Source: Candidatus Kuenenia stuttgartensis (lineage in GTDB: Bacteria > Planctomycetota > Brocadiia > Brocadiales > Brocadiaceae). From it: a stretch of 32,000 bases of DNA. The stretch's first letter is position 1, and the number at the start of each line of letters is the position of its first letter. Shown here piece after piece: positions 1 to 32,000 of the stretch. The stretch covers positions 3,660,001-3,692,000 of the forward strand of contig NZ_LT934425.1 in assembly GCF_900232105.1 (NCBI RefSeq). Direction: 5' to 3'. The notes beneath the pieces are model-generated. The model saw nothing but the letters and a program-made list of their open reading frames with translations. It was not told where the DNA came from and ran no database searches. The translations under genes were made by a program, and so were the position numbers.

Positions 1-1036
1 AAACGGCAATGTCATTTAAATTATTAGAGCCAAGGCCGTAACTGCTTGCGAGTTGTATGTGGTTGTAGCAATTCACAAATGGAGGATAGGGGTAAGCCGT
101 TTCCGGTGAAAACCCCATTATTGCGGTTCCTATACTATCCACTGCAACTGCATTATCGCCTGCTACCAATACCCCTGGAGTTGCGTAAGAGATGTTTTTT
201 ACCCACGGACCCTCGCCCTTATCGATGGCAGATATGCCGTCTATAAACGCAAAATCAATCGGAAAAGCCCTTGCAATATCCACTATATTATAAGGGATTT
301 GAGTTCTTTGGTCGGGAGAGTGTACGTACTGCATGCGTGCGCCATTTCCATTTGTTCCATATTTTTGAATGGGCAACAGACCAATCATGTTTTTCAAAGA
401 CAGGGTAACTCCTGCCGAGCTGTGGACTTTTAATTTTGATACGGTGATAAGGCAATCTGTTTCGGCAATATGATTGTTCACCGCGATAGAGTTGTAAATA
501 AGCCCTCTTTCAATGTCTACATGAGTGAAATCAGGATAAGGGTCTGCCTTATTCAGATCAATCAATGTTGCTTCGAGTTGAGAGGCAATTACGTCATATC
601 CAAGCGCCGTGAATGCCTCCATTGTATTTGATGGATGTGTGGAGCCTTCAACGATAAATAATGAACCAGCGCCAAGATCAAGCAATACCTCTCCAAGCGC
701 CTTCACCACCAGCGGATTTGTAACGTACGTATCGCCAGCAGGCAGGTCGAGACAATCTTTGGTTGCAACAAGATTTATTTTAAGGGATATTTTATCCCCA
801 TACGAAAAAAAGGGATTAATCTGATACAGGCTTGCAACCATTTCCCCAATACAGTTTTTAAGCTGTTGAAAGTCGTTTTTGTCGTAAGAGGTATATTTTT
901 TAATGTATACGGAGTGTTTTTTTTGCTGAAGTCCTCCGTAACTGGTAAAAATGGTAGGAAAAGTGCTCATGGCAAATGTTCCTGCCGTTCCCTTGAGAAA
1001 ATCTCTTCTGGTATAATCCTTGCATCGTACACGCAT
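1..1036 (-). CDS. DUF362 domain-containing protein with twin-arginine (Tat) signal; 3' end runs off the window
   Basis: Not in the ORF track because it is open at the window edge. My reverse-strand translation from ATG 1036 gives MRVRCKDYTRRDFLKGTAGTFAMS... (RRDFLKG is a Tat motif). It continues with DUF362-like blocks (ISLKINLV, TNPLVVKAL, DCLITVSKLKVHSSAGVTLSLKNMIG, FAFIDGISAIDKGEGPW, VLVAGDNAVAVDSIGTAIMGF). An alternative start is at 1102. Confidence 0.6.
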   Translation of the reverse strand, partial: MRVRCKDYTRRDFLKGTAGTFAMSTFPTIFTSYGGLQQKKHSVYIKKYTSYDKNDFQQLKNCIGEMVASLYQINPFFSYGDKISLKINLVATKDCLDLPAGDTYVTNPLVVKALGEVLLDLGAGSLFIVEGSTHPSNTMEAFTALGYDVIASQLEATLIDLNKADPYPDFTHVDIERGLIYNSIAVNNHIAETDCLITVSKLKVHSSAGVTLSLKNMIGLLPIQKYGTNGNGARMQYVHSPDQRTQIPYNIVDIARAFPIDFAFIDGISAIDKGEGPWVKNISYATPGVLVAGDNAVAVDSIGTAIMGFSPETAYPYPPFVNCYNHIQLASSYGLGSNNLNDIAV

Positions 1037-1235
1037 ACATTTCTCTCTTTTTGGTGTTATCAGTATCTGTTTCCCGGGAAAATAACATCTCTCTGGATAC
1101 ATTGCATACGTCTCTTTGTGCTCCCCTATATCACAATGTAAATGTTTACAGATGGTGGACCATTTAAGGAAGCGCCTTAAAGATGTGGATAGGGAGAGGA
1201 TCCTTTTATTTTCGATGATTTTGCTGTACTCATGA

Positions 1236-1481
1236 TTAAGAAACACTATGTTTTAGAATATTGTAAAGCTCATCTTTTAAAGCAAGCCTGCGTTTTTTTA
1301 GTTCTTCAAGCGCAGTGTCCGACCGTGGTTCGATATCGTATTCAACACGGTACACCTTCCGATCGAGTTTGTGGTACTCATCAAAAAGTTTTTGAAAGTG
1401 TTCGTCAGACATTTTAAGGTCATGGATTTTGTCCCTAAATTCAGGAAATTCATTTGCGAGGGCATGGTGTTCGCTTTGCAT
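1236..1481 (-). CDS. DUF465 (YdcH-like) small protein
   Basis: 81 aa. The HDLKMSDEHFQKLFDEYHKLDRKV...LEELKKRRLALKDEL pattern is typical of DUF465. Confidence 0.65.
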   Translation of the reverse strand: MQSEHHALANEFPEFRDKIHDLKMSDEHFQKLFDEYHKLDRKVYRVEYDIEPRSDTALEELKKRRLALKDELYNILKHSVS

Positions 1482-1511
1482 TGTGCATCCTCTTTCTTAC
1501 GTTTTAACGAA

Positions 1512-1790
1512 TTAAGCTCGACTGGTAATTTCTATAAGGTGGTAGCCAAATTGCGTACAGATTGGTCCGTGAACTTTTCCTACTTCATCCCTGAATACTA
1601 CCTGGTCAAATTCCTTAACCATTTGCCCTGGTCCGAATTCTCCAAGATCTCCTCCCTGTTTGCCTGATGGACATTGCGAATACTGCTGGGCCATTGTTGC
1701 AAATTCTTCTCCATTTTGAATTTTTGATTTAATATCTTCGCATTCCTGTTGAGTTGAAACCAGAATATGACGCGCCCGTGCTCTTACCAT
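1512..1790 (-). CDS. Parvulin-type peptidyl-prolyl cis-trans isomerase (PpiC-like)
   Basis: RARHILV...ECEDIKSKIQNGEEFATMAQQYSQCPSGKQGGDLGEFGPGQMVKEFDQVVF...GPICTQFGYHLIEI is a full parvulin domain. I prefer the internal Met (MVRARARHILV) over the track start at 1853. Confidence 0.85.
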   Translation of the reverse strand: MVRARARHILVSTQQECEDIKSKIQNGEEFATMAQQYSQCPSGKQGGDLGEFGPGQMVKEFDQVVFRDEVGKVHGPICTQFGYHLIEITSRA

Positions 1791-2021
1791 GCGGTACTCC
1801 TTTCGTAGTTTAAAATGATTAATTATCTGTACTATTTCACTGAAAAATTGCATAAAAGCCGAATTTTATTTCTGGCTCTCGTTCACACATGTTAGGCCAA
1901 TAATTCTTTTTCCCCGGTTAAGAGCGGTGTTGAAGAAGGCCTTCAGCAACTCCACAAGGGGGATTTATGGAGTTGTTCCACACACCACATAAACTATTCA
2001 TAAAAAATAGCAGTACAAATT

Positions 2022-2540
2022 TTAGACTATACCTGTCTTCAGGAATTTACTTACTATTTGTTTGCCAATCTCCATAATGTTAAGTTTTCCCCACGCATTC
2101 AGCTTTGACCGTTCCCTTTTAAACTCATAAACAGGAACAGAGGTTCCGCAGGAAGTCTGTGCTGAATTGATTTTAAGCAGGATAATCTGGCGTTTCCCGT
2201 GAATATGCTGAAAATGCCGGTAGTATTCGCTCCACTTCACGTCGTCTTGCCGGACCACTTCGCCTTTCCCATATAAACGAAGTATCATGGGATCTTTGTC
2301 AAAGCTGCAGAACATCATCGCCATTCTGCCATTTTCTTGTATGTTCATAGCGGTATTATTCCCACTGCCTTTCAAGTCCAGGTAAATAATCGTCTTGCGG
2401 TCTAAACACCTGAATGTATCCATGCATTTTGGAGAAATAGCAATATTGCCATTTTCAGGAGCAGTTGCAACAAAAAACATCTTCTGCCGGGAAATAAACT
2501 CTTGCAATTCCTTGTTAAGTTCATTAAAAGATTCTGACAT
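2022..2540 (-). CDS. Pyridoxamine 5'-phosphate oxidase-family (FMN-binding split-barrel) protein
   Basis: 172 aa. MFFVATAPENGNIAISPK...MILRLYGKGEVV resembles the PNPOx-like split-barrel family. Confidence 0.55.
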   Translation of the reverse strand: MSESFNELNKELQEFISRQKMFFVATAPENGNIAISPKCMDTFRCLDRKTIIYLDLKGSGNNTAMNIQENGRMAMMFCSFDKDPMILRLYGKGEVVRQDDVKWSEYYRHFQHIHGKRQIILLKINSAQTSCGTSVPVYEFKRERSKLNAWGKLNIMEIGKQIVSKFLKTGIV

Positions 2541-3257
2541 TTCATACCTTTATTAATGACCCTGTGGAAATTACGTTGTCAAAATTTACTTATAAGACAA
2601 TAAGGGAAATAACAATATGGGGAAATTGTCCAAACACACATCATCGTAATCCGGCGCAGGTAGTGACAGATTATCAAATAAAAATACTCGCCACGCACCT
2701 GATAATTATAACAGGCGCCTATTTTAAATGCGACATAAACGTATAGTTTTCTCTGTTGATACTCATAACCGCAAAACCCCGCTACAGAACCAATAGAGGG
2801 CATGCTTCATCCCAAACTCACATAGAGCTTATAATATGAAAACACCTAAAGAATAAAATATTTTTTCAGGTCTTTGAAATAGATAACAAAATATATCTTT
2901 ATTTTCAATGCAAAAGAATAAAGTGGCTTGCCTTGCATTTCTTTTTACAAAAGCGGAAAACATTTTATATGTAGTAAACCAATCGATGAAATATTGGTAA
3001 CTATTCAGCGTGATTTATTAAACTACCGGAGATCAGAGCGCAACTCGTTGCCAAACCTTGTACTGAACATAGTGAAGTATATGTTTGGGAACGAGCCGTG
3101 TATCGTTTACGATGAATAGTTACCCCAAATTTCAATTTTCAAATGTTCAAAACCCGTTTTTTCATTGGGATTTTGTATTTTTGAATTTGTTTCGTATTTC
3201 GTGCTTAGAATTTCGTATTTCACCATTAAATATTTTGCCGAAAAAAGAGGAAAATAC

Positions 3258-4046
3258 ATGGTTTATCTGATAATTTGCACGGTTTCACTGATAGTATCCG
3301 CCTTAACTCTCTTTTCCGGTTTTGGTTTGGGGACACTGCTTATGCCGGCCTTTGCGCTTTTTTTCCCACTGGAGGTGGCCATTGGCGCAACGGCCTTCGT
3401 CCATCTTGCAAACAATATATTTAAAGTCGTGCTGGTCGGGAAGAGGGCGGACATTCGGGTCGTACTTACATTTGCTATTCCCGCATCAGGCATGGCTATC
3501 GTCGGGGCGTTATTACTGAACTATTTCAGCGGCATGCAGCCTCTCGCCGAGTATGTGCTTGCCGGAAAAGTCTTTTCTATTACTTTTTTAAAATTGATTA
3601 TCGCCGTTCTTATTGCAATCTTTGCAATCCTCGAATTGGTGCCCTCTTTTGAAACACTCTCATTCCATCCAAAATATATTCCGCTTGGCGGGATGCTATC
3701 GGGATTCTTTGGCGGATTATCCGGACATCAGGGGGCATTGCGTACTGCATTTCTGATACGAATCGGACTGAAAAAAGAGGCGTTCATAGGGACGATGGTT
3801 GTTTCTGCAGTCGTGGTGGATGTAACGCGGCTTGCTGCTTATGGGGTCACATTCTTTTCGCAAAACATTCATGTCATTCGTGGACAGATTGGGTATGGAC
3901 TAATTGCGGCGGCTATTTTGACCGCATTTACCGGCGCATTTATCGGTTCGCGCCTCATAAAGAAAATTACTATGCGCACAATCAAACGTATTGTCGGGAT
4001 ATTATTGTTTGTGTTGGCATTCATACTGGGGACGGGGATTGTCTGA
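3258..4046 (+). CDS. TauE/SafE-family (DUF81) anion/sulfite exporter, polytopic membrane protein
   Basis: Highly hydrophobic. LFSGFGLGTLLMPAF and GGMLSGFFGGLSGHQGALRTAFL are typical TauE glycine-rich motifs. The start is moved to the Met preceded by aaaagagga; the track start at 3165 lies inside the heptamer-repeat DNA. Confidence 0.75.
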   Translation: MVYLIICTVSLIVSALTLFSGFGLGTLLMPAFALFFPLEVAIGATAFVHLANNIFKVVLVGKRADIRVVLTFAIPASGMAIVGALLLNYFSGMQPLAEYVLAGKVFSITFLKLIIAVLIAIFAILELVPSFETLSFHPKYIPLGGMLSGFFGGLSGHQGALRTAFLIRIGLKKEAFIGTMVVSAVVVDVTRLAAYGVTFFSQNIHVIRGQIGYGLIAAAILTAFTGAFIGSRLIKKITMRTIKRIVGILLFVLAFILGTGIV

Positions 4047-4168
4047 TCTACATGCCCTGCTCTGTGTGAGAGGTGACCGTTTTTTGAATAATTGATGCTT
4101 TTGGCTATAGTGGGGCTTTTTTTACTATCTCCTAAGCTGGCATAGCCAGAACCAACCAGGCACGAAAA

Positions 4169-4247
4169 TAATCCTCAGTCCTCAATCTACAACTTGCCGA
4201 CTGCCGACTGCCGACTGTAGGCTGTAGGCTGTAGACTGTAGACTGCC
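4169..4247. repeat. Degenerate tandem heptamer array (aatcctc agtcctc aatctac aacttgc cgactgc x2 cgactgt aggctgt x2 agactgt ...)
   Basis: Strict 7-nt periodicity read directly from the sequence. Related to the array at 23621-23730. Confidence 0.85.
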
Positions 4248-4353
4248 ACAACTTATCGGGAGGTTTAGATTTTGCCGATTTATGCTGAACAAATGCCGTT
4301 TTTTTATTATACTATTTTGAAATTAAGTGCTATAAGAACGTGTAACGGTTTTC

Positions 4354-4409
4354 AGTCCGTAGACTGCCGATTGCCGATTGCTGATTGCAGATTGCCGACG
4401 GTAGACTGA
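4354..4409. repeat. Second degenerate heptamer array (agactgc cgattgc cgattgc tgattgc agattgc cgacggt agactga)
   Basis: 7-nt periodicity, same strand sense as 4169-4247, upstream of the GGDEF gene. Confidence 0.8.
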
Positions 4410-4460
4410 TGAAGGCACAAATTAATCGATTATTGGGAGGAGGGGAGGTTTTCATATCGT

Positions 4461-5657
4461 ATGGACATTAAAGATAAAACAAATACTGCGGGCAGTATGG
4501 ACGAAATAAAGACAAAGCAACAACTGATTGAAGAGATAAAGATATTGCGTCAAAAATTGAGTGAATACGAGACGCGGCAATTAAAAGTTGAACAGGCGGA
4601 AGAAGCCGCTGCATGGGAGGCAAAAGCTAATGCAGCGCTGGTAGATTTATCAAAGGCATTGGTAAAACCGGAAAACTCAATTGAAAGTTTGTCGGCGCTT
4701 GTTTTGGAATATGCAAAATGTCTGACAAACAGTCCTGTTGGCTATGTCGGATATATTGACAAGCAAACAAACAGCTTTGTTTCTCCTGCAATAACACCCG
4801 AAGTTTCCAAAATATTTAATATACCGGAAGGAAACATCGGGGTTGATGAATTCCAGGGGCTATGGGGATGGGTGCTTGAAAACAAAAAACCTCTTCTATC
4901 AAACGACCCGTTAAATGATGCAAGGTCGGAGGCGTCATTAAATAAGAATGCATCATTAAAGCATTTTTTATCAGCGCCTGCCATGCTCGGCGAGATAATT
5001 GTAGGGCAGATAACTGTGGGTAATGCTGCAAACGGCTATTCCGGAAAAGATATTCAGTTGTTGGAACGTATTGCAATCTTATATGCCATTGCTGTCCAGC
5101 ATCTGTGGACGCAAGAAGTGATTACACACATGGCGTATTTTGATGAAATTACGAACTTTCCCAATAGAAGGCTATTTAATGATCGCCTGTATGTGGCCAT
5201 TTCAAATGCGAACCGGTACCGGCAAAGGCTTGCAGTAATGTTTCTTGATCTCGATGGATTTAAAGAGGTTAATGATGCCTTTGGTCACCAGACAGGCGAC
5301 CAATTGCTTAGGGAAATTGCGTATAGATTAAACCAGACCGTCCGAAAATCAGATACGATTGCAAGGATGGGTGGTGATGAATTTACGGTTTTACTGACGC
5401 AGGTAGAGCATGAAAGCAATATAATAAGCGTAGCTGACAAAATACTTGAAGCGGTAAGACAGCCGGTAGTGCTCGACGGCAACACAATAAGCATTACCAT
5501 TAGCATTGGAATTGCGCAGTATCCTGATAATGGCAAAGACGTGAATACATTATTAAAAAGCGCAGACATAGCGTTATACCGTGCAAAAGAATCGGGTAAA
5601 AATAATTATCAATTTTCATCTTTTAGCGAAGATTCTCTTCGCGGTGAATGCGTCTGA
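4461..5657 (+). CDS. Diguanylate cyclase: N-terminal coiled coil, GAF-like sensor domain, GGDEF domain
   Basis: The C-terminal half has FPNRRLFNDRL, MFLDLDGFKEVNDAFGHQTGD and RMGGDEFTVLL (an intact GGDEF). RKSD lies five residues upstream, at the RxxD I-site position. Confidence 0.85.
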   Translation: MDIKDKTNTAGSMDEIKTKQQLIEEIKILRQKLSEYETRQLKVEQAEEAAAWEAKANAALVDLSKALVKPENSIESLSALVLEYAKCLTNSPVGYVGYIDKQTNSFVSPAITPEVSKIFNIPEGNIGVDEFQGLWGWVLENKKPLLSNDPLNDARSEASLNKNASLKHFLSAPAMLGEIIVGQITVGNAANGYSGKDIQLLERIAILYAIAVQHLWTQEVITHMAYFDEITNFPNRRLFNDRLYVAISNANRYRQRLAVMFLDLDGFKEVNDAFGHQTGDQLLREIAYRLNQTVRKSDTIARMGGDEFTVLLTQVEHESNIISVADKILEAVRQPVVLDGNTISITISIGIAQYPDNGKDVNTLLKSADIALYRAKESGKNNYQFSSFSEDSLRGECV

Positions 5658-5701
5658 TGCCACTCCTACAAATGCACGGTATAGCTAAAAGTATCTATTC
5701 T

Positions 5702-5853
5702 GTAACACTTTAGTTTTTTTGAAAAATTCAAATAATAACGATGTTTCGCCGCACGATGTAGGGGCGAAGCATTTGCTATAACCGGCACACATGCGTTTAT
5801 AACCAAACATACTAATGCTTCGCCCCTACGTTTTCAAAAAATTAAATTCTTAC
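5702..5853. mobile_element. 152-bp MITE whose ends match the IS66-family element at 24893-27260; internal GC-rich hairpin core 5758-5829
   Basis: The left end GTAACACTTTAGTTTTTTTGAAAAATT matches the IS left end GTAACACTTTAGTTCTTTGAAAAATT. The reverse complement of the right end is GTAAGAATTTAATTTTTTGAAAA. The core is GTAGGGGCGAAGCAT...ATGCTTCGCCCCTAC. I found no clear target-site duplication. Confidence 0.7.
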
Positions 5854-5965
5854 TATATTTTCAGACAATTTAATATAGCATTTTAATATCGACCCGCCTG
5901 TGCGTTGCATCTCTCTGCGTGCGATTACGCACAGAATGATAACCATAAATAGAAGGGAGACGTCT

Positions 5966-7465
5966 ATGAAAAAGATATCTATTTGTGCATTGCTTTTATT
6001 TTCAGTTTTTCTTCTTACTTCAAAAATATATGCTATTGGCAAATCACAACATGATTTGCCGTATGCGGTGAGCGAACAGACAAAGATATGTATATTATGT
6101 CATAAAAACGTGACACCAGGCATTGTGGAAGACTGGAAAACAAGCAGGCACTCGAAAATAACTCCAGAAATCGCCCTTAAAAAAACGGCATTAGAGAGAA
6201 GGGTTTCGAGCCAAACAATACCGGAAGACATTCGTCCGGTTGTCGTTGGATGTTATGAATGCCATAGTCAGAATATTTCACAACACAAGGACAGTTTTGA
6301 GCATTTCGGGTTTTGGATCAATGTAATTGTATCTCCAAACGATTGCAGGACATGCCATGCAGTAGAGGTAGAACAATTCTCCGGCAGCAAGAAAGCATAC
6401 GCGTTGGATAATCTGCGGGAAAACCCCGTTTACCAAAAATTTGTTGATGCGATTCCGGGTATAAAAGAAGTAGGCGATAAATCAATACGATGTTTAATCC
6501 CATCGGAAAATTCAAGACGGGAAACATGCTATGCGTGCCATGGCACTGAAATAACAGTGGATGGCATGAAAGAAATACAAACAAACACTGGAAGCATTGA
6601 AGTTCCCAACCTGCAGAATTGGCCTAATCAGGGCGTAGGAAGGATTAATCCCGACGGGAGTCGCGGCGCCTGTACGGCATGCCACCCAAGACATAGTTTC
6701 TCCATTGAAATAGCAAGAAAACCATATACATGTTCACAATGCCACCTCGAACCGGATATACCGGCGTATGAAGTGTACTGTGAGAGTAAACATGGAAACA
6801 TATTTCTTACAAAACAGGATACGTGGAATTGGAACAACGTTCCATGGAAGGTTGGCAAAGATTTTCAAGCCCCTACCTGTGCAGCATGCCACAATAGTTT
6901 GCTTGTCACACCCGAAGGGAAGGAAGTTGTATCCCGCACGCATGATTTTGGCTCACGTTTATGGGTCAGGATATTTGGTCTTATTTATTCTCACCCCCAA
7001 CCTAAAAACGGGAAAACATATGAAATAGAAAATAAAGATGGTTTGCCTTTGCCTGTGACATTTATGAATGAACCGGCTGTGGAATATTTGATTGATGAAG
7101 AGGAACAATTACTGCGGAAAAAAGAAATGAAAAAAGTATGCAATAGCTGCCATAGCACCGACTGGGTTATGGGCCACTTTGAAAAACTCGATACAACAAT
7201 AATAGAAACCGACACTATGGTTTTAAATACGACAAATCTTATGAAAAACATGTGGGATAACGGTTTTGCAGACGCATCGAATCCGTTTGATGAATTGATC
7301 GAATTGTTGTGGGTAAAAGAATGGTTCTTTTATGCAAATTCAATACGGTTTGCATCTGCCATGATAGGCGCAGACCATGCTACTTTTAAAAATGGATGGT
7401 GGCAGTTGACGGAGAATTTTCACGAAATATATGAATATTCAAAGAAATGCGAATCCGGACATTGA
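5966..7465 (+). CDS. Hydroxylamine-oxidoreductase-family octahaem cytochrome c, secreted
   Basis: Eight CxxCH motifs (CILCH, CYECH, CRTCH, CYACH, CTACH, CSQCH, CAACH, CNSCH). Signal peptide MKKISICALLLFSVFLLTSKIYA, preceded by aagggaga. The start is moved from the track's 5900. Confidence 0.85.
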   Translation: MKKISICALLLFSVFLLTSKIYAIGKSQHDLPYAVSEQTKICILCHKNVTPGIVEDWKTSRHSKITPEIALKKTALERRVSSQTIPEDIRPVVVGCYECHSQNISQHKDSFEHFGFWINVIVSPNDCRTCHAVEVEQFSGSKKAYALDNLRENPVYQKFVDAIPGIKEVGDKSIRCLIPSENSRRETCYACHGTEITVDGMKEIQTNTGSIEVPNLQNWPNQGVGRINPDGSRGACTACHPRHSFSIEIARKPYTCSQCHLEPDIPAYEVYCESKHGNIFLTKQDTWNWNNVPWKVGKDFQAPTCAACHNSLLVTPEGKEVVSRTHDFGSRLWVRIFGLIYSHPQPKNGKTYEIENKDGLPLPVTFMNEPAVEYLIDEEEQLLRKKEMKKVCNSCHSTDWVMGHFEKLDTTIIETDTMVLNTTNLMKNMWDNGFADASNPFDELIELLWVKEWFFYANSIRFASAMIGADHATFKNGWWQLTENFHEIYEYSKKCESGH

Positions 7466-7510
7466 GCGACAAATCCGGCATGCTGAATGTTCATAACCGT
7501 AACGGCATTT

Positions 7511-7585
7511 GATGTACGATTTACGATGTACGAAGTACGATTTAAAAATCGTAAATCGTAAATAGTAAATCTAAAATCGTACATC
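7511..7585. repeat. Heptamer-built imperfect hairpin downstream of the cytochrome gene (gatgtac gatttac gatgtac gaagtac ... aaatcgt aaatcgt aaatagt aaatcta aaatcgt acatc)
   Basis: The left-arm units are reverse complements of the right-arm units. It lies ~45 nt after the stop codon and could act as a terminator or stabiliser. It is duplicated at 8567-8633 with exactly one 7-nt unit fewer. Confidence 0.75.
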
Positions 7586-7788
7586 GTTTGAGTCCAAGAT
7601 GTATGCAAAGTAAGTCTTGCATGAATTATATTGAACCCCAAATGGTATATAATGCAATTGAAAACATTTTGAAATAAAATATGTGTAAAGAAGGGGTTTG
7701 AAAGACAGAAACTCGCATTTGTATCAGAGAAAGAAGTCGGAATTAAATATTTGGGTATTATTAGACTTTTAAACAGGAGGCGTAATCA

Positions 7789-7989
7789 ATGAATATTGAA
7801 TTAGAACGGGAGGAAGATGGTCGCTGGATAGCTGAAATTAAGCAATTGCCCGGAGTTGTGGTTTATGGAAGTAACCGGGAAGATGCTATTTCTAAAGTGG
7901 AAGTTTTGGCGCTTCGCGTGATGGCTGATCGGGTTGAACACGGCGATCAAATCCCCGAACTTGACGCACTTTTTGTGGCACCTGTATGA
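7789..7989 (+). CDS. hicB: HicB-like (UPF0150) antitoxin
   Basis: 66 aa. EEDGRWIAEIKQLPGVVVYGSNREDAISKVEVLAL is typical of the HicB N-domain. A GGAGG RBS is present, and an ATGA overlap couples it to the next ORF. Confidence 0.7.
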   Translation: MNIELEREEDGRWIAEIKQLPGVVVYGSNREDAISKVEVLALRVMADRVEHGDQIPELDALFVAPV

Positions 7990-8204
7990 GTCAATGGCCT
8001 TCTAAAAAAGCTCGCCTTGTCCTGAGGGCGTTAATGAGACTCGGATGGAATATTAAGCGACATGACAAAACATCTCATAGGGTTCTGGAGAGGGAAGGAT
8101 GGCCTGATTATGTTTTTGCCTTTCATGACAAAGAAGAAATTGGCCCTCGTATGCTTGCGAGAATTTCAAAGCATACAGGACTAACTCCAAACGACCTTTC
8201 ATAA
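7986..8204 (+). CDS. hicA: HicA-family mRNA interferase toxin
   Basis: 72 aa. KKARLVLRALMRLGWNIKRHDKTSHRVLER...ISKHTGLTPNDL follows the YcfA/HicA pattern. Confidence 0.7.
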   Translation: MSQWPSKKARLVLRALMRLGWNIKRHDKTSHRVLEREGWPDYVFAFHDKEEIGPRMLARISKHTGLTPNDLS

Positions 8205-8259
8205 AGCACAAATTTTGCAATTTGATATTAATTTGATGAAAAATCTATGGATAAATATA

Positions 8260-8330
8260 GGAAATATAGGGACATTTCCCTTATTGATTGATTGATCTGG
8301 GGAAAATAAGGGAAGTGTCCCTATATTTCC
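8260..8330. repeat. REP-like hairpin copy 1 (26-bp arms GGAAATATAGGGACATTTCCCTTATT / AATAAGGGAAGTGTCCCTATATTTCC)
   Basis: The arms are reverse-complementary with one mismatch. The loop contains ttgatctgg. It is the same family as 8651-8722, 9970-10045 and 19934-20001. Confidence 0.85.
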
Positions 8331-8339
8331 ATATTTCCA

Positions 8340-8519
8340 TTTGATGAGTTGATCGAATTGTTGTGGGTAAAAGAATGGTTCTTTTATGCAAATTCAATAC
8401 GGTTTGCGTCTGCCATGATAGGCGCAGACCATGCTACTTTTAAAAATGGATGGTGGCAGTTGACGAAGAATTTTCACGAAATATATGAATATTCAAAAAA
8501 ATGCGAATCCGGGCATTGA
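8340..8519 (+). pseudogene. Duplicated 3' fragment of the HAO-like cytochrome gene (last ~59 codons)
   Basis: 8337-8633 repeats 7283-7585 with a few substitutions. It encodes FDELIELLWVKEWFFYANSIRFASAMIGADHATFKNGWWQLTKNFHEIYEYSKKCESGH with no upstream ORF. Confidence 0.85.
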
Positions 8520-8650
8520 GCGACAAATCCGGCACGCCGAAATGTTCATAACCGTAATGGCATTTGATGTATGATTTACGATGTACGAAGTACGATTTAA
8601 AAATCGTAAATTGTAAATCTAAAATCGTACATTGAAAACGGAAACGTTGG

Positions 8651-8722
8651 GAGAATTATGGACATATCCCATATTTCTTGCTTGATATGGTGGGAAAATA
8701 AGGGAAGTGTCCCTGTATTTCC
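8651..8722. repeat. REP-like hairpin copy 2 (left arm degenerate)
   Basis: gagaattatggacatatcccatatttcttgcttgatatggtgggaaaataagggaagtgtccctgtatttcc aligns to copy 1. Confidence 0.7.
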
Positions 8723-8808
8723 TGTAAGAAGCATAGACCGGATAGTCCGACACGCAGAATATTGACAATGGGCATTTTGTCCATATTTTCTACAATTCTC
8801 TCTTCTAT

Positions 8809-8870
8809 GGCTAACGTTGAGCTAAGCTACCGCGTGTCTTTTTGCGGTTAGCTTAAGTGACTGGTTATGT
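8809..8870 (-). other. attC-like recombination site A (minus orientation)
   Basis: Read on the minus strand: ACATAAC-cag-tcacttaagctaaccg-caaaaag-acacgcggtagcttagc-tcaac-GTTAGCC. It is an imperfect palindrome starting 3 nt after the hicB-family stop codon. Its left box is the exact complement of the start of its own cassette (GTTATGT in site B). Confidence 0.6.
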
Positions 8871-8873
8871 GTA

Positions 8874-9203
8874 TTATTTGCTTAATTTTGCACTGGCAAG
8901 GCGGTTTATACTGACTCCTGCTTCTGCGGCTTGTATCGCAAGTTTTCTATGTTCTTCTGGTGGAACTCGCACCATAAACTTACCGCTATAAGTTCTATTA
9001 GCAATTGGCTCTGGTATTTCCTCACCGTTTCTTTTCATATCATCTATTACATCAGCAATAACTTTGCGTATGCCTCTTAATGCTCCCTCAGGAGTTTTTG
9101 CAAGCCAGCTTAAGCCTGGAAATTCTGCACATAATCCTACATATTCATTGTCGTCTGCCGACCATGTAACACGATAAGTATAATGATCATTTTTCAGTGC
9201 CAT
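8874..9203 (-). CDS. hicB: HicB-family antitoxin with C-terminal RHH-like DNA-binding tail
   Basis: YTYRVTWSADDNEYVGLCAEFPGLSWLAKTPEGALRGIRKVIADVIDDMKRNGEEIPEPIA...GKFMVRVPPEEHRKLAIQAAEAGVSINRLASAKL is a classic long HicB. Confidence 0.8.
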   Translation of the reverse strand: MALKNDHYTYRVTWSADDNEYVGLCAEFPGLSWLAKTPEGALRGIRKVIADVIDDMKRNGEEIPEPIANRTYSGKFMVRVPPEEHRKLAIQAAEAGVSINRLASAKLSK

Positions 9204-9529
9204 AATTTATCTCCAATCTCCAATCTTTCAACGGCCATAAGCACTTGTTTCACTTGATATGCTTTAGCCTTTCCTTTATTATTCTGTATATTTATCCGCG
9301 GGTTATCCAGCCATGGTGTTTTATATACTCGATGACTGCTTCCCCTTTGAAGTGCGTCTCCAAAATAATTATCACAAACTGCGCAAAGATCATTGAATCT
9401 TACATTATTAGGGCTTTGGCGCATCTGTTCTAAAATATCTTTTATCTTGCTCCATTTTAAGATAGTATCATTAATGATATCATTGTCAAGGCTAGAATGT
9501 GATTGGGCATTTATATTGTTTTGACACAT
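9194..9529 (-). CDS. hicA: HicA-like toxin (start codon uncertain)
   Basis: The C-terminal part (FNDLCAVCDNYFG...GSSHRVYKTPW...INIQNNKGKAKAYQVKQVL) resembles the HicA family. It overlaps the downstream hicB by 10 nt. The ATG at 9529 lies inside the right box of attC-like site B. Confidence 0.6.
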   Translation of the reverse strand: MCQNNINAQSHSSLDNDIINDTILKWSKIKDILEQMRQSPNNVRFNDLCAVCDNYFGDALQRGSSHRVYKTPWLDNPRINIQNNKGKAKAYQVKQVLMAVERLEIGDKLWH

Positions 9530-9585
9530 AACGCCGAACTAAGCGCCGGCTGGTTTTTGCCGTCCGCTTGAGCGACTTGTTACGC
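9526..9585 (-). other. attC-like recombination site B (minus orientation)
   Basis: Read on the minus strand: GCGTAAC-aag-tcgctcaagcggacggc-aaaaa-ccagccggcgcttag-ttcggc-GTTATGT. Its left arm is nearly identical to that of site C (aacaagNcgctNcagcggacg). Confidence 0.6.
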
Positions 9586-9594
9586 GGCTGATTG

Positions 9595-9900
9595 TCATTT
9601 GATGTTGGCAGTTATTCGCCGTTTAGATGGAATAATCTCGATCAATGATCTAAGTGCTTTGTTGACCGCTTCCGAATCAGGAAAATATTTTTTTACGTCC
9701 GGCGCCAACAGAACTGCTCCATCTTCAAGCTTAAAATACTGTACTGAGATAGTGCCATCAGCCTGATGTATCTCAACTTTATGACCCGAACGATACGCTT
9801 TGTAGTGTTTTCCCCGTACCGCTCTTTTCATACTGGGAAAATCGTATTCCGACCTCATATCTTCTTCCCTCAACGAGCCTTTAGTGGATACCTTCTTCAT
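9595..9900 (-). CDS. Small antitoxin-like protein (orphan), family uncertain
   Basis: 101 aa. MRSEYDF...RGK near the N-terminus and LLAPDVKKYFPDSEAVNKALRSLIEI at the C-terminus resemble small TA antitoxins of the BrnA/DUF4415-like kind. There is no adjacent toxin ORF. Confidence 0.35.
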   Translation of the reverse strand: MKKVSTKGSLREEDMRSEYDFPSMKRAVRGKHYKAYRSGHKVEIHQADGTISVQYFKLEDGAVLLAPDVKKYFPDSEAVNKALRSLIEIIPSKRRITANIK

Positions 9901-9969
9901 AAAATCTTCTTTCGCGTGCTGTTGCCTTTCTGCAATTGATAATACGTATTTTATCCTTTCGTTCCGTAT

Positions 9970-10045
9970 GGGGGATAGGGGGACACACTTCCCATATTTT
10001 GTTTGATCTGGTAGGAGAATAAGGGACGTGTTCCCATATTTCCCC
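9970..10045. repeat. REP-like hairpin copy 3
   Basis: gggggatagggggacacacttcccatattttgtttgatctggtaggagaataagggacgtgttcccatatttcccc has the same arms and loop motif as the other copies. Confidence 0.8.
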
Positions 10046-10337
10046 TTAATAAAGGTTAGGTTGATGTGTATGGAGAGATTCCTTCCCGTTCACTCCTCAG
10101 AATAACCAAAAAAAAGCTTGCATTCTTCTTTATTTTTGTAGTATCTTCCTTTTTAAAGCAAAAGCAATTTCCTATCATCTTGATTTCGCCAAGGGGAGAA
10201 GACAATACAGGAAGCTCTCTTCGTAACAACAAGTTCGAACATGACCATCAAATGTCCACCAGACAAGTCGGAAATGGACCGCAAGCCGAAACTCATGAAC
10301 CGTCTTCGTGAAGCCCTTTCAGCAACAGCACAGCAAC

Positions 10338-11255
10338 TATCGCTGCACAAAGAGATAACCTTTAAAGGGGTGACATTTTTATCCTTAAATACCTATTTTT
10401 AGTACAGAAAAGAGTTGTTTAAGTAATTTTTGTTATGGCACGTGCAAATAGACATTATATCCCAAATTATGTTTGGCATATTACTCATAGATGCCATAAA
10501 AAAGAATTTCTTTTGAAATTTCTGAAAGATCGTAAGCGTTGGATGTACTGGCTGTTTGAAGCTAAAAAGAGATTTGGATTAAGGATATTAAACTATACTG
10601 TCACATCAAATCATATTCATCTATTGGTTATTGACAATGGTCGTGAGGTTATTCCGAAGAGTATCCAATTGGTAGCGGGGAGAACTGCACAGGAGTATAA
10701 TCAAAGAAAAAAGCGTAAGGGTGCATTTTGGGAAGACAGATATCACGCAACGGCAATAGAAACTGACATACATTTGATAAGATGTATGATGTATATTGAT
10801 TTGAATATGGTCAGGGCTGGTGTTGTAAAGCATCCGTGTGAATGGGCAATGAGTGGATATGATGAGATACAAAACCCACCGGATAGATACGCCTTAATAG
10901 ACATAAAAGGCTTGATTGAATTATGTGGGTTATCCAACAAGGAACAACTGAGGCATGAATATAAACAATGGGTAGAAGCTGCCATTAATGATAATGGCCT
11001 CAGGAGAGAGTCCTGTTGGACAGCAAGTATCGCAGTAGGGAGTAGGCGATTTGTAGAAGATACGAAGGTTAAGTTAGGTTTAAAAGCACATGGACGCAAG
11101 GTAGAGGAGGGTAACGATAAGTTTGTACTTAAAGAACCGATTGTTCCTTACAAGGCTCATTTAAGTGCCAAAAAAGATCTTCTAAGGCATGAAAACATGT
11201 ATTGTTGGGGGGGGAAACATAGTCAACGCAACAGGTTAGCTTGGTCCGACCCGAT
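10338..11255 (+). mobile_element. Y1-transposase (IS200-like / RAYT-type) repeat unit, left copy
   Basis: The 918 bp are co-linear with 17749-18665 at an offset of 7411. By eye I saw roughly ten substitutions plus one indel in a G-run. Confidence 0.85.
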
Positions 11256-11316
11256 TTACCAACCCCAAAGAGGGAGTTCAATCTCTCATCAGAAAAGTAG
11301 GGGACATTATACGTAA
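10435..11316 (+). CDS. IS200-like/REP-associated tyrosine (HUH, Y1) transposase; C-terminus altered by read-through
   Basis: HUH motif in TSNHIHLLV and the catalytic-Tyr helix motif MMYIDLNMVRAGVV. G8 here replaces GGGGGTG in the right copy, which removes the TGA stop. The ORF therefore runs on into group II intron-derived DNA. Confidence 0.8.
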   Translation: MARANRHYIPNYVWHITHRCHKKEFLLKFLKDRKRWMYWLFEAKKRFGLRILNYTVTSNHIHLLVIDNGREVIPKSIQLVAGRTAQEYNQRKKRKGAFWEDRYHATAIETDIHLIRCMMYIDLNMVRAGVVKHPCEWAMSGYDEIQNPPDRYALIDIKGLIELCGLSNKEQLRHEYKQWVEAAINDNGLRRESCWTASIAVGSRRFVEDTKVKLGLKAHGRKVEEGNDKFVLKEPIVPYKAHLSAKKDLLRHENMYCWGGKHSQRNRLAWSDPIYQPQRGSSISHQKSRGHYT

Positions 11317-11864
11317 ACATGTGAGTGCTCCTATTGAAGCCTTGTTTGAAAAGCTCAACTCTGTTCTACGAGGTTGGGCTAATTATCACAGGCATGTTGT
11401 CTCATCGGAAGCATTCAGCCGTGTTGACACCTATATCTTTGAACAACTATGGCGTATGGTAAGAAGAAGGCATCAGAACAAGACCAAAGGCTGGCTAATA
11501 AAAAAGTACTGGTCAGCCGCAGGAAAACATGTCTTTTCAATCTTACACAAGTAAAAAGAGAAGACTCGAATTTTAAAAATAATTCGGGTAAGCTCTATAG
11601 GGATAAAAAGGCATATAAAGATTAAAGCAGAAGCAACTCCTTACCTTTCTGAATACAGTAATTATTTCTGGAGAAGGAGAAACAGTAAGGAATCACGTCT
11701 GCTTGGTGCGCTATCACATCGCCAATATCAGGCAATGATAGCATCGAGGTAAAACAGTCGGGTTGTCCCACAAGGGCAGCTTATTGAAATGCTTGAGCTG
11801 TATGATGGGAAACTATCACGTACAGTTCTTAGGAGGGAATCGGGCAGCAATGCCCGTGACCTAT
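11256..11864 (+). mobile_element. 5'-truncated group II intron (3' part of the IEP ORF, then domains V and VI)
   Basis: Domain V at 11795-11828 (GAGCTGTATGATGGGAAACTATCACGTACAGTTC) is a 34-nt match to the GAGCCGTAT...GAAA...ACGTACGGTTC consensus, with the AGC triad and a GAAA loop. It is followed by a GNRA-capped hairpin (cgggca-gcaa-tgcccg) with a possible bulged A. The putative 3' end ...ctat is near 11864. Confidence 0.75.
11258..11752 (+). pseudogene. Group II intron reverse transcriptase/maturase, C-terminal remnant with an in-frame stop
   Basis: The frame reads ...TNPKEGVQSLIRKVGDIIRKHVSAPIEALFEKLNSVLRGWANYHRHVVSSEAF...LIKKYWSAAGKHVFSILHK*KEKTRILKIIRVSSIGIKRHIKIKAEATPYLSEYSNYFWRRR... 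The RGWANYH and RH-KIK---PY motifs are typical of the maturase/C-terminal region. A TAA at 11552-11554 interrupts the frame. Confidence 0.75.
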
Positions 11865-11923
11865 CCGGTGCGGCCAATTAAATTACGGCATAAATCAAAT
11901 CCAATAATCATAAGGATAAGAAT

Positions 11924-14017
11924 ATGAAGGCAAGCGAAACAAAGGTAGAAGACTTTTTATCATCAAACAAGACACAATTCATAATCCCTGTTTATCAAAG
12001 GAATTATGACTGGTCTATCAGTCAATGCAAACTGCTACTCGATGACATTCTCGAAGTTGGTACAAACAAGAAGATGAACGCCCATTTTATCGGCAGTATC
12101 GTTTATGTTCACGATGACGTATACACGGCATCAAGAATCAAGGAACTTACCGTCATTGATGGTCAGCAACGAGTTACAACCTTGACCCTGATTTATTTGG
12201 TATTACATCGTCTTGCACAGGAACTCAAAGAAGAAAAGCTTGTTAATGAAATCAGTGAAACGTATTTAATAAACAAGTTTGCTCCTGAAGAAGAAAAGCT
12301 GAAACTCCGGCCAACAGACAATAACGATAAAGCACTGAAATACCTTTTGCGCGGCGATGCAAATGAAGAATACTCTGATTTTTCAAAACTCATTGATAAC
12401 TTCAATTATTTCAAAGGCAGAATTACAGAAGATAACTATCAGATAGTATTGACTGGTTTATCAAAATTAATGTTCGTCGAAATTTCGCTTGACCGAGAAA
12501 GAGACGAGCCGCAGCGAATATTTGAGAGCCTTAATTCAACTGGCCTGGAACTTTCACAAGCTGACCTGATTCGCAACTATATTTTGATGGGTCTCAAACG
12601 AAGAGAGCAGAATAAGATTTATCAGAATTATTGGGAAGTAATTGAAAAACTTGCCAAGGATGAAATTCTTAATGTCAGCCGCGTTTCTGATTTCATCCGC
12701 GATTATTTAACAGTCGAAAATAATAATATTCCGAACAAAGGCAGAGTATATTTTGAATTCAAATCAAAGTATCCTACATCTACCCTTGAAGAATTGGAAT
12801 CAAACTTATCAGGAATTAAATCATTAGGAAAGCACTATAACAAGCTGATTAATCCGAAAAATGAACCGGATAAAGAAATAAGATTGCAACTCGAATATAT
12901 TAACCGCCTTGAAATTAATGTTGCCTATCCCTTTTTGATGAAGGTATATGATGATTACAGCAACTCCATAATTGACAAAGCAACATTCTTAAAGGTTTTA
13001 GATACAATCCAATCATTCACTTGGCGTCGTTTTATTGTTGGTCTCCCAACAAATGCTTTGAATAAAATATTTATGAATCTTTACGACAAGGTTGAGCGAG
13101 AGAATTATTTATATTCAATTCAAAAAGCTTTATTACAGCGGGCAGGAGTTCAAAGATATCCTAAAAATGAAGAGACCATAGATGCATTAAAAGTAAAAGA
13201 TGTTTACAACATAAAGGCTAAGAACAGAATATATTTACTTGAGCGGCTTGAAAATTATGACAACCGTGAACACGTCGCAATTGATGGAAATCCAGATATT
13301 ACAATTGAACATATCTTTCCGCAGAATCCTGATACCAAATGGAAAATTGAATTAGGTAATGATGAATATTCTTTCATTAAGGAAAATTATTTAAATACAA
13401 TCGGCAACCTTACCCTTTCCGGCAACAATGGAAAACTTGGCAATAAGCCATTCCTCGAAAAAAGAGATAAAGAAAACGATGGTTACAAAGATAGCAGGCT
13501 GTGGCTAAACAAATATCTGTCAGTCGCAGAGAAGTGGGACAGGGCGGAAATTGAAAGACGTTTTGGCATAATTGCAGAGAGATTCTTGAAAATATGGGAG
13601 CTTCCAACCATAGCTTTTGCTGAGGATAATGGCAATAATGAAGTTAATATATTTGAGGCAGAGGACCCAAAATTCAAGAAATTGGAGTATGCCATATTTC
13701 TGGATCAAAAACTTGAAATCAGGGCGGTGTCTCAGCTTTACGTTGAAGTATTCAAACAACTCTTTGAATTACAACCTGAAACATTCTTTACATCAGACAT
13801 AGGGCTGCGCATCGGCTTAACTAAAAATCCAGTCGAAGGAAGCCCCAGACAACCAATTGCCATTAACGACACGTATTTTATTGAAAGCAACTTAGACAAT
13901 ATAGGTAAGTTTGACAGGATTAAGCAGGCACTGACCTTGCTCAATCTTGAGGATGAATTAACAATTAAATATGCAAATGAAAACGCCGAACAAAAAAATC
14001 AACCCGACGCAGAATAG
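11924..14017 (+). CDS. DUF262 + DUF1524 (GmrSD/BrxU/SspE-like) nuclease-NTPase, putative type IV restriction/defence enzyme with ~170-aa C-terminal extension
   Basis: N-terminal motifs are IPVYQRNYDWSISQCKLLLDDI and VIDGQQRVTTL (DUF262 DGQQR). DUF1524 His-Me-like motifs are ITIEHIFPQNP and NTIGNLTLSGNNGKLGNKPF. Confidence 0.8.
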   Translation: MKASETKVEDFLSSNKTQFIIPVYQRNYDWSISQCKLLLDDILEVGTNKKMNAHFIGSIVYVHDDVYTASRIKELTVIDGQQRVTTLTLIYLVLHRLAQELKEEKLVNEISETYLINKFAPEEEKLKLRPTDNNDKALKYLLRGDANEEYSDFSKLIDNFNYFKGRITEDNYQIVLTGLSKLMFVEISLDRERDEPQRIFESLNSTGLELSQADLIRNYILMGLKRREQNKIYQNYWEVIEKLAKDEILNVSRVSDFIRDYLTVENNNIPNKGRVYFEFKSKYPTSTLEELESNLSGIKSLGKHYNKLINPKNEPDKEIRLQLEYINRLEINVAYPFLMKVYDDYSNSIIDKATFLKVLDTIQSFTWRRFIVGLPTNALNKIFMNLYDKVERENYLYSIQKALLQRAGVQRYPKNEETIDALKVKDVYNIKAKNRIYLLERLENYDNREHVAIDGNPDITIEHIFPQNPDTKWKIELGNDEYSFIKENYLNTIGNLTLSGNNGKLGNKPFLEKRDKENDGYKDSRLWLNKYLSVAEKWDRAEIERRFGIIAERFLKIWELPTIAFAEDNGNNEVNIFEAEDPKFKKLEYAIFLDQKLEIRAVSQLYVEVFKQLFELQPETFFTSDIGLRIGLTKNPVEGSPRQPIAINDTYFIESNLDNIGKFDRIKQALTLLNLEDELTIKYANENAEQKNQPDAE

Positions 14018-14072
14018 CGTCGGCGGTTTTTCCCGAAGTGGTTGCCTGCGCGGGTTATTTAAGTCGTTCTGC
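13985..14072 (+). other. attC-like recombination site F
   Basis: GCCGAAC-aaaaaaatc-AACCCGaCGCAG...CCTGCGCGGGTT-atttaagtc-GTTCTGC. The inner boxes pair over 11 bp with one bulged A. The right box is the exact complement of site C's left box. It overlaps the stop codon of the DUF262/DUF1524 gene. The internal hairpin ccgacgc-agaata-gcgtcgg followed by a T-run could double as a terminator. Confidence 0.6.
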
Positions 14073-14084
14073 TGATAAATAAAA

Positions 14085-14621
14085 ATGTCTCCATACACTA
14101 CATTTGATGATATCCGTTCGATTAATGAAAAAATTGATCGAAACGTAATTATTAAAGAAGCTTATAGCCGTCAGTATCCTAGTGTGTTTCTTTCACATTC
14201 TTCCGCTGATCATGAATCTTTGCCTGCTGTAATAAAAATACTCGAGAACCATGGTGGAAGAGTCTATATAGATGATGGTGATCCCAGGTTATCAGGAAAG
14301 GTAAACCCTAATACAGCCGAAGTCCTGCGTGAAACAATTGGTAAGTGTAGCAAATTGGTCGTATTAGTAACAACAAACACGAAAGACAGCCGCTGGGTGC
14401 CTTGGGAATTGGGTCTTGGAGATGGGAAAAAATTTCAAAGTAGCATAGCCATTTTCCCAGTCGTAAAGGATTCGTTGACAGAAAGCTGGCATGAGCAGGA
14501 ATATCTTGGATTATATAAAAGAATAGTGTGGTCAAAATTTAAAGGTAAAGATAAGAGTGAATGGATGGTTTGGGACCATAACGATAACACAGCCACTGGC
14601 TTGGGAGAATGGCTCCGTTAG
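14085..14621 (+). CDS. TIR-domain protein 1
   Basis: SVFLSHSSADHE (betaA-like), RVYIDD and KLVVLVTTNTKDSRWVPWELGLG (a W..E glutamate motif as in bacterial TIR NADases). 178 aa. Confidence 0.7.
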   Translation: MSPYTTFDDIRSINEKIDRNVIIKEAYSRQYPSVFLSHSSADHESLPAVIKILENHGGRVYIDDGDPRLSGKVNPNTAEVLRETIGKCSKLVVLVTTNTKDSRWVPWELGLGDGKKFQSSIAIFPVVKDSLTESWHEQEYLGLYKRIVWSKFKGKDKSEWMVWDHNDNTATGLGEWLR

Positions 14622-14636
14622 GGAAAGGTTCGCTAA

Positions 14637-15215
14637 ATGCAAAATTACGGCATATTATCTGGTCTACGCATCCCACCTAAGCATAAGGTTTTTATAAGTT
14701 ATCACCATGCCAATGATCAATGGGATAGGGATCGATTCGAAAATTTATTTAGTAATTATTATAGCGTTTTTATTTCAAAATCTGTCCAAATAGGTGAAAT
14801 TAGCGCATTCCTAAAAACAGATACCATTCGACAAAAAATCCGGGATGAATACCTCAGAGACAGCACGGTTACAGTAGTACTCATTGGTAAAGAAACATGG
14901 AAAAGAAAGAATGTTGACTGGGAAATTGGTGCGAGTCTAAGGCACACAATTTTAAATTCAAGATCTGGATTACTGGGAATTTTTTTGCCAGATCATCCTG
15001 ATTTTGGTCGGGATAAATATATACCTTACATAACCCCTCCTCGCCTTCATTATTGCGCCAAATGCGGTTATGCTACACTTCATGATTGGTCTGATGACCC
15101 AGCGATAGTTTCACAATGGATAGAAGGAGCGTTTAACCGCCGTTTTAAGGTTGATCCAGATAATTCATTTCCCTCTTTCATTAATAACAAATCGGGAGAA
15201 AGGTGGTCAGAATGA
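14637..15215 (+). CDS. TIR-like protein 2 (DUF1863/ThsB-like flavour)
   Basis: KVFISYHHANDQWDRDRF and STVTVVLIGKETWKRKNVDWEIGASL match the pattern I associate with ThsB-type TIR-like domains. Confidence 0.65.
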   Translation: MQNYGILSGLRIPPKHKVFISYHHANDQWDRDRFENLFSNYYSVFISKSVQIGEISAFLKTDTIRQKIRDEYLRDSTVTVVLIGKETWKRKNVDWEIGASLRHTILNSRSGLLGIFLPDHPDFGRDKYIPYITPPRLHYCAKCGYATLHDWSDDPAIVSQWIEGAFNRRFKVDPDNSFPSFINNKSGERWSE

Positions 15216-15685
15216 AATGGAAAGAATGGCTTGAAAATTGGAGTATGACAACCCTTAAAATAAATCCACCTTTTCTGGAAATGGAGTGGAAGCCTAAAGA
15301 TGAGGACAAAGATGCAGCTTGGGAGCTATATATTGAGCTTCTAACACGCATTACCACACAACCACTCCCCAAAGAACATGGCGATGAATCTACAGCACTT
15401 GATTCTATTCATTCCATATTCAACCTTACCAGAGAAGTTATCAAAAGGCGTGGTCGTCTCTGTATTGAATTTACTAAAATTGCGATTGTGATTCTTAACC
15501 AAAAAATTAGACCATTCACTGCAAAATGGCACAAACTGATGATAGACAAAGCTTTTGAGAATCCTACGAAATGCGCGGAGTTTAGGAAAGAACTAGAGGA
15601 GCTTCAAAAAATTTTACTAATATACACGAAAATGCTTGCAGATATGTCAGGGGTAGAGGATTTGACAGAACTTGAGAAACAATAA
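15212..15685 (+). CDS. Hypothetical all-alpha protein, unknown family, translationally coupled to TIR-like protein 2
   Basis: An ATGA start/stop overlap at 15212-15215. I prefer this ATG to the GTG at 15203. I see no TM segment and no recognisable catalytic motif. The sequence is helical-looking (AAWELYIELLTRITTQPL..., KCAEFRKELEELQKILLIYTKMLADM). Confidence 0.55.
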   Translation: MKWKEWLENWSMTTLKINPPFLEMEWKPKDEDKDAAWELYIELLTRITTQPLPKEHGDESTALDSIHSIFNLTREVIKRRGRLCIEFTKIAIVILNQKIRPFTAKWHKLMIDKAFENPTKCAEFRKELEELQKILLIYTKMLADMSGVEDLTELEKQ

Positions 15686-15697
15686 ATAAAACCCAAA

Positions 15698-16132
15698 ATG
15701 TCCAGTAATCAAAATAATTCAAGGTTTGTTTTTATTAGTCACAGTAGCCTCGATACTTGGATAGCGAAACAGATAGCTAAGGAGGTCGAACTATGTGGTG
15801 CAATTCCATTCTTAGATGAAGCAAATGTGAATATTGGAGACGAGTTTGAAGATAAAATATTGGAATTTTTGGATAAATCGCACTATTTGATAGTTTTATT
15901 TACCCCTTGGGCCTTAGAACGACCTTATGTATGGGCAGAGATAGGTGCTGCATGGAGCAATCGAATCCCAATAATAGTTGTTTTACATGGTATCACTTCA
16001 TCTGAACTTCAAAAACGCCCTGGAATCCCTGTATTTATTAAAAAACGAGACATAATTGAACTGAACGAAATCGATAAATTCTTTTTGCAATTAAAAAACA
16101 AAATACAAGAGTTTCAATCTGGTGTGCAATGA
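15698..16132 (+). CDS. TIR-domain protein 3
   Basis: RFVFISHSSLDTWIAKQIAKEV, AIPFLDE and YLIVLFTPWALERPYVWAEIGAAW. 144 aa. Confidence 0.7.
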   Translation: MSSNQNNSRFVFISHSSLDTWIAKQIAKEVELCGAIPFLDEANVNIGDEFEDKILEFLDKSHYLIVLFTPWALERPYVWAEIGAAWSNRIPIIVVLHGITSSELQKRPGIPVFIKKRDIIELNEIDKFFLQLKNKIQEFQSGVQ

Positions 16133-16545
16133 ATAAAAAAGTATTTATATCCTATTCAAGGGAAGATACCTCCGAAATAAGAGCTTTAGTTGACAATTTG
16201 AGTCAAATTAACCTTGATATTTGGTCAGATCAAAATATTTCTGCAGGTGATAACTGGGCTAACTTAATTGAAGAGAATCTTAGAAAAAGTGAAATTGTAC
16301 TTTTGTTCATATCTCCACGAGCACTGGCAAGTGAGTGGGTGATGATGGAGTTTGGTGCTGCTGTCGCTTTAAAGAAAAAAATCATTCCTGTGGTTCTTAA
16401 AGATACTCATATTCCCTCCTTCTTGTCAGAGCATAAATATATCAGGGCGAATAGTATTAATGAAGCTGCTGAAAAAATCAAAGAAACATTATGCAAAATA
16501 GCAGAACAAGACGCTTCAGCGGACGAGAAAAAGTCGCGCCGCTGA
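16129..16545 (+). CDS. TIR-domain protein 4
   Basis: KKVFISYSREDTSEIRALV, IWSDQNISAGDNW and IVLLFISPRALASEWVMMEFGAAVALKKKIIPVVL. An ATGA overlap links it to the preceding gene. Confidence 0.75.
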   Translation: MNKKVFISYSREDTSEIRALVDNLSQINLDIWSDQNISAGDNWANLIEENLRKSEIVLLFISPRALASEWVMMEFGAAVALKKKIIPVVLKDTHIPSFLSEHKYIRANSINEAAEKIKETLCKIAEQDASADEKKSRR

Positions 16546-16559
16546 GCTTTTTGTTAGGT
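16501..16559 (+). other. attC-like recombination site C
   Basis: GCAGAAC-aag-acgcttcagcggacg-agaaaaa-gtcgcgccgctgagc-ttttt-GTTAGGT. The arms pair with single-base bulges. It overlaps the last codons of TIR protein 4. Confidence 0.65.
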
Positions 16560-16572
16560 ATATATAGTAAAC

Positions 16573-17529
16573 ATGGATAAATCAATTAGAAAAAATGAGA
16601 TATGCGTTGTTGGATTACCACGCTGTGACTTCGTGTTTTCTTCAACTCGTAGTTGTTTCATAGCGTATGGCTTTGATACTAGTACACTGGAAATGAATAT
16701 CCTAAAAAGCCTACTAGAAGAGCGCGGCCTCATTGCTGAAGAAGCAGGTGGTACACTTGCTCCTGGTCAAAGTGCATTTTGCGCAAAAATTTGCTCGAAA
16801 ATTATTACATCTCAATTCTGTGTAGTTTTATTAAATCATGACTTAAGAAATGGCGTTGAGACTCCAAATGCAAACGTAAATATGGAATATGGGCTAATGC
16901 TAGGATTTAATAAATATGTAATCCCTTTTCAACGTGAGGGCCAGCATCTTCCCTTTAATGTCGCTGGCCTAGATACCGTAAAATACACAAATCAAAACTT
17001 TCGAGATAAAGCGATTATTGCATTAGAACAGGCAATCTCTGAAACGACACAGGAGTCAGTGCCACGGGACAATTCTGATCAAATAATCCAATTGTTTTTA
17101 ATGGAGAGAGGATTACTAGTTTCTGCGATAGATAGCGAAGGCGATAGAAACTTGTATCGCTTGGGTGATTCACTTGGATTTAACCTGCTCAATACATTCT
17201 CAGGTAACGAGTACGTATACTTTGGCAGATTTACTTCTCTTAGGCCAGAATCTGTCGTATGGCGATTAAGAAAACTTAATTCAGTAGTATCAGGCCGACG
17301 CAGCTCACTTCCTGGTAGAGTCGCGCAGGGTCTTATTACACAAGAACTACTACCTTTTGTAGATCGATTGTTCGAGACAATGAGTATTATGGTCATAGTA
17401 ACAAGTGATGCTGATAAAACAGTAATTACTGAACAACTACAAAGACAACCACTTGATTACTCTGTGGAGCTACTTACCGTCACGGAAATATTTAATGAGG
17501 TTAAAAGTGCAATACCAACTAATGCCTAA
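16573..17529 (+). CDS. Two-domain protein: N-terminal TIR / nucleoside 2-deoxyribosyltransferase / SLOG-like Rossmannoid domain plus C-terminal domain of unknown family
   Basis: CFIAYGFD (first strand), FCVVLLNHD and NANVNMEYGLMLGFNKYVIPF (an acidic residue-Gly...Lys-x-V-I motif as in NDT/TIR-like folds). I could not recognise the C-terminal ~150 aa. Confidence 0.5.
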   Translation: MDKSIRKNEICVVGLPRCDFVFSSTRSCFIAYGFDTSTLEMNILKSLLEERGLIAEEAGGTLAPGQSAFCAKICSKIITSQFCVVLLNHDLRNGVETPNANVNMEYGLMLGFNKYVIPFQREGQHLPFNVAGLDTVKYTNQNFRDKAIIALEQAISETTQESVPRDNSDQIIQLFLMERGLLVSAIDSEGDRNLYRLGDSLGFNLLNTFSGNEYVYFGRFTSLRPESVVWRLRKLNSVVSGRRSSLPGRVAQGLITQELLPFVDRLFETMSIMVIVTSDADKTVITEQLQRQPLDYSVELLTVTEIFNEVKSAIPTNA

Positions 17530-17583
17530 CAAGGCACTCCAGCCGACGCTAAAAAGCAGCGCGGCTGAGTTTGATCGTTAGTA
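17524..17583 (+). other. attC-like recombination site D
   Basis: GCCTAAC-aag-gcactccagccgacgc-taaaaa-gcagcgcggctgag-tttgatc-GTTAGTA. The left arm carries two extra (bulged) bases relative to the right arm. The stop codon of the 318-aa gene lies inside the left box. Confidence 0.65.
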
Positions 17584-17618
17584 TCAGTAACTATCAATAA
17601 AGTACCAGGAGATTAAAG

Positions 17619-17813
17619 ATGTTAAATACATTGTGGGGTGTTGTCAAAAAAGAAAAAATTGAGCTTCTGGAAAAGGCAAATATCCCTGAAGGGACAAGGG
17701 TTTTGGTAACTGTGTTGGAGATGGCAACGGGGTCGGACCATGATAAGTTATCGCTGCACAAAGAGATAACCTTTAAAGGGGTGACATTTTTATCCTTAAA
17801 TACCTATTTTTAG
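17619..17813 (+). pseudogene. Chimeric/disrupted DUF104-like antitoxin gene
   Basis: The first 33 codons (MLNTLWGVVKKEKIELLEKANIPEGTRVLVTVL) are nearly identical to the gene at 19508. The ORF then diverges and runs into the Y1-transposase repeat that starts at 17749. Confidence 0.6.
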
Positions 17814-18665
17814 TACAGAAAAGAGTTGTTTAAGTAATTTTTGTTATGGCACGTGCAAATAGACATTATATCCCAAATTATGTTTGGCATATTACTCATA
17901 GATGCCATAAGAAAGAATTTCTTTTGAAATTTCTGAAAGATCGTAAGCGTTGGGTGTACTGGCTGTTTGTAGCTAAAAAGAGATTTGGATTAAGGATATT
18001 AAACTATACTGTCACATCAAATCATATTCATCTATTGGTTATTGACAATGGTCGTGAGGTTATTCCGAAGAGTATCCAATTGGTAGCGGGGAGAACTGCA
18101 CAGGAGTATAATCAAGGAAAAAAGCGTAAGGGTGCATTTTGGGAAGACAGATATCACGCAACGGCAATAGAAACTGACATACATTTGATAAGATATATGA
18201 TGTATATTGATTTGAATATGGTCAGGGCTGGTGTTGTAAAGCATCCGTGTGAATGGGCAATGAGTGGATATGATGAGATACAAAACCCACCGGATAGATA
18301 CGCCTTAATAGACATAAAAGGCTTGATTGAATTATGTGGGTTATCCAACAAGGAACAACTGAGGCATGAATATAAACAATGGGTAGAAGCTGCCATTAAT
18401 GATAATGGCCTCAGGAGAGAGTTCTGTTGGACAGCAAGTATCGCAGTAGGGAGTAGGCGATTTGTAGAAGATACGAAGGTTAAGTTATGTTTAAAAGCAC
18501 ATGGACGCAAGGTAGAGGAGGGTAACGATAAGTTTGTACTTAAAGAACCGATTGTTCCTTACAATGCTCATTTAAGTGCCAAAAAAGATCTTCTAAGGCA
18601 TGAAAATATGTATTGTTGGGGGTGAAACATAGTCAACGCAACAGGTTAGCTTGGTCCGACCCGAT
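17749..18665 (+). mobile_element. Y1-transposase (IS200-like / RAYT-type) repeat unit, right copy
   Basis: Direct repeat of 10338-11255. Confidence 0.85.
17846..18625 (+). CDS. IS200-like/REP-associated tyrosine (HUH, Y1) transposase, 259 aa
   Basis: Same protein as 10435.. with seven amino-acid differences. It ends at a TGA that is lost in the left copy. Confidence 0.8.
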   Translation: MARANRHYIPNYVWHITHRCHKKEFLLKFLKDRKRWVYWLFVAKKRFGLRILNYTVTSNHIHLLVIDNGREVIPKSIQLVAGRTAQEYNQGKKRKGAFWEDRYHATAIETDIHLIRYMMYIDLNMVRAGVVKHPCEWAMSGYDEIQNPPDRYALIDIKGLIELCGLSNKEQLRHEYKQWVEAAINDNGLRREFCWTASIAVGSRRFVEDTKVKLCLKAHGRKVEEGNDKFVLKEPIVPYNAHLSAKKDLLRHENMYCWG

Positions 18666-18787
18666 CCAACAAAGAGACATAAGCGATGGTGTTTGAAGTG
18701 TTTATCAATATAGTACTTGCCATATCAAAGGCGTGTTATATGTACAATAAATCTGTATTCCGCATATTATGCGGATCAATCTAATCA

Positions 18788-19114
18788 ATGTTAGCACTTA
18801 AAAGAAGAAAACAGATGAAACCAGAAAAAAACGATATACCTATAAAGGTCAAAATATCTGGCAGGCAATTAGAAGAACTCCAGAAATATACAGTCGATAT
18901 GTGTGAAGCATTTGGTCTGGATAGAAGAATTGAAAATTACAAAGGTACTAGACCAATATCCTTTTACAGTTGGGATTTAGATTGTATCCTAGATGTACTT
19001 TCTATGGCCCTTAATGATAAAAAAGAATATCCAGATAGAGAAGATGAAGGCTACATCAAGCTGCACGAATTATATGTTCAGTTGAAAACTGCATATAAAG
19101 AAACATACGGGTAA
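18788..19114 (+). CDS. Hypothetical protein (cassette-borne), unknown family
   Basis: 108-aa ORF with coding-like composition and no motif I recognise. An alternative start is at 18815. Confidence 0.4.
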   Translation: MLALKRRKQMKPEKNDIPIKVKISGRQLEELQKYTVDMCEAFGLDRRIENYKGTRPISFYSWDLDCILDVLSMALNDKKEYPDREDEGYIKLHELYVQLKTAYKETYG

Positions 19115-19342
19115 TTTACAGGGTGTGGCTTGTCGGCGGCACTGGGATAAAGCCAATAGAATCCAAACATTATTGGTATCAATGAAATACAACCGCCAAG
19201 CCACGGCCTTATTTTGATGGGTCGGCTTAGCTCAACATATTTTGTAAATCAAACATTAATTGCAGCAGAAAGTAAGTGCAAGAAAAGTAAAGGCAAGGCA
19301 AGGCAAGGCTCGTGGGTATAATAAACAACGCAGGTAATTCAG

Positions 19343-19472
19343 TGCTAACCAGCGCATTCAGCCGACCAGCTACCCTTTTGCGGTTTTCTAGTTTTGTGGC
19401 TTCGTTCACCATCATCATGCAGGCCAACTTATGCGCTTCTAATCTGCTGTCGGCTGATGCTGTGCGTTAGTA
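19343..19472 (+). other. attC-like recombination site E (long form, ~130 bp)
   Basis: TGCTAAC-cag-cgcattcagccgaccagc ...(~75 nt)... gctgtcggctgatgctgtgc-GTTAGTA. The arms are complementary with bulges and homologous to those of site D. Confidence 0.55.
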
Positions 19473-19507
19473 TCAGTAACTATCAATAAAGTACCAGGAG
19501 ATTAAAG

Positions 19508-19675
19508 ATGTTAAATACATTGTGGGGTGTTGTCAAAAAAGAAAAAATTGAGCTTCTGGGAAAGGCAAATATCCCTGAAGGGACAAGGGTTTTGGTAACT
19601 GTGTTGCCTGACGATACTGGATTTACAGTTCTGGTTGAAAACAAGCCAAATCTCTTTGGATGCGATTTGGAATAA
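19508..19675 (+). CDS. DUF104/AF2212-like small antitoxin (55 aa; below the ORF-track size cut-off)
   Basis: My translation: MLNTLWGVVKKEKIELLGKANIPEGTRVLVTVLPDDTGFTVLVENKPNLFGCDLE. The G-x-I-x-LL...PEGT-V-V-V pattern is typical of this antitoxin family. It lies directly upstream of a MazF-like gene. Confidence 0.6.
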   Translation: MLNTLWGVVKKEKIELLGKANIPEGTRVLVTVLPDDTGFTVLVENKPNLFGCDLE

Positions 19676-19692
19676 CTCAGAGGATGATGTGT

Positions 19693-19977
19693 ATGCAGAA
19701 TTACTCAAAGAATGATGTAGTTTTAGTCCGTTATCCCTTTGCAGATTTGTCAAGCTCAACGGTCAGACCTGCGGTTGTTATCAGTACGCCACATATCTCT
19801 GGTGACATTTTTGTTGTGCCACTGACCAGTAAAACAGCTTCTCTTTTGCCGGGTGAGTTTATACTGACAGACTGGAATAGTGCGGGGCTTAATGTGATCA
19901 CGACGGTTAAGCGTGGAATTTACACTGCAAACAGGGAATATGGGGACACTTCCCATATTTCTTGTTTGATCTGGTAG
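19693..19977 (+). CDS. PemK/MazF-family toxin; the 3' end is replaced by a REP-like hairpin, so it is probably truncated and inactive
   Basis: KNDVVLVRYPFADLSSSTVRPAVVIS...IFVVPLTSK...LLPGEFILTDWNSAGLNVITTVKRGIYT is MazF-like. From ~19934 the reading frame runs through REP copy 4. Confidence 0.6.
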   Translation: MQNYSKNDVVLVRYPFADLSSSTVRPAVVISTPHISGDIFVVPLTSKTASLLPGEFILTDWNSAGLNVITTVKRGIYTANREYGDTSHISCLIW

Positions 19978-20001
19978 GAGAATAAGGGAAGTGTTCCTAT
20001 A
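19934..20001. repeat. REP-like hairpin copy 4, interrupted by IS630 (the remaining 6 nt are at 21130-21135)
   Basis: gggaatatggggacacttcccatatttcttgtttgatctggtaggagaataagggaagtgttccta-TA. Joining it to TA-tttccc at 21128-21135 restores the ...cctatatttccc arm seen in copy 1. Confidence 0.8.
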
Positions 20002-21127
20002 TAGTCAAACAAATCAGGTTTTCGAAATTTGCTCGCCAATAATTTGAAAATTTTCAGTTAAAAGAGTAGACAATTCATCTGTATACTCGTTAATATTTTT
20101 GAAAAAACTTAAACATTTGTTTTTAAACTTCTCATAAGTATCATAATACTTGTTATACAATATTTCTTTGCGAAAGAATTTCCATAATCTTTCAATGAGA
20201 TTTAAATTGGGTGAATAGGAAGGGAGAAATTTGATCTTTATTCTCGAATTTGCAAGGTATTCTTTGACCAACTTAGAACTGTAATATTTAGCATTATCAG
20301 AGATTATGTAAATAGTACCGGCTTGAGCATACCTTGACTCTATTTCATGGAAAAGCTTTATTGTTGATTGAGCATTGATGCTTTCATCTTCCCGGATTGT
20401 TACTTCAAAGGTTTCTATGTCAATAGCACCGTTTAAATTTATTCTTTTCCTACCGGTATTAGAGGGTATTTCCTTCTTTTTGCCTTTCTCTATCCAGCAA
20501 TATGCAGACGTAGAATTGTGCTGTGGATGAACTCCATCCATAAAAAGTATCTTATCTCCGGGGGCTTTCTCTTCTTTGAGTTGTTTGTATTTTTCGATAA
20601 ATTCTTTTTGTTTTTCAGGGTTTGCTTTGCCTGGAACTATTGTAGTTTTCTTGTAAGTAAAGCCTAATCTATCGAGGGTATGTACCATTCCTTCGGGTGT
20701 ATAGATTTTATTGAATGTCTGTTTTACATATTCAACAATTTCTTTTGCCGCGCTATAGTTGTTTTTCCTGATATGATCTTTTAATTGTTCTTCTTGTTCG
20801 CAGGTGAGTTTTGGCACACAGCCAATATAATTGTCAGATAAAAGCCCGTCAAAACCTTTATCTTTGTATAGTTTTTCGTAATTCCTGATTGTTTGATCGT
20901 CTAACAAGAGCGCTTCTGCTACTTCTTCATAACTCCATCCTGAATCAAGAAGAAGTATAGCTTTGATTCGGTCGGCATGACGTCTATGAGGCTCTTTCTT
21001 ATGTGCTTTTTTAAATTCTATTCGGGTTTTTTCACTGAGAAATGGATTCATGCAGAATTTAATACTCTAGAAACAATTCAAATGCAAGAAAAAAACAGGT
21101 TCTTCTAAAAATAAATGCTTTTTACTA
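20002..21127 (-). mobile_element. IS630-family insertion sequence (~1.13 kb) with TA target duplication
   Basis: TA at 20000-20001 and at 21128-21129. The ends are TAGTCAAAC... and ...CTTTTTACTA (reverse complement TAGTAAAAAG). It has a single transposase ORF. Confidence 0.8.
20014..21051 (-). CDS. IS630-family (Tc1/mariner-like DDE) transposase
   Basis: N-terminal HTH region (ILLLDSGWSYEEVAEALLLDDQTIRNY). DDE-region blocks are LFMDGVHPQHN, IYIISDNAKYYSS and FLPSYSPNLNLIERLWKFFRKE. Confidence 0.85.
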   Translation of the reverse strand: MNPFLSEKTRIEFKKAHKKEPHRRHADRIKAILLLDSGWSYEEVAEALLLDDQTIRNYEKLYKDKGFDGLLSDNYIGCVPKLTCEQEEQLKDHIRKNNYSAAKEIVEYVKQTFNKIYTPEGMVHTLDRLGFTYKKTTIVPGKANPEKQKEFIEKYKQLKEEKAPGDKILFMDGVHPQHNSTSAYCWIEKGKKKEIPSNTGRKRINLNGAIDIETFEVTIREDESINAQSTIKLFHEIESRYAQAGTIYIISDNAKYYSSKLVKEYLANSRIKIKFLPSYSPNLNLIERLWKFFRKEILYNKYYDTYEKFKNKCLSFFKNINEYTDELSTLLTENFQIIGEQISKT

Positions 21128-21254
21128 TATTTCCCTGACTGGGTTATGCATCGTATTTCGCGTTTCGGATTTCAACATTAAATATTTTGCCAAAAAGCAC
21201 GCACTGACGAATGGAAGTGTGCAGAAAAATTACTGATAAGGTACTGCAGGGTTA

Positions 21255-23444
21255 TTACTCAGGGTCATCTTCCGGGATATTTCGTGTTTTCCCGCGGTGG
21301 GGCTTTTCATTTCTGTTCTCATAGGGGATAAAATCCACCTCTCGTTTTAAAAGATCTATTTTGTATATTTTTACTTTTACCACGTCTCCGATTCGAAACA
21401 TTTTTTTCCGTCTGGTGCCTACAAGCGCCATATGTTTTTTGCTTATCTGATAGATATCATCTTCCAGGGTACGGATATGTACAAGACCTTCCAGGAGATA
21501 TTCGCTTAATTGCACAAAGAAGCCGTATTCCTGCACTCCGGTGATAATGCCCTCAAAATTATCTCCCACACGGGTTTCAAAAAAGCGCAGCAATTTCAGT
21601 TTGGTGATTTCCCGCTCTGCTTCTTCCGCCCTGCGTTCCGTAACGGAGCAATGCCCTGCCCATTCTGGCAAACAGTTTTCCCATATTTTTTGCACGACAG
21701 GTGACCGCAATTCTCCTGAAAAATGCTGATCCAAAACCCTGTGGATAATGAGGTCGGGATAGCGGCGGATAGGGGATGTGAAATGAGCGTAATGTTCAAG
21801 GGCAAGGGCAAAATGCCCGCTCTCCGTTGCCGAATACACTGCCTGTTTCATCGATTTCAGCAAGACAAGGTTTATCATATGCGCCTCAGGTTTTCCGCTT
21901 ATTTCCTTCAAAAATGCTTGTAATTGATGTATTTTAAAAGGGTCCACTCTGGTGTTTTCAAGCCCGCGGACAAAATCAGCGAATTCGAGCATATCTTCTT
22001 CGTCAGGCTCCGGATGCACCCTGCTTATCAGCGGCAATTTGTTTTTATGCATAAATGTCGCCACCATTTCATTTGCCAGGAGCATACACTCCTCAACAAG
22101 CCGGTGTGATACATCCCTTTCTTCCTTTTCAACATGTTCAATATTTCCCTGTTCGTCCAGTTTCAGGGATACTTCAGGCAGGTCAAGCTCTATTGCCCCC
22201 CGGTTCATTTTGTTCTTAAAAAGTATTTGTGCCAGTTGCGCCAGTTCTACCAAAACATTCTTTACCATCTCCGGTATATTCCCCGCCGATTCATTATTAA
22301 TAATTGCCGTTGCCTGTTTATAGGTTAAGCGTTTTGTAGCGTTGATGACTGAATGTTTAACAGTGCTTTTGAGGATATGTCCCTCAGGGTCAATCGTTAC
22401 GAGAACGCTTTTGGTCAGACGGTCTTCCCCTTCCATGAGACTGCAAAGATTATTCGATAATGCCTCCGGCAGCATGGGAATGACTTTCCCTGGCAAATAT
22501 ACGCTCGTACCGCGGAGTCGTGCTTCTTTATCAATGGCAGAGTCCTGTTTTACATAATAGGAAACATCGGCGATATGCACCCCCAATTGCCAATTACCCC
22601 TATCGTCCTTTTCAAGGGACAGCGCATCATCAAAATCCTTGGCGTCATCCGGGTCTATTGTGATAATGAGCTTTTTCCGTAAATCAAGCCGTGTTTGGAT
22701 TTCCTCCTGAGGTATTTCCTGAGAGATGCTTTCCGCTTCATTCAATACATTTTTATGAAATGCCCGCGGCAGTTTGAATTGATATATTATGGAATGGAGG
22801 TCTACTTTCGGGTCGCCTTCTTTTCCTAATATTTCCGTTATCTCGCCTTCCGGATTCAGGTGTCTTGACGGCCATTGCACTATTTTAACCACTACCTTAT
22901 CATCCGGTGTAGCGTCTTTTGCATCGCCTTCTGTTACATAAACATCTCTGAACAGGCGTGCGTTGTCCGGTACGACGTATCGTAACCGTTTGGACTTTTT
23001 AAAGGTACCCACAACTAAAGGATTGGCGCGTTTTAACACGTTGACAATCTGTCCGGAACCGCCCCCCTTTTGTTTGCCTCTTTTTGGTATTTGTTCTAAA
23101 TCCGGCAGGCGAACAACGACGGTATCTCCGTGCATGGCAGAATGCATGTTTTCTTCGTTTACAAAGATATCCTTCCCCTCGCCTTTTTTCGCCGGCACTA
23201 CAAAGCCAAACCCCCTTGAATTGCAATCCATCGTTCCCACCAACAGATTTACCGTTTTGGGATTGGCGTATTGTTTTCGTTTTATCTTGACGATTTCACC
23301 CTGGAATTCGAGATCCTGCAATAATTTGCAGAAAGCCCGGTATTCCTGGTCGTTGATCTCAAAATGTTCCGCCAGCTCGGCGGCAGTCATTGGAGTGTAT
23401 TTTTTGCTGTGGACAAATTGTATAATTGATACAGGTTCTATCAT
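21255..23444 (-). CDS. rnr: Ribonuclease R (3'-5' exoribonuclease, RNB + S1 domains)
   Basis: 729 aa. It has an N-terminal HTH/cold-shock-like region, RNB motifs (ITIDPDDAKDFDDALS, YLPGKVIPMLPEALSNNLCSL, HFALALEHYAHFTSPIRRYPDLIIHR) and a C-terminal S1 domain (FEGIITGVQEYGFFVQL). Confidence 0.9.
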   Translation of the reverse strand: MIEPVSIIQFVHSKKYTPMTAAELAEHFEINDQEYRAFCKLLQDLEFQGEIVKIKRKQYANPKTVNLLVGTMDCNSRGFGFVVPAKKGEGKDIFVNEENMHSAMHGDTVVVRLPDLEQIPKRGKQKGGGSGQIVNVLKRANPLVVGTFKKSKRLRYVVPDNARLFRDVYVTEGDAKDATPDDKVVVKIVQWPSRHLNPEGEITEILGKEGDPKVDLHSIIYQFKLPRAFHKNVLNEAESISQEIPQEEIQTRLDLRKKLIITIDPDDAKDFDDALSLEKDDRGNWQLGVHIADVSYYVKQDSAIDKEARLRGTSVYLPGKVIPMLPEALSNNLCSLMEGEDRLTKSVLVTIDPEGHILKSTVKHSVINATKRLTYKQATAIINNESAGNIPEMVKNVLVELAQLAQILFKNKMNRGAIELDLPEVSLKLDEQGNIEHVEKEERDVSHRLVEECMLLANEMVATFMHKNKLPLISRVHPEPDEEDMLEFADFVRGLENTRVDPFKIHQLQAFLKEISGKPEAHMINLVLLKSMKQAVYSATESGHFALALEHYAHFTSPIRRYPDLIIHRVLDQHFSGELRSPVVQKIWENCLPEWAGHCSVTERRAEEAEREITKLKLLRFFETRVGDNFEGIITGVQEYGFFVQLSEYLLEGLVHIRTLEDDIYQISKKHMALVGTRRKKMFRIGDVVKVKIYKIDLLKREVDFIPYENRNEKPHRGKTRNIPEDDPE

Positions 23445-23620
23445 AGGTACTTTATTAACAATAAAATTATTTTAATGAAAAAGGGAAATACATGTACGGA
23501 TATTGAAAAGGTTATAGAGGGGATGTCTTTAATATAGGAGTAATGGACATAGAAGAATTTAATATGCCTGTAATTGTCATTTTCGCCAAAGGGAGAAATT
23601 CTAAGATTTCTCCCTTTGCA

Positions 23621-23730
<110 letters not shown>

Positions 23731-23784
23731 TGTTACGGTATAATGGCAAATTCCAAATTCCAAATCCCTAAGTTCCATGAGCCT

Positions 23785-24729
23785 TCATTTTTTATAAAGT
23801 CTCCGCTCAAACATCCTCACATAATCCGTCCAGGCACTGCTGTCATCTTTATGATTACTGATGGCTTTTAAAGCGCCTTGCATTTTTGCGTCCAGATTAT
23901 CAAGATAGTGCAGTGCTATTGCCTCAGGTGTGCCAGGTTTTACTGGGGAACCCCATTCATACTCGCCGTGATGACTCAATATGAGATGCAAAAGGACGTT
24001 AAGATGTTCTCCCGGAAATCCTTCAATCTTTGAAGCCTTCTCATTCACCATAAGGACGCCTGATATGAGGTGACCCGTAAGCAAGCCTTCATCGGTATAT
24101 TGAAAGCTTCTCTCGTAAGATAATTCTCTAATCTTACCAATATCATGAAGAATCGCACCGGTAATTAACAGGTCCTTTTTGACCACAGGATAAAAACCGG
24201 AAAAATTGACTGCCAGTTTTGTAACTGAAAGGACATGTTCCAGCAAGCCGCCCAAAAAGGCGTGGTGATTTTGTGTTGCGGCCGGTGCAGCACAAAATGC
24301 CGTAACAAATGACTTATCCGTAAAAAAGGAGATGAGCAGTTTTGAAAGATAGGGGTCTTTAACGGACCTGATAATTTCTTTCAATTCAGCCAGCATTTCC
24401 GGGACATTTTTTTCAGTGCTTTGTACAAACTCATCCATTTGCACTTCTGATTCAGAAACAGGGGTAATTTCCAAAAGTTTGATTTGCAGAGAATTATTAA
24501 AGGTTTCTACCGTACCTTTGATTCTTATAAATCCGTCACTATTGAAACTATTATAAAGCGATGTGCTTGCATCCCATTTTTTTGCGTCAATACATCCGGA
24601 TTTGTCTGCCAGTTGCAGATTGAGATATGGTTTTTTGTCTTTAGTCTCCCGAATCTCCTTTTTGAGAACAAGGAAAACGCCCTCTACCTGATTGCCACTC
24701 TTTAGATTTGCTATATATTGTCTGGACAT
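23785..24729 (-). CDS. YhaM-like 3'-5' exoribonuclease (OB-fold + HD domain)
   Basis: The N-terminal OB fold is [29 protein letters not shown]. The HD domain has [25 protein letters not shown] and [14 protein letters not shown]. Confidence 0.8.
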
Positions 24730-24916
24730 TATTTAAGCAGGATTTTTTGGAAAGGTAATTTATGCAGAAATTGTAAGAGAGTAATTGTGTAAAGTCAAGA
24801 AATATAACGGAATACGCCGCATTTCTTTACAATAGACACAGTGCTCTATGCCAGTTAAAGGTGGAATTACAGATTACACAATAAGAATTTTCGTAACACT
24901 TTAGTTCTTTGAAAAA

Positions 24917-26254
24917 TTAACAAGCGATATTATAAGTTAAGCCGGAAGTGGTTTTTGTTAAAAGAGCTTTTTTGGCGTATGCCAGAAGGTTTTCCACGGG
25001 GTTGTCTCCTTGCAATTCTGCAGAGCGAAGCAACGTCATAAGGATAGCCTGGGTATTGGCGCCCTGAACAGAACGATTCTGTTGTGATACCTTTCGGGTC
25101 AATACTGGCTTTCGCATCTGTTGCTCGGCATGATTATTATAGGGACTCACACCTTCATGTTCCAGGAACGTAAAGAGTTCCTGTTTATGGCGCTTCAGGC
25201 GTTTGGTCAATCTTTGTACGTCTTTATCCTGACAAGGCGTTGCCAAAAACTGTTCAAGCCTGCGATACAATCTTTTTTTTAGCCGAAGAAAGCATACCAG
25301 GCTTATCTGGTTCTTTTTCTCTGATAACCGGATGGCATCCTTGAGCAACCGGGAGAGTTTTTTCCGGAAAGCTTTCCATGCGGCAGAATGGTTGTGGGCA
25401 TCTACTTTCACGAGTTCCGTGAACAGATGATAGAAACACCGCTGCTTTGCCAGTGCGCTTATCTTGTTGTAAGCGCCCAGAAAGTCACAGATCAGGATAC
25501 CACCAAATAGAATGCCCAAGAGTTTTTTTATGACAGGAGACCCCCGACTTGGTGTTATGAGATAGTAGCAGAGTTTTTGTGTTGTAAAACACCATAGCCA
25601 ATGGGTTTTTCCATTCAACCTCCATCCGGTTTCATCTGCATATAAGACAGCGCTTGCGGAGACTTTTTGGCCAATCTCGTTATACTGTGGCTCCAGGAGT
25701 GTTGCAAGGGATTTCCATGCCTGGGTTAGACCGCCGGCGCTTATTTGAAGGTTGAAAAATACGGAAAGCATCTTTACGATGTTGTTTACACTGATACCGA
25801 TTAAGTAGTGAAGCCATGCGGTAAAGACAACAAGGCGCAATCCTAGTCGGGCGCCATGCAACGCATCTGTGACCTTGGGTTGAACTATCTTTTTGCAACA
25901 AGCACACCAGTAACCATGAACTGTATGTTCCGTCACAACAGGGTCAAGGCGTGGAATATCTTCGATGTATCGCTTATAAGTTCTTACCGGTTTTTGTAAT
26001 GGCTGGTGGCAATCAGGGCAACTCTCCATGGAATGCGTTTGATAGGCAGTTACTGTTTCAGGTCGTTTCCGGCAAACTCCCTTATGTCCCTTTTTCCTGC
26101 CACAAGGCCGTTTTCTCTTTTTCTTTGTGGGCTTTAGATAGGGCGGTATCGAACCGGAAGGGGTAGTCGGACCCGGTTTATCGCAAAGCCGGTCATATTT
26201 TTCTGCTTTCTCCGCCAGTATCAGGATGGCTTGAATCGCATCCTCTCTGTCCAT
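24917..26254 (-). CDS. IS66-family transposase
   Basis: Zn-finger-like CPDCHQPL...CACCKK, YADETGWRLNGKTHWLWCFTT, ILICDFLGAYNKI and NNHAEQQMRKPVLTRKVSQQNRSVQGANTQAILMTLLRSAELQGDNPVENL. I prefer the Met in ...ILEMDRED (26254), which lies just after the upstream ORF stop, to the track start at 26455. Confidence 0.8.
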   Translation of the reverse strand: MDREDAIQAILILAEKAEKYDRLCDKPGPTTPSGSIPPYLKPTKKKRKRPCGRKKGHKGVCRKRPETVTAYQTHSMESCPDCHQPLQKPVRTYKRYIEDIPRLDPVVTEHTVHGYWCACCKKIVQPKVTDALHGARLGLRLVVFTAWLHYLIGISVNNIVKMLSVFFNLQISAGGLTQAWKSLATLLEPQYNEIGQKVSASAVLYADETGWRLNGKTHWLWCFTTQKLCYYLITPSRGSPVIKKLLGILFGGILICDFLGAYNKISALAKQRCFYHLFTELVKVDAHNHSAAWKAFRKKLSRLLKDAIRLSEKKNQISLVCFLRLKKRLYRRLEQFLATPCQDKDVQRLTKRLKRHKQELFTFLEHEGVSPYNNHAEQQMRKPVLTRKVSQQNRSVQGANTQAILMTLLRSAELQGDNPVENLLAYAKKALLTKTTSGLTYNIAC

Positions 26255-26273
26255 CTCCAAAATAGCTATGGCT

Positions 26274-27155
26274 TCATCCCTGGTCACAGTCAAGAAACCT
26301 CCGAAAGTTTTTTTGAAGAGGGTAGAGGTAGAGATCCTTAGGTTGGCCATGATACAGATAGCGATTGCCCCGTTTTGCGCTCCCTTTGGTTTTGCCAGCA
26401 CGAATCCAATTGGCCGCCTGATAGCAGGTACCCTTAAACCGCGCGGTATCAACAAAGGTTTCGGCTAAATAAACGGGATGGCCGTAAACGGTATTCCAGT
26501 CATCTGACAGACGTCTGAGGGCAAGTGACAATACCTTGGATGCAAGGTGTTTGATCTTAACCCATGGTAGAATGAGAAATCGTACGTTATTTGCAATCAA
26601 ATGTAAGTGTGTACGTTTAGTCGTCTCATCCCATTCAATGAAACGATCACGGTCTTTGACTTTCCATGCGGCGCTTGCCCACCCCAGGCAGGCAACAACC
26701 TGATTGCCTATACGTACGATGTGTCTGAGGTGTTCGCCAACAAGCCGGGGATTGCCGAGGTAGTGATAGTGTTGGAAGAGATACTCCCAGAGATATCTTT
26801 CCTGAGGGTCTTTTACCACATGGATTGTCAGGTTTTCATACTCTGTGATTTTACCTTCTAGTGGTCTCCTGACGAAAAGGGGTGTCTGGACAAAGACCTT
26901 GGGTTTCAGATTGTTTTTGGCCCGTATACGTGGAGGAAGCGTTATCAATCCCTGTTCTTCTAATCTCAAAAGGAGGTCTCGTGCTGCGTATTCTTTATGT
27001 TTGCCATTGGGCTGCACCCAGTTCCAATGCTTGCATAGTTCGCAGGAAATATAAGTCCGACCTCTGAGAAAATGCTGCTCGATGAGCGCCTTTATAAAGG
27101 CGATATCGTCCGCATGCAGTTTTCGTGAACGGTATTGGAATATGATAGGCTTCAT
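26274..27155 (-). CDS. DUF4338-like protein encoded inside the IS66-family element
   Basis: HYHYLGNPRLVGEHLRHIV, NNVRFLILPWVKIKHLASKVLS, YLAETFVDTARFKGTCYQAANWIRAGKTKG. I recognise these motifs as DUF4338, from memory only. Confidence 0.6.
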   Translation of the reverse strand: MKPIIFQYRSRKLHADDIAFIKALIEQHFLRGRTYISCELCKHWNWVQPNGKHKEYAARDLLLRLEEQGLITLPPRIRAKNNLKPKVFVQTPLFVRRPLEGKITEYENLTIHVVKDPQERYLWEYLFQHYHYLGNPRLVGEHLRHIVRIGNQVVACLGWASAAWKVKDRDRFIEWDETTKRTHLHLIANNVRFLILPWVKIKHLASKVLSLALRRLSDDWNTVYGHPVYLAETFVDTARFKGTCYQAANWIRAGKTKGSAKRGNRYLYHGQPKDLYLYPLQKNFRRFLDCDQG

Positions 27156-27860
27156 AAACTGTTTCCCTTTATTGAAGCCTTTTATACCACAAAGGAAAAA
27201 CAGACGCCAGCTTTTTTTACCTTTTTTCGCTATTAATTTTTCAAAGAACTAAAGTGTTACGAATTTTCTCATCTGTGTTAATCTGGTACGCCAAGGAGTG
27301 TTTATATATCAGTTGGTGCAAATCCAACCCGTCAATTGGCCGTTCGGGCATCAGTGAAAGAGGCAGAAAGCCTCACGGGAGGGTGTAAACAGCGATGAAT
27401 ACGTTCGAGTTTCCTGTAGCGAGCCGTCAGACCGTAGCGCAAGTGAACAAACACGCAGGCCTCGTTACGCTAAAAATACGAAAGATGATCCTCCCGGATT
27501 GGTCGAAATCTGCAATTGCATAAGCAGAAATGCTGCGTCTCAGTTTATTTGGTACAAAATCTCACATTATTTGAATTTAGAATTTTTTATTTGTTGTAAA
27601 CGTCACCCCACCTTTAAAAAATGCATTTAATGATAAATTTATAACTATTCTAATTCAAACACTTTAGAGAAGAATTTTGTGTAGAGGCGCACAGCCGTGC
27701 GCCTCTATACAAATTAAATGTTAATTATAATTTCAAATTATTTTGTCATTAGAATCTGCTTCGGATTTCGTAATTTTATCATAGTACATAATTCATGGCA
27801 TGCTGATTGCTCAAAAGAAAGGCCGTATTAATTATTTTTTTACAATTGTTTGGAGGAATT

Positions 27861-28022
27861 ATGATGGGAAAGCATAAAAAGATTTTTTCAGAATATTATA
27901 ACGATAATGACAGAGAAGAACTTTATGATACCCTGGATGCCTTACATGTTCTTATGGAAGGAGACAGGGAATTTAGATATGGCGACCTTCTCTCAGAGAT
28001 GGATCAAATAAACAAGCATTAA
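27861..28022 (+). CDS. Small hypothetical protein (53 aa)
   Basis: ATG preceded by tGGAGGaatt. Acidic, helical-looking, no recognisable family. Confidence 0.35.
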   Translation: MMGKHKKIFSEYYNDNDREELYDTLDALHVLMEGDREFRYGDLLSEMDQINKH

Positions 28023-28023
28023 C

Positions 28024-28096
28024 GTAGGGGCTAAGCATGTATAAGTTTGGGTATGAACGCATTTGTGACAATTTATAGCAAATGCCTCATCCCTAC
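28024..28096. repeat. Decayed, inverted copy of the MITE hairpin core
   Basis: Its reverse complement (gtagggatgaggcatttgctataaattgtcacaaatgcgttcatacccaaacttatacatgcttagcccctac) aligns along its full length with 5758-5829. Confidence 0.7.
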
Positions 28097-28209
28097 ATCG
28101 GGTTATATCGCAAGGTATAATAATTGGACATTACAATGACTTGTTTTGTGAGAAAATACGATACAACGTATTTTGAAACGCAGGTTTTGCATTATTGCGG
28201 ATACACTCA

Positions 28210-29511
28210 CTACCTGAGCTTGATCTTCATTTTTCGATTAATTTCCGCTTCCTGCCGTAGATTATTTGCCTCATTTTTTAACGCTCGTAAATCATTTAAC
28301 ATTTCCGGCCAACAATGAGAATACGCATAATTTACATTCATATGATGAAGCGCTTTTCCGGCAATAGCCGCATGGCGTTTTGTCAGACGTATAAAAATAC
28401 CTTCCGCCTTTGAAACAGTGCTGTGCAAGGGGTATTCTCCTGTAAAATATGCATGCTCAGGATAACTGCTATTTAGCGGTATTGTCAATTCAGGTAAGAG
28501 TAGTTTCTCCCTGTCAAGCGCCAACACTAACCCTTCTGCCTCTTTTACTACCGTATTAAATACCTTTTGCGCATTTTTTGCGCTCACCAGCGCATCTTTT
28601 GAAAAAGCTGGGGAGTGGCATTTATTGCATAGCACCAACATATCATTTTTCTCTTTCCATGAATCTTCTTTATTGAAGCCTTTCTCTTCTTCTTTCTCTG
28701 AATAGGGTGATTTACCGCCCATTTTGCCGGATAGTCTGAAGCGTGTATCATGTGTGCCGTCAGGCATATGGCACGTTACACAAACGGGTGATGATAAGTA
28801 AGCGGATTTGGAATAGCCCTCTTTTGCAGATCGAATAGCGGAACTCACCAAACCATGCTTAGAATTCATATAGATTTCATACTGCGGATGATCAGAACCG
28901 GTGTGGCAGACGCCACAAACAGCGGGAGATTTTATGTGAGACTGGCCGGTTACATGCTGTGTATGGCATGAATTGCATTTAAATTGTATAGTATGACATG
29001 ATTCGCAGGAAGTTAAAAGATTGTCTGACGAGAATGGAACATTTTTTTGGAAATCAACCACTGAATCCCAACTGGATGAGTGGCTGCTTTGCATGAACTC
29101 ATTGTATTGTTTCATGTGACAGCGTCCACAAATCTGTGGAGATACCATACGTTGAACGCCTTTGTCAGAACAACTGGTTTCTTTTTTTTGAAATGACTCT
29201 TTTTCTGTTTTGTCAAATTCAGGAGAAACAGCGTGACAGTCCTTGCAGCCGACATTCATTACGGCGTGTTTGTTAGTTTGCCATTCGACATTCAGATGAT
29301 GAGCAACGTTGGATTTTTTATGACATGAGATGCAGTGTAACGACTCTTCCACGGCAACGTTTTTTTCTTCTTTTGGTTTAACCACTTCAAGGGTTGGAAC
29401 ATTTGTATGTTCATTCTGTGTGGCACAGCCCGGAAAGAAGAGCAAACAGGAAATAACAATGAGGGATGTTTGCAAATACATAAAAGTTTTAACAGGGATT
29501 GGAGCAGACAT
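28210..29511 (-). CDS. HAO-family octahaem cytochrome c, probably a lipoprotein or secreted
   Basis: Eight CxxCH motifs (CISCH, CKDCH, CGRCH, CESCH, CNSCH, CGVCH, CVTCH, CNKCH). The N-terminal hydrophobic segment ends in FFPGC. Confidence 0.8.
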   Translation of the reverse strand: MSAPIPVKTFMYLQTSLIVISCLLFFPGCATQNEHTNVPTLEVVKPKEEKNVAVEESLHCISCHKKSNVAHHLNVEWQTNKHAVMNVGCKDCHAVSPEFDKTEKESFQKKETSCSDKGVQRMVSPQICGRCHMKQYNEFMQSSHSSSWDSVVDFQKNVPFSSDNLLTSCESCHTIQFKCNSCHTQHVTGQSHIKSPAVCGVCHTGSDHPQYEIYMNSKHGLVSSAIRSAKEGYSKSAYLSSPVCVTCHMPDGTHDTRFRLSGKMGGKSPYSEKEEEKGFNKEDSWKEKNDMLVLCNKCHSPAFSKDALVSAKNAQKVFNTVVKEAEGLVLALDREKLLLPELTIPLNSSYPEHAYFTGEYPLHSTVSKAEGIFIRLTKRHAAIAGKALHHMNVNYAYSHCWPEMLNDLRALKNEANNLRQEAEINRKMKIKLR

Positions 29512-29551
29512 TTTTATTCTCCTTACAAATCATTTCGTAAAAATATGAAGA

Positions 29552-30346
29552 TTATTCAGACAACAATGCCCACATCCGGCATTGTCCTCCCGAACCTCCC
29601 TCTATTTTAATCGGTGCGAGGATAAGTATGATGCCTTTTGGCGGCAATTTGTCGAGGTTTGCTACATTTTCAAGTATGTACTTGCCTGCGCCATTTATTA
29701 TATGATGCACCTGAAAGTCTGAACACATGCCGCAATCTCCGCTTAAGGTATCAATGCCAATGCCCTTTATTTCTCTTTGCTGTATTAAAAAAAGCGCCGC
29801 TTCTTTAGAATAGCCGGGGAAATGCATCCTGTTGCAGTTGTCCATATTTTTGTATTGTTCATTATTATCCCATCGCTTGCTCCATCCGGTATAAAGCAAA
29901 ACAATGGCCCCATGAGGAATTGTGCCGTGTTCTTTTTCCCAGTGCAGTATATCTTCGGCAGACAGTGTGTAATCCTGGTTTCTTTTTACCTTTTCCTGTA
30001 TGTTAATCACAATGGCGGGGCCGACTAATTGTTCGAATGGTATTTGGTCTACGGAAGATTGATTCGGCTCAAAATGATTTGGTGCGTCAATATGTGTGCC
30101 TAAATGTTCCGGTGTGCTGTATTTTCCCGAAAAGACCTTGTCTTTTCTTAATGAAGCGATTACTTCATATTTGAATGGTTCATATGCCCCTACAGGCCAG
30201 TGCGCATTTTTTTCGTTTAGTGGATAAGTTAAATCGATAATTGATGCCTTGCCGTCCATCACCTTCTCCAGAATCCCTGCGGATATGTCTGATGTAATGC
30301 AGGACAATGCAATGCAGGTAAAAAGGGGTATGAAAACCATTTTCAT
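29552..30346 (-). CDS. Putative cyclase / arylformamidase-family (kynurenine formamidase-like) protein with signal peptide
   Basis: TPEHLGTHIDAPNHF, IVLLYTGWSKRW, HFPGYSKEAALFL, GIGIDTLSGD and FQVHHIINGAGKYILENVANL. The start is moved to MKMVFIPLF... because the track start at 30397 lies inside a MITE remnant. Confidence 0.75.
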   Translation of the reverse strand: MKMVFIPLFTCIALSCITSDISAGILEKVMDGKASIIDLTYPLNEKNAHWPVGAYEPFKYEVIASLRKDKVFSGKYSTPEHLGTHIDAPNHFEPNQSSVDQIPFEQLVGPAIVINIQEKVKRNQDYTLSAEDILHWEKEHGTIPHGAIVLLYTGWSKRWDNNEQYKNMDNCNRMHFPGYSKEAALFLIQQREIKGIGIDTLSGDCGMCSDFQVHHIINGAGKYILENVANLDKLPPKGIILILAPIKIEGGSGGQCRMWALLSE

Positions 30347-30383
30347 AACAAACTTCCTTCCATGGATTAATGAAAATAAAAGC

Positions 30384-30479
30384 AGGGGGCGAAGCATTAG
30401 CTATAAATTGGCATAAATGCGTTCGTGCCCAAACTGGCAAATGCTTCGCCCCTACTTTTTCAAAAAACTAAATTGTTAC
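30384..30479. mobile_element. Truncated MITE copy (hairpin core + right terminal repeat only)
   Basis: ggggcgaagcattagctataa...caaatgcttcgcccctac followed by tttttcaaaaaactaaattgttac. The reverse complement of that end is GTAACAATTTAGTTTTTTGAAAAA, matching the IS66/MITE terminal repeat. Confidence 0.7.
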
Positions 30480-30690
30480 GAGAAAATTTGCACTATAATT
30501 CAATCAAAGACAAAAGTGTAGCATATCTTATCGATTCATACCGGCGGAGTTCAATAATTATCTTTTTTTATTTATTTTAAGGTGTATATGTATTTAAATA
30601 ACAAACAGTAACTGTGGTTTTTATGAAAAAGGTATAATTCCCGGCAGATAATTTGTTATTTTTGAGTACTGGTTTTAGAGGATACTAATT

Positions 30691-31719
30691 ATGCGTAAAA
30701 TGGCAATGTATGGTTTTGTATTATTATTGGCGCTTGTTGTGGGAAATGCTATTGATGGAATTGCAGATGATAAGATACAGGGTGATGGCAGATTAAAAAA
30801 TGCTGAAAGCATTGCTCCGGCTATACAATTTGATGCATATACCCATGATTTTGGGAAGATTTATAGTGGTGAAAAAGTTATCCATAAATTTAAATTCAAA
30901 AATCATGGCGACGGTGAATTGATAATCGATAAGGTGAAATCTGCATGCGGTTGTACGGCGGCATTAAGTACAAAGAAAAATATCAAAAAAAATGAAGAGG
31001 GAGAAATCGAGGTAAAATTCAATTCCGGCAAGTACGTTGGTAAAATAGCAAAATCAATATTTGTGCATTCAAATGACCCCGTTAATCCAAAGGTTAAATT
31101 GGTCATTGAAATGAATATAATTGAAGAAGTAAGCGTTACTCCTAAGCGAATTAATTTTGGCGTCATCAGAATGGGTAGTCCTTGTTCAGTAAATCTCGAA
31201 ATAAAAACATTACCCGGTTCAAGGATAAAAATATTGAATGTTGAAACAAATTTTCCCTATATAAAACTAAAGGATAAAGAGAAAAGTGGAGATGTTTGGA
31301 ATTATGAGGTTGCGTTAAGAGGTGTTGAAGAGCTTGGAAAGTTTAACGGTTTTATTTTTGTTCATACAAATAGCGAAAAGAAACCAAAGATTGATATCCC
31401 TTTTAACGGCGAGGTGATAGGTGATATTACGTATTACCCGAATAAACTGTCCTTTGGAACAGTCAGGAAAAACCGGGAAGTTAAAAAAACGGTTATTGTT
31501 ACCTTAGTGGATAAAAGTGTAGAAATTGAAAAAATAGAAATAGAGCCTGCATTTATGACATATAATATTTCTCCGCTGAATGATGATAGCCGGGTAATCA
31601 GTGTGCATATGAATCAGGGAGATTTTACCGGAACGGTAAACGGCAGTTTGTTGATCTATTCGAATAGCTCTCTTCAGCCTGAGATTTGTATCCCTATTTC
31701 GGCGACAATAAATGATTGA
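30691..31719 (+). CDS. DUF1573 domain-containing secreted protein (repeated Ig-like/ASH-type modules)
   Basis: It has a signal peptide. HDFGKIYSGEKVIHKFKFKNHGDGELIIDKVKSACGCTAA is the hallmark DUF1573 motif. Confidence 0.75.
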   Translation: MRKMAMYGFVLLLALVVGNAIDGIADDKIQGDGRLKNAESIAPAIQFDAYTHDFGKIYSGEKVIHKFKFKNHGDGELIIDKVKSACGCTAALSTKKNIKKNEEGEIEVKFNSGKYVGKIAKSIFVHSNDPVNPKVKLVIEMNIIEEVSVTPKRINFGVIRMGSPCSVNLEIKTLPGSRIKILNVETNFPYIKLKDKEKSGDVWNYEVALRGVEELGKFNGFIFVHTNSEKKPKIDIPFNGEVIGDITYYPNKLSFGTVRKNREVKKTVIVTLVDKSVEIEKIEIEPAFMTYNISPLNDDSRVISVHMNQGDFTGTVNGSLLIYSNSSLQPEICIPISATIND

Positions 31720-31865
31720 AGTGGTAAATAATTCTTACGGTAGTTTCTCAATAAGTTTTGGTAGGGGTTGTCAAAAAAATAAAAACTGCTCCCGTTTCCA
31801 ATTAAGCTCCGGTTTCGGATAGAAAAAAGAATGTGTAACACTGTTACAAATGTTACAATATTTTT

Positions 31866-32000
31866 ATGAAAAAATATTATAACGCCATATTTCTCCTTGT
31901 TTTCATTTCTCTGATCGCAAAAACCGGCAGTTCTTCCGATAGATTCGTTTTAATATTTTTCGGTGAAGAGCAAGGCGCCCTTGCCCCCTGCGGTTGTTTT
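31866..32000 (+). CDS. Secreted hypothetical protein, N-terminal fragment (continues beyond the window)
   Basis: My translation: MKKYYNAIFLLVFISLIAKTGSSSDRFVLIFFGEEQGALAPCGCF. The reading frame is still open at the window end. Confidence 0.4.
   Translation, partial: MKKYYNAIFLLVFISLIAKTGSSSDRFVLIFFGEEQGALAPCGCF

Follow-up and report, generated by a model that had tools for sequence, protein, structure and literature searches.

In the stretch of Candidatus Kuenenia stuttgartiensis DNA analyzed here (32,000 nucleotides, hereafter the window), positions 8809-19933 are almost certainly the cassette region of a chromosomal integron, now degraded. Each cassette would be a promoter-poor gene or small operon closed by an attC site, the bottom strand of which would fold into an imperfect hairpin with two extrahelical bases that direct the integrase IntI to the strand for cleavage. 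Cassettes would be released as circles and reinserted by exchange within the R' box, between its G and TT, which would explain why a cassette starts with bases that can pair with the left box of its attC and why one cassette has different neighbors in different strains. An insertion sequence (IS) with a Y1 transposase, together with a deletion, cut intI down to 26 codons, which would leave the array frozen unless IntI is supplied in trans. The plus-strand array comprises a GmrSD cassette, a TIR operon, a 318-aa gene and two toxin-antitoxin-like cassettes, in the "reverse integron" layout of its clade, and two cassettes on the minus strand lie on the 5' side of intI.

All six attC-like sites of a preliminary description, made from the sequence alone, are present at the coordinates that it gave. 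We searched the entire 32-kb window, with filters off, using a covariance model (R2) trained solely on 15 class 1 integron attC sites from PLSDB plasmids. Its matches coincide base for base with these six sites, each on the strand predicted for it (23-54 bits), and the best other match in the window reached 11.2 bits (E about 1). The sites are listed below with their R2 scores, the E-values being rough and that of attC E resting on only 23 bits:

8809..8870, minus strand: attC A, R'' ACATAAC, R' GTTAGCC (32.8 bits, E 1.6e-6)
9526..9585, minus strand: attC B, R'' GCGTAAC, R' GTTATGT (40.5 bits, E 1.3e-8)
13985..14072, plus strand: attC F, R'' GCCGAAC, R' GTTCTGC (38.0 bits)
16501..16559, plus strand: attC C, R'' GCAGAAC, R' GTTAGGT (37.2 bits, E 1e-7)
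17524..17583, plus strand: attC D, R'' GCCTAAC, R' GTTAGTA (54.5 bits, E 2.4e-12)
19343..19472, plus strand: attC E, R'' TGCTAAC, R' GTTAGTA (23.2 bits, E 6e-4)

An independent model based on class 1 sites thus finds all six and nothing else in the window. The generic terminators considered in the preliminary description would be expected behind ordinary genes; R2 found none behind the core genes of the window, and in 80 unrelated intI loci its matches fell exclusively on the cassette side (43/43). The six sites measure 59-130 nt, and all carry R'' (..AAC) and R' (GTT..) boxes in which AAC and GTT are invariant. AttC D is the most canonical of them. AttC E, 130 nt long with a long variable loop, was missed by a model from the same 15 class 1 sites that lacks such a loop (R1) and has a counterpart at 833-962 of a sister contig, OCTL01000144 (L120). 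The location of the sites at ORF 3' ends held for A, B, F, C and D (from a 45-nt overlap to 9 nt beyond the ORF); attC E lies instead 228 nt past the nearest credible ORF (18788-19114).

The single-base bulges that had been described on the paired arms were recovered on the bottom strands, both by folding and in the model alignments. Minimum-energy folds of C, D, E and F have two single-base bulges on one arm, that of A has one bulge and that of B one small asymmetric internal loop; the bulges in the folds are confined to the '' arm (bottom-strand fold z = -2.75 for C and -4.03 for D). The R1 alignments of A, B, C, D and F have a base in each of the two bulge columns. As read from the model alignments, the inner base is T in all five, and the outer one is G in B, D and F and A in sites A and C; the bulged bases of attC D on its bottom strand are T and G. 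The two extra bases of attC E, on the R''/L'' arm, were read by eye (inner T or G, outer A). This asymmetry, two additional bases on the R''/L'' arm, is common to all six sites; it fits the polarity of attC sites relative to the cassette ORF, and would allow the integrase to choose the strand.

The boundaries of the cassettes were examined through the complementarity between R'' and the cassette start. The matches first noted by inspection stand: the left box of C (GCAGAAC) is complementary at 7/7 positions to the cassette start GTTCTGC at 14066-14072, that of A (ACATAAC) at 7/7 to GTTATGT, and those of D and E at 6/7 each to their own cassette starts (at the variable positions, 4/4 for C and A and 3/4 for D and E). 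Over 18 cassettes, R'' and the cassette start can pair at 53 of the 72 variable positions, compared with 30.2 ± 3.7 of 72 for permuted R''/cassette-start pairs (0 of 20000 permutations reach 53) and 34/72 for R'' and the downstream R' box of the same attC. The first L120 cassette starts with GTTGGCC, the exact complement of the R'' of its own attC (GGCCAAC). An exception is the GmrSD cassette of contig L003, whose start GTTATTT is followed by a group II intron and agrees with the complement of R'' at 0/4 variable positions. One and the same cassette start is found behind two attCs, D and E: the reported identity between the cassettes at 17577 and 19466 extends over 140 of the first 141 nt from GTTAGTA.

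Differences between strains fall at R' boxes, as had been anticipated, at both F and B. The GmrSD cassette, with an identical protein, has a different downstream neighbor in L003, L006, L007 and L009, and identity at F stops directly after GTT, at position 14068 (GTT is followed by CTGC in the window and by AGAC in the other four). The hicAB cassette is identical in the window and L120 up to the junction between C and GTTATGT, and in L120 a different attC (B') precedes it.

The integrase gene is represented in the window by a short remnant and the region upstream of it:

10031-10240: conserved region upstream of the intI remnant
10241..10319, plus strand: intI remnant, first 26 codons of an integron integrase, MTIKCPPDKSEMDRKPKLMNRLREAL

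Alongside the six attCs, none of the ORFs of the window encodes an integrase domain. The earlier statement that no intact intI is present was correct, but the remnant had been overlooked. The window at 10031-10319 is 86% identical at the DNA level to positions 5606-5304 of L120, a contig of the same assembly that carries an intact 369-aa IntI at the syntenic position, and 10241-10319 matches the N-terminus of this protein. An IntI outside the window, for which the preliminary description had suggested a search, is that of L120; it scores 480.7 bits on TIGR02249 (cut-off, 265) and contains the IntI-specific ALDRKYP motif, read by eye. The intI stop codon of L120 is followed, after 95 nt, by a cassette boundary (GTTGGCC); the corresponding region is deleted in the window, where no attI was identified. 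We know of no attI consensus for this integrase clade. With neither an intact intI nor an identified attI in the window, current activity is not claimed, and it is by inference that we speak of recombination activity of the array.

A generic terminator or REP-like family behind genes, merely resembling attC, has next to no chance of being the explanation: the sites are G+C-rich hairpins at ORF 3' ends in a 40% G+C genome that harbors other palindromic repeats (a MITE and a REP-like element), but this reading is contradicted by the matches to the class 1-trained model, by bulges that keep to one arm with respect to the gene, by strain differences that break between G and TT and by the adjoining integron integrase gene, and the six sites, unlike a repeat family, differ in sequence and, by inspection of the letters, all lack a T-run behind the stem.

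The cassettes, with the mobile elements between and within them, are as follows:

8871..9531, minus strand: toxin-antitoxin cassette body, from the TT of the R' box of B to attC A
9595-9900: 101-aa ORF of the cassette ending in attC B
10338..11255, plus strand: Y1-transposase (IS200/IS605-like) element, copy 1 (Pfam Y1_Tnp 1e-10)
11256..11880 (end approximate), plus strand: group II intron 3' remnant, with maturase C-terminus and domains V-VI
11924..14017, plus strand: putative GmrSD-type defense gene (type IV restriction-like), cargo of the cassette closed by attC F
14067..16553, plus strand: five-gene cassette, four TIR/ThsB-like genes and one 160-aa protein
14085-14621, 14637-15215, 15698-16132 and 16129-16545, plus strand: the TIR/ThsB-like genes (Pfam TIR_2, ThsB_TIR)
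15203-15685, plus strand: the 160-aa protein, function unassigned
16554..17577, plus strand: single-gene cassette, 318-aa protein (16573-17529), function unassigned
17578..19466, plus strand: hybrid cassette, 5' part a copy of the antitoxin-like cassette start
17724-18665: Y1-transposase element, copy 2, repeating copy 1 over 17749-18665
19467..19933, plus strand: last cassette, 55-aa ORF and PemK/MazF-like toxin (19660-19977)
19934-20002: MITE, family D4
20014-21051, minus strand: IS630-like transposase gene (Pfam DDE_3 4.7e-31)

The recognized cargo consists mostly of antiphage defense and toxin-antitoxin genes, and three cassette ORFs have no assigned function; sister contigs carry Hachiman and AbiJ-like genes. 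A role of this cargo in defense is suggested by family matches. The GmrSD gene matches Pfam GmrSD_N (1.9e-37) and GmrSD_C (3e-23), and in PADLOC Orf5 (1.2e-143), HEC-06 and mREase_IV, while the first TIR gene matches PADLOC ThsB (2.8e-57). Five genes in one cassette are unusual, and R2 found no internal attC in this one. It is conceivable, though unlikely, that these 2.5 kb are a complete, undescribed multi-TIR defense system that moves as a single cassette. The 318-aa protein has only a sub-threshold match, to CAP12-PCTIR_TIR, and that of the PemK/MazF-like toxin is weak (Pfam PemK_toxin 0.0011). The proposed hicAB pair was borne out in part: HicB is recognized at 8874-9203 (Pfam HicB 1.1e-14), but its 111-aa partner at 9194-9529, taken for HicA, has no Pfam match at E <= 0.01. 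AttC A, which closes this hicAB-like cassette, is the last attC on that side.

The Y1-transposase element, the ends of which were taken from contig L011, truncates intI with its first copy (itself damaged at its left end), and its second copy lies inside the hybrid cassette, followed by the 108-aa ORF 18788-19114. The intron remnant (Rfam RF00029 at 11793-11869, 60.6 bits; GIIM domain on ORF 11321-11554) occupies the leader of the GmrSD cassette, and in L003 an intron begins directly behind an attC R' box. At the far end, the 3' end of the last cassette, and any attC that it had, were lost to the MITE and the IS630-like transposase gene.

The sites F, C, D and E are located 3' of the intI remnant and in the same orientation as intI, and the array of L120 is likewise co-oriented and 3' of its intact intI; window positions 18790-20002 align to L120 (attC E, toxin-antitoxin cassette and MITE). 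The same arrangement, co-oriented attCs downstream of intI, was found in all 22 metagenome loci with an IntI at least 61% identical and attC matches (42 matches). The site itself, between a multiheme cytochrome gene and RNase R, is common to 11 NCBI assemblies, one of them the complete genome CP049055. The K. stuttgartiensis intI has been shown to cluster with those of Treponema integrons, where transcription of intI runs toward attI, and has been grouped with intI of Treponema, Synechococcus, Chlorobium and Blastopirellula (PMC3607928).

The F-C-D-E array might nevertheless be foreign to the local intI, having been imported by an IS from a second, classical integron with an IntI of the 325-aa type. 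The identical GmrSD cassette does lie in a classical array beside a degraded intI of that type in L003, only IS and the intron fragment separate the intI remnant from GmrSD in the window, and quite different cassettes follow the same IS in other strains. However, cassettes swap freely between integrons, and given this free exchange by integrases a shared cassette is no proof that the whole array has a shared origin. The distal end of the array (18790-20002) is moreover collinear with the L120 array behind the 369-aa intI, the RNase R-side flank (21122-21433) is also collinear with L120, and position and orientation match the layout of all 22 related loci. Such an import is very unlikely, and we regard the array as that of the local integron.

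On the opposite (5') side of the intI remnant are A and B, both on the minus strand, so that the cassettes of the two groups point away from it in opposite directions, a feature that the preliminary description had overlooked. The integron may be two-armed, with a 3' co-oriented array and a second, divergent entry point at 5', where three different attCs occur across haplotypes, which we put forward as an unlikely idea (the multi-TIR cassette is a separate proposal). To our knowledge, cassettes on both sides of intI have not been described for any known integron class; if true, the Kuenenia reverse-type integron recombines cassettes on either side of the gene for its integrase. A and B could also stand outside the normal array, as a small orphan cluster that arose by insertion into a secondary GTT upstream of intI or through inversion by the integrase. 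Their orientation is opposite to that of the clade (0/22 related loci show it), the block lies between two MITE copies beside the core cytochrome gene, and integration into secondary sites is recognized as a source of attC clusters without integrase (PMC4889954). On the other hand, the haplotypes together show no fewer than three attCs on the 5' side (A, B, and B' of L120), suggesting repeated recombination there, no junction sequence was identified for such an insertion, and the flanking MITEs, as read from the sequence, are in direct orientation and so do not explain an inversion. We consider this origin of A and B possible, if rather doubtful.

The locus is formally a CALIN, that is, an attC cluster without integron integrase (Cury et al. 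2016, PMC4889954), as its 26-codon stump falls below the 50% profile-coverage criterion of the same study. Loss of intI and IS-linked rearrangement have been proposed as origins of CALINs (Cury et al. 2016, PMC4889954); here, the cause is visible as an IS insertion plus a deletion, and an intact allele of the locus is present in the same assembly. A sedentary integron occupies a fixed chromosomal site common to the strains of a species and has a large array, with presence in 100% of genomes or >19 attC sites as the criterion (Cury et al. 2016, PMC4889954); here, six attCs were seen in the window, at a site common to the 11 assemblies. Of the two options of the preliminary description, a CALIN or part of a sedentary integron, the integron cassettes are supported, while the remnant together with the intact IntI at the same position in OCTL01000144 makes a chromosomal integron with a destroyed integrase the more accurate name than an orphan CALIN.

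Sedentary chromosomal integrons of Vibrio store defense systems in their cassettes (bioRxiv 10.1101/2024.07.02.601686), and the Kuenenia locus resembles them in being chromosomal, between core genes, with toxin-antitoxin and antiphage cargo and strain-variable cassettes. Classical Vibrio integrons, however, combine a divergent intI with tens to hundreds of cassettes whose attC repeats are nearly identical, whereas Kuenenia has a short array of attCs with differing sequences and an integrase of the reverse type. The sites have the architecture of class 1 attCs (aadA, aadB, dfrA and others): R boxes of 7 nt, spacers that measure 5 and 5-6 nt, an L box whose '' arm is two bases longer, and even the GCCGAC / GCGGCT core, attC D having few differences from that of aadB. 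Unlike class 1 integrons, the locus is in a planctomycete chromosome, carries cargo other than antibiotic resistance and has neither a Tn402/Tn21 context nor a 3' conserved segment. In layout, the locus agrees with reverse (inverted-integrase) chromosomal integrons such as that of Treponema denticola, in which intI is also transcribed toward the cassettes and a co-oriented array lies 3' of it, as in L120, F-C-D-E and the 22 loci. In contrast to that integron, the intI of the window is truncated by an IS, two extra divergent cassettes lie at 5', and the array, with its six attCs in the window, is short and interrupted in many places by an IS, MITEs and what remains of a group II intron. As a degraded chromosomal integron, the locus adds another case to a known kind.

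The window has a G+C content of 40% and encodes multihaem cytochromes. Its accessory region, dense in small ORFs, insertion sequences, and repeats, lies between two core flanks:

1-7465: core genes, left flank, the last being a cytochrome gene
from 21255: core genes, right flank, the first being RNase R

A stretch 100% identical to positions 1924-24016 is found on contig OCTL01000017.1 (GCA_900232175.1), and strain CSTR1 of "Candidatus Kuenenia stuttgartiensis", whose complete genome is CP049055 (PMC7709395), has the locus as well.

The accessory region had been read in the preliminary description as a set of integron cassettes with six attC sites (A to F), an interpretation that is now supported by an attC model, by the structure of the sites, and by the cassette boundaries. 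Class 1 integrons were located in a plasmid collection using the IntI1 protein, and 11 cassette arrays were read, giving 15 different attC sites (dfrA5, gcuF, aac(6')-29a, blaVIM-2, arr-3, aac(6')-Ib, aadB, aadA2, aadA5, dfrA12, estX, psp, cmlA1, aadA1, and qacL) from which two covariance models, R1 and R2, were built. Both specify only the R-box and L-box pairs, and their training sequences are independent of the Kuenenia genome. With R2, searched over the whole 32 kb on both strands with the filters off, we found the six palindromes at exactly the intervals originally described, each on the strand of its adjoining ORF:

17524-17583, plus strand: attC D, 54.5 bits, E 2.4e-12
9526-9585, minus strand: attC B, 40.5 bits, E 1.3e-8
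13985-14072, plus strand: attC F, 38.0 bits, E 6.3e-8
16501-16559, plus strand: attC C, 37.2 bits, E 1e-7
8809-8870, minus strand: attC A, 32.8 bits, E 1.6e-6
19343-19472, plus strand: attC E, 23.2 bits, E 6e-4
6368-6409, plus strand: next-best match, 11.2 bits, E about 1

R1, in which all long loops were trimmed, recovered five sites; site E, of 130 nt, escaped it even in a 300-nt search, probably, we suspect, because this length is more than the model could span. Site E is recovered by R2, which keeps one long loop. As a specificity control, R2 was run on 80 loci with unrelated integrases (942 kb), where all 43 matches (E <= 0.01) fell upstream of intI and on the opposite strand to it, which is the classical cassette side, and none elsewhere. 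An Rfam scan of the window reported a group II intron alone.

The polarity of attC sites is known from work by Bouvier, MacDonald, Nivina, and colleagues to be marked by two extrahelical bases on the '' arm. When folded, the bottom strands of C, D, E, and F each show a pair of single-base bulges on the arm that adjoins the left box (R''); the fold of A has a single bulge, and that of B has a small, asymmetric internal loop. In the model alignments, sites A, B, C, D, and F fill the two bulge columns of the class 1 consensus. On the bottom strand, all five have T as the inner extra base; as the outer one, sites B, D, and F have G, and sites A and C have A; in site E the extra bases, assigned by eye, are T or G, and A. 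The attC spacers are of 5 nt and 5-6 nt.

The test of cassette boundaries, proposed at the outset as the decisive one, holds at several points. A GmrSD protein identical to that of the cassette ending in F is found on 13 public contigs. In four comparison contigs (L003, L006, L007, and L009) the DNA is 99.7-99.8% identical to the window from the interior of the upstream intron to 14068, where the similarity stops: the junction reads ...AAGTCGTT|CTGCTGATAAA in the window, followed by the TIR cassette, and ...AAGTCGTT|AGACATCAATGG in the four contigs, followed by other cassettes, so that the break is at the GTT of the right box (R'). Similarly, contig OCTL01000144.1 of the same assembly (L120) is collinear with the window from 2832 through the hicAB cassette, and exact identity stops at C|GTTATGT, upstream of this point the window has attC B, and L120 has another attC, which a MITE truncates. 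Sites D and E are followed by the same cassette start (17577 and 19466 onward, matching at 140 of 141 nt from GTTAGTA), and the spacers just upstream of GTTAGTA differ between them. Over a set of 18 cassettes, taken from the window and from related contigs and with four variable bases each, the cassette start matches the complement of its own R'' at 53 of 72 positions, against 30.2 ± 3.7 for permuted pairings (none of 20000 reached 53) and 34/72 when the R' box downstream in the same attC is taken instead. Mismatches come from cassettes that an intron or IS interrupts, or from those in which an attC probably escaped recognition. For the cassette ending in B, GTTACGA at 10227-10221 (minus strand) matches at 6/7 positions and was rejected as its start, since by our estimate about 0.5 such matches are expected by chance per 400 nt and the region is common to L120, where the cassette differs.

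The cargo of the cassettes, named by the attC that ends each, is as follows:

Cassette ending in A: HicB and a 111-aa partner
Cassette ending in B: 101-aa protein
Cassette ending in F: GmrSD-type enzyme (Pfam; PADLOC Orf5 1.2e-143, HEC-06, type IV restriction)
Cassette ending in C, 14067-16553: five close or overlapping genes, four TIR/ThsB-like and one for a 160-aa unassigned protein
Cassette ending in D: 318-aa protein
Cassette ending in E: hybrid with an IS; 108-aa protein
Last cassette, attC lost: small ORF and a PemK/MazF-like toxin (weak match)

Domain and PADLOC searches assigned no function to the 101-, 111-, 160-, 318-, and 108-aa proteins. No internal attC was found in the five-gene TIR cassette; two weak matches (14582-14623 and 16131-16191) are near gene ends but score 7-8 bits with E of 5-10, which is chance level. 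This cassette is always intact in public contigs and follows the GmrSD cassette, and look-ups for it and for the 318-aa cassette found the window's own arrangement alone. It may represent a multi-TIR defence operon. A cassette of L003 carries a Hachiman pair (HamA and a helicase). Defence systems have been reported before as integron cargo (bioRxiv 10.1101/2024.07.02.601686), and the GmrSD enzyme, the four-TIR operon, and the Hachiman of the sister contig are compact candidates, borne on cassettes, for defence research.

The preliminary description saw no intact intI in the window. There is indeed no complete gene, but a stump of 26 codons had been overlooked. The integrase genes considered here, with those of a second type, are the following:

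10241-10319, plus strand: intI remnant, 26 codons (upstream region 10031-10240; ORF start MTIKCPPDKSEMDRKPKLMNRLREAL, followed by the Y1-transposase element)
L028, 17-994: intact intI of the 325-aa type in a Brocadiaceae genome, with one weak attC match seen
L003, 2340-3324, minus strand: degraded intI of the 325-aa type, with a classical divergent array
L030, 10001-10662: degraded intI of the 325-aa type in a Kuenenia sp. genome, with a classical divergent array

At the intI position of L120, which is syntenic with the window from the cytochrome gene to RNase R, there is an intact ORF of 369 aa (4309-5418) that includes MTIKCPSDKSEMDHKPKLMDRLREALCSRHYSRRTEQ. It scores 480.7 bits against TIGR02249, "integron integrase" (cut-off 265), and the IntI-specific insertion was recognised in it by eye. 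Window positions 10031-10319 have 86% DNA identity to the 5' end and upstream region of this gene. A match to the 10241 ORF came only from the 369-aa IntI, and a short-query tblastn of that ORF against 80 loci of the 325-aa type and L003 gave none. The 325-aa type, found in Brocadiaceae and Kuenenia, is 48% identical to the 369-aa type. In L003, an array of the 325-aa type holds the identical GmrSD cassette, suggesting that cassettes have passed between the two integron types. The intI of L003 contains, by our reading, a REP-like palindrome as well as a group II intron. The Y1-transposase IS replaces the integrase gene in most other assemblies, CSTR1 included, and the coexistence of an intact and an IS-truncated intI at one locus in one assembly shows one route to integrase-less attC clusters.

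The cassettes at 8809-9900 and 13985-19472 point apart, on opposite sides of the intI remnant. In L120, attCs are likewise found on both sides of intI; downstream and co-oriented with it are FMN-reductase, 335-aa, and 256+99-aa cassettes, site E, and a toxin-antitoxin cassette. The first of these begins 95 nt past the stop codon of intI, with GTTGGCC, to which its own R'' (GGCCAAC) is exactly complementary. The distal part of the window's array (18790-20002) is collinear with L120. For a survey of layouts, 80 metagenome loci with relatives of the 369-aa integrase were fetched. All 22 loci with attC matches and an IntI at least 61% identical have co-oriented attCs downstream of intI (42 matches), two of them also upstream (7 matches), and none has divergent attCs; the five classical layouts of the survey belong to integrases at most 59% identical. 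A co-oriented downstream array is the layout of the "inverted integrase" group (PMC3575428), and the K. stuttgartiensis intI has been placed beside the Treponema integrons, in which intI transcription runs toward attI (PMC3607928). Because relatives and literature show this layout, F-C-D-E is the proper array of a reverse integron, and this 3' co-oriented group fits the layout of the 369-aa integrase clade. Cassettes A and B depart from it, being divergent and located on the 5' side. Inversion of the A/B block through MITEs was dismissed, the two MITE copies being in direct orientation. These belong to a MITE-like palindromic family of about 70 nt (GGGACACTTCCC...GGGAAGTGTCCC) with copies at 8259-8330, 8650-8722, 9971-10039, and 19934-20002, which border the A/B block and, in one case, truncate the last cassette.

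Several mobile elements have damaged the arrays:

10338-11255: Y1-transposase element, copy 1, replacing most of intI and adjoining a group II intron fragment (its 3' 0.6 kb)
11256-~11880: 3' remnant of the group II intron, leader of the GmrSD cassette (Rfam RF00029 at 11793-11869; GIIM domain)
17724-18665: Y1-transposase element, copy 2, splitting a toxin-antitoxin-like cassette

The Y1 (IS200/IS605-like) element is roughly 0.94 kb long, with a transposase of 259-293 aa and inverted GGGTCGGACC and GGTCCGACCC as ends. Strains differ to the right of copy 1, with cassettes that include ParE and AbiJ-like ones, each with its own attC, and the array was evidently reshuffled through recombination between IS copies. 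The last cassette has lost its end to a MITE and an IS630-like element. Contig L003 has an intron without an ORF (8849-~9950), on the cassette strand and directly behind an attC R' box (GTTATTT|GTGACCC), and a further intron (1473-2283, minus strand) that splits its intI; in a class 1 control, L024 (pWLK-NDM), the intron gene ltrA is opposite to the cassettes.

Other repeats were observed in and around the core flanks. A 1054-bp A-B-A structure has repeats at 7282-7584 and 8336-8638 (94-96% identical), each made of the 3'-terminal 180 nt of the multihaem cytochrome gene and the region downstream of it; between them lie a MITE and a second HicB/HicA pair (7789-8204). Contig L013 has a single copy of the repeat, without the insert. 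A REP-like palindromic repeat (GTAGGGGCGAAGCATTTGC...GCAAATGCTTCGCCCCTAC) is found beside core genes at ~5750-5840, 28021-28100, and 30386-30479, and by our reading the copy at 2644-2767 of L003 interrupts its intI. Short imperfect repeat runs (CTGCCGA, CTGTAGG, and CTGTAGA units) are located at 4190-4400, upstream of a GGDEF/GAF gene. Outside the cassette region, an IS66-family transposase (24917-26455, minus strand) adjoins a 293-aa ORF (26274-27155, minus strand) that matches Pfam DruA (3e-39).

Comparative genomics of Kuenenia has ascribed its plasticity to transposases, with integrons unmentioned (PMC7709395), and published trees already include the K. stuttgartiensis intI (PMC3607928). 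In the literature searched, there appears to be no description of the array of cassettes, of how it varies between strains, or of the allele truncated by the IS. What the analysis adds to the preliminary description is the stump of intI, the layout as a reverse integron, an intact allele on a sister contig, and the divergent cassettes A and B. The finding as a whole shows how strains of an industrially important, uncultivable anammox bacterium diverge in defence and toxin-antitoxin genes. The general understanding of integrons is unchanged. Planctomycetes integrons, frequent intI pseudogenes, IS in integrons, and integrase-less attC clusters have been documented before (PMC2426708, PMC4889954). 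The core of site D (GCCGAC...GCGGCT) is also that of the aadB and aadA attCs, and the loci described here are well-resolved additions to the poorly studied reverse integrons.

Follow-up and report, generated by a model that had tools for sequence, protein, structure and literature searches.

Two TIRtron copies around defence cassettes in a putative decayed integron of Candidatus Kuenenia stuttgartensis

The repeat pair and its cargo

The window, a stretch of 32,000 nt from the chromosome of Candidatus Kuenenia stuttgartensis (contig NZ_LT934425.1, positions 3,660,001 to 3,692,000), contains two direct repeats at 10338-11255 (918 nt) and 17749-18665 (917 nt). Both repeats, the features between them and their immediate flanks read on the forward strand. 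Precise alignment of the copies, described as near-identical in an earlier note on this DNA, reveals 10 substitutions and one 1-nt indel in a run of G (~98.8% identity). A search of the whole genome, a single closed contig of 4,406,153 bp (4.4 Mb), for further copies found these two and no others. All 10 substitutions fall within the open reading frame; two are silent, seven are missense and one exchanges GGG for TGA, compared with seven replacements and 'about three' silent changes in the earlier note.

The cargo of ~6.5 kb consists of an intron-tagged GmrSD cassette, TIR genes, a gene for a 318-aa protein and a truncated small toxin-antitoxin cassette; searches of Pfam, Rfam and PADLOC agree with the earlier reading that the copies bracket an intron fragment, GmrSD, TIR genes and the 318-aa ORF. 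The first feature is the 3' fragment of a group II intron (11256-11875), with a maturase/reverse transcriptase C-terminus at 11321-11554 (TIGR04416, E 2.6e-10) and intron domains V/VI at 11793-11869 (Rfam RF00029, 60.6 bits). The GmrSD cassette (11742-14068) has the 3' end of the intron attached to it and carries a gene at 11924-14017 with Pfam GmrSD_N and GmrSD_C domains and PADLOC matches to Orf5 (1e-143) and mREase_IV. This stretch alone is shared at 99.7% with L107 and L110, where the neighbours are others, and the cassette is present at 100% identity in three different arrays; its right break is at ...AAGTCG|TT, the G|TT point of integrons. Comparison of the arrays shows that the GmrSD cassette moves by itself as an integron cassette, apparently by G|TT exchange. 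It is followed by four TIR-domain genes and a 160-aa ORF (15203-15685) within 14085-16545 (Pfam TIR_2, ThsB_TIR), the first TIR gene matching ThsB in PADLOC (2.8e-57), and by the 318-aa ORF (16573-17529), which has a faint match to CAP12-PCTIR_TIR and no other family or PADLOC match.

An attC-like hairpin ending in CGTTAGTATC (17523-17580; DNA fold -15.5 kcal/mol, z -3.9) marks the next cassette boundary. The last ~12 nt of this site and the following 144 nt are duplicated at 19451-19606. The left flank of the right repeat holds the 5' two-thirds of a small ORF (17619-17717), a paralogue of 19508-19675, with 96% identity to 19451-19606. Its position suggests an antitoxin-like product, as the paralogue precedes a weak MazF/PemK-like ORF (PemK_toxin, E 0.0011 for 19660-19977). 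The earlier note held that the right copy had interrupted an antitoxin gene. The ORF is indeed truncated, but the similarity stops at 17717, short of the right element by 8 nt, and the remainder of the ORF was not found downstream of that element, so that a simple insertion into the ORF does not account for the arrangement.

The TIRtron unit and its enzyme

On its sequence features, each repeat unit is a TIRtron, a predicted single-strand-DNA transposon of ~940 bp. The unit consists of a gene for a RAYT-like Y1/HUH protein of ~260 aa (TIRYT), a leader of ~110 nt with a hairpin and terminal inverted repeats of ~20 bp, GGGGTCGGACC...GGTCCGACCC. The inverted repeats lie at a fixed distance from the gene in 55-58 homologous loci, 105-134 nt upstream of the ATG on one side and immediately behind the stop codon on the other. 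These conserved ends are present in Desulfobacterota, Gamma-, Beta- and Zetaproteobacteria, Nitrospirota, Binatia, Bacteroidota and Brocadiaceae. Where the unit is duplicated in other genomes, the two inverted repeats are the exact limits of the duplication (945 bp at 100% in L114, 1090 bp in L115), and the copy in a genome of the same genus (G002) has exactly the two ends of the right copy. Among family members, ends are often truncated or reiterated and copies often lie in tandem (L113, L115), and a scoring scan for tandem repeats detected short 'stutter' repeats at element termini. Variable ends and stutter repeats of this sort might, at a low level of confidence, reflect a Y1 enzyme that chooses its ends loosely.

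The leader hairpin of the left copy (10384-10423, CTTAAA..TTTTT/AAAA..TTTAAG) is identical to that at 17795-17834. When 44 family members were scored against a hand-written structure, 69% of the hairpin columns were paired, compared with 35-56% when the structure was slid, and the covariation score was 0.207, compared with at most 0.121. RNAalifold returned no consensus for the leader, in which MAFFT misaligns the stem. Both TIRYT genes lie on the lagging-strand-template strand. Four REP-like hairpins of ~70 nt (8260-8330, 8650-8722, 9971-10043 and 19934-20006) were considered as cognate REPINs and rejected, as they bear no sequence relation to the conserved ends.

The protein belongs to a family of thousands of members with 55-80% identity across phyla. 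Pfam Y1_Tnp (PF01797) matches both ORFs above its cut-off of 23 bits (E 1e-10 and 2.6e-9; 42.2 and 37.7 bits), which places the proteins in the Y1/HUH family, as had been proposed. An alignment of 24 homologs shows the HUH motif SNHIHLL (H60, H62) and the tyrosine Y120 of YIDLNMVRAG to be invariant, and both copies have them. The earlier label 'RAYT-type' is favored by a score of 61 bits for the NCBIfam model REP_Tyr_transpos, under its cut-off of 80, and by the predicted fold; 'IS200-like' fares less well, the NCBIfam IS200 model scoring 25.8 bits under a cut-off of 55. A profile search of PDB sequences with TIRYT gave no match. The AlphaFold model (pLDDT 73) has E. coli RAYT as its best Foldseek match (4ER8_A, target TM 0.73, rmsd 2.8), followed by the TnpA proteins of IS608 and ISDra2. 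Together, profile scores and modelled fold support a Y1/HUH enzyme that, within the superfamily, falls with the RAYTs.

TIRYT and TIRtron were named and described in 2013 by Di Nocera, De Gregorio and Rocco (PMC3733652). The arrangement that defines a TIRtron, a RAYT-like gene inside terminal inverted repeats at a fixed distance, is found in the right copy; the left copy lacks the left inverted repeat (IRL). As in the described elements, the gene is longer than those of classical RAYTs and lies within terminal inverted repeats starting with GGGG, the copy number is low, the genome has no REP family, and the distribution across phyla is wide and patchy. Unlike them, the terminal core GGGGTCGG is one base off the published GGGGWSAS, matching at seven of eight positions with G for A at position 7, a motif that is common to only 'some' terminal inverted repeats (PMC3733652); a further difference is the presence of two copies with complementary defects in one integron.

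TIRYT probably belongs to subclass 2.1 of the TnpA-Y1 enzymes described by Quentin et al. in 2018 (PMC6006769), a subclass identical with the RAYT group 1 that Bertels et al. defined in 2017 (PMC5581495). The features of this subclass are a C-terminal HTH-like domain (Bac_DnaA_C, HTH_23 or HTH_28) and the motifs NHVH or NH[YF]H, W[EQ], and YIELNP or Y[IV]HLNP, while YVDLNP is the signature of subclass 2.3 (PMC6006769). The TIRYT signature is NHIH / WE / YIDLNM, in which WE is as in subclass 2.1 and the other two motifs are close but not identical; in contrast to that subclass, the C-terminal half (residues 140-259) has no match to a Pfam HTH.

Comparison with E. coli TnpA-REP (4ER8) and its REPtron reveals a shared fold (TM 0.73), the HUH motif with a single catalytic tyrosine and a gene between inverted sequence elements. 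TIRYT differs in an extra C-terminal part of ~120 aa, in scoring below the cut-off of the NCBIfam RAYT model and in the absence of GTAG-tagged REP hairpins; a genome-wide search from the end motifs found no REP or REPIN family, the motifs being present at the two copies only. The IS200/IS605 elements have subterminal hairpins at both ends, no terminal inverted repeats and a TnpA of ~150 aa, and are usually multicopy. Like IS608 and ISDra2, the present elements combine a Y1 HUH fold with genes on the lagging-strand-template strand, no obvious target-site duplication and a 5'-leader hairpin as in IS200. They are unlike IS200/IS605 in having terminal inverted repeats, two copies, a protein of 260 aa and no tnpB. 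To our knowledge, TIRYT has never been assayed at the bench, and its mechanism here is inferred by analogy with IS200/IS605 and E. coli RAYT.

The integron context and the state of the two copies

The left outer flank (10241-10337) corresponds to a remnant of the first ~32 codons of intI and aligns with a longer intI N-terminus in genome G010 (L103 216-716(-), ...KPKLMDSLRGSFRSRHYSRRTEQTYCHWVKRFIFFH...); a promoter-like stretch is present at ~10100-10150. The junction of this flank with the element is common to other populations (contig L104, runs X19 and X5). The right outer flank (18670-18794) is a conserved attI-like unit that ends in GTTAG and is followed by cassettes. In relatives, ~55 nt separate this unit from the intI stop upstream of it; in five of them (G002, G004, G009, G011 and G017) the unit is 80-94% identical and adjoins C-terminal remnants of intI ending in ..TMIYTHVLNRGPAGVHSPLDRL and the stop. 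The outer flanks are intI codon 32 and intI stop+55, with ~0.92 kb absent between them. Homology to relatives identifies the likely setting of the pair as a decayed chromosomal integron with its integrase pointing towards the cassettes, in which the pair would replace intI from codon 33 to just before the attI-like unit.

A tblastn search with IntI fragments against 80 homologous loci with 2.5-kb flanks matched L038 and a fragment within L022, and no other locus. An attC pattern scan of our own (RYYYAAC...GTTRRRY with inner stems) had no match, even in arrays deemed real, and was too strict. An IS200/605 element has been described beside a CALIN in Halorhodospira (PMC7923331). Other integron-dwelling elements, the IS1111-attC group and group IIC-attC introns, resemble the present case in that a single-strand or hairpin-dependent element sits in a cassette array, here next to a group II intron. 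The enzyme class is other than that of IS1111 or introns, and the two copies border on intI, an intron ORF, a small ORF and an attI-like unit.

The left TIRtron copy (10338-11255) has no left terminal inverted repeat. GGGGTCGGACCAKGATAAGT is present between 10337 and 10338 in runs X19 and X5 and in contig L104, relative to which this genome carries a precise 20-nt deletion of the left inverted repeat; a sister assembly (L105) is also without the left outer IRL. The right inverted repeat (IRR) is retained as GTTAGCTTGGTCCGACCCGAT at 11235-11255, a motif found directly after the stop in ~58 loci. The left TIRYT gene (10435-11316) encodes 293 aa because a run of eight G shifts the frame after codon ~258; in L105, the run has six G and the ORF of 261 aa is intact. 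The earlier note attributed the loss of the stop in the left copy to an indel in this run. The change in run length is real, but a G/T change accompanies it, in which the TGA of the right copy is the derived state. With K240 as its sole derived residue, the left copy is close to ancestral, and it is intact in the sister strain.

The right copy is complete (17726-18665, 940 nt), with IRL AACGGGGTCGGACCATGATAAGT at 17726-17748 and IRR at 18645-18665; its true start at 17726 places the 23-nt left terminal inverted repeat outside the duplicated part. Its gene (17846-18625, 259 aa) keeps the HUH motif and the catalytic tyrosine and has derived residues at invariant or nearly invariant columns (V42, G91, Y117, F193 and C215), in addition to the derived TGA. 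When the substitutions were polarised with two outgroups, nine of the 10 were derived in the right copy and were spread over its whole length (9:1), and the copies at intI (the left copy and that of L104) were close to each other. The differences follow a neutral pattern (dN/dS 0.86 between the copies), in line with the earlier suggestion that at least one copy is decaying; judged by its substitutions, that copy is the right one. Either selection acting on the left copy or an independent origin of the right one could account for this 9:1 asymmetry. A 'Campbell crossover' inside the element, suggested by a mosaic of left-like and right-like positions in the X19 variant, was discarded once the two outgroups had revealed that nearly all differences are right-derived.

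Mobility and origin of the block

The arrangement probably represents two TIRtron copies lying around cassettes in a decayed integron, a pair whose ends, as they now are, cannot move the block. The two copies are disabled in different ways, so that the block resembles a fossil arrangement and not a working cargo transposon. The left copy at intI would be the older, resident one, because the intI junction is common to strains without the cargo. The second copy may have arisen by a local hop on the same strand or have arrived with foreign DNA, and homologous exchange between strains may then have given the present order. Today, the pair would act only as portable homology of 0.9 kb, through which the cassettes could be deleted or amplified; that it is a substrate for homologous recombination, as the earlier note stated, is trivially so for 918 bp at 99% identity.

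It is rather unlikely that the cargo and the divergent right copy were imported together as foreign DNA and became attached to the resident copy at its right end. Such an attachment could have been a recombination at the extreme 3' end of the element, or a one-ended Y1 event in which the right end was fixed and the left boundary could vary, so that upstream cassettes were carried along. This origin would fit the right-derived substitutions over the whole length of the element and the closeness of the copies located at intI, as well as the existence of the left junction without cargo and the allelism between strains of the small ORF at 17576-17717 and 19465-19606. The frequent truncated or reiterated ends, tandem copies and stutter repeats of the family are also consistent with it. 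However, purifying selection on the left copy alone could also explain the asymmetry, one-ended transposition is not known for such Y1 enzymes, and neither a donor locus nor a circular form was seen among contigs, which drop rare variants.

The layout resembles a composite transposon, as the earlier note observed, in that two direct copies of a small element surround accessory genes as in Tn10, Tn5 or the pseudo-compound transposons of IS26. That the transposase uses the two outermost ends, left on the left copy and right on the right copy, to move the 8.3-kb block, or did so recently, is improbable, and the mechanism implied by the comparison is not supported. Unlike in those transposons, the transposase is not of the DDE type, the cargo consists of integron cassettes, one outer end is missing and no evidence indicates that the unit has moved. 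Because the left copy is without its left terminal repeat, an outer left end is missing from the block here, as it is in L105, and both genes are impaired in this genome. As the flanks are split parts of intI and attI with ~0.92 kb missing, there is no clean empty site or simple target site. In every assembly and run that holds it, the block is at this one locus, and no sign of its moving as a unit was found; the GmrSD cassette, in contrast, moves without the element.

Metagenomes, in which the earlier note proposed looking for variants without the cargo, do contain the left flank joined to the element alone (run X19, cargo depth 0, junction depth 240-300), which also means that a left copy bearing the inverted repeat exists without cargo. 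A form with one element between the two outer flanks was not seen in contigs, which drop rare variants. A joint of 10327 to 17724 in X5, taken at first for a 7.4-kb deletion, proved to consist of the left flank with the 20-nt inverted repeat and the beginning of the element behind it. In favor of a mobile composite, X5, X19 and contig L104 keep the left inverted repeat, so a block with both outer ends may exist or have existed in the populations of X5 and X19 and was perhaps mobile, and the intact 261-aa protein of L105 could act in trans. Pairs in the same orientation also bracket defence cassettes twice in an integron of Desulfosarcina alkanivorans, around Gabija and NACHT.

Duplication of a single copy through mis-assembly of the repeat is refuted, since all four junctions of the pair recur in independent short-read metagenome assemblies and runs from different studies (X1, X5, X17 and contig L109), the copies differ at 11 positions, a 7-kb JGI contig (L109, 10874-17885) links the inside of the left copy to that of the right at 100% identity and two further assemblies share the order of the block, and nothing was found in its favor except that the genome is presumably a long-read assembly, in which homopolymer lengths such as that of the G-run may be wrong.

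By itself, the fossil-like pair is unremarkable: two mobile-element copies in decay, of a little-studied kind known since 2013. The wider pattern is that same-strand TIRtron copies, 6-13 kb from each other, repeatedly bracket runs of defence cassettes, here and twice in Desulfosarcina alkanivorans; the Gabija-bracketing pairs of Desulfosarcina are a lead worth following. It may tentatively be proposed, at a low level of confidence, that TIRtrons of the present family prefer integron arrays and reshape them, a sloppy-ended Y1 mechanism carrying neighboring cassettes along. If true, this would provide integron-less mobility for blocks of defence genes. The locus is also a natural dissection of the element, with one copy that has good ends and a bad gene and another that has a good gene, intact in the sister strain, and a missing end, while population variants differ by exactly the 20-nt terminal repeat. 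These complementary defects and variants make a trans-complementation test of the enzyme directly designable. Anammox bacteria are used in wastewater reactors worldwide, and in these organisms TIRtrons would add a second layer of mobility and rearrangement to integron-borne phage-defence cassettes.

Identity of the repeated element

Compared base by base, the direct repeats at 10338-11255 and 17749-18665 differ by 10 substitutions and by a 1-nt length change within a G-run, which confirms the earlier note's observation of near-identical repeats; its interpretation is partly supported. A search of the closed 4,406,153-bp genome, as the note proposed, finds only two copies, both in the window (genome positions 3,660,001-3,692,000). 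An assembly artefact is dismissed, as all four element junctions recur in independent assemblies, a 7-kb JGI contig spans the left copy, the enclosed genes and the right copy, and at least 73% of 9800-19200 is present in each of eighteen runs, drawn from 14 or more studies.

The ORFs of the left (10435-11316, 293 aa) and right (17846-18625, 259 aa) copies both match Pfam Y1_Tnp above threshold. The note's label of a RAYT-type Y1 transposase stands: the NCBI RAYT model scores 61 and 58 bits on the two ORFs and the IS200 model 26 and 23 bits, all below the curated cut-offs. RAYT-like genes lying between inverted repeats have been described as TIRYT genes in "TIRtrons" (PMC3733652), and later work identified them with TnpA-Y1 subclass 2.1 (PMC6006769). 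The TIRYT motifs NHIH, WE and YIDLNM resemble the tabulated motifs of this subclass without matching them exactly, and no HTH domain was detected in the TIRYT protein. A protein search recovers thousands of homologues of 258-268 aa from many phyla at 55-80% identity. All aligned homologues keep the HUH histidines and the tyrosine, and the predicted fold best matches E. coli RAYT 4ER8 (TM 0.73), followed by the IS608 and ISDra2 transposases.

Comparison of the flanks at 80 genomic loci of TIRYT homologues places GGGGTCGGACCAAGCTAAC 105-134 nt 5' of the ATG in 55-58 loci, and its reverse complement GTTAGCTTGGTCCGACCCC directly 3' of the TIRYT stop. A leader hairpin (CTTAGA..TTTTT / AAAAA..TCTAAG in the family) lies 10-30 nt 5' of the ATG (columns 68-108 of alignment A4) and covaries across phyla; in the window it occupies 10384-10423 in the left copy, where it reads CTTAAA..TTTTT/AAAA..TTTAAG, and 17795-17834 in the right. 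In 44 sequences it is 69% paired versus 35-56% when slid, and its covariation score is 0.207 versus at most 0.121. The hairpin could serve in transposase recognition or as an IS200-like translational control element. Because conserved inverted repeats flank the gene at set positions together with this hairpin, the repeated unit is a discrete element of ∼940-1090 bp with terminal inverted repeats. Duplicates in other genomes start and stop exactly at the terminal repeats (945 bp, 100% identical, at L114; 1090 bp at L115).

State of the two copies

The right copy is complete as DNA. Its left repeat (17726-17748), just outside the duplicated stretch, is common to the single degraded copy in the same-genus genome G002 (contig C40), the right end of which likewise stops at ...CCCGAT. 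This G002 copy (L016, 10225-11033) keeps both terminal repeats but has lost 129 bp internally, and its neighbors are the C-terminal fragment of a transposase and a further group II intron domain V/VI. Both window copies are preceded by a 5' flank whose last bases are GCAAC, and the G002 copy by one with ATAAC.

The left copy begins immediately inside the expected position of its left repeat. Since GGGGTCGGACCAKGATAAGT is present exactly between 10337 and 10338 in other reactor populations (metagenome runs X19 and X5, contig L104), the copy in this genome carries a precise 20-nt deletion of its left end. The repeat-less junction also occurs in the sister assembly L105 and run X1. The 20-nt repeat is a presence/absence population polymorphism at this one junction (10337/10338) in the integron integrase gene (intI).

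With L104 and the copy in G002 as outgroups, nine of the 10 sites are derived in the right copy, comprising two silent changes, six missense changes in mostly invariant columns (E42V, R91G, C117Y, S193F, G215C, M37V) and a new TGA, which bears out the suggestion that at least one copy is decaying. In the left copy, K240 and the longer G-run are the only derived states. The dN/dS between the copies is 0.86, not distinguishable from neutrality; family-wide, dS is saturated and dN is ∼0.18. The G-run at the TIRYT end (11206-11213; 18617-18623) is hypervariable and determines whether the protein ends at 259, 261 or 293 aa. The left copy has eight Gs and a frameshift to 293 aa, and L105 has six Gs and an intact 261-aa ORF; the run reads GGGTGG in L104, X19 and X5, GGGGGTG in the right copy and GTGAGGG in G002. 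The claim that a G-run indel cost the left copy its stop holds for the frameshift and is weakened by the right copy's TGA, which is itself derived. Damage to the copies is complementary, affecting the gene of the right one and the left end of the left one.

Integron context and cassette mobility

Between the repeats lie, as the earlier note listed, the 3' part of a group II intron, a gene of GmrSD type, four TIR-domain genes accompanied by a 160-aa ORF of no assigned function, and a 318-aa ORF. The block lies in a decayed integron, flanked by the intI 5' end (10241-10337) and an attI-like unit (18670-18794) that in five relatives lies ∼55 nt past the intI stop and has GTTAG as its last bases, followed by differing cassettes. 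As these flanks are the start of intI and a unit normally found past its stop, the block at 10338-18665 stands in place of ∼0.92 kb of intI.

The GmrSD protein is identical in three different arrays (the window, L107 and L110/L111), and the shared DNA is limited to 11742-14068 (99.7-100% identical), with its right break, between ...GTCG and TT, at the integron crossover point. Because this stretch alone is common to the arrays and is broken between G and TT, the cargo moves as cassettes, independently of the TIRtron. The left copy's position predates the cargo, or at least exists without it, as run X19 has a depth of 240-300 at the intI-element junction and zero over the cargo. The GmrSD cassette retains the last ∼130 nt of the group II intron; it adjoins an intI-like gene, Hachiman (HamA and helicase) and an FRG-domain gene in L107, and lies 5' of Peptidase_M78 and DUF4411 genes in L110.

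The 125-nt attI-like unit and the intI promoter stretch (10071-10180) are 80-94% conserved across Brocadiaceae (L098-L103, L017). They often adjoin internally deleted intI genes, which argues for many decayed 'inverted-integrase' integrons in the family. Compared with 9506-21122, the G002 island between the HicB/cytochrome side and RNase R (L017, G002:C21:30000-47000) holds a different 7.6 kb, encoding Sel1, a 667-aa eCIS_core-domain protein and MazF, and its integron remnant is oppositely oriented relative to the flanks. A ∼70-nt inverted-repeat (REP/MITE-like) family at 8260-8330, 8650-8722, 9971-10043 and 19934-20006, with ∼30 sites genome-wide, several locally clustered, shows no sequence relationship to the TIRtron ends and is a candidate second attC type or MITE. 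An IS630-type element (DDE_3; 20014-21051), with at least 10 genome copies at 99% identity, is inserted beside the array's last hairpin.

Wider family and history of the block

Desulfosarcina alkanivorans harbors two TIRtron pairs in direct orientation, at spacings of 12 and 13.2 kb (L113, G030:C1:587500-604000; L114, G030:C1:6015500-6032500), around attC-bounded cassettes encoding Gabija GajA/GajB (E 4e-286, 3e-236), a NACHT protein and acetyltransferases (GNATs). In one pair the copies match at 100% over the full length bounded by their inverted repeats, and the ORF is dead. The cassettes are separated by a 170-nt attC-like repeat, all 19 copies of which lie in two arrays that contain eight of the genome's 11 TIRYT matches. 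In Desulfosediminicola no array surrounds the three element copies, which are 6 kb apart and in tandem. It is possible, though unlikely, that TIRtrons rearrange integron cassettes or carry them along in blocks.

Across the family, short tandem "stutter" repeats occur just outside both terminal repeats in 25 of 113 element flanks (L021-L097, e.g. L092, L079, L090, L042, L048, L086, L056, L040, L075, L093), versus one of 288 control windows placed 300-900 nt farther away and none of 113 shuffled flanks (Fisher p 4e-14). Their 5-17-nt units combine the terminus's last 3-6 nt with a few flank bases; the two window copies have none. Solo extra right ends occur at L034, L086, L067 and L088.

The data establish what the element is, how far its ends and genes are preserved, that it lies in an integron and that the cassettes move autonomously; the history of the block is inferred. 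The resident copy would be the one at intI, and the second may derive from a hop on the same strand or have come in with foreign DNA. Both TIRYT genes lie on the lagging-strand-template strand, in line with Y1 biology. Between-strain exchange may later have shuffled the order; the small-ORF alleles at 17576-17717 and 19465-19606 are allelic between strains. Among assembled contigs, which do not report rare forms, neither a deletion joining the outer flanks through one element copy nor a circle junction was found. The note's proposal of a recombination substrate stands, on 0.9 kb of homology; as a composite transposon the block lacks a left outer end and a clearly functional enzyme. Because both are missing, the best reading of the block is now a fossil pair in which this homology persists, and its two copies are members of an already named but unstudied element class, the TIRtrons, in an informative configuration.

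Follow-up and report, generated by a model that had tools for sequence, protein, structure and literature searches.

The open reading frame P0001 lies at 16573-17529 on the plus strand of the window, i.e., the whole 32,000-nucleotide stretch of the Candidatus Kuenenia stuttgartensis genome that was analyzed, and encodes an intact protein of 318 amino acids beginning with ATG. The gene occurs once in the genome and starts 27 nt 3′ of the fourth of four TIR genes (stop at 16545), on the same strand. Only 5 codons are open upstream of the ATG, and the start is supported by the initial MDK.IR that the homologs share. A pseudogene was considered and dropped, given that the ORF is intact and conserved. 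The protein consists of two parts, a very conserved TIR-type domain of residues 1-160 (16573..17052, plus strand) and a nuclease-like domain of residues 161-318 (17053..17526, plus strand), which evolves fast and appears to be inactive. The motif NVNMEYGLMLGFNKYVIPF (residues 101-119; 16873..16929, plus strand), which the earlier note had singled out, is close to invariant among the homologs and carries the catalytic-type Glu105 (codon at 16885-16887, plus strand) together with Asn101.

P0001 is a single-gene integron cassette, separable from the four-TIR cassette, as had been proposed from the two repeats that bound it. Site C (16501..16559, plus strand) closes the four-TIR cassette at its 3′ end, forms the upstream edge of the P0001 cassette, and overlaps the final codons of the fourth TIR gene. 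The TAA stop of P0001 falls within the left box (GCCTAAC) of site D (17524..17583, plus strand), its own 3′ recombination site. Both attC-like sites fold better than shuffled sequences (z about -4.4 each) and align with six more, of which two belong to the window and four to other parts of the genome. In all eight, the left box reads YAAC and the right box GTTA. In this alignment, 93.8% of the cells are paired and compensatory changes occur in 7 of 16 pairs; the observed score for stem covariation was reached by none of 500 shuffles. A covariance model trained on the eight sites, in which C and D score 70 and 72 bits as members of the training set, recovered site F, outside that set, with an E value of 1.4e-7. 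The same model placed attC-like sites next to homologs of P0001 in six loci, including loci of Omnitrophota, Rokubacteria, Methylomirabilota, and Deltaproteobacteria. It superseded a detector based on regular expressions and folding, which was too noisy genome-wide, showing no clustering, and too insensitive around the homologs, where it missed site C itself.

The cassette resembles phage-defense integron cassettes in that a single ORF lacking a promoter precedes its own attC within a co-oriented array. Unlike in a typical integron, the array has no adjacent integrase and is broken by transposon insertions, namely a Y1-transposase (RAYT-type) element and an IS630 (DDE_3 transposase) element, and the defense role of P0001 is that of a candidate. 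The one complete integron integrase of the genome (TIGR02249, 411 bits, 2802527-2803486) is about 870 kb from the window, and only sub-cutoff intI matches were found elsewhere in the genome, such that the array of the window resembles an attC cluster lacking an integrase. Its surroundings in the window are rich in defense genes, with a GmrSD-type restriction enzyme, the four TIR genes, and toxin-antitoxin fragments. A contig from a metatranscriptome library (16171-17562, 100% identical) spans the junction between the fourth TIR gene and P0001, at a depth close to that of the TIR genes. Documented defense cassettes come mainly from Vibrio and from mobile integrons, and P0001 would widen the idea of the defense cassette to environmental phyla, including Planctomycetota, with which the genome of the window, probably that of an anammox bacterium, groups. 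Integron cassettes have been documented as reservoirs of phage-defense genes (Kieffer 2025, Darracq 2025, Getz 2025; cited via 10.64898/2026.03.17.712381).

We found 727 homologs of P0001 (278 representatives at 50% identity), distributed patchily over more than 15 bacterial phyla. Full-length copies are present in 2 of the 39 related genomes searched and in none of the three searched from the same genus, and the GC content of the gene is on average 9 points under that of its flanks; judged from such sequence features, the family is probably accessory and mobile. The two domains evolve very differently: across one set of 26 proteins, pairs of N domains are on average 75% identical and pairs of C domains 43%. 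The N domain remains 66 to 80% identical across phyla despite third-codon-position GC contents of 0.18 to 0.86, and it is also joined to unrelated partner regions, sometimes as the C terminus of the protein. An identity of 75% across phyla is atypical of immune proteins and counts against an immune function. Our literature searches retrieved no description of this family or of a fusion of TIR and Mrr-like domains.

The gene neighborhoods were surveyed in 52 homolog loci from the genome collection and in four metagenomic contexts, and no neighbor family was seen in more than 4 of these loci. None of the neighbors in the 52 loci matches TIR1-4, the helical protein, or the GmrSD-like restriction protein of the window (E ≤ 0.01), TIR families are absent from the commonest Pfam families of the neighbors, and no locus has a cyclase gene beside the homolog. 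The only recurrent "neighbors" that emerged from clustering were discounted, being antisense shadow ORFs within the gene itself. P0001 is most likely a stand-alone candidate phage-defense gene; of the three options offered in the earlier note, the independent single-gene defense cassette fits best, whereas the idea of a ThsA-like sensor-effector working for the four-TIR cassette is not supported by the 52 loci, where the predicted co-occurrence of homologs with TIR genes was not seen once. Homologies, conserved residues, the cassette, the patchy spread across phyla, and the absence of a partner are directly supported for the family. Outside the window, the immediate neighbors of the homologs are mainly housekeeping genes, so that guilt by association with defense is weak, which counts against the immune reading. 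PADLOC gave few, scattered defense-type matches among 97 flanking ORFs, and we therefore do not claim an enrichment in defense islands.

The N-terminal half of P0001 is a divergent TIR domain of the Cap12/PycTIR type (Pfam PF10137), which bears out its earlier placement in the TIR/nucleoside deoxyribosyltransferase superfamily. PF10137 is the sole Pfam match of P0001 (E 0.0068, profile positions 3-118 of 119), at 16.8 bits, under the gathering cutoff of 24.7 bits. Of 26 homologs, 25 match the family (best E 1e-7), a precomputed PF10137 label is present on many homologs, and distant relatives with other C termini match it at or near the cutoff, with 24.7 to 27.4 bits for P0196, P0200, and P0216. 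Using hhalign, the profile of 53 N domains aligned with that of six canonical PF10137 domains over 110 columns, with a probability of 89.6% and an E value of 1.9e-6. The structural model of the N domain, in which the alternation of strands and helices noted earlier can be seen, has low confidence overall (pLDDT 42-85) and is weak precisely at the segments of the conserved cysteines (<50) and of the conserved glutamate. Its best matches among solved structures are TIR-STING, i.e., Cap12 (Foldseek, 9lmq, E 2.5e-4), and other TIR domains, with Foldseek also retrieving RPP1, SARM1, and MyD88, and VIA giving Z scores of 8.0 to 8.6 for the TIR domains of RPS4, TIRAP, RPP1, and SfSTING.

Conservation among the homologs is at least 90% for Glu105, while Asn101 is nearly invariant, and hhalign pairs them with the invariant Glu and Asn of PF10137. 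Glu105 also aligns with the Glu of the fourth TIR protein of the window and with that of the PGTHIEIG motif in the CMP N-glycosidase 4jen, and we regard it as the putative catalytic residue. In SfSTING, the catalytic Glu is E84 in helix αC, N80 contacts the ribose and phosphate, R78 contacts the phosphate, and D110 is an Asp acting in trans (PMC9402430). In the register of the hhalign profile alignment, a mapping at the level of sequence profiles, N101 of P0001 corresponds to N80, the position of R78 is taken by N99, nearly invariant, and that of D110 by N129, invariant within the close family. Given that both R78 and D110 are replaced by Asn, the substrate or the chemistry may differ from those of SfSTING. 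Five cysteines of the N domain (Cys11, Cys18, Cys70, Cys74, and Cys83) are invariant and missing from the six canonical PF10137 domains, and two of them belong to an N-terminal extension (residues 1-27) outside the PF10137 alignment. Their conservation suggests a putative metal site or redox switch.

P0001 could be a non-immune N-glycosidase of nucleotide metabolism or detoxification, of the nucleoside 2-deoxyribosyltransferase, MilB, or LOG type, which we consider unlikely. P0001 itself has no match to PF05014. The profile of the N domain weakly matches 4jen (E 0.049, over the Glu motif only) and BlsM over the catalytic motif, the fold matches include MilB and RCL (Z 6.9-7.9, with MilB at 7.9), Nuc_deoxyrib_tr families are among the Atlas neighbors, and the extreme conservation of the N domain, as well as the frequency of housekeeping genes beside the homologs, would suit a metabolic enzyme. 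However, the match to PF10137 far exceeds that to any family of the deoxyribosyltransferase type. The patchy spread, the low GC content relative to the flanks, the linkage to an integron cassette, the fast-evolving second domain, and the lack of a linked pathway gene also argue against such an enzyme.

The C-terminal half, which had been called unrecognizable, is indeed so at the level of sequence families, with no match in Pfam, PADLOC, NCBIfam, or the PDB, and it is its structural model (pLDDT 94.3, pTM 0.87) that gives it a restriction-endonuclease-like α/β fold lacking the catalytic motif. When 60 C domains were scanned against Pfam, only noise was obtained, with no consistent family and no nuclease family, and neither the P0001 protein nor the family profiles retrieved anything significant among the sequences of solved structures. 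The top VIA matches of the model are mainly proteins of the restriction-endonuclease fold (Z 5.0-6.5), and its matches in the AlphaFold DB and Atlas include Mrr, RmuC, Shedu, AlwI, and FokI-type proteins. Foldseek against the PDB gave no confident match (best E 0.05), and the scores behind the fold assignment are modest (Z at most 6.5, E of 0.05 or above for Foldseek against the PDB). In overall fold, the domain is like those of Mrr and other PD-(D/E)xK proteins (AF1548, the LlaBIII nuclease domain, the FokI cleavage domain, Can2, and Shedu), from which it differs by the absence of D...(D/E)xK and of a sequence-family match, at modest Z scores. Strands 204-208 and 214-219 conserve hydrophobic residues or Gly (G202, F203, L205, Y214, G218, and F220), only F203, G218, and F220 being nearly invariant, and no conserved acidic residue or Lys of the D...(D/E)xK signature is found on these two strands. 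Conserved charged residues are confined to helices and to the loops that join the structural elements, off the strands. The model is thus one of an Mrr/PD-(D/E)xK-type fold without the catalytic motif, which looks catalytically dead, and we consider the domain as a putative sensor or oligomerization domain. STING, SAVED, and CARF domains were dropped as candidates since no such fold is among the matches, and a match to a cNMP-binding domain is likewise absent from the C-domain searches.

If the C domain were an active nuclease, it would act as the toxic effector, leaving regulation or assembly to the TIR-like domain. The restriction-endonuclease-like fold would fit, as would the Atlas clusters nearest in language-model features, which include proteins of about 290 to 310 amino acids combining TIR_2/Nuc_deoxyrib_tr and Mrr_cat domains, with scores below 0.8 that make them a lead only. 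This is quite improbable, as the strands expected to carry D...(D/E)xK lack conserved acidic residues or Lys, no Pfam nuclease family matches the domain, and the catalytic-type Glu and most of the invariant residues belong to the N domain.

On balance, we think it probable that P0001 is a self-contained two-domain sensor-effector in a single-gene integron cassette and a candidate abortive-infection gene. TIR domains hydrolyze N-glycosidic bonds, and TIR enzymes require oligomerization for the formation of their active site. We propose that the TIR domain would be the effector, with NAD+ as the most likely substrate and Glu105 as the catalytic residue, and that the C domain would restrain the enzyme until a trigger, e.g., a phage protein or a nucleic acid, is recognized. 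Alternatively, the C domain may mediate the oligomerization that activates the TIR domain. Once triggered, P0001 would drain NAD+ or a related nucleotide, and the infection would be aborted. We infer the substrate, the trigger, the defense role, and the role of the cysteines from the features discussed above.

The precedent for this working model of abortive infection by a single protein is SpbK, which is, like P0001, a stand-alone TIR protein on a mobile element (ICEBs1 of Bacillus subtilis). SpbK is a single TIR protein with a phage-triggered NADase activity and binds the phage protein YonE directly (PMC12847820, PMC11984713). P0001 resembles it at the level of the TIR clan only and differs in the non-TIR part; the PADLOC spbK model matched the neighboring TIR proteins of the window weakly and P0001 not at all. 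With Cap12 (TIR-STING, e.g., SfSTING) and PycTIR, the effectors of CBASS and Pycsar, P0001 shares a homologous PF10137 TIR domain, the catalytic Glu and the neighboring Asn, and a layout of about 310 amino acids with an N-terminal TIR domain and a C-terminal regulatory domain. The NADase of SfSTING is turned on via ligand-driven filament formation (PMC9402430). Unlike these effectors, P0001 has neither a STING or cyclic-nucleotide-binding domain nor a nearby cyclase gene, its C domain is restriction-endonuclease-like, it has five cysteines, an extension of about 27 residues, and Asn in place of R78 and D110, and it is itself under the PF10137 cutoff.

Thoeris has TIR-superfamily chemistry in common with P0001, which adjoins ThsB-like TIR genes in the window and, unlike Thoeris proteins, has no conserved pairing with a TIR gene and, judged by sequence, neither a SLOG nor a Macro sensor. 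That P0001 joins the adjacent four TIR genes in one Thoeris-like system, as its ThsA-like sensor-effector or as a fifth subunit, is highly improbable: the common strand, the 27-nt spacing, the junction-spanning contig with its depth near that of the TIR genes, and the still growing number of new Thoeris effectors (10.64898/2025.12.03.692087) would favor it, whereas an attC recombination site stands between P0001 and the TIR genes, adjacency in a cassette array is a product of recombination and not of function, the contig from the RNA library is explicable by DNA carry-over or read-through, no other known signal-binding domain is found by sequence either, and none of the 52 loci or the 4 metagenomic contexts has a TIR or a recurrent neighbor.

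The same Thoeris survey left stand-alone TIR proteins out of consideration (10.64898/2025.12.03.692087), so that the P0001 family may be a branch of TIR immunity not examined so far. More tentatively, and with some doubt, we envisage an undescribed class of single-protein immune sensors, in which a TIR hydrolase of the Cap12 type would be under the control of two gates, the cysteine cluster particular to this clade (a Zn or redox switch) and a degenerate, fast-diversifying Mrr-like domain recognizing nucleic acid or protein of the phage. The conjunction of that class with an Asn-altered active site, possibly having a different substrate or product, and with spread by integrons over more than 15 phyla seems to us conceivable, though more speculative than likely. 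The near-frozen catalytic domain, the five invariant cysteines, and the variable, nuclease-derived second domain are testable traits of the family. For annotation, the locus cautions that neighbors in a cassette array are not to be taken as an operon. At the downstream edge of the cassette, contigs of runs X2 and X4 have a loose end at 17576 that carries the sequence of site E instead, and the sequence from 17577 onward is also found in a second copy of the next cassette.

P0001, the 318-aa product of the solitary cassette gene (16573-17529, + strand), is best read, on our analysis, as a single-protein TIR hydrolase that would be activated by a trigger. By homology, the hydrolase step would be that of an NADase, and the nuclease-derived C domain (residues 161-318) would act as a sensor or assembly module; this proposed mode is analogous to that of SpbK (PMC12847820), and at the domain level P0001 is analogous to Cap12. 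The gene occurs once in the 4.41-Mb, single-contig genome, which is probably that of an anammox planctomycete, and its start call is sound, since only five open codons lie upstream and the homologues share the N-terminal MDK.IR. A word-indexed search returned 727 homologues, mostly of 310-320 aa and 55-88% identity, which are unnamed, "TIR domain-containing" or "predicted nucleotide-binding protein with TIR-like domain". Exhaustive phmmer against 1.84 billion cluster representatives gave 278 matches, including remoter proteins that have residues 1-160 alone in common and carry different partner regions; P0213 and P0237 have this domain at their C-terminal end. The closest long-contig homologue, P0003 (L005:8001-9053), is 77% identical and reaches 350 aa because its frame runs ~32 codons beyond the usual end.

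The only Pfam match of P0001 is PF10137 (CAP12/PycTIR TIR), at 16.8 bits, which is under the cut-off but covers the whole profile, and residues 94-158 have only weak Cap12-effector matches (PADLOC, NCBIfam). The earlier note's claim of a TIR/NDT-type N-half was borne out at the family level: PF10137 is matched by 25 of the 26 aligned homologues (best E, 1e-7), and an N-domain alignment of 53 sequences (A5) aligned by hhalign with six canonical PF10137 domains from same-phylum genomes at 89.6% probability (E, 1.9e-6; 110 columns).

The N-domain alignment also matched the window's fourth TIR protein (hhalign, 73.9%), and the gene lies directly behind the four-TIR cassette (14067-16553); that P0001 is a partner of this cassette is an unlikely rival reading. 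An RNA-library contig (16171-17562) spans the junction at a depth similar to that of its neighbours, which is compatible with read-through transcription and also with DNA carry-over. The suggested link to the TIR genes failed the co-occurrence check, no window-TIR-like neighbour being present at the 52 homologue loci found by scanning one genome per species. Within 6 kb on each side, no clusters recurred except those of the gene and of shadow ORFs lying antisense within it, and the commonest true neighbour family occurred at 4 of the 52 loci. TIR1-4, the helical protein, and the GmrSD-like restriction protein had no phmmer match among 1,992 flanking ORFs (E <= 0.01). Among the 97 nearest flanking ORFs, many were housekeeping genes and a few had defence or toxin-antitoxin matches; no Pfam or PADLOC family recurred in more than 2-3, and TIR was not among the commonest. 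Four annotated metagenomic contexts gave the same picture, without a conserved partner. Since no partner recurs in the surveyed loci, the P0001 gene appears autonomous, and its place is best explained by cassette stacking. Farther upstream, 11924-14017 encodes a 697-aa GmrSD-type (DUF262/DUF1524) type IV restriction enzyme with strong PADLOC matches (Orf5, 478 bits) and a ~140-aa C-terminal extension past the matched region; attC-like site F overlaps the 3' end of this gene. Between TIR genes two and three lies an ORF of 160 aa (15203-15685) for which Pfam, PADLOC, and NCBIfam gave no match.

The gene had been proposed to form a separable cassette bounded by attC-like sites C (16501..16559) and D (17524..17583), and folding, covariation, and covariance-model matches all uphold this. 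Both sites fold well, and their architecture, YAAC-spacer-CAGCSGAC...GCSGCTGA-spacer-GTTA, recurs in the oppositely oriented sites A and B and in four genomic sites elsewhere. In the eight-site alignment on the specified structure, 93.8% of cells are paired, with double changes in 7 of 16 pairs; covariation this high was reached in none of 500 shuffles, and the signal collapses when the register is slid. The covariance model (R1) recovers site F, which is outside its training set (E, 1.4e-7), and places sites beside homologues or in adjoining cassette-like arrays: directly 3' in Omnitrophota (L044; E, 4e-6), directly 5' in Rokubacteria (L064) and Methylomirabilota (L023), 3' at L040, and in arrays at L001 and L005. 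The L044 site (8955-9029) follows a homologue of 47% aa identity; its left half, TCCTAACAAGGCAATCCAG, is almost identical to that of site D, GCCTAACAAGGCACTCCAG, with the stop codon inside the left box in both, which could reflect shared cassette ancestry or convergence on the attC consensus. At L005, P0003 is embedded in a run of small genes in the same orientation (ParE, BrnT, and others), with an attC-like site at 9505-9562. The genome holds one complete intI (2802527-2803486; TIGR02249, 411 bits), ~870 kb away, many scattered sub-cut-off TIGR02249 matches (1541392, 3777159, 4384479-4386974, and others), and lone attC-like sites of this type (2622448, 3326585, 4177606, 4381703); together these suggest past integron activity genome-wide.

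A less likely reading is that P0001 is a metabolic N-glycosidase; the N-domain profile weakly matches the PGTHIEIG motif of the CMP N-glycosidase 4jen. In both hhalign alignments (with PF10137 and with the fourth TIR protein), Glu105, within the motif noticed earlier (NVNMEYGLMLGFNKYVIPF, residues 101-119), aligns with the TIR catalytic Glu. The N-half of the full-length model is mediocre (pLDDT, 42-85), and its best solved-structure matches are TIR-STING, RPP1, SARM1, MyD88, and TIRAP. The catalytic residue of SfSTING is E84; its R78 and N80 touch the substrate, and the partner subunit contributes D110 to complete the site (PMC9402430). In the hhalign register, the P0001 family retains the equivalents of E84 and N80 (Glu105 and N101), but R78 and D110 are each replaced by a conserved Asn (N99 and N129). 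Clade-specific Cys11, Cys18, Cys70, Cys74, and Cys83 are invariant in 53/53 diverse N domains and have no counterparts in the six canonical PF10137 domains; Cys11 and Cys18 lie within a ~27-residue extension ahead of the aligned TIR core. The five cysteines may plausibly form a metal or redox site.

The C-half, described earlier as unrecognisable, indeed has no sequence-family match. Folded by itself from a 60-sequence alignment (pLDDT, 94.3; pTM, 0.87), it had no significant Foldseek match in the PDB; the top matches of an exhaustive structural aligner (Z, 5-6.5) are mostly restriction-endonuclease-fold proteins, namely AF1548, the LlaBIII nuclease domain, CdiA-CT, N.BspD6I, FokI, XisH, HamA, EcoO109I, Can2, PaqCI, BglII, MspJI, and Shedu, and AlphaFold DB and Atlas added Mrr, RmuC, DUF4263, Shedu, AlwI, and Mrr_cat clusters. 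An active nuclease, which this fold might suggest, is hard to reconcile with the absence of D...(D/E)xK from the expected strands, where only Gly, Phe, Leu, and Tyr are conserved, and with conserved charges (R224, R231, R242, R249, K282, and others) on helices or in loops. On our reading, the modelled domain is a degenerate Mrr-like fold that would serve in binding or assembly rather than in cleavage.

A single set of 26 proteins averages 75% pairwise identity (minimum, 66%) in the N domain versus 43% in the C domain. Gene GC correlates with host GC (r = 0.72), yet is on average 9 points lower, with gaps of >20 points at several loci; third-position GC spans 0.18 to 0.86 across the family, and protein conservation therefore reflects constraint, not recent transfer alone. 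A full-length copy (55-59% identity) occurs in 2 of the 39 related genomes searched and in 0 of 3 of the same genus. Hosts of the 52 loci are Proteobacteria (alpha, beta, gamma, delta), Planctomycetota, Acidobacteriota, Nitrospirota, Bacteroidota, Ignavibacteria, Omnitrophota, Zixibacteria, Cloacimonadota, Verrucomicrobiota, Methylomirabilota, Rokubacteria, Hydrogenedentota, and Armatimonadota. At several loci (L051, L057, L061, L062, L063, L065, L067, L068, and G030:C14:53749-54696), the homologue is broken into two ORFs or interrupted by an internal stop, which could be true decay in some lineages or long-read metagenome assembly errors.

The cassette downstream of P0001 is duplicated, with copies beginning at 17577 and 19466 that share their first ~140 bp (17562-17717 versus 19451-19606; 96% identity) from the right box (GTTAGTA) of sites D and E onward, suggesting duplication by attC recombination. 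In contigs of two public runs, a loose end at 17576 has the sequence of site E and fits the GTT crossover point. Two direct copies of a Y1/IS200-like, REP-associated-type transposase (10338-11262 and 17749-18672; 99% over 300 nt) flank the block 11263-17748, which holds the GmrSD gene, the four-TIR cassette, and the P0001 gene; the second copy breaks the cassette following site D. The window also encodes multi-haem cytochromes, and GC is ~40%.
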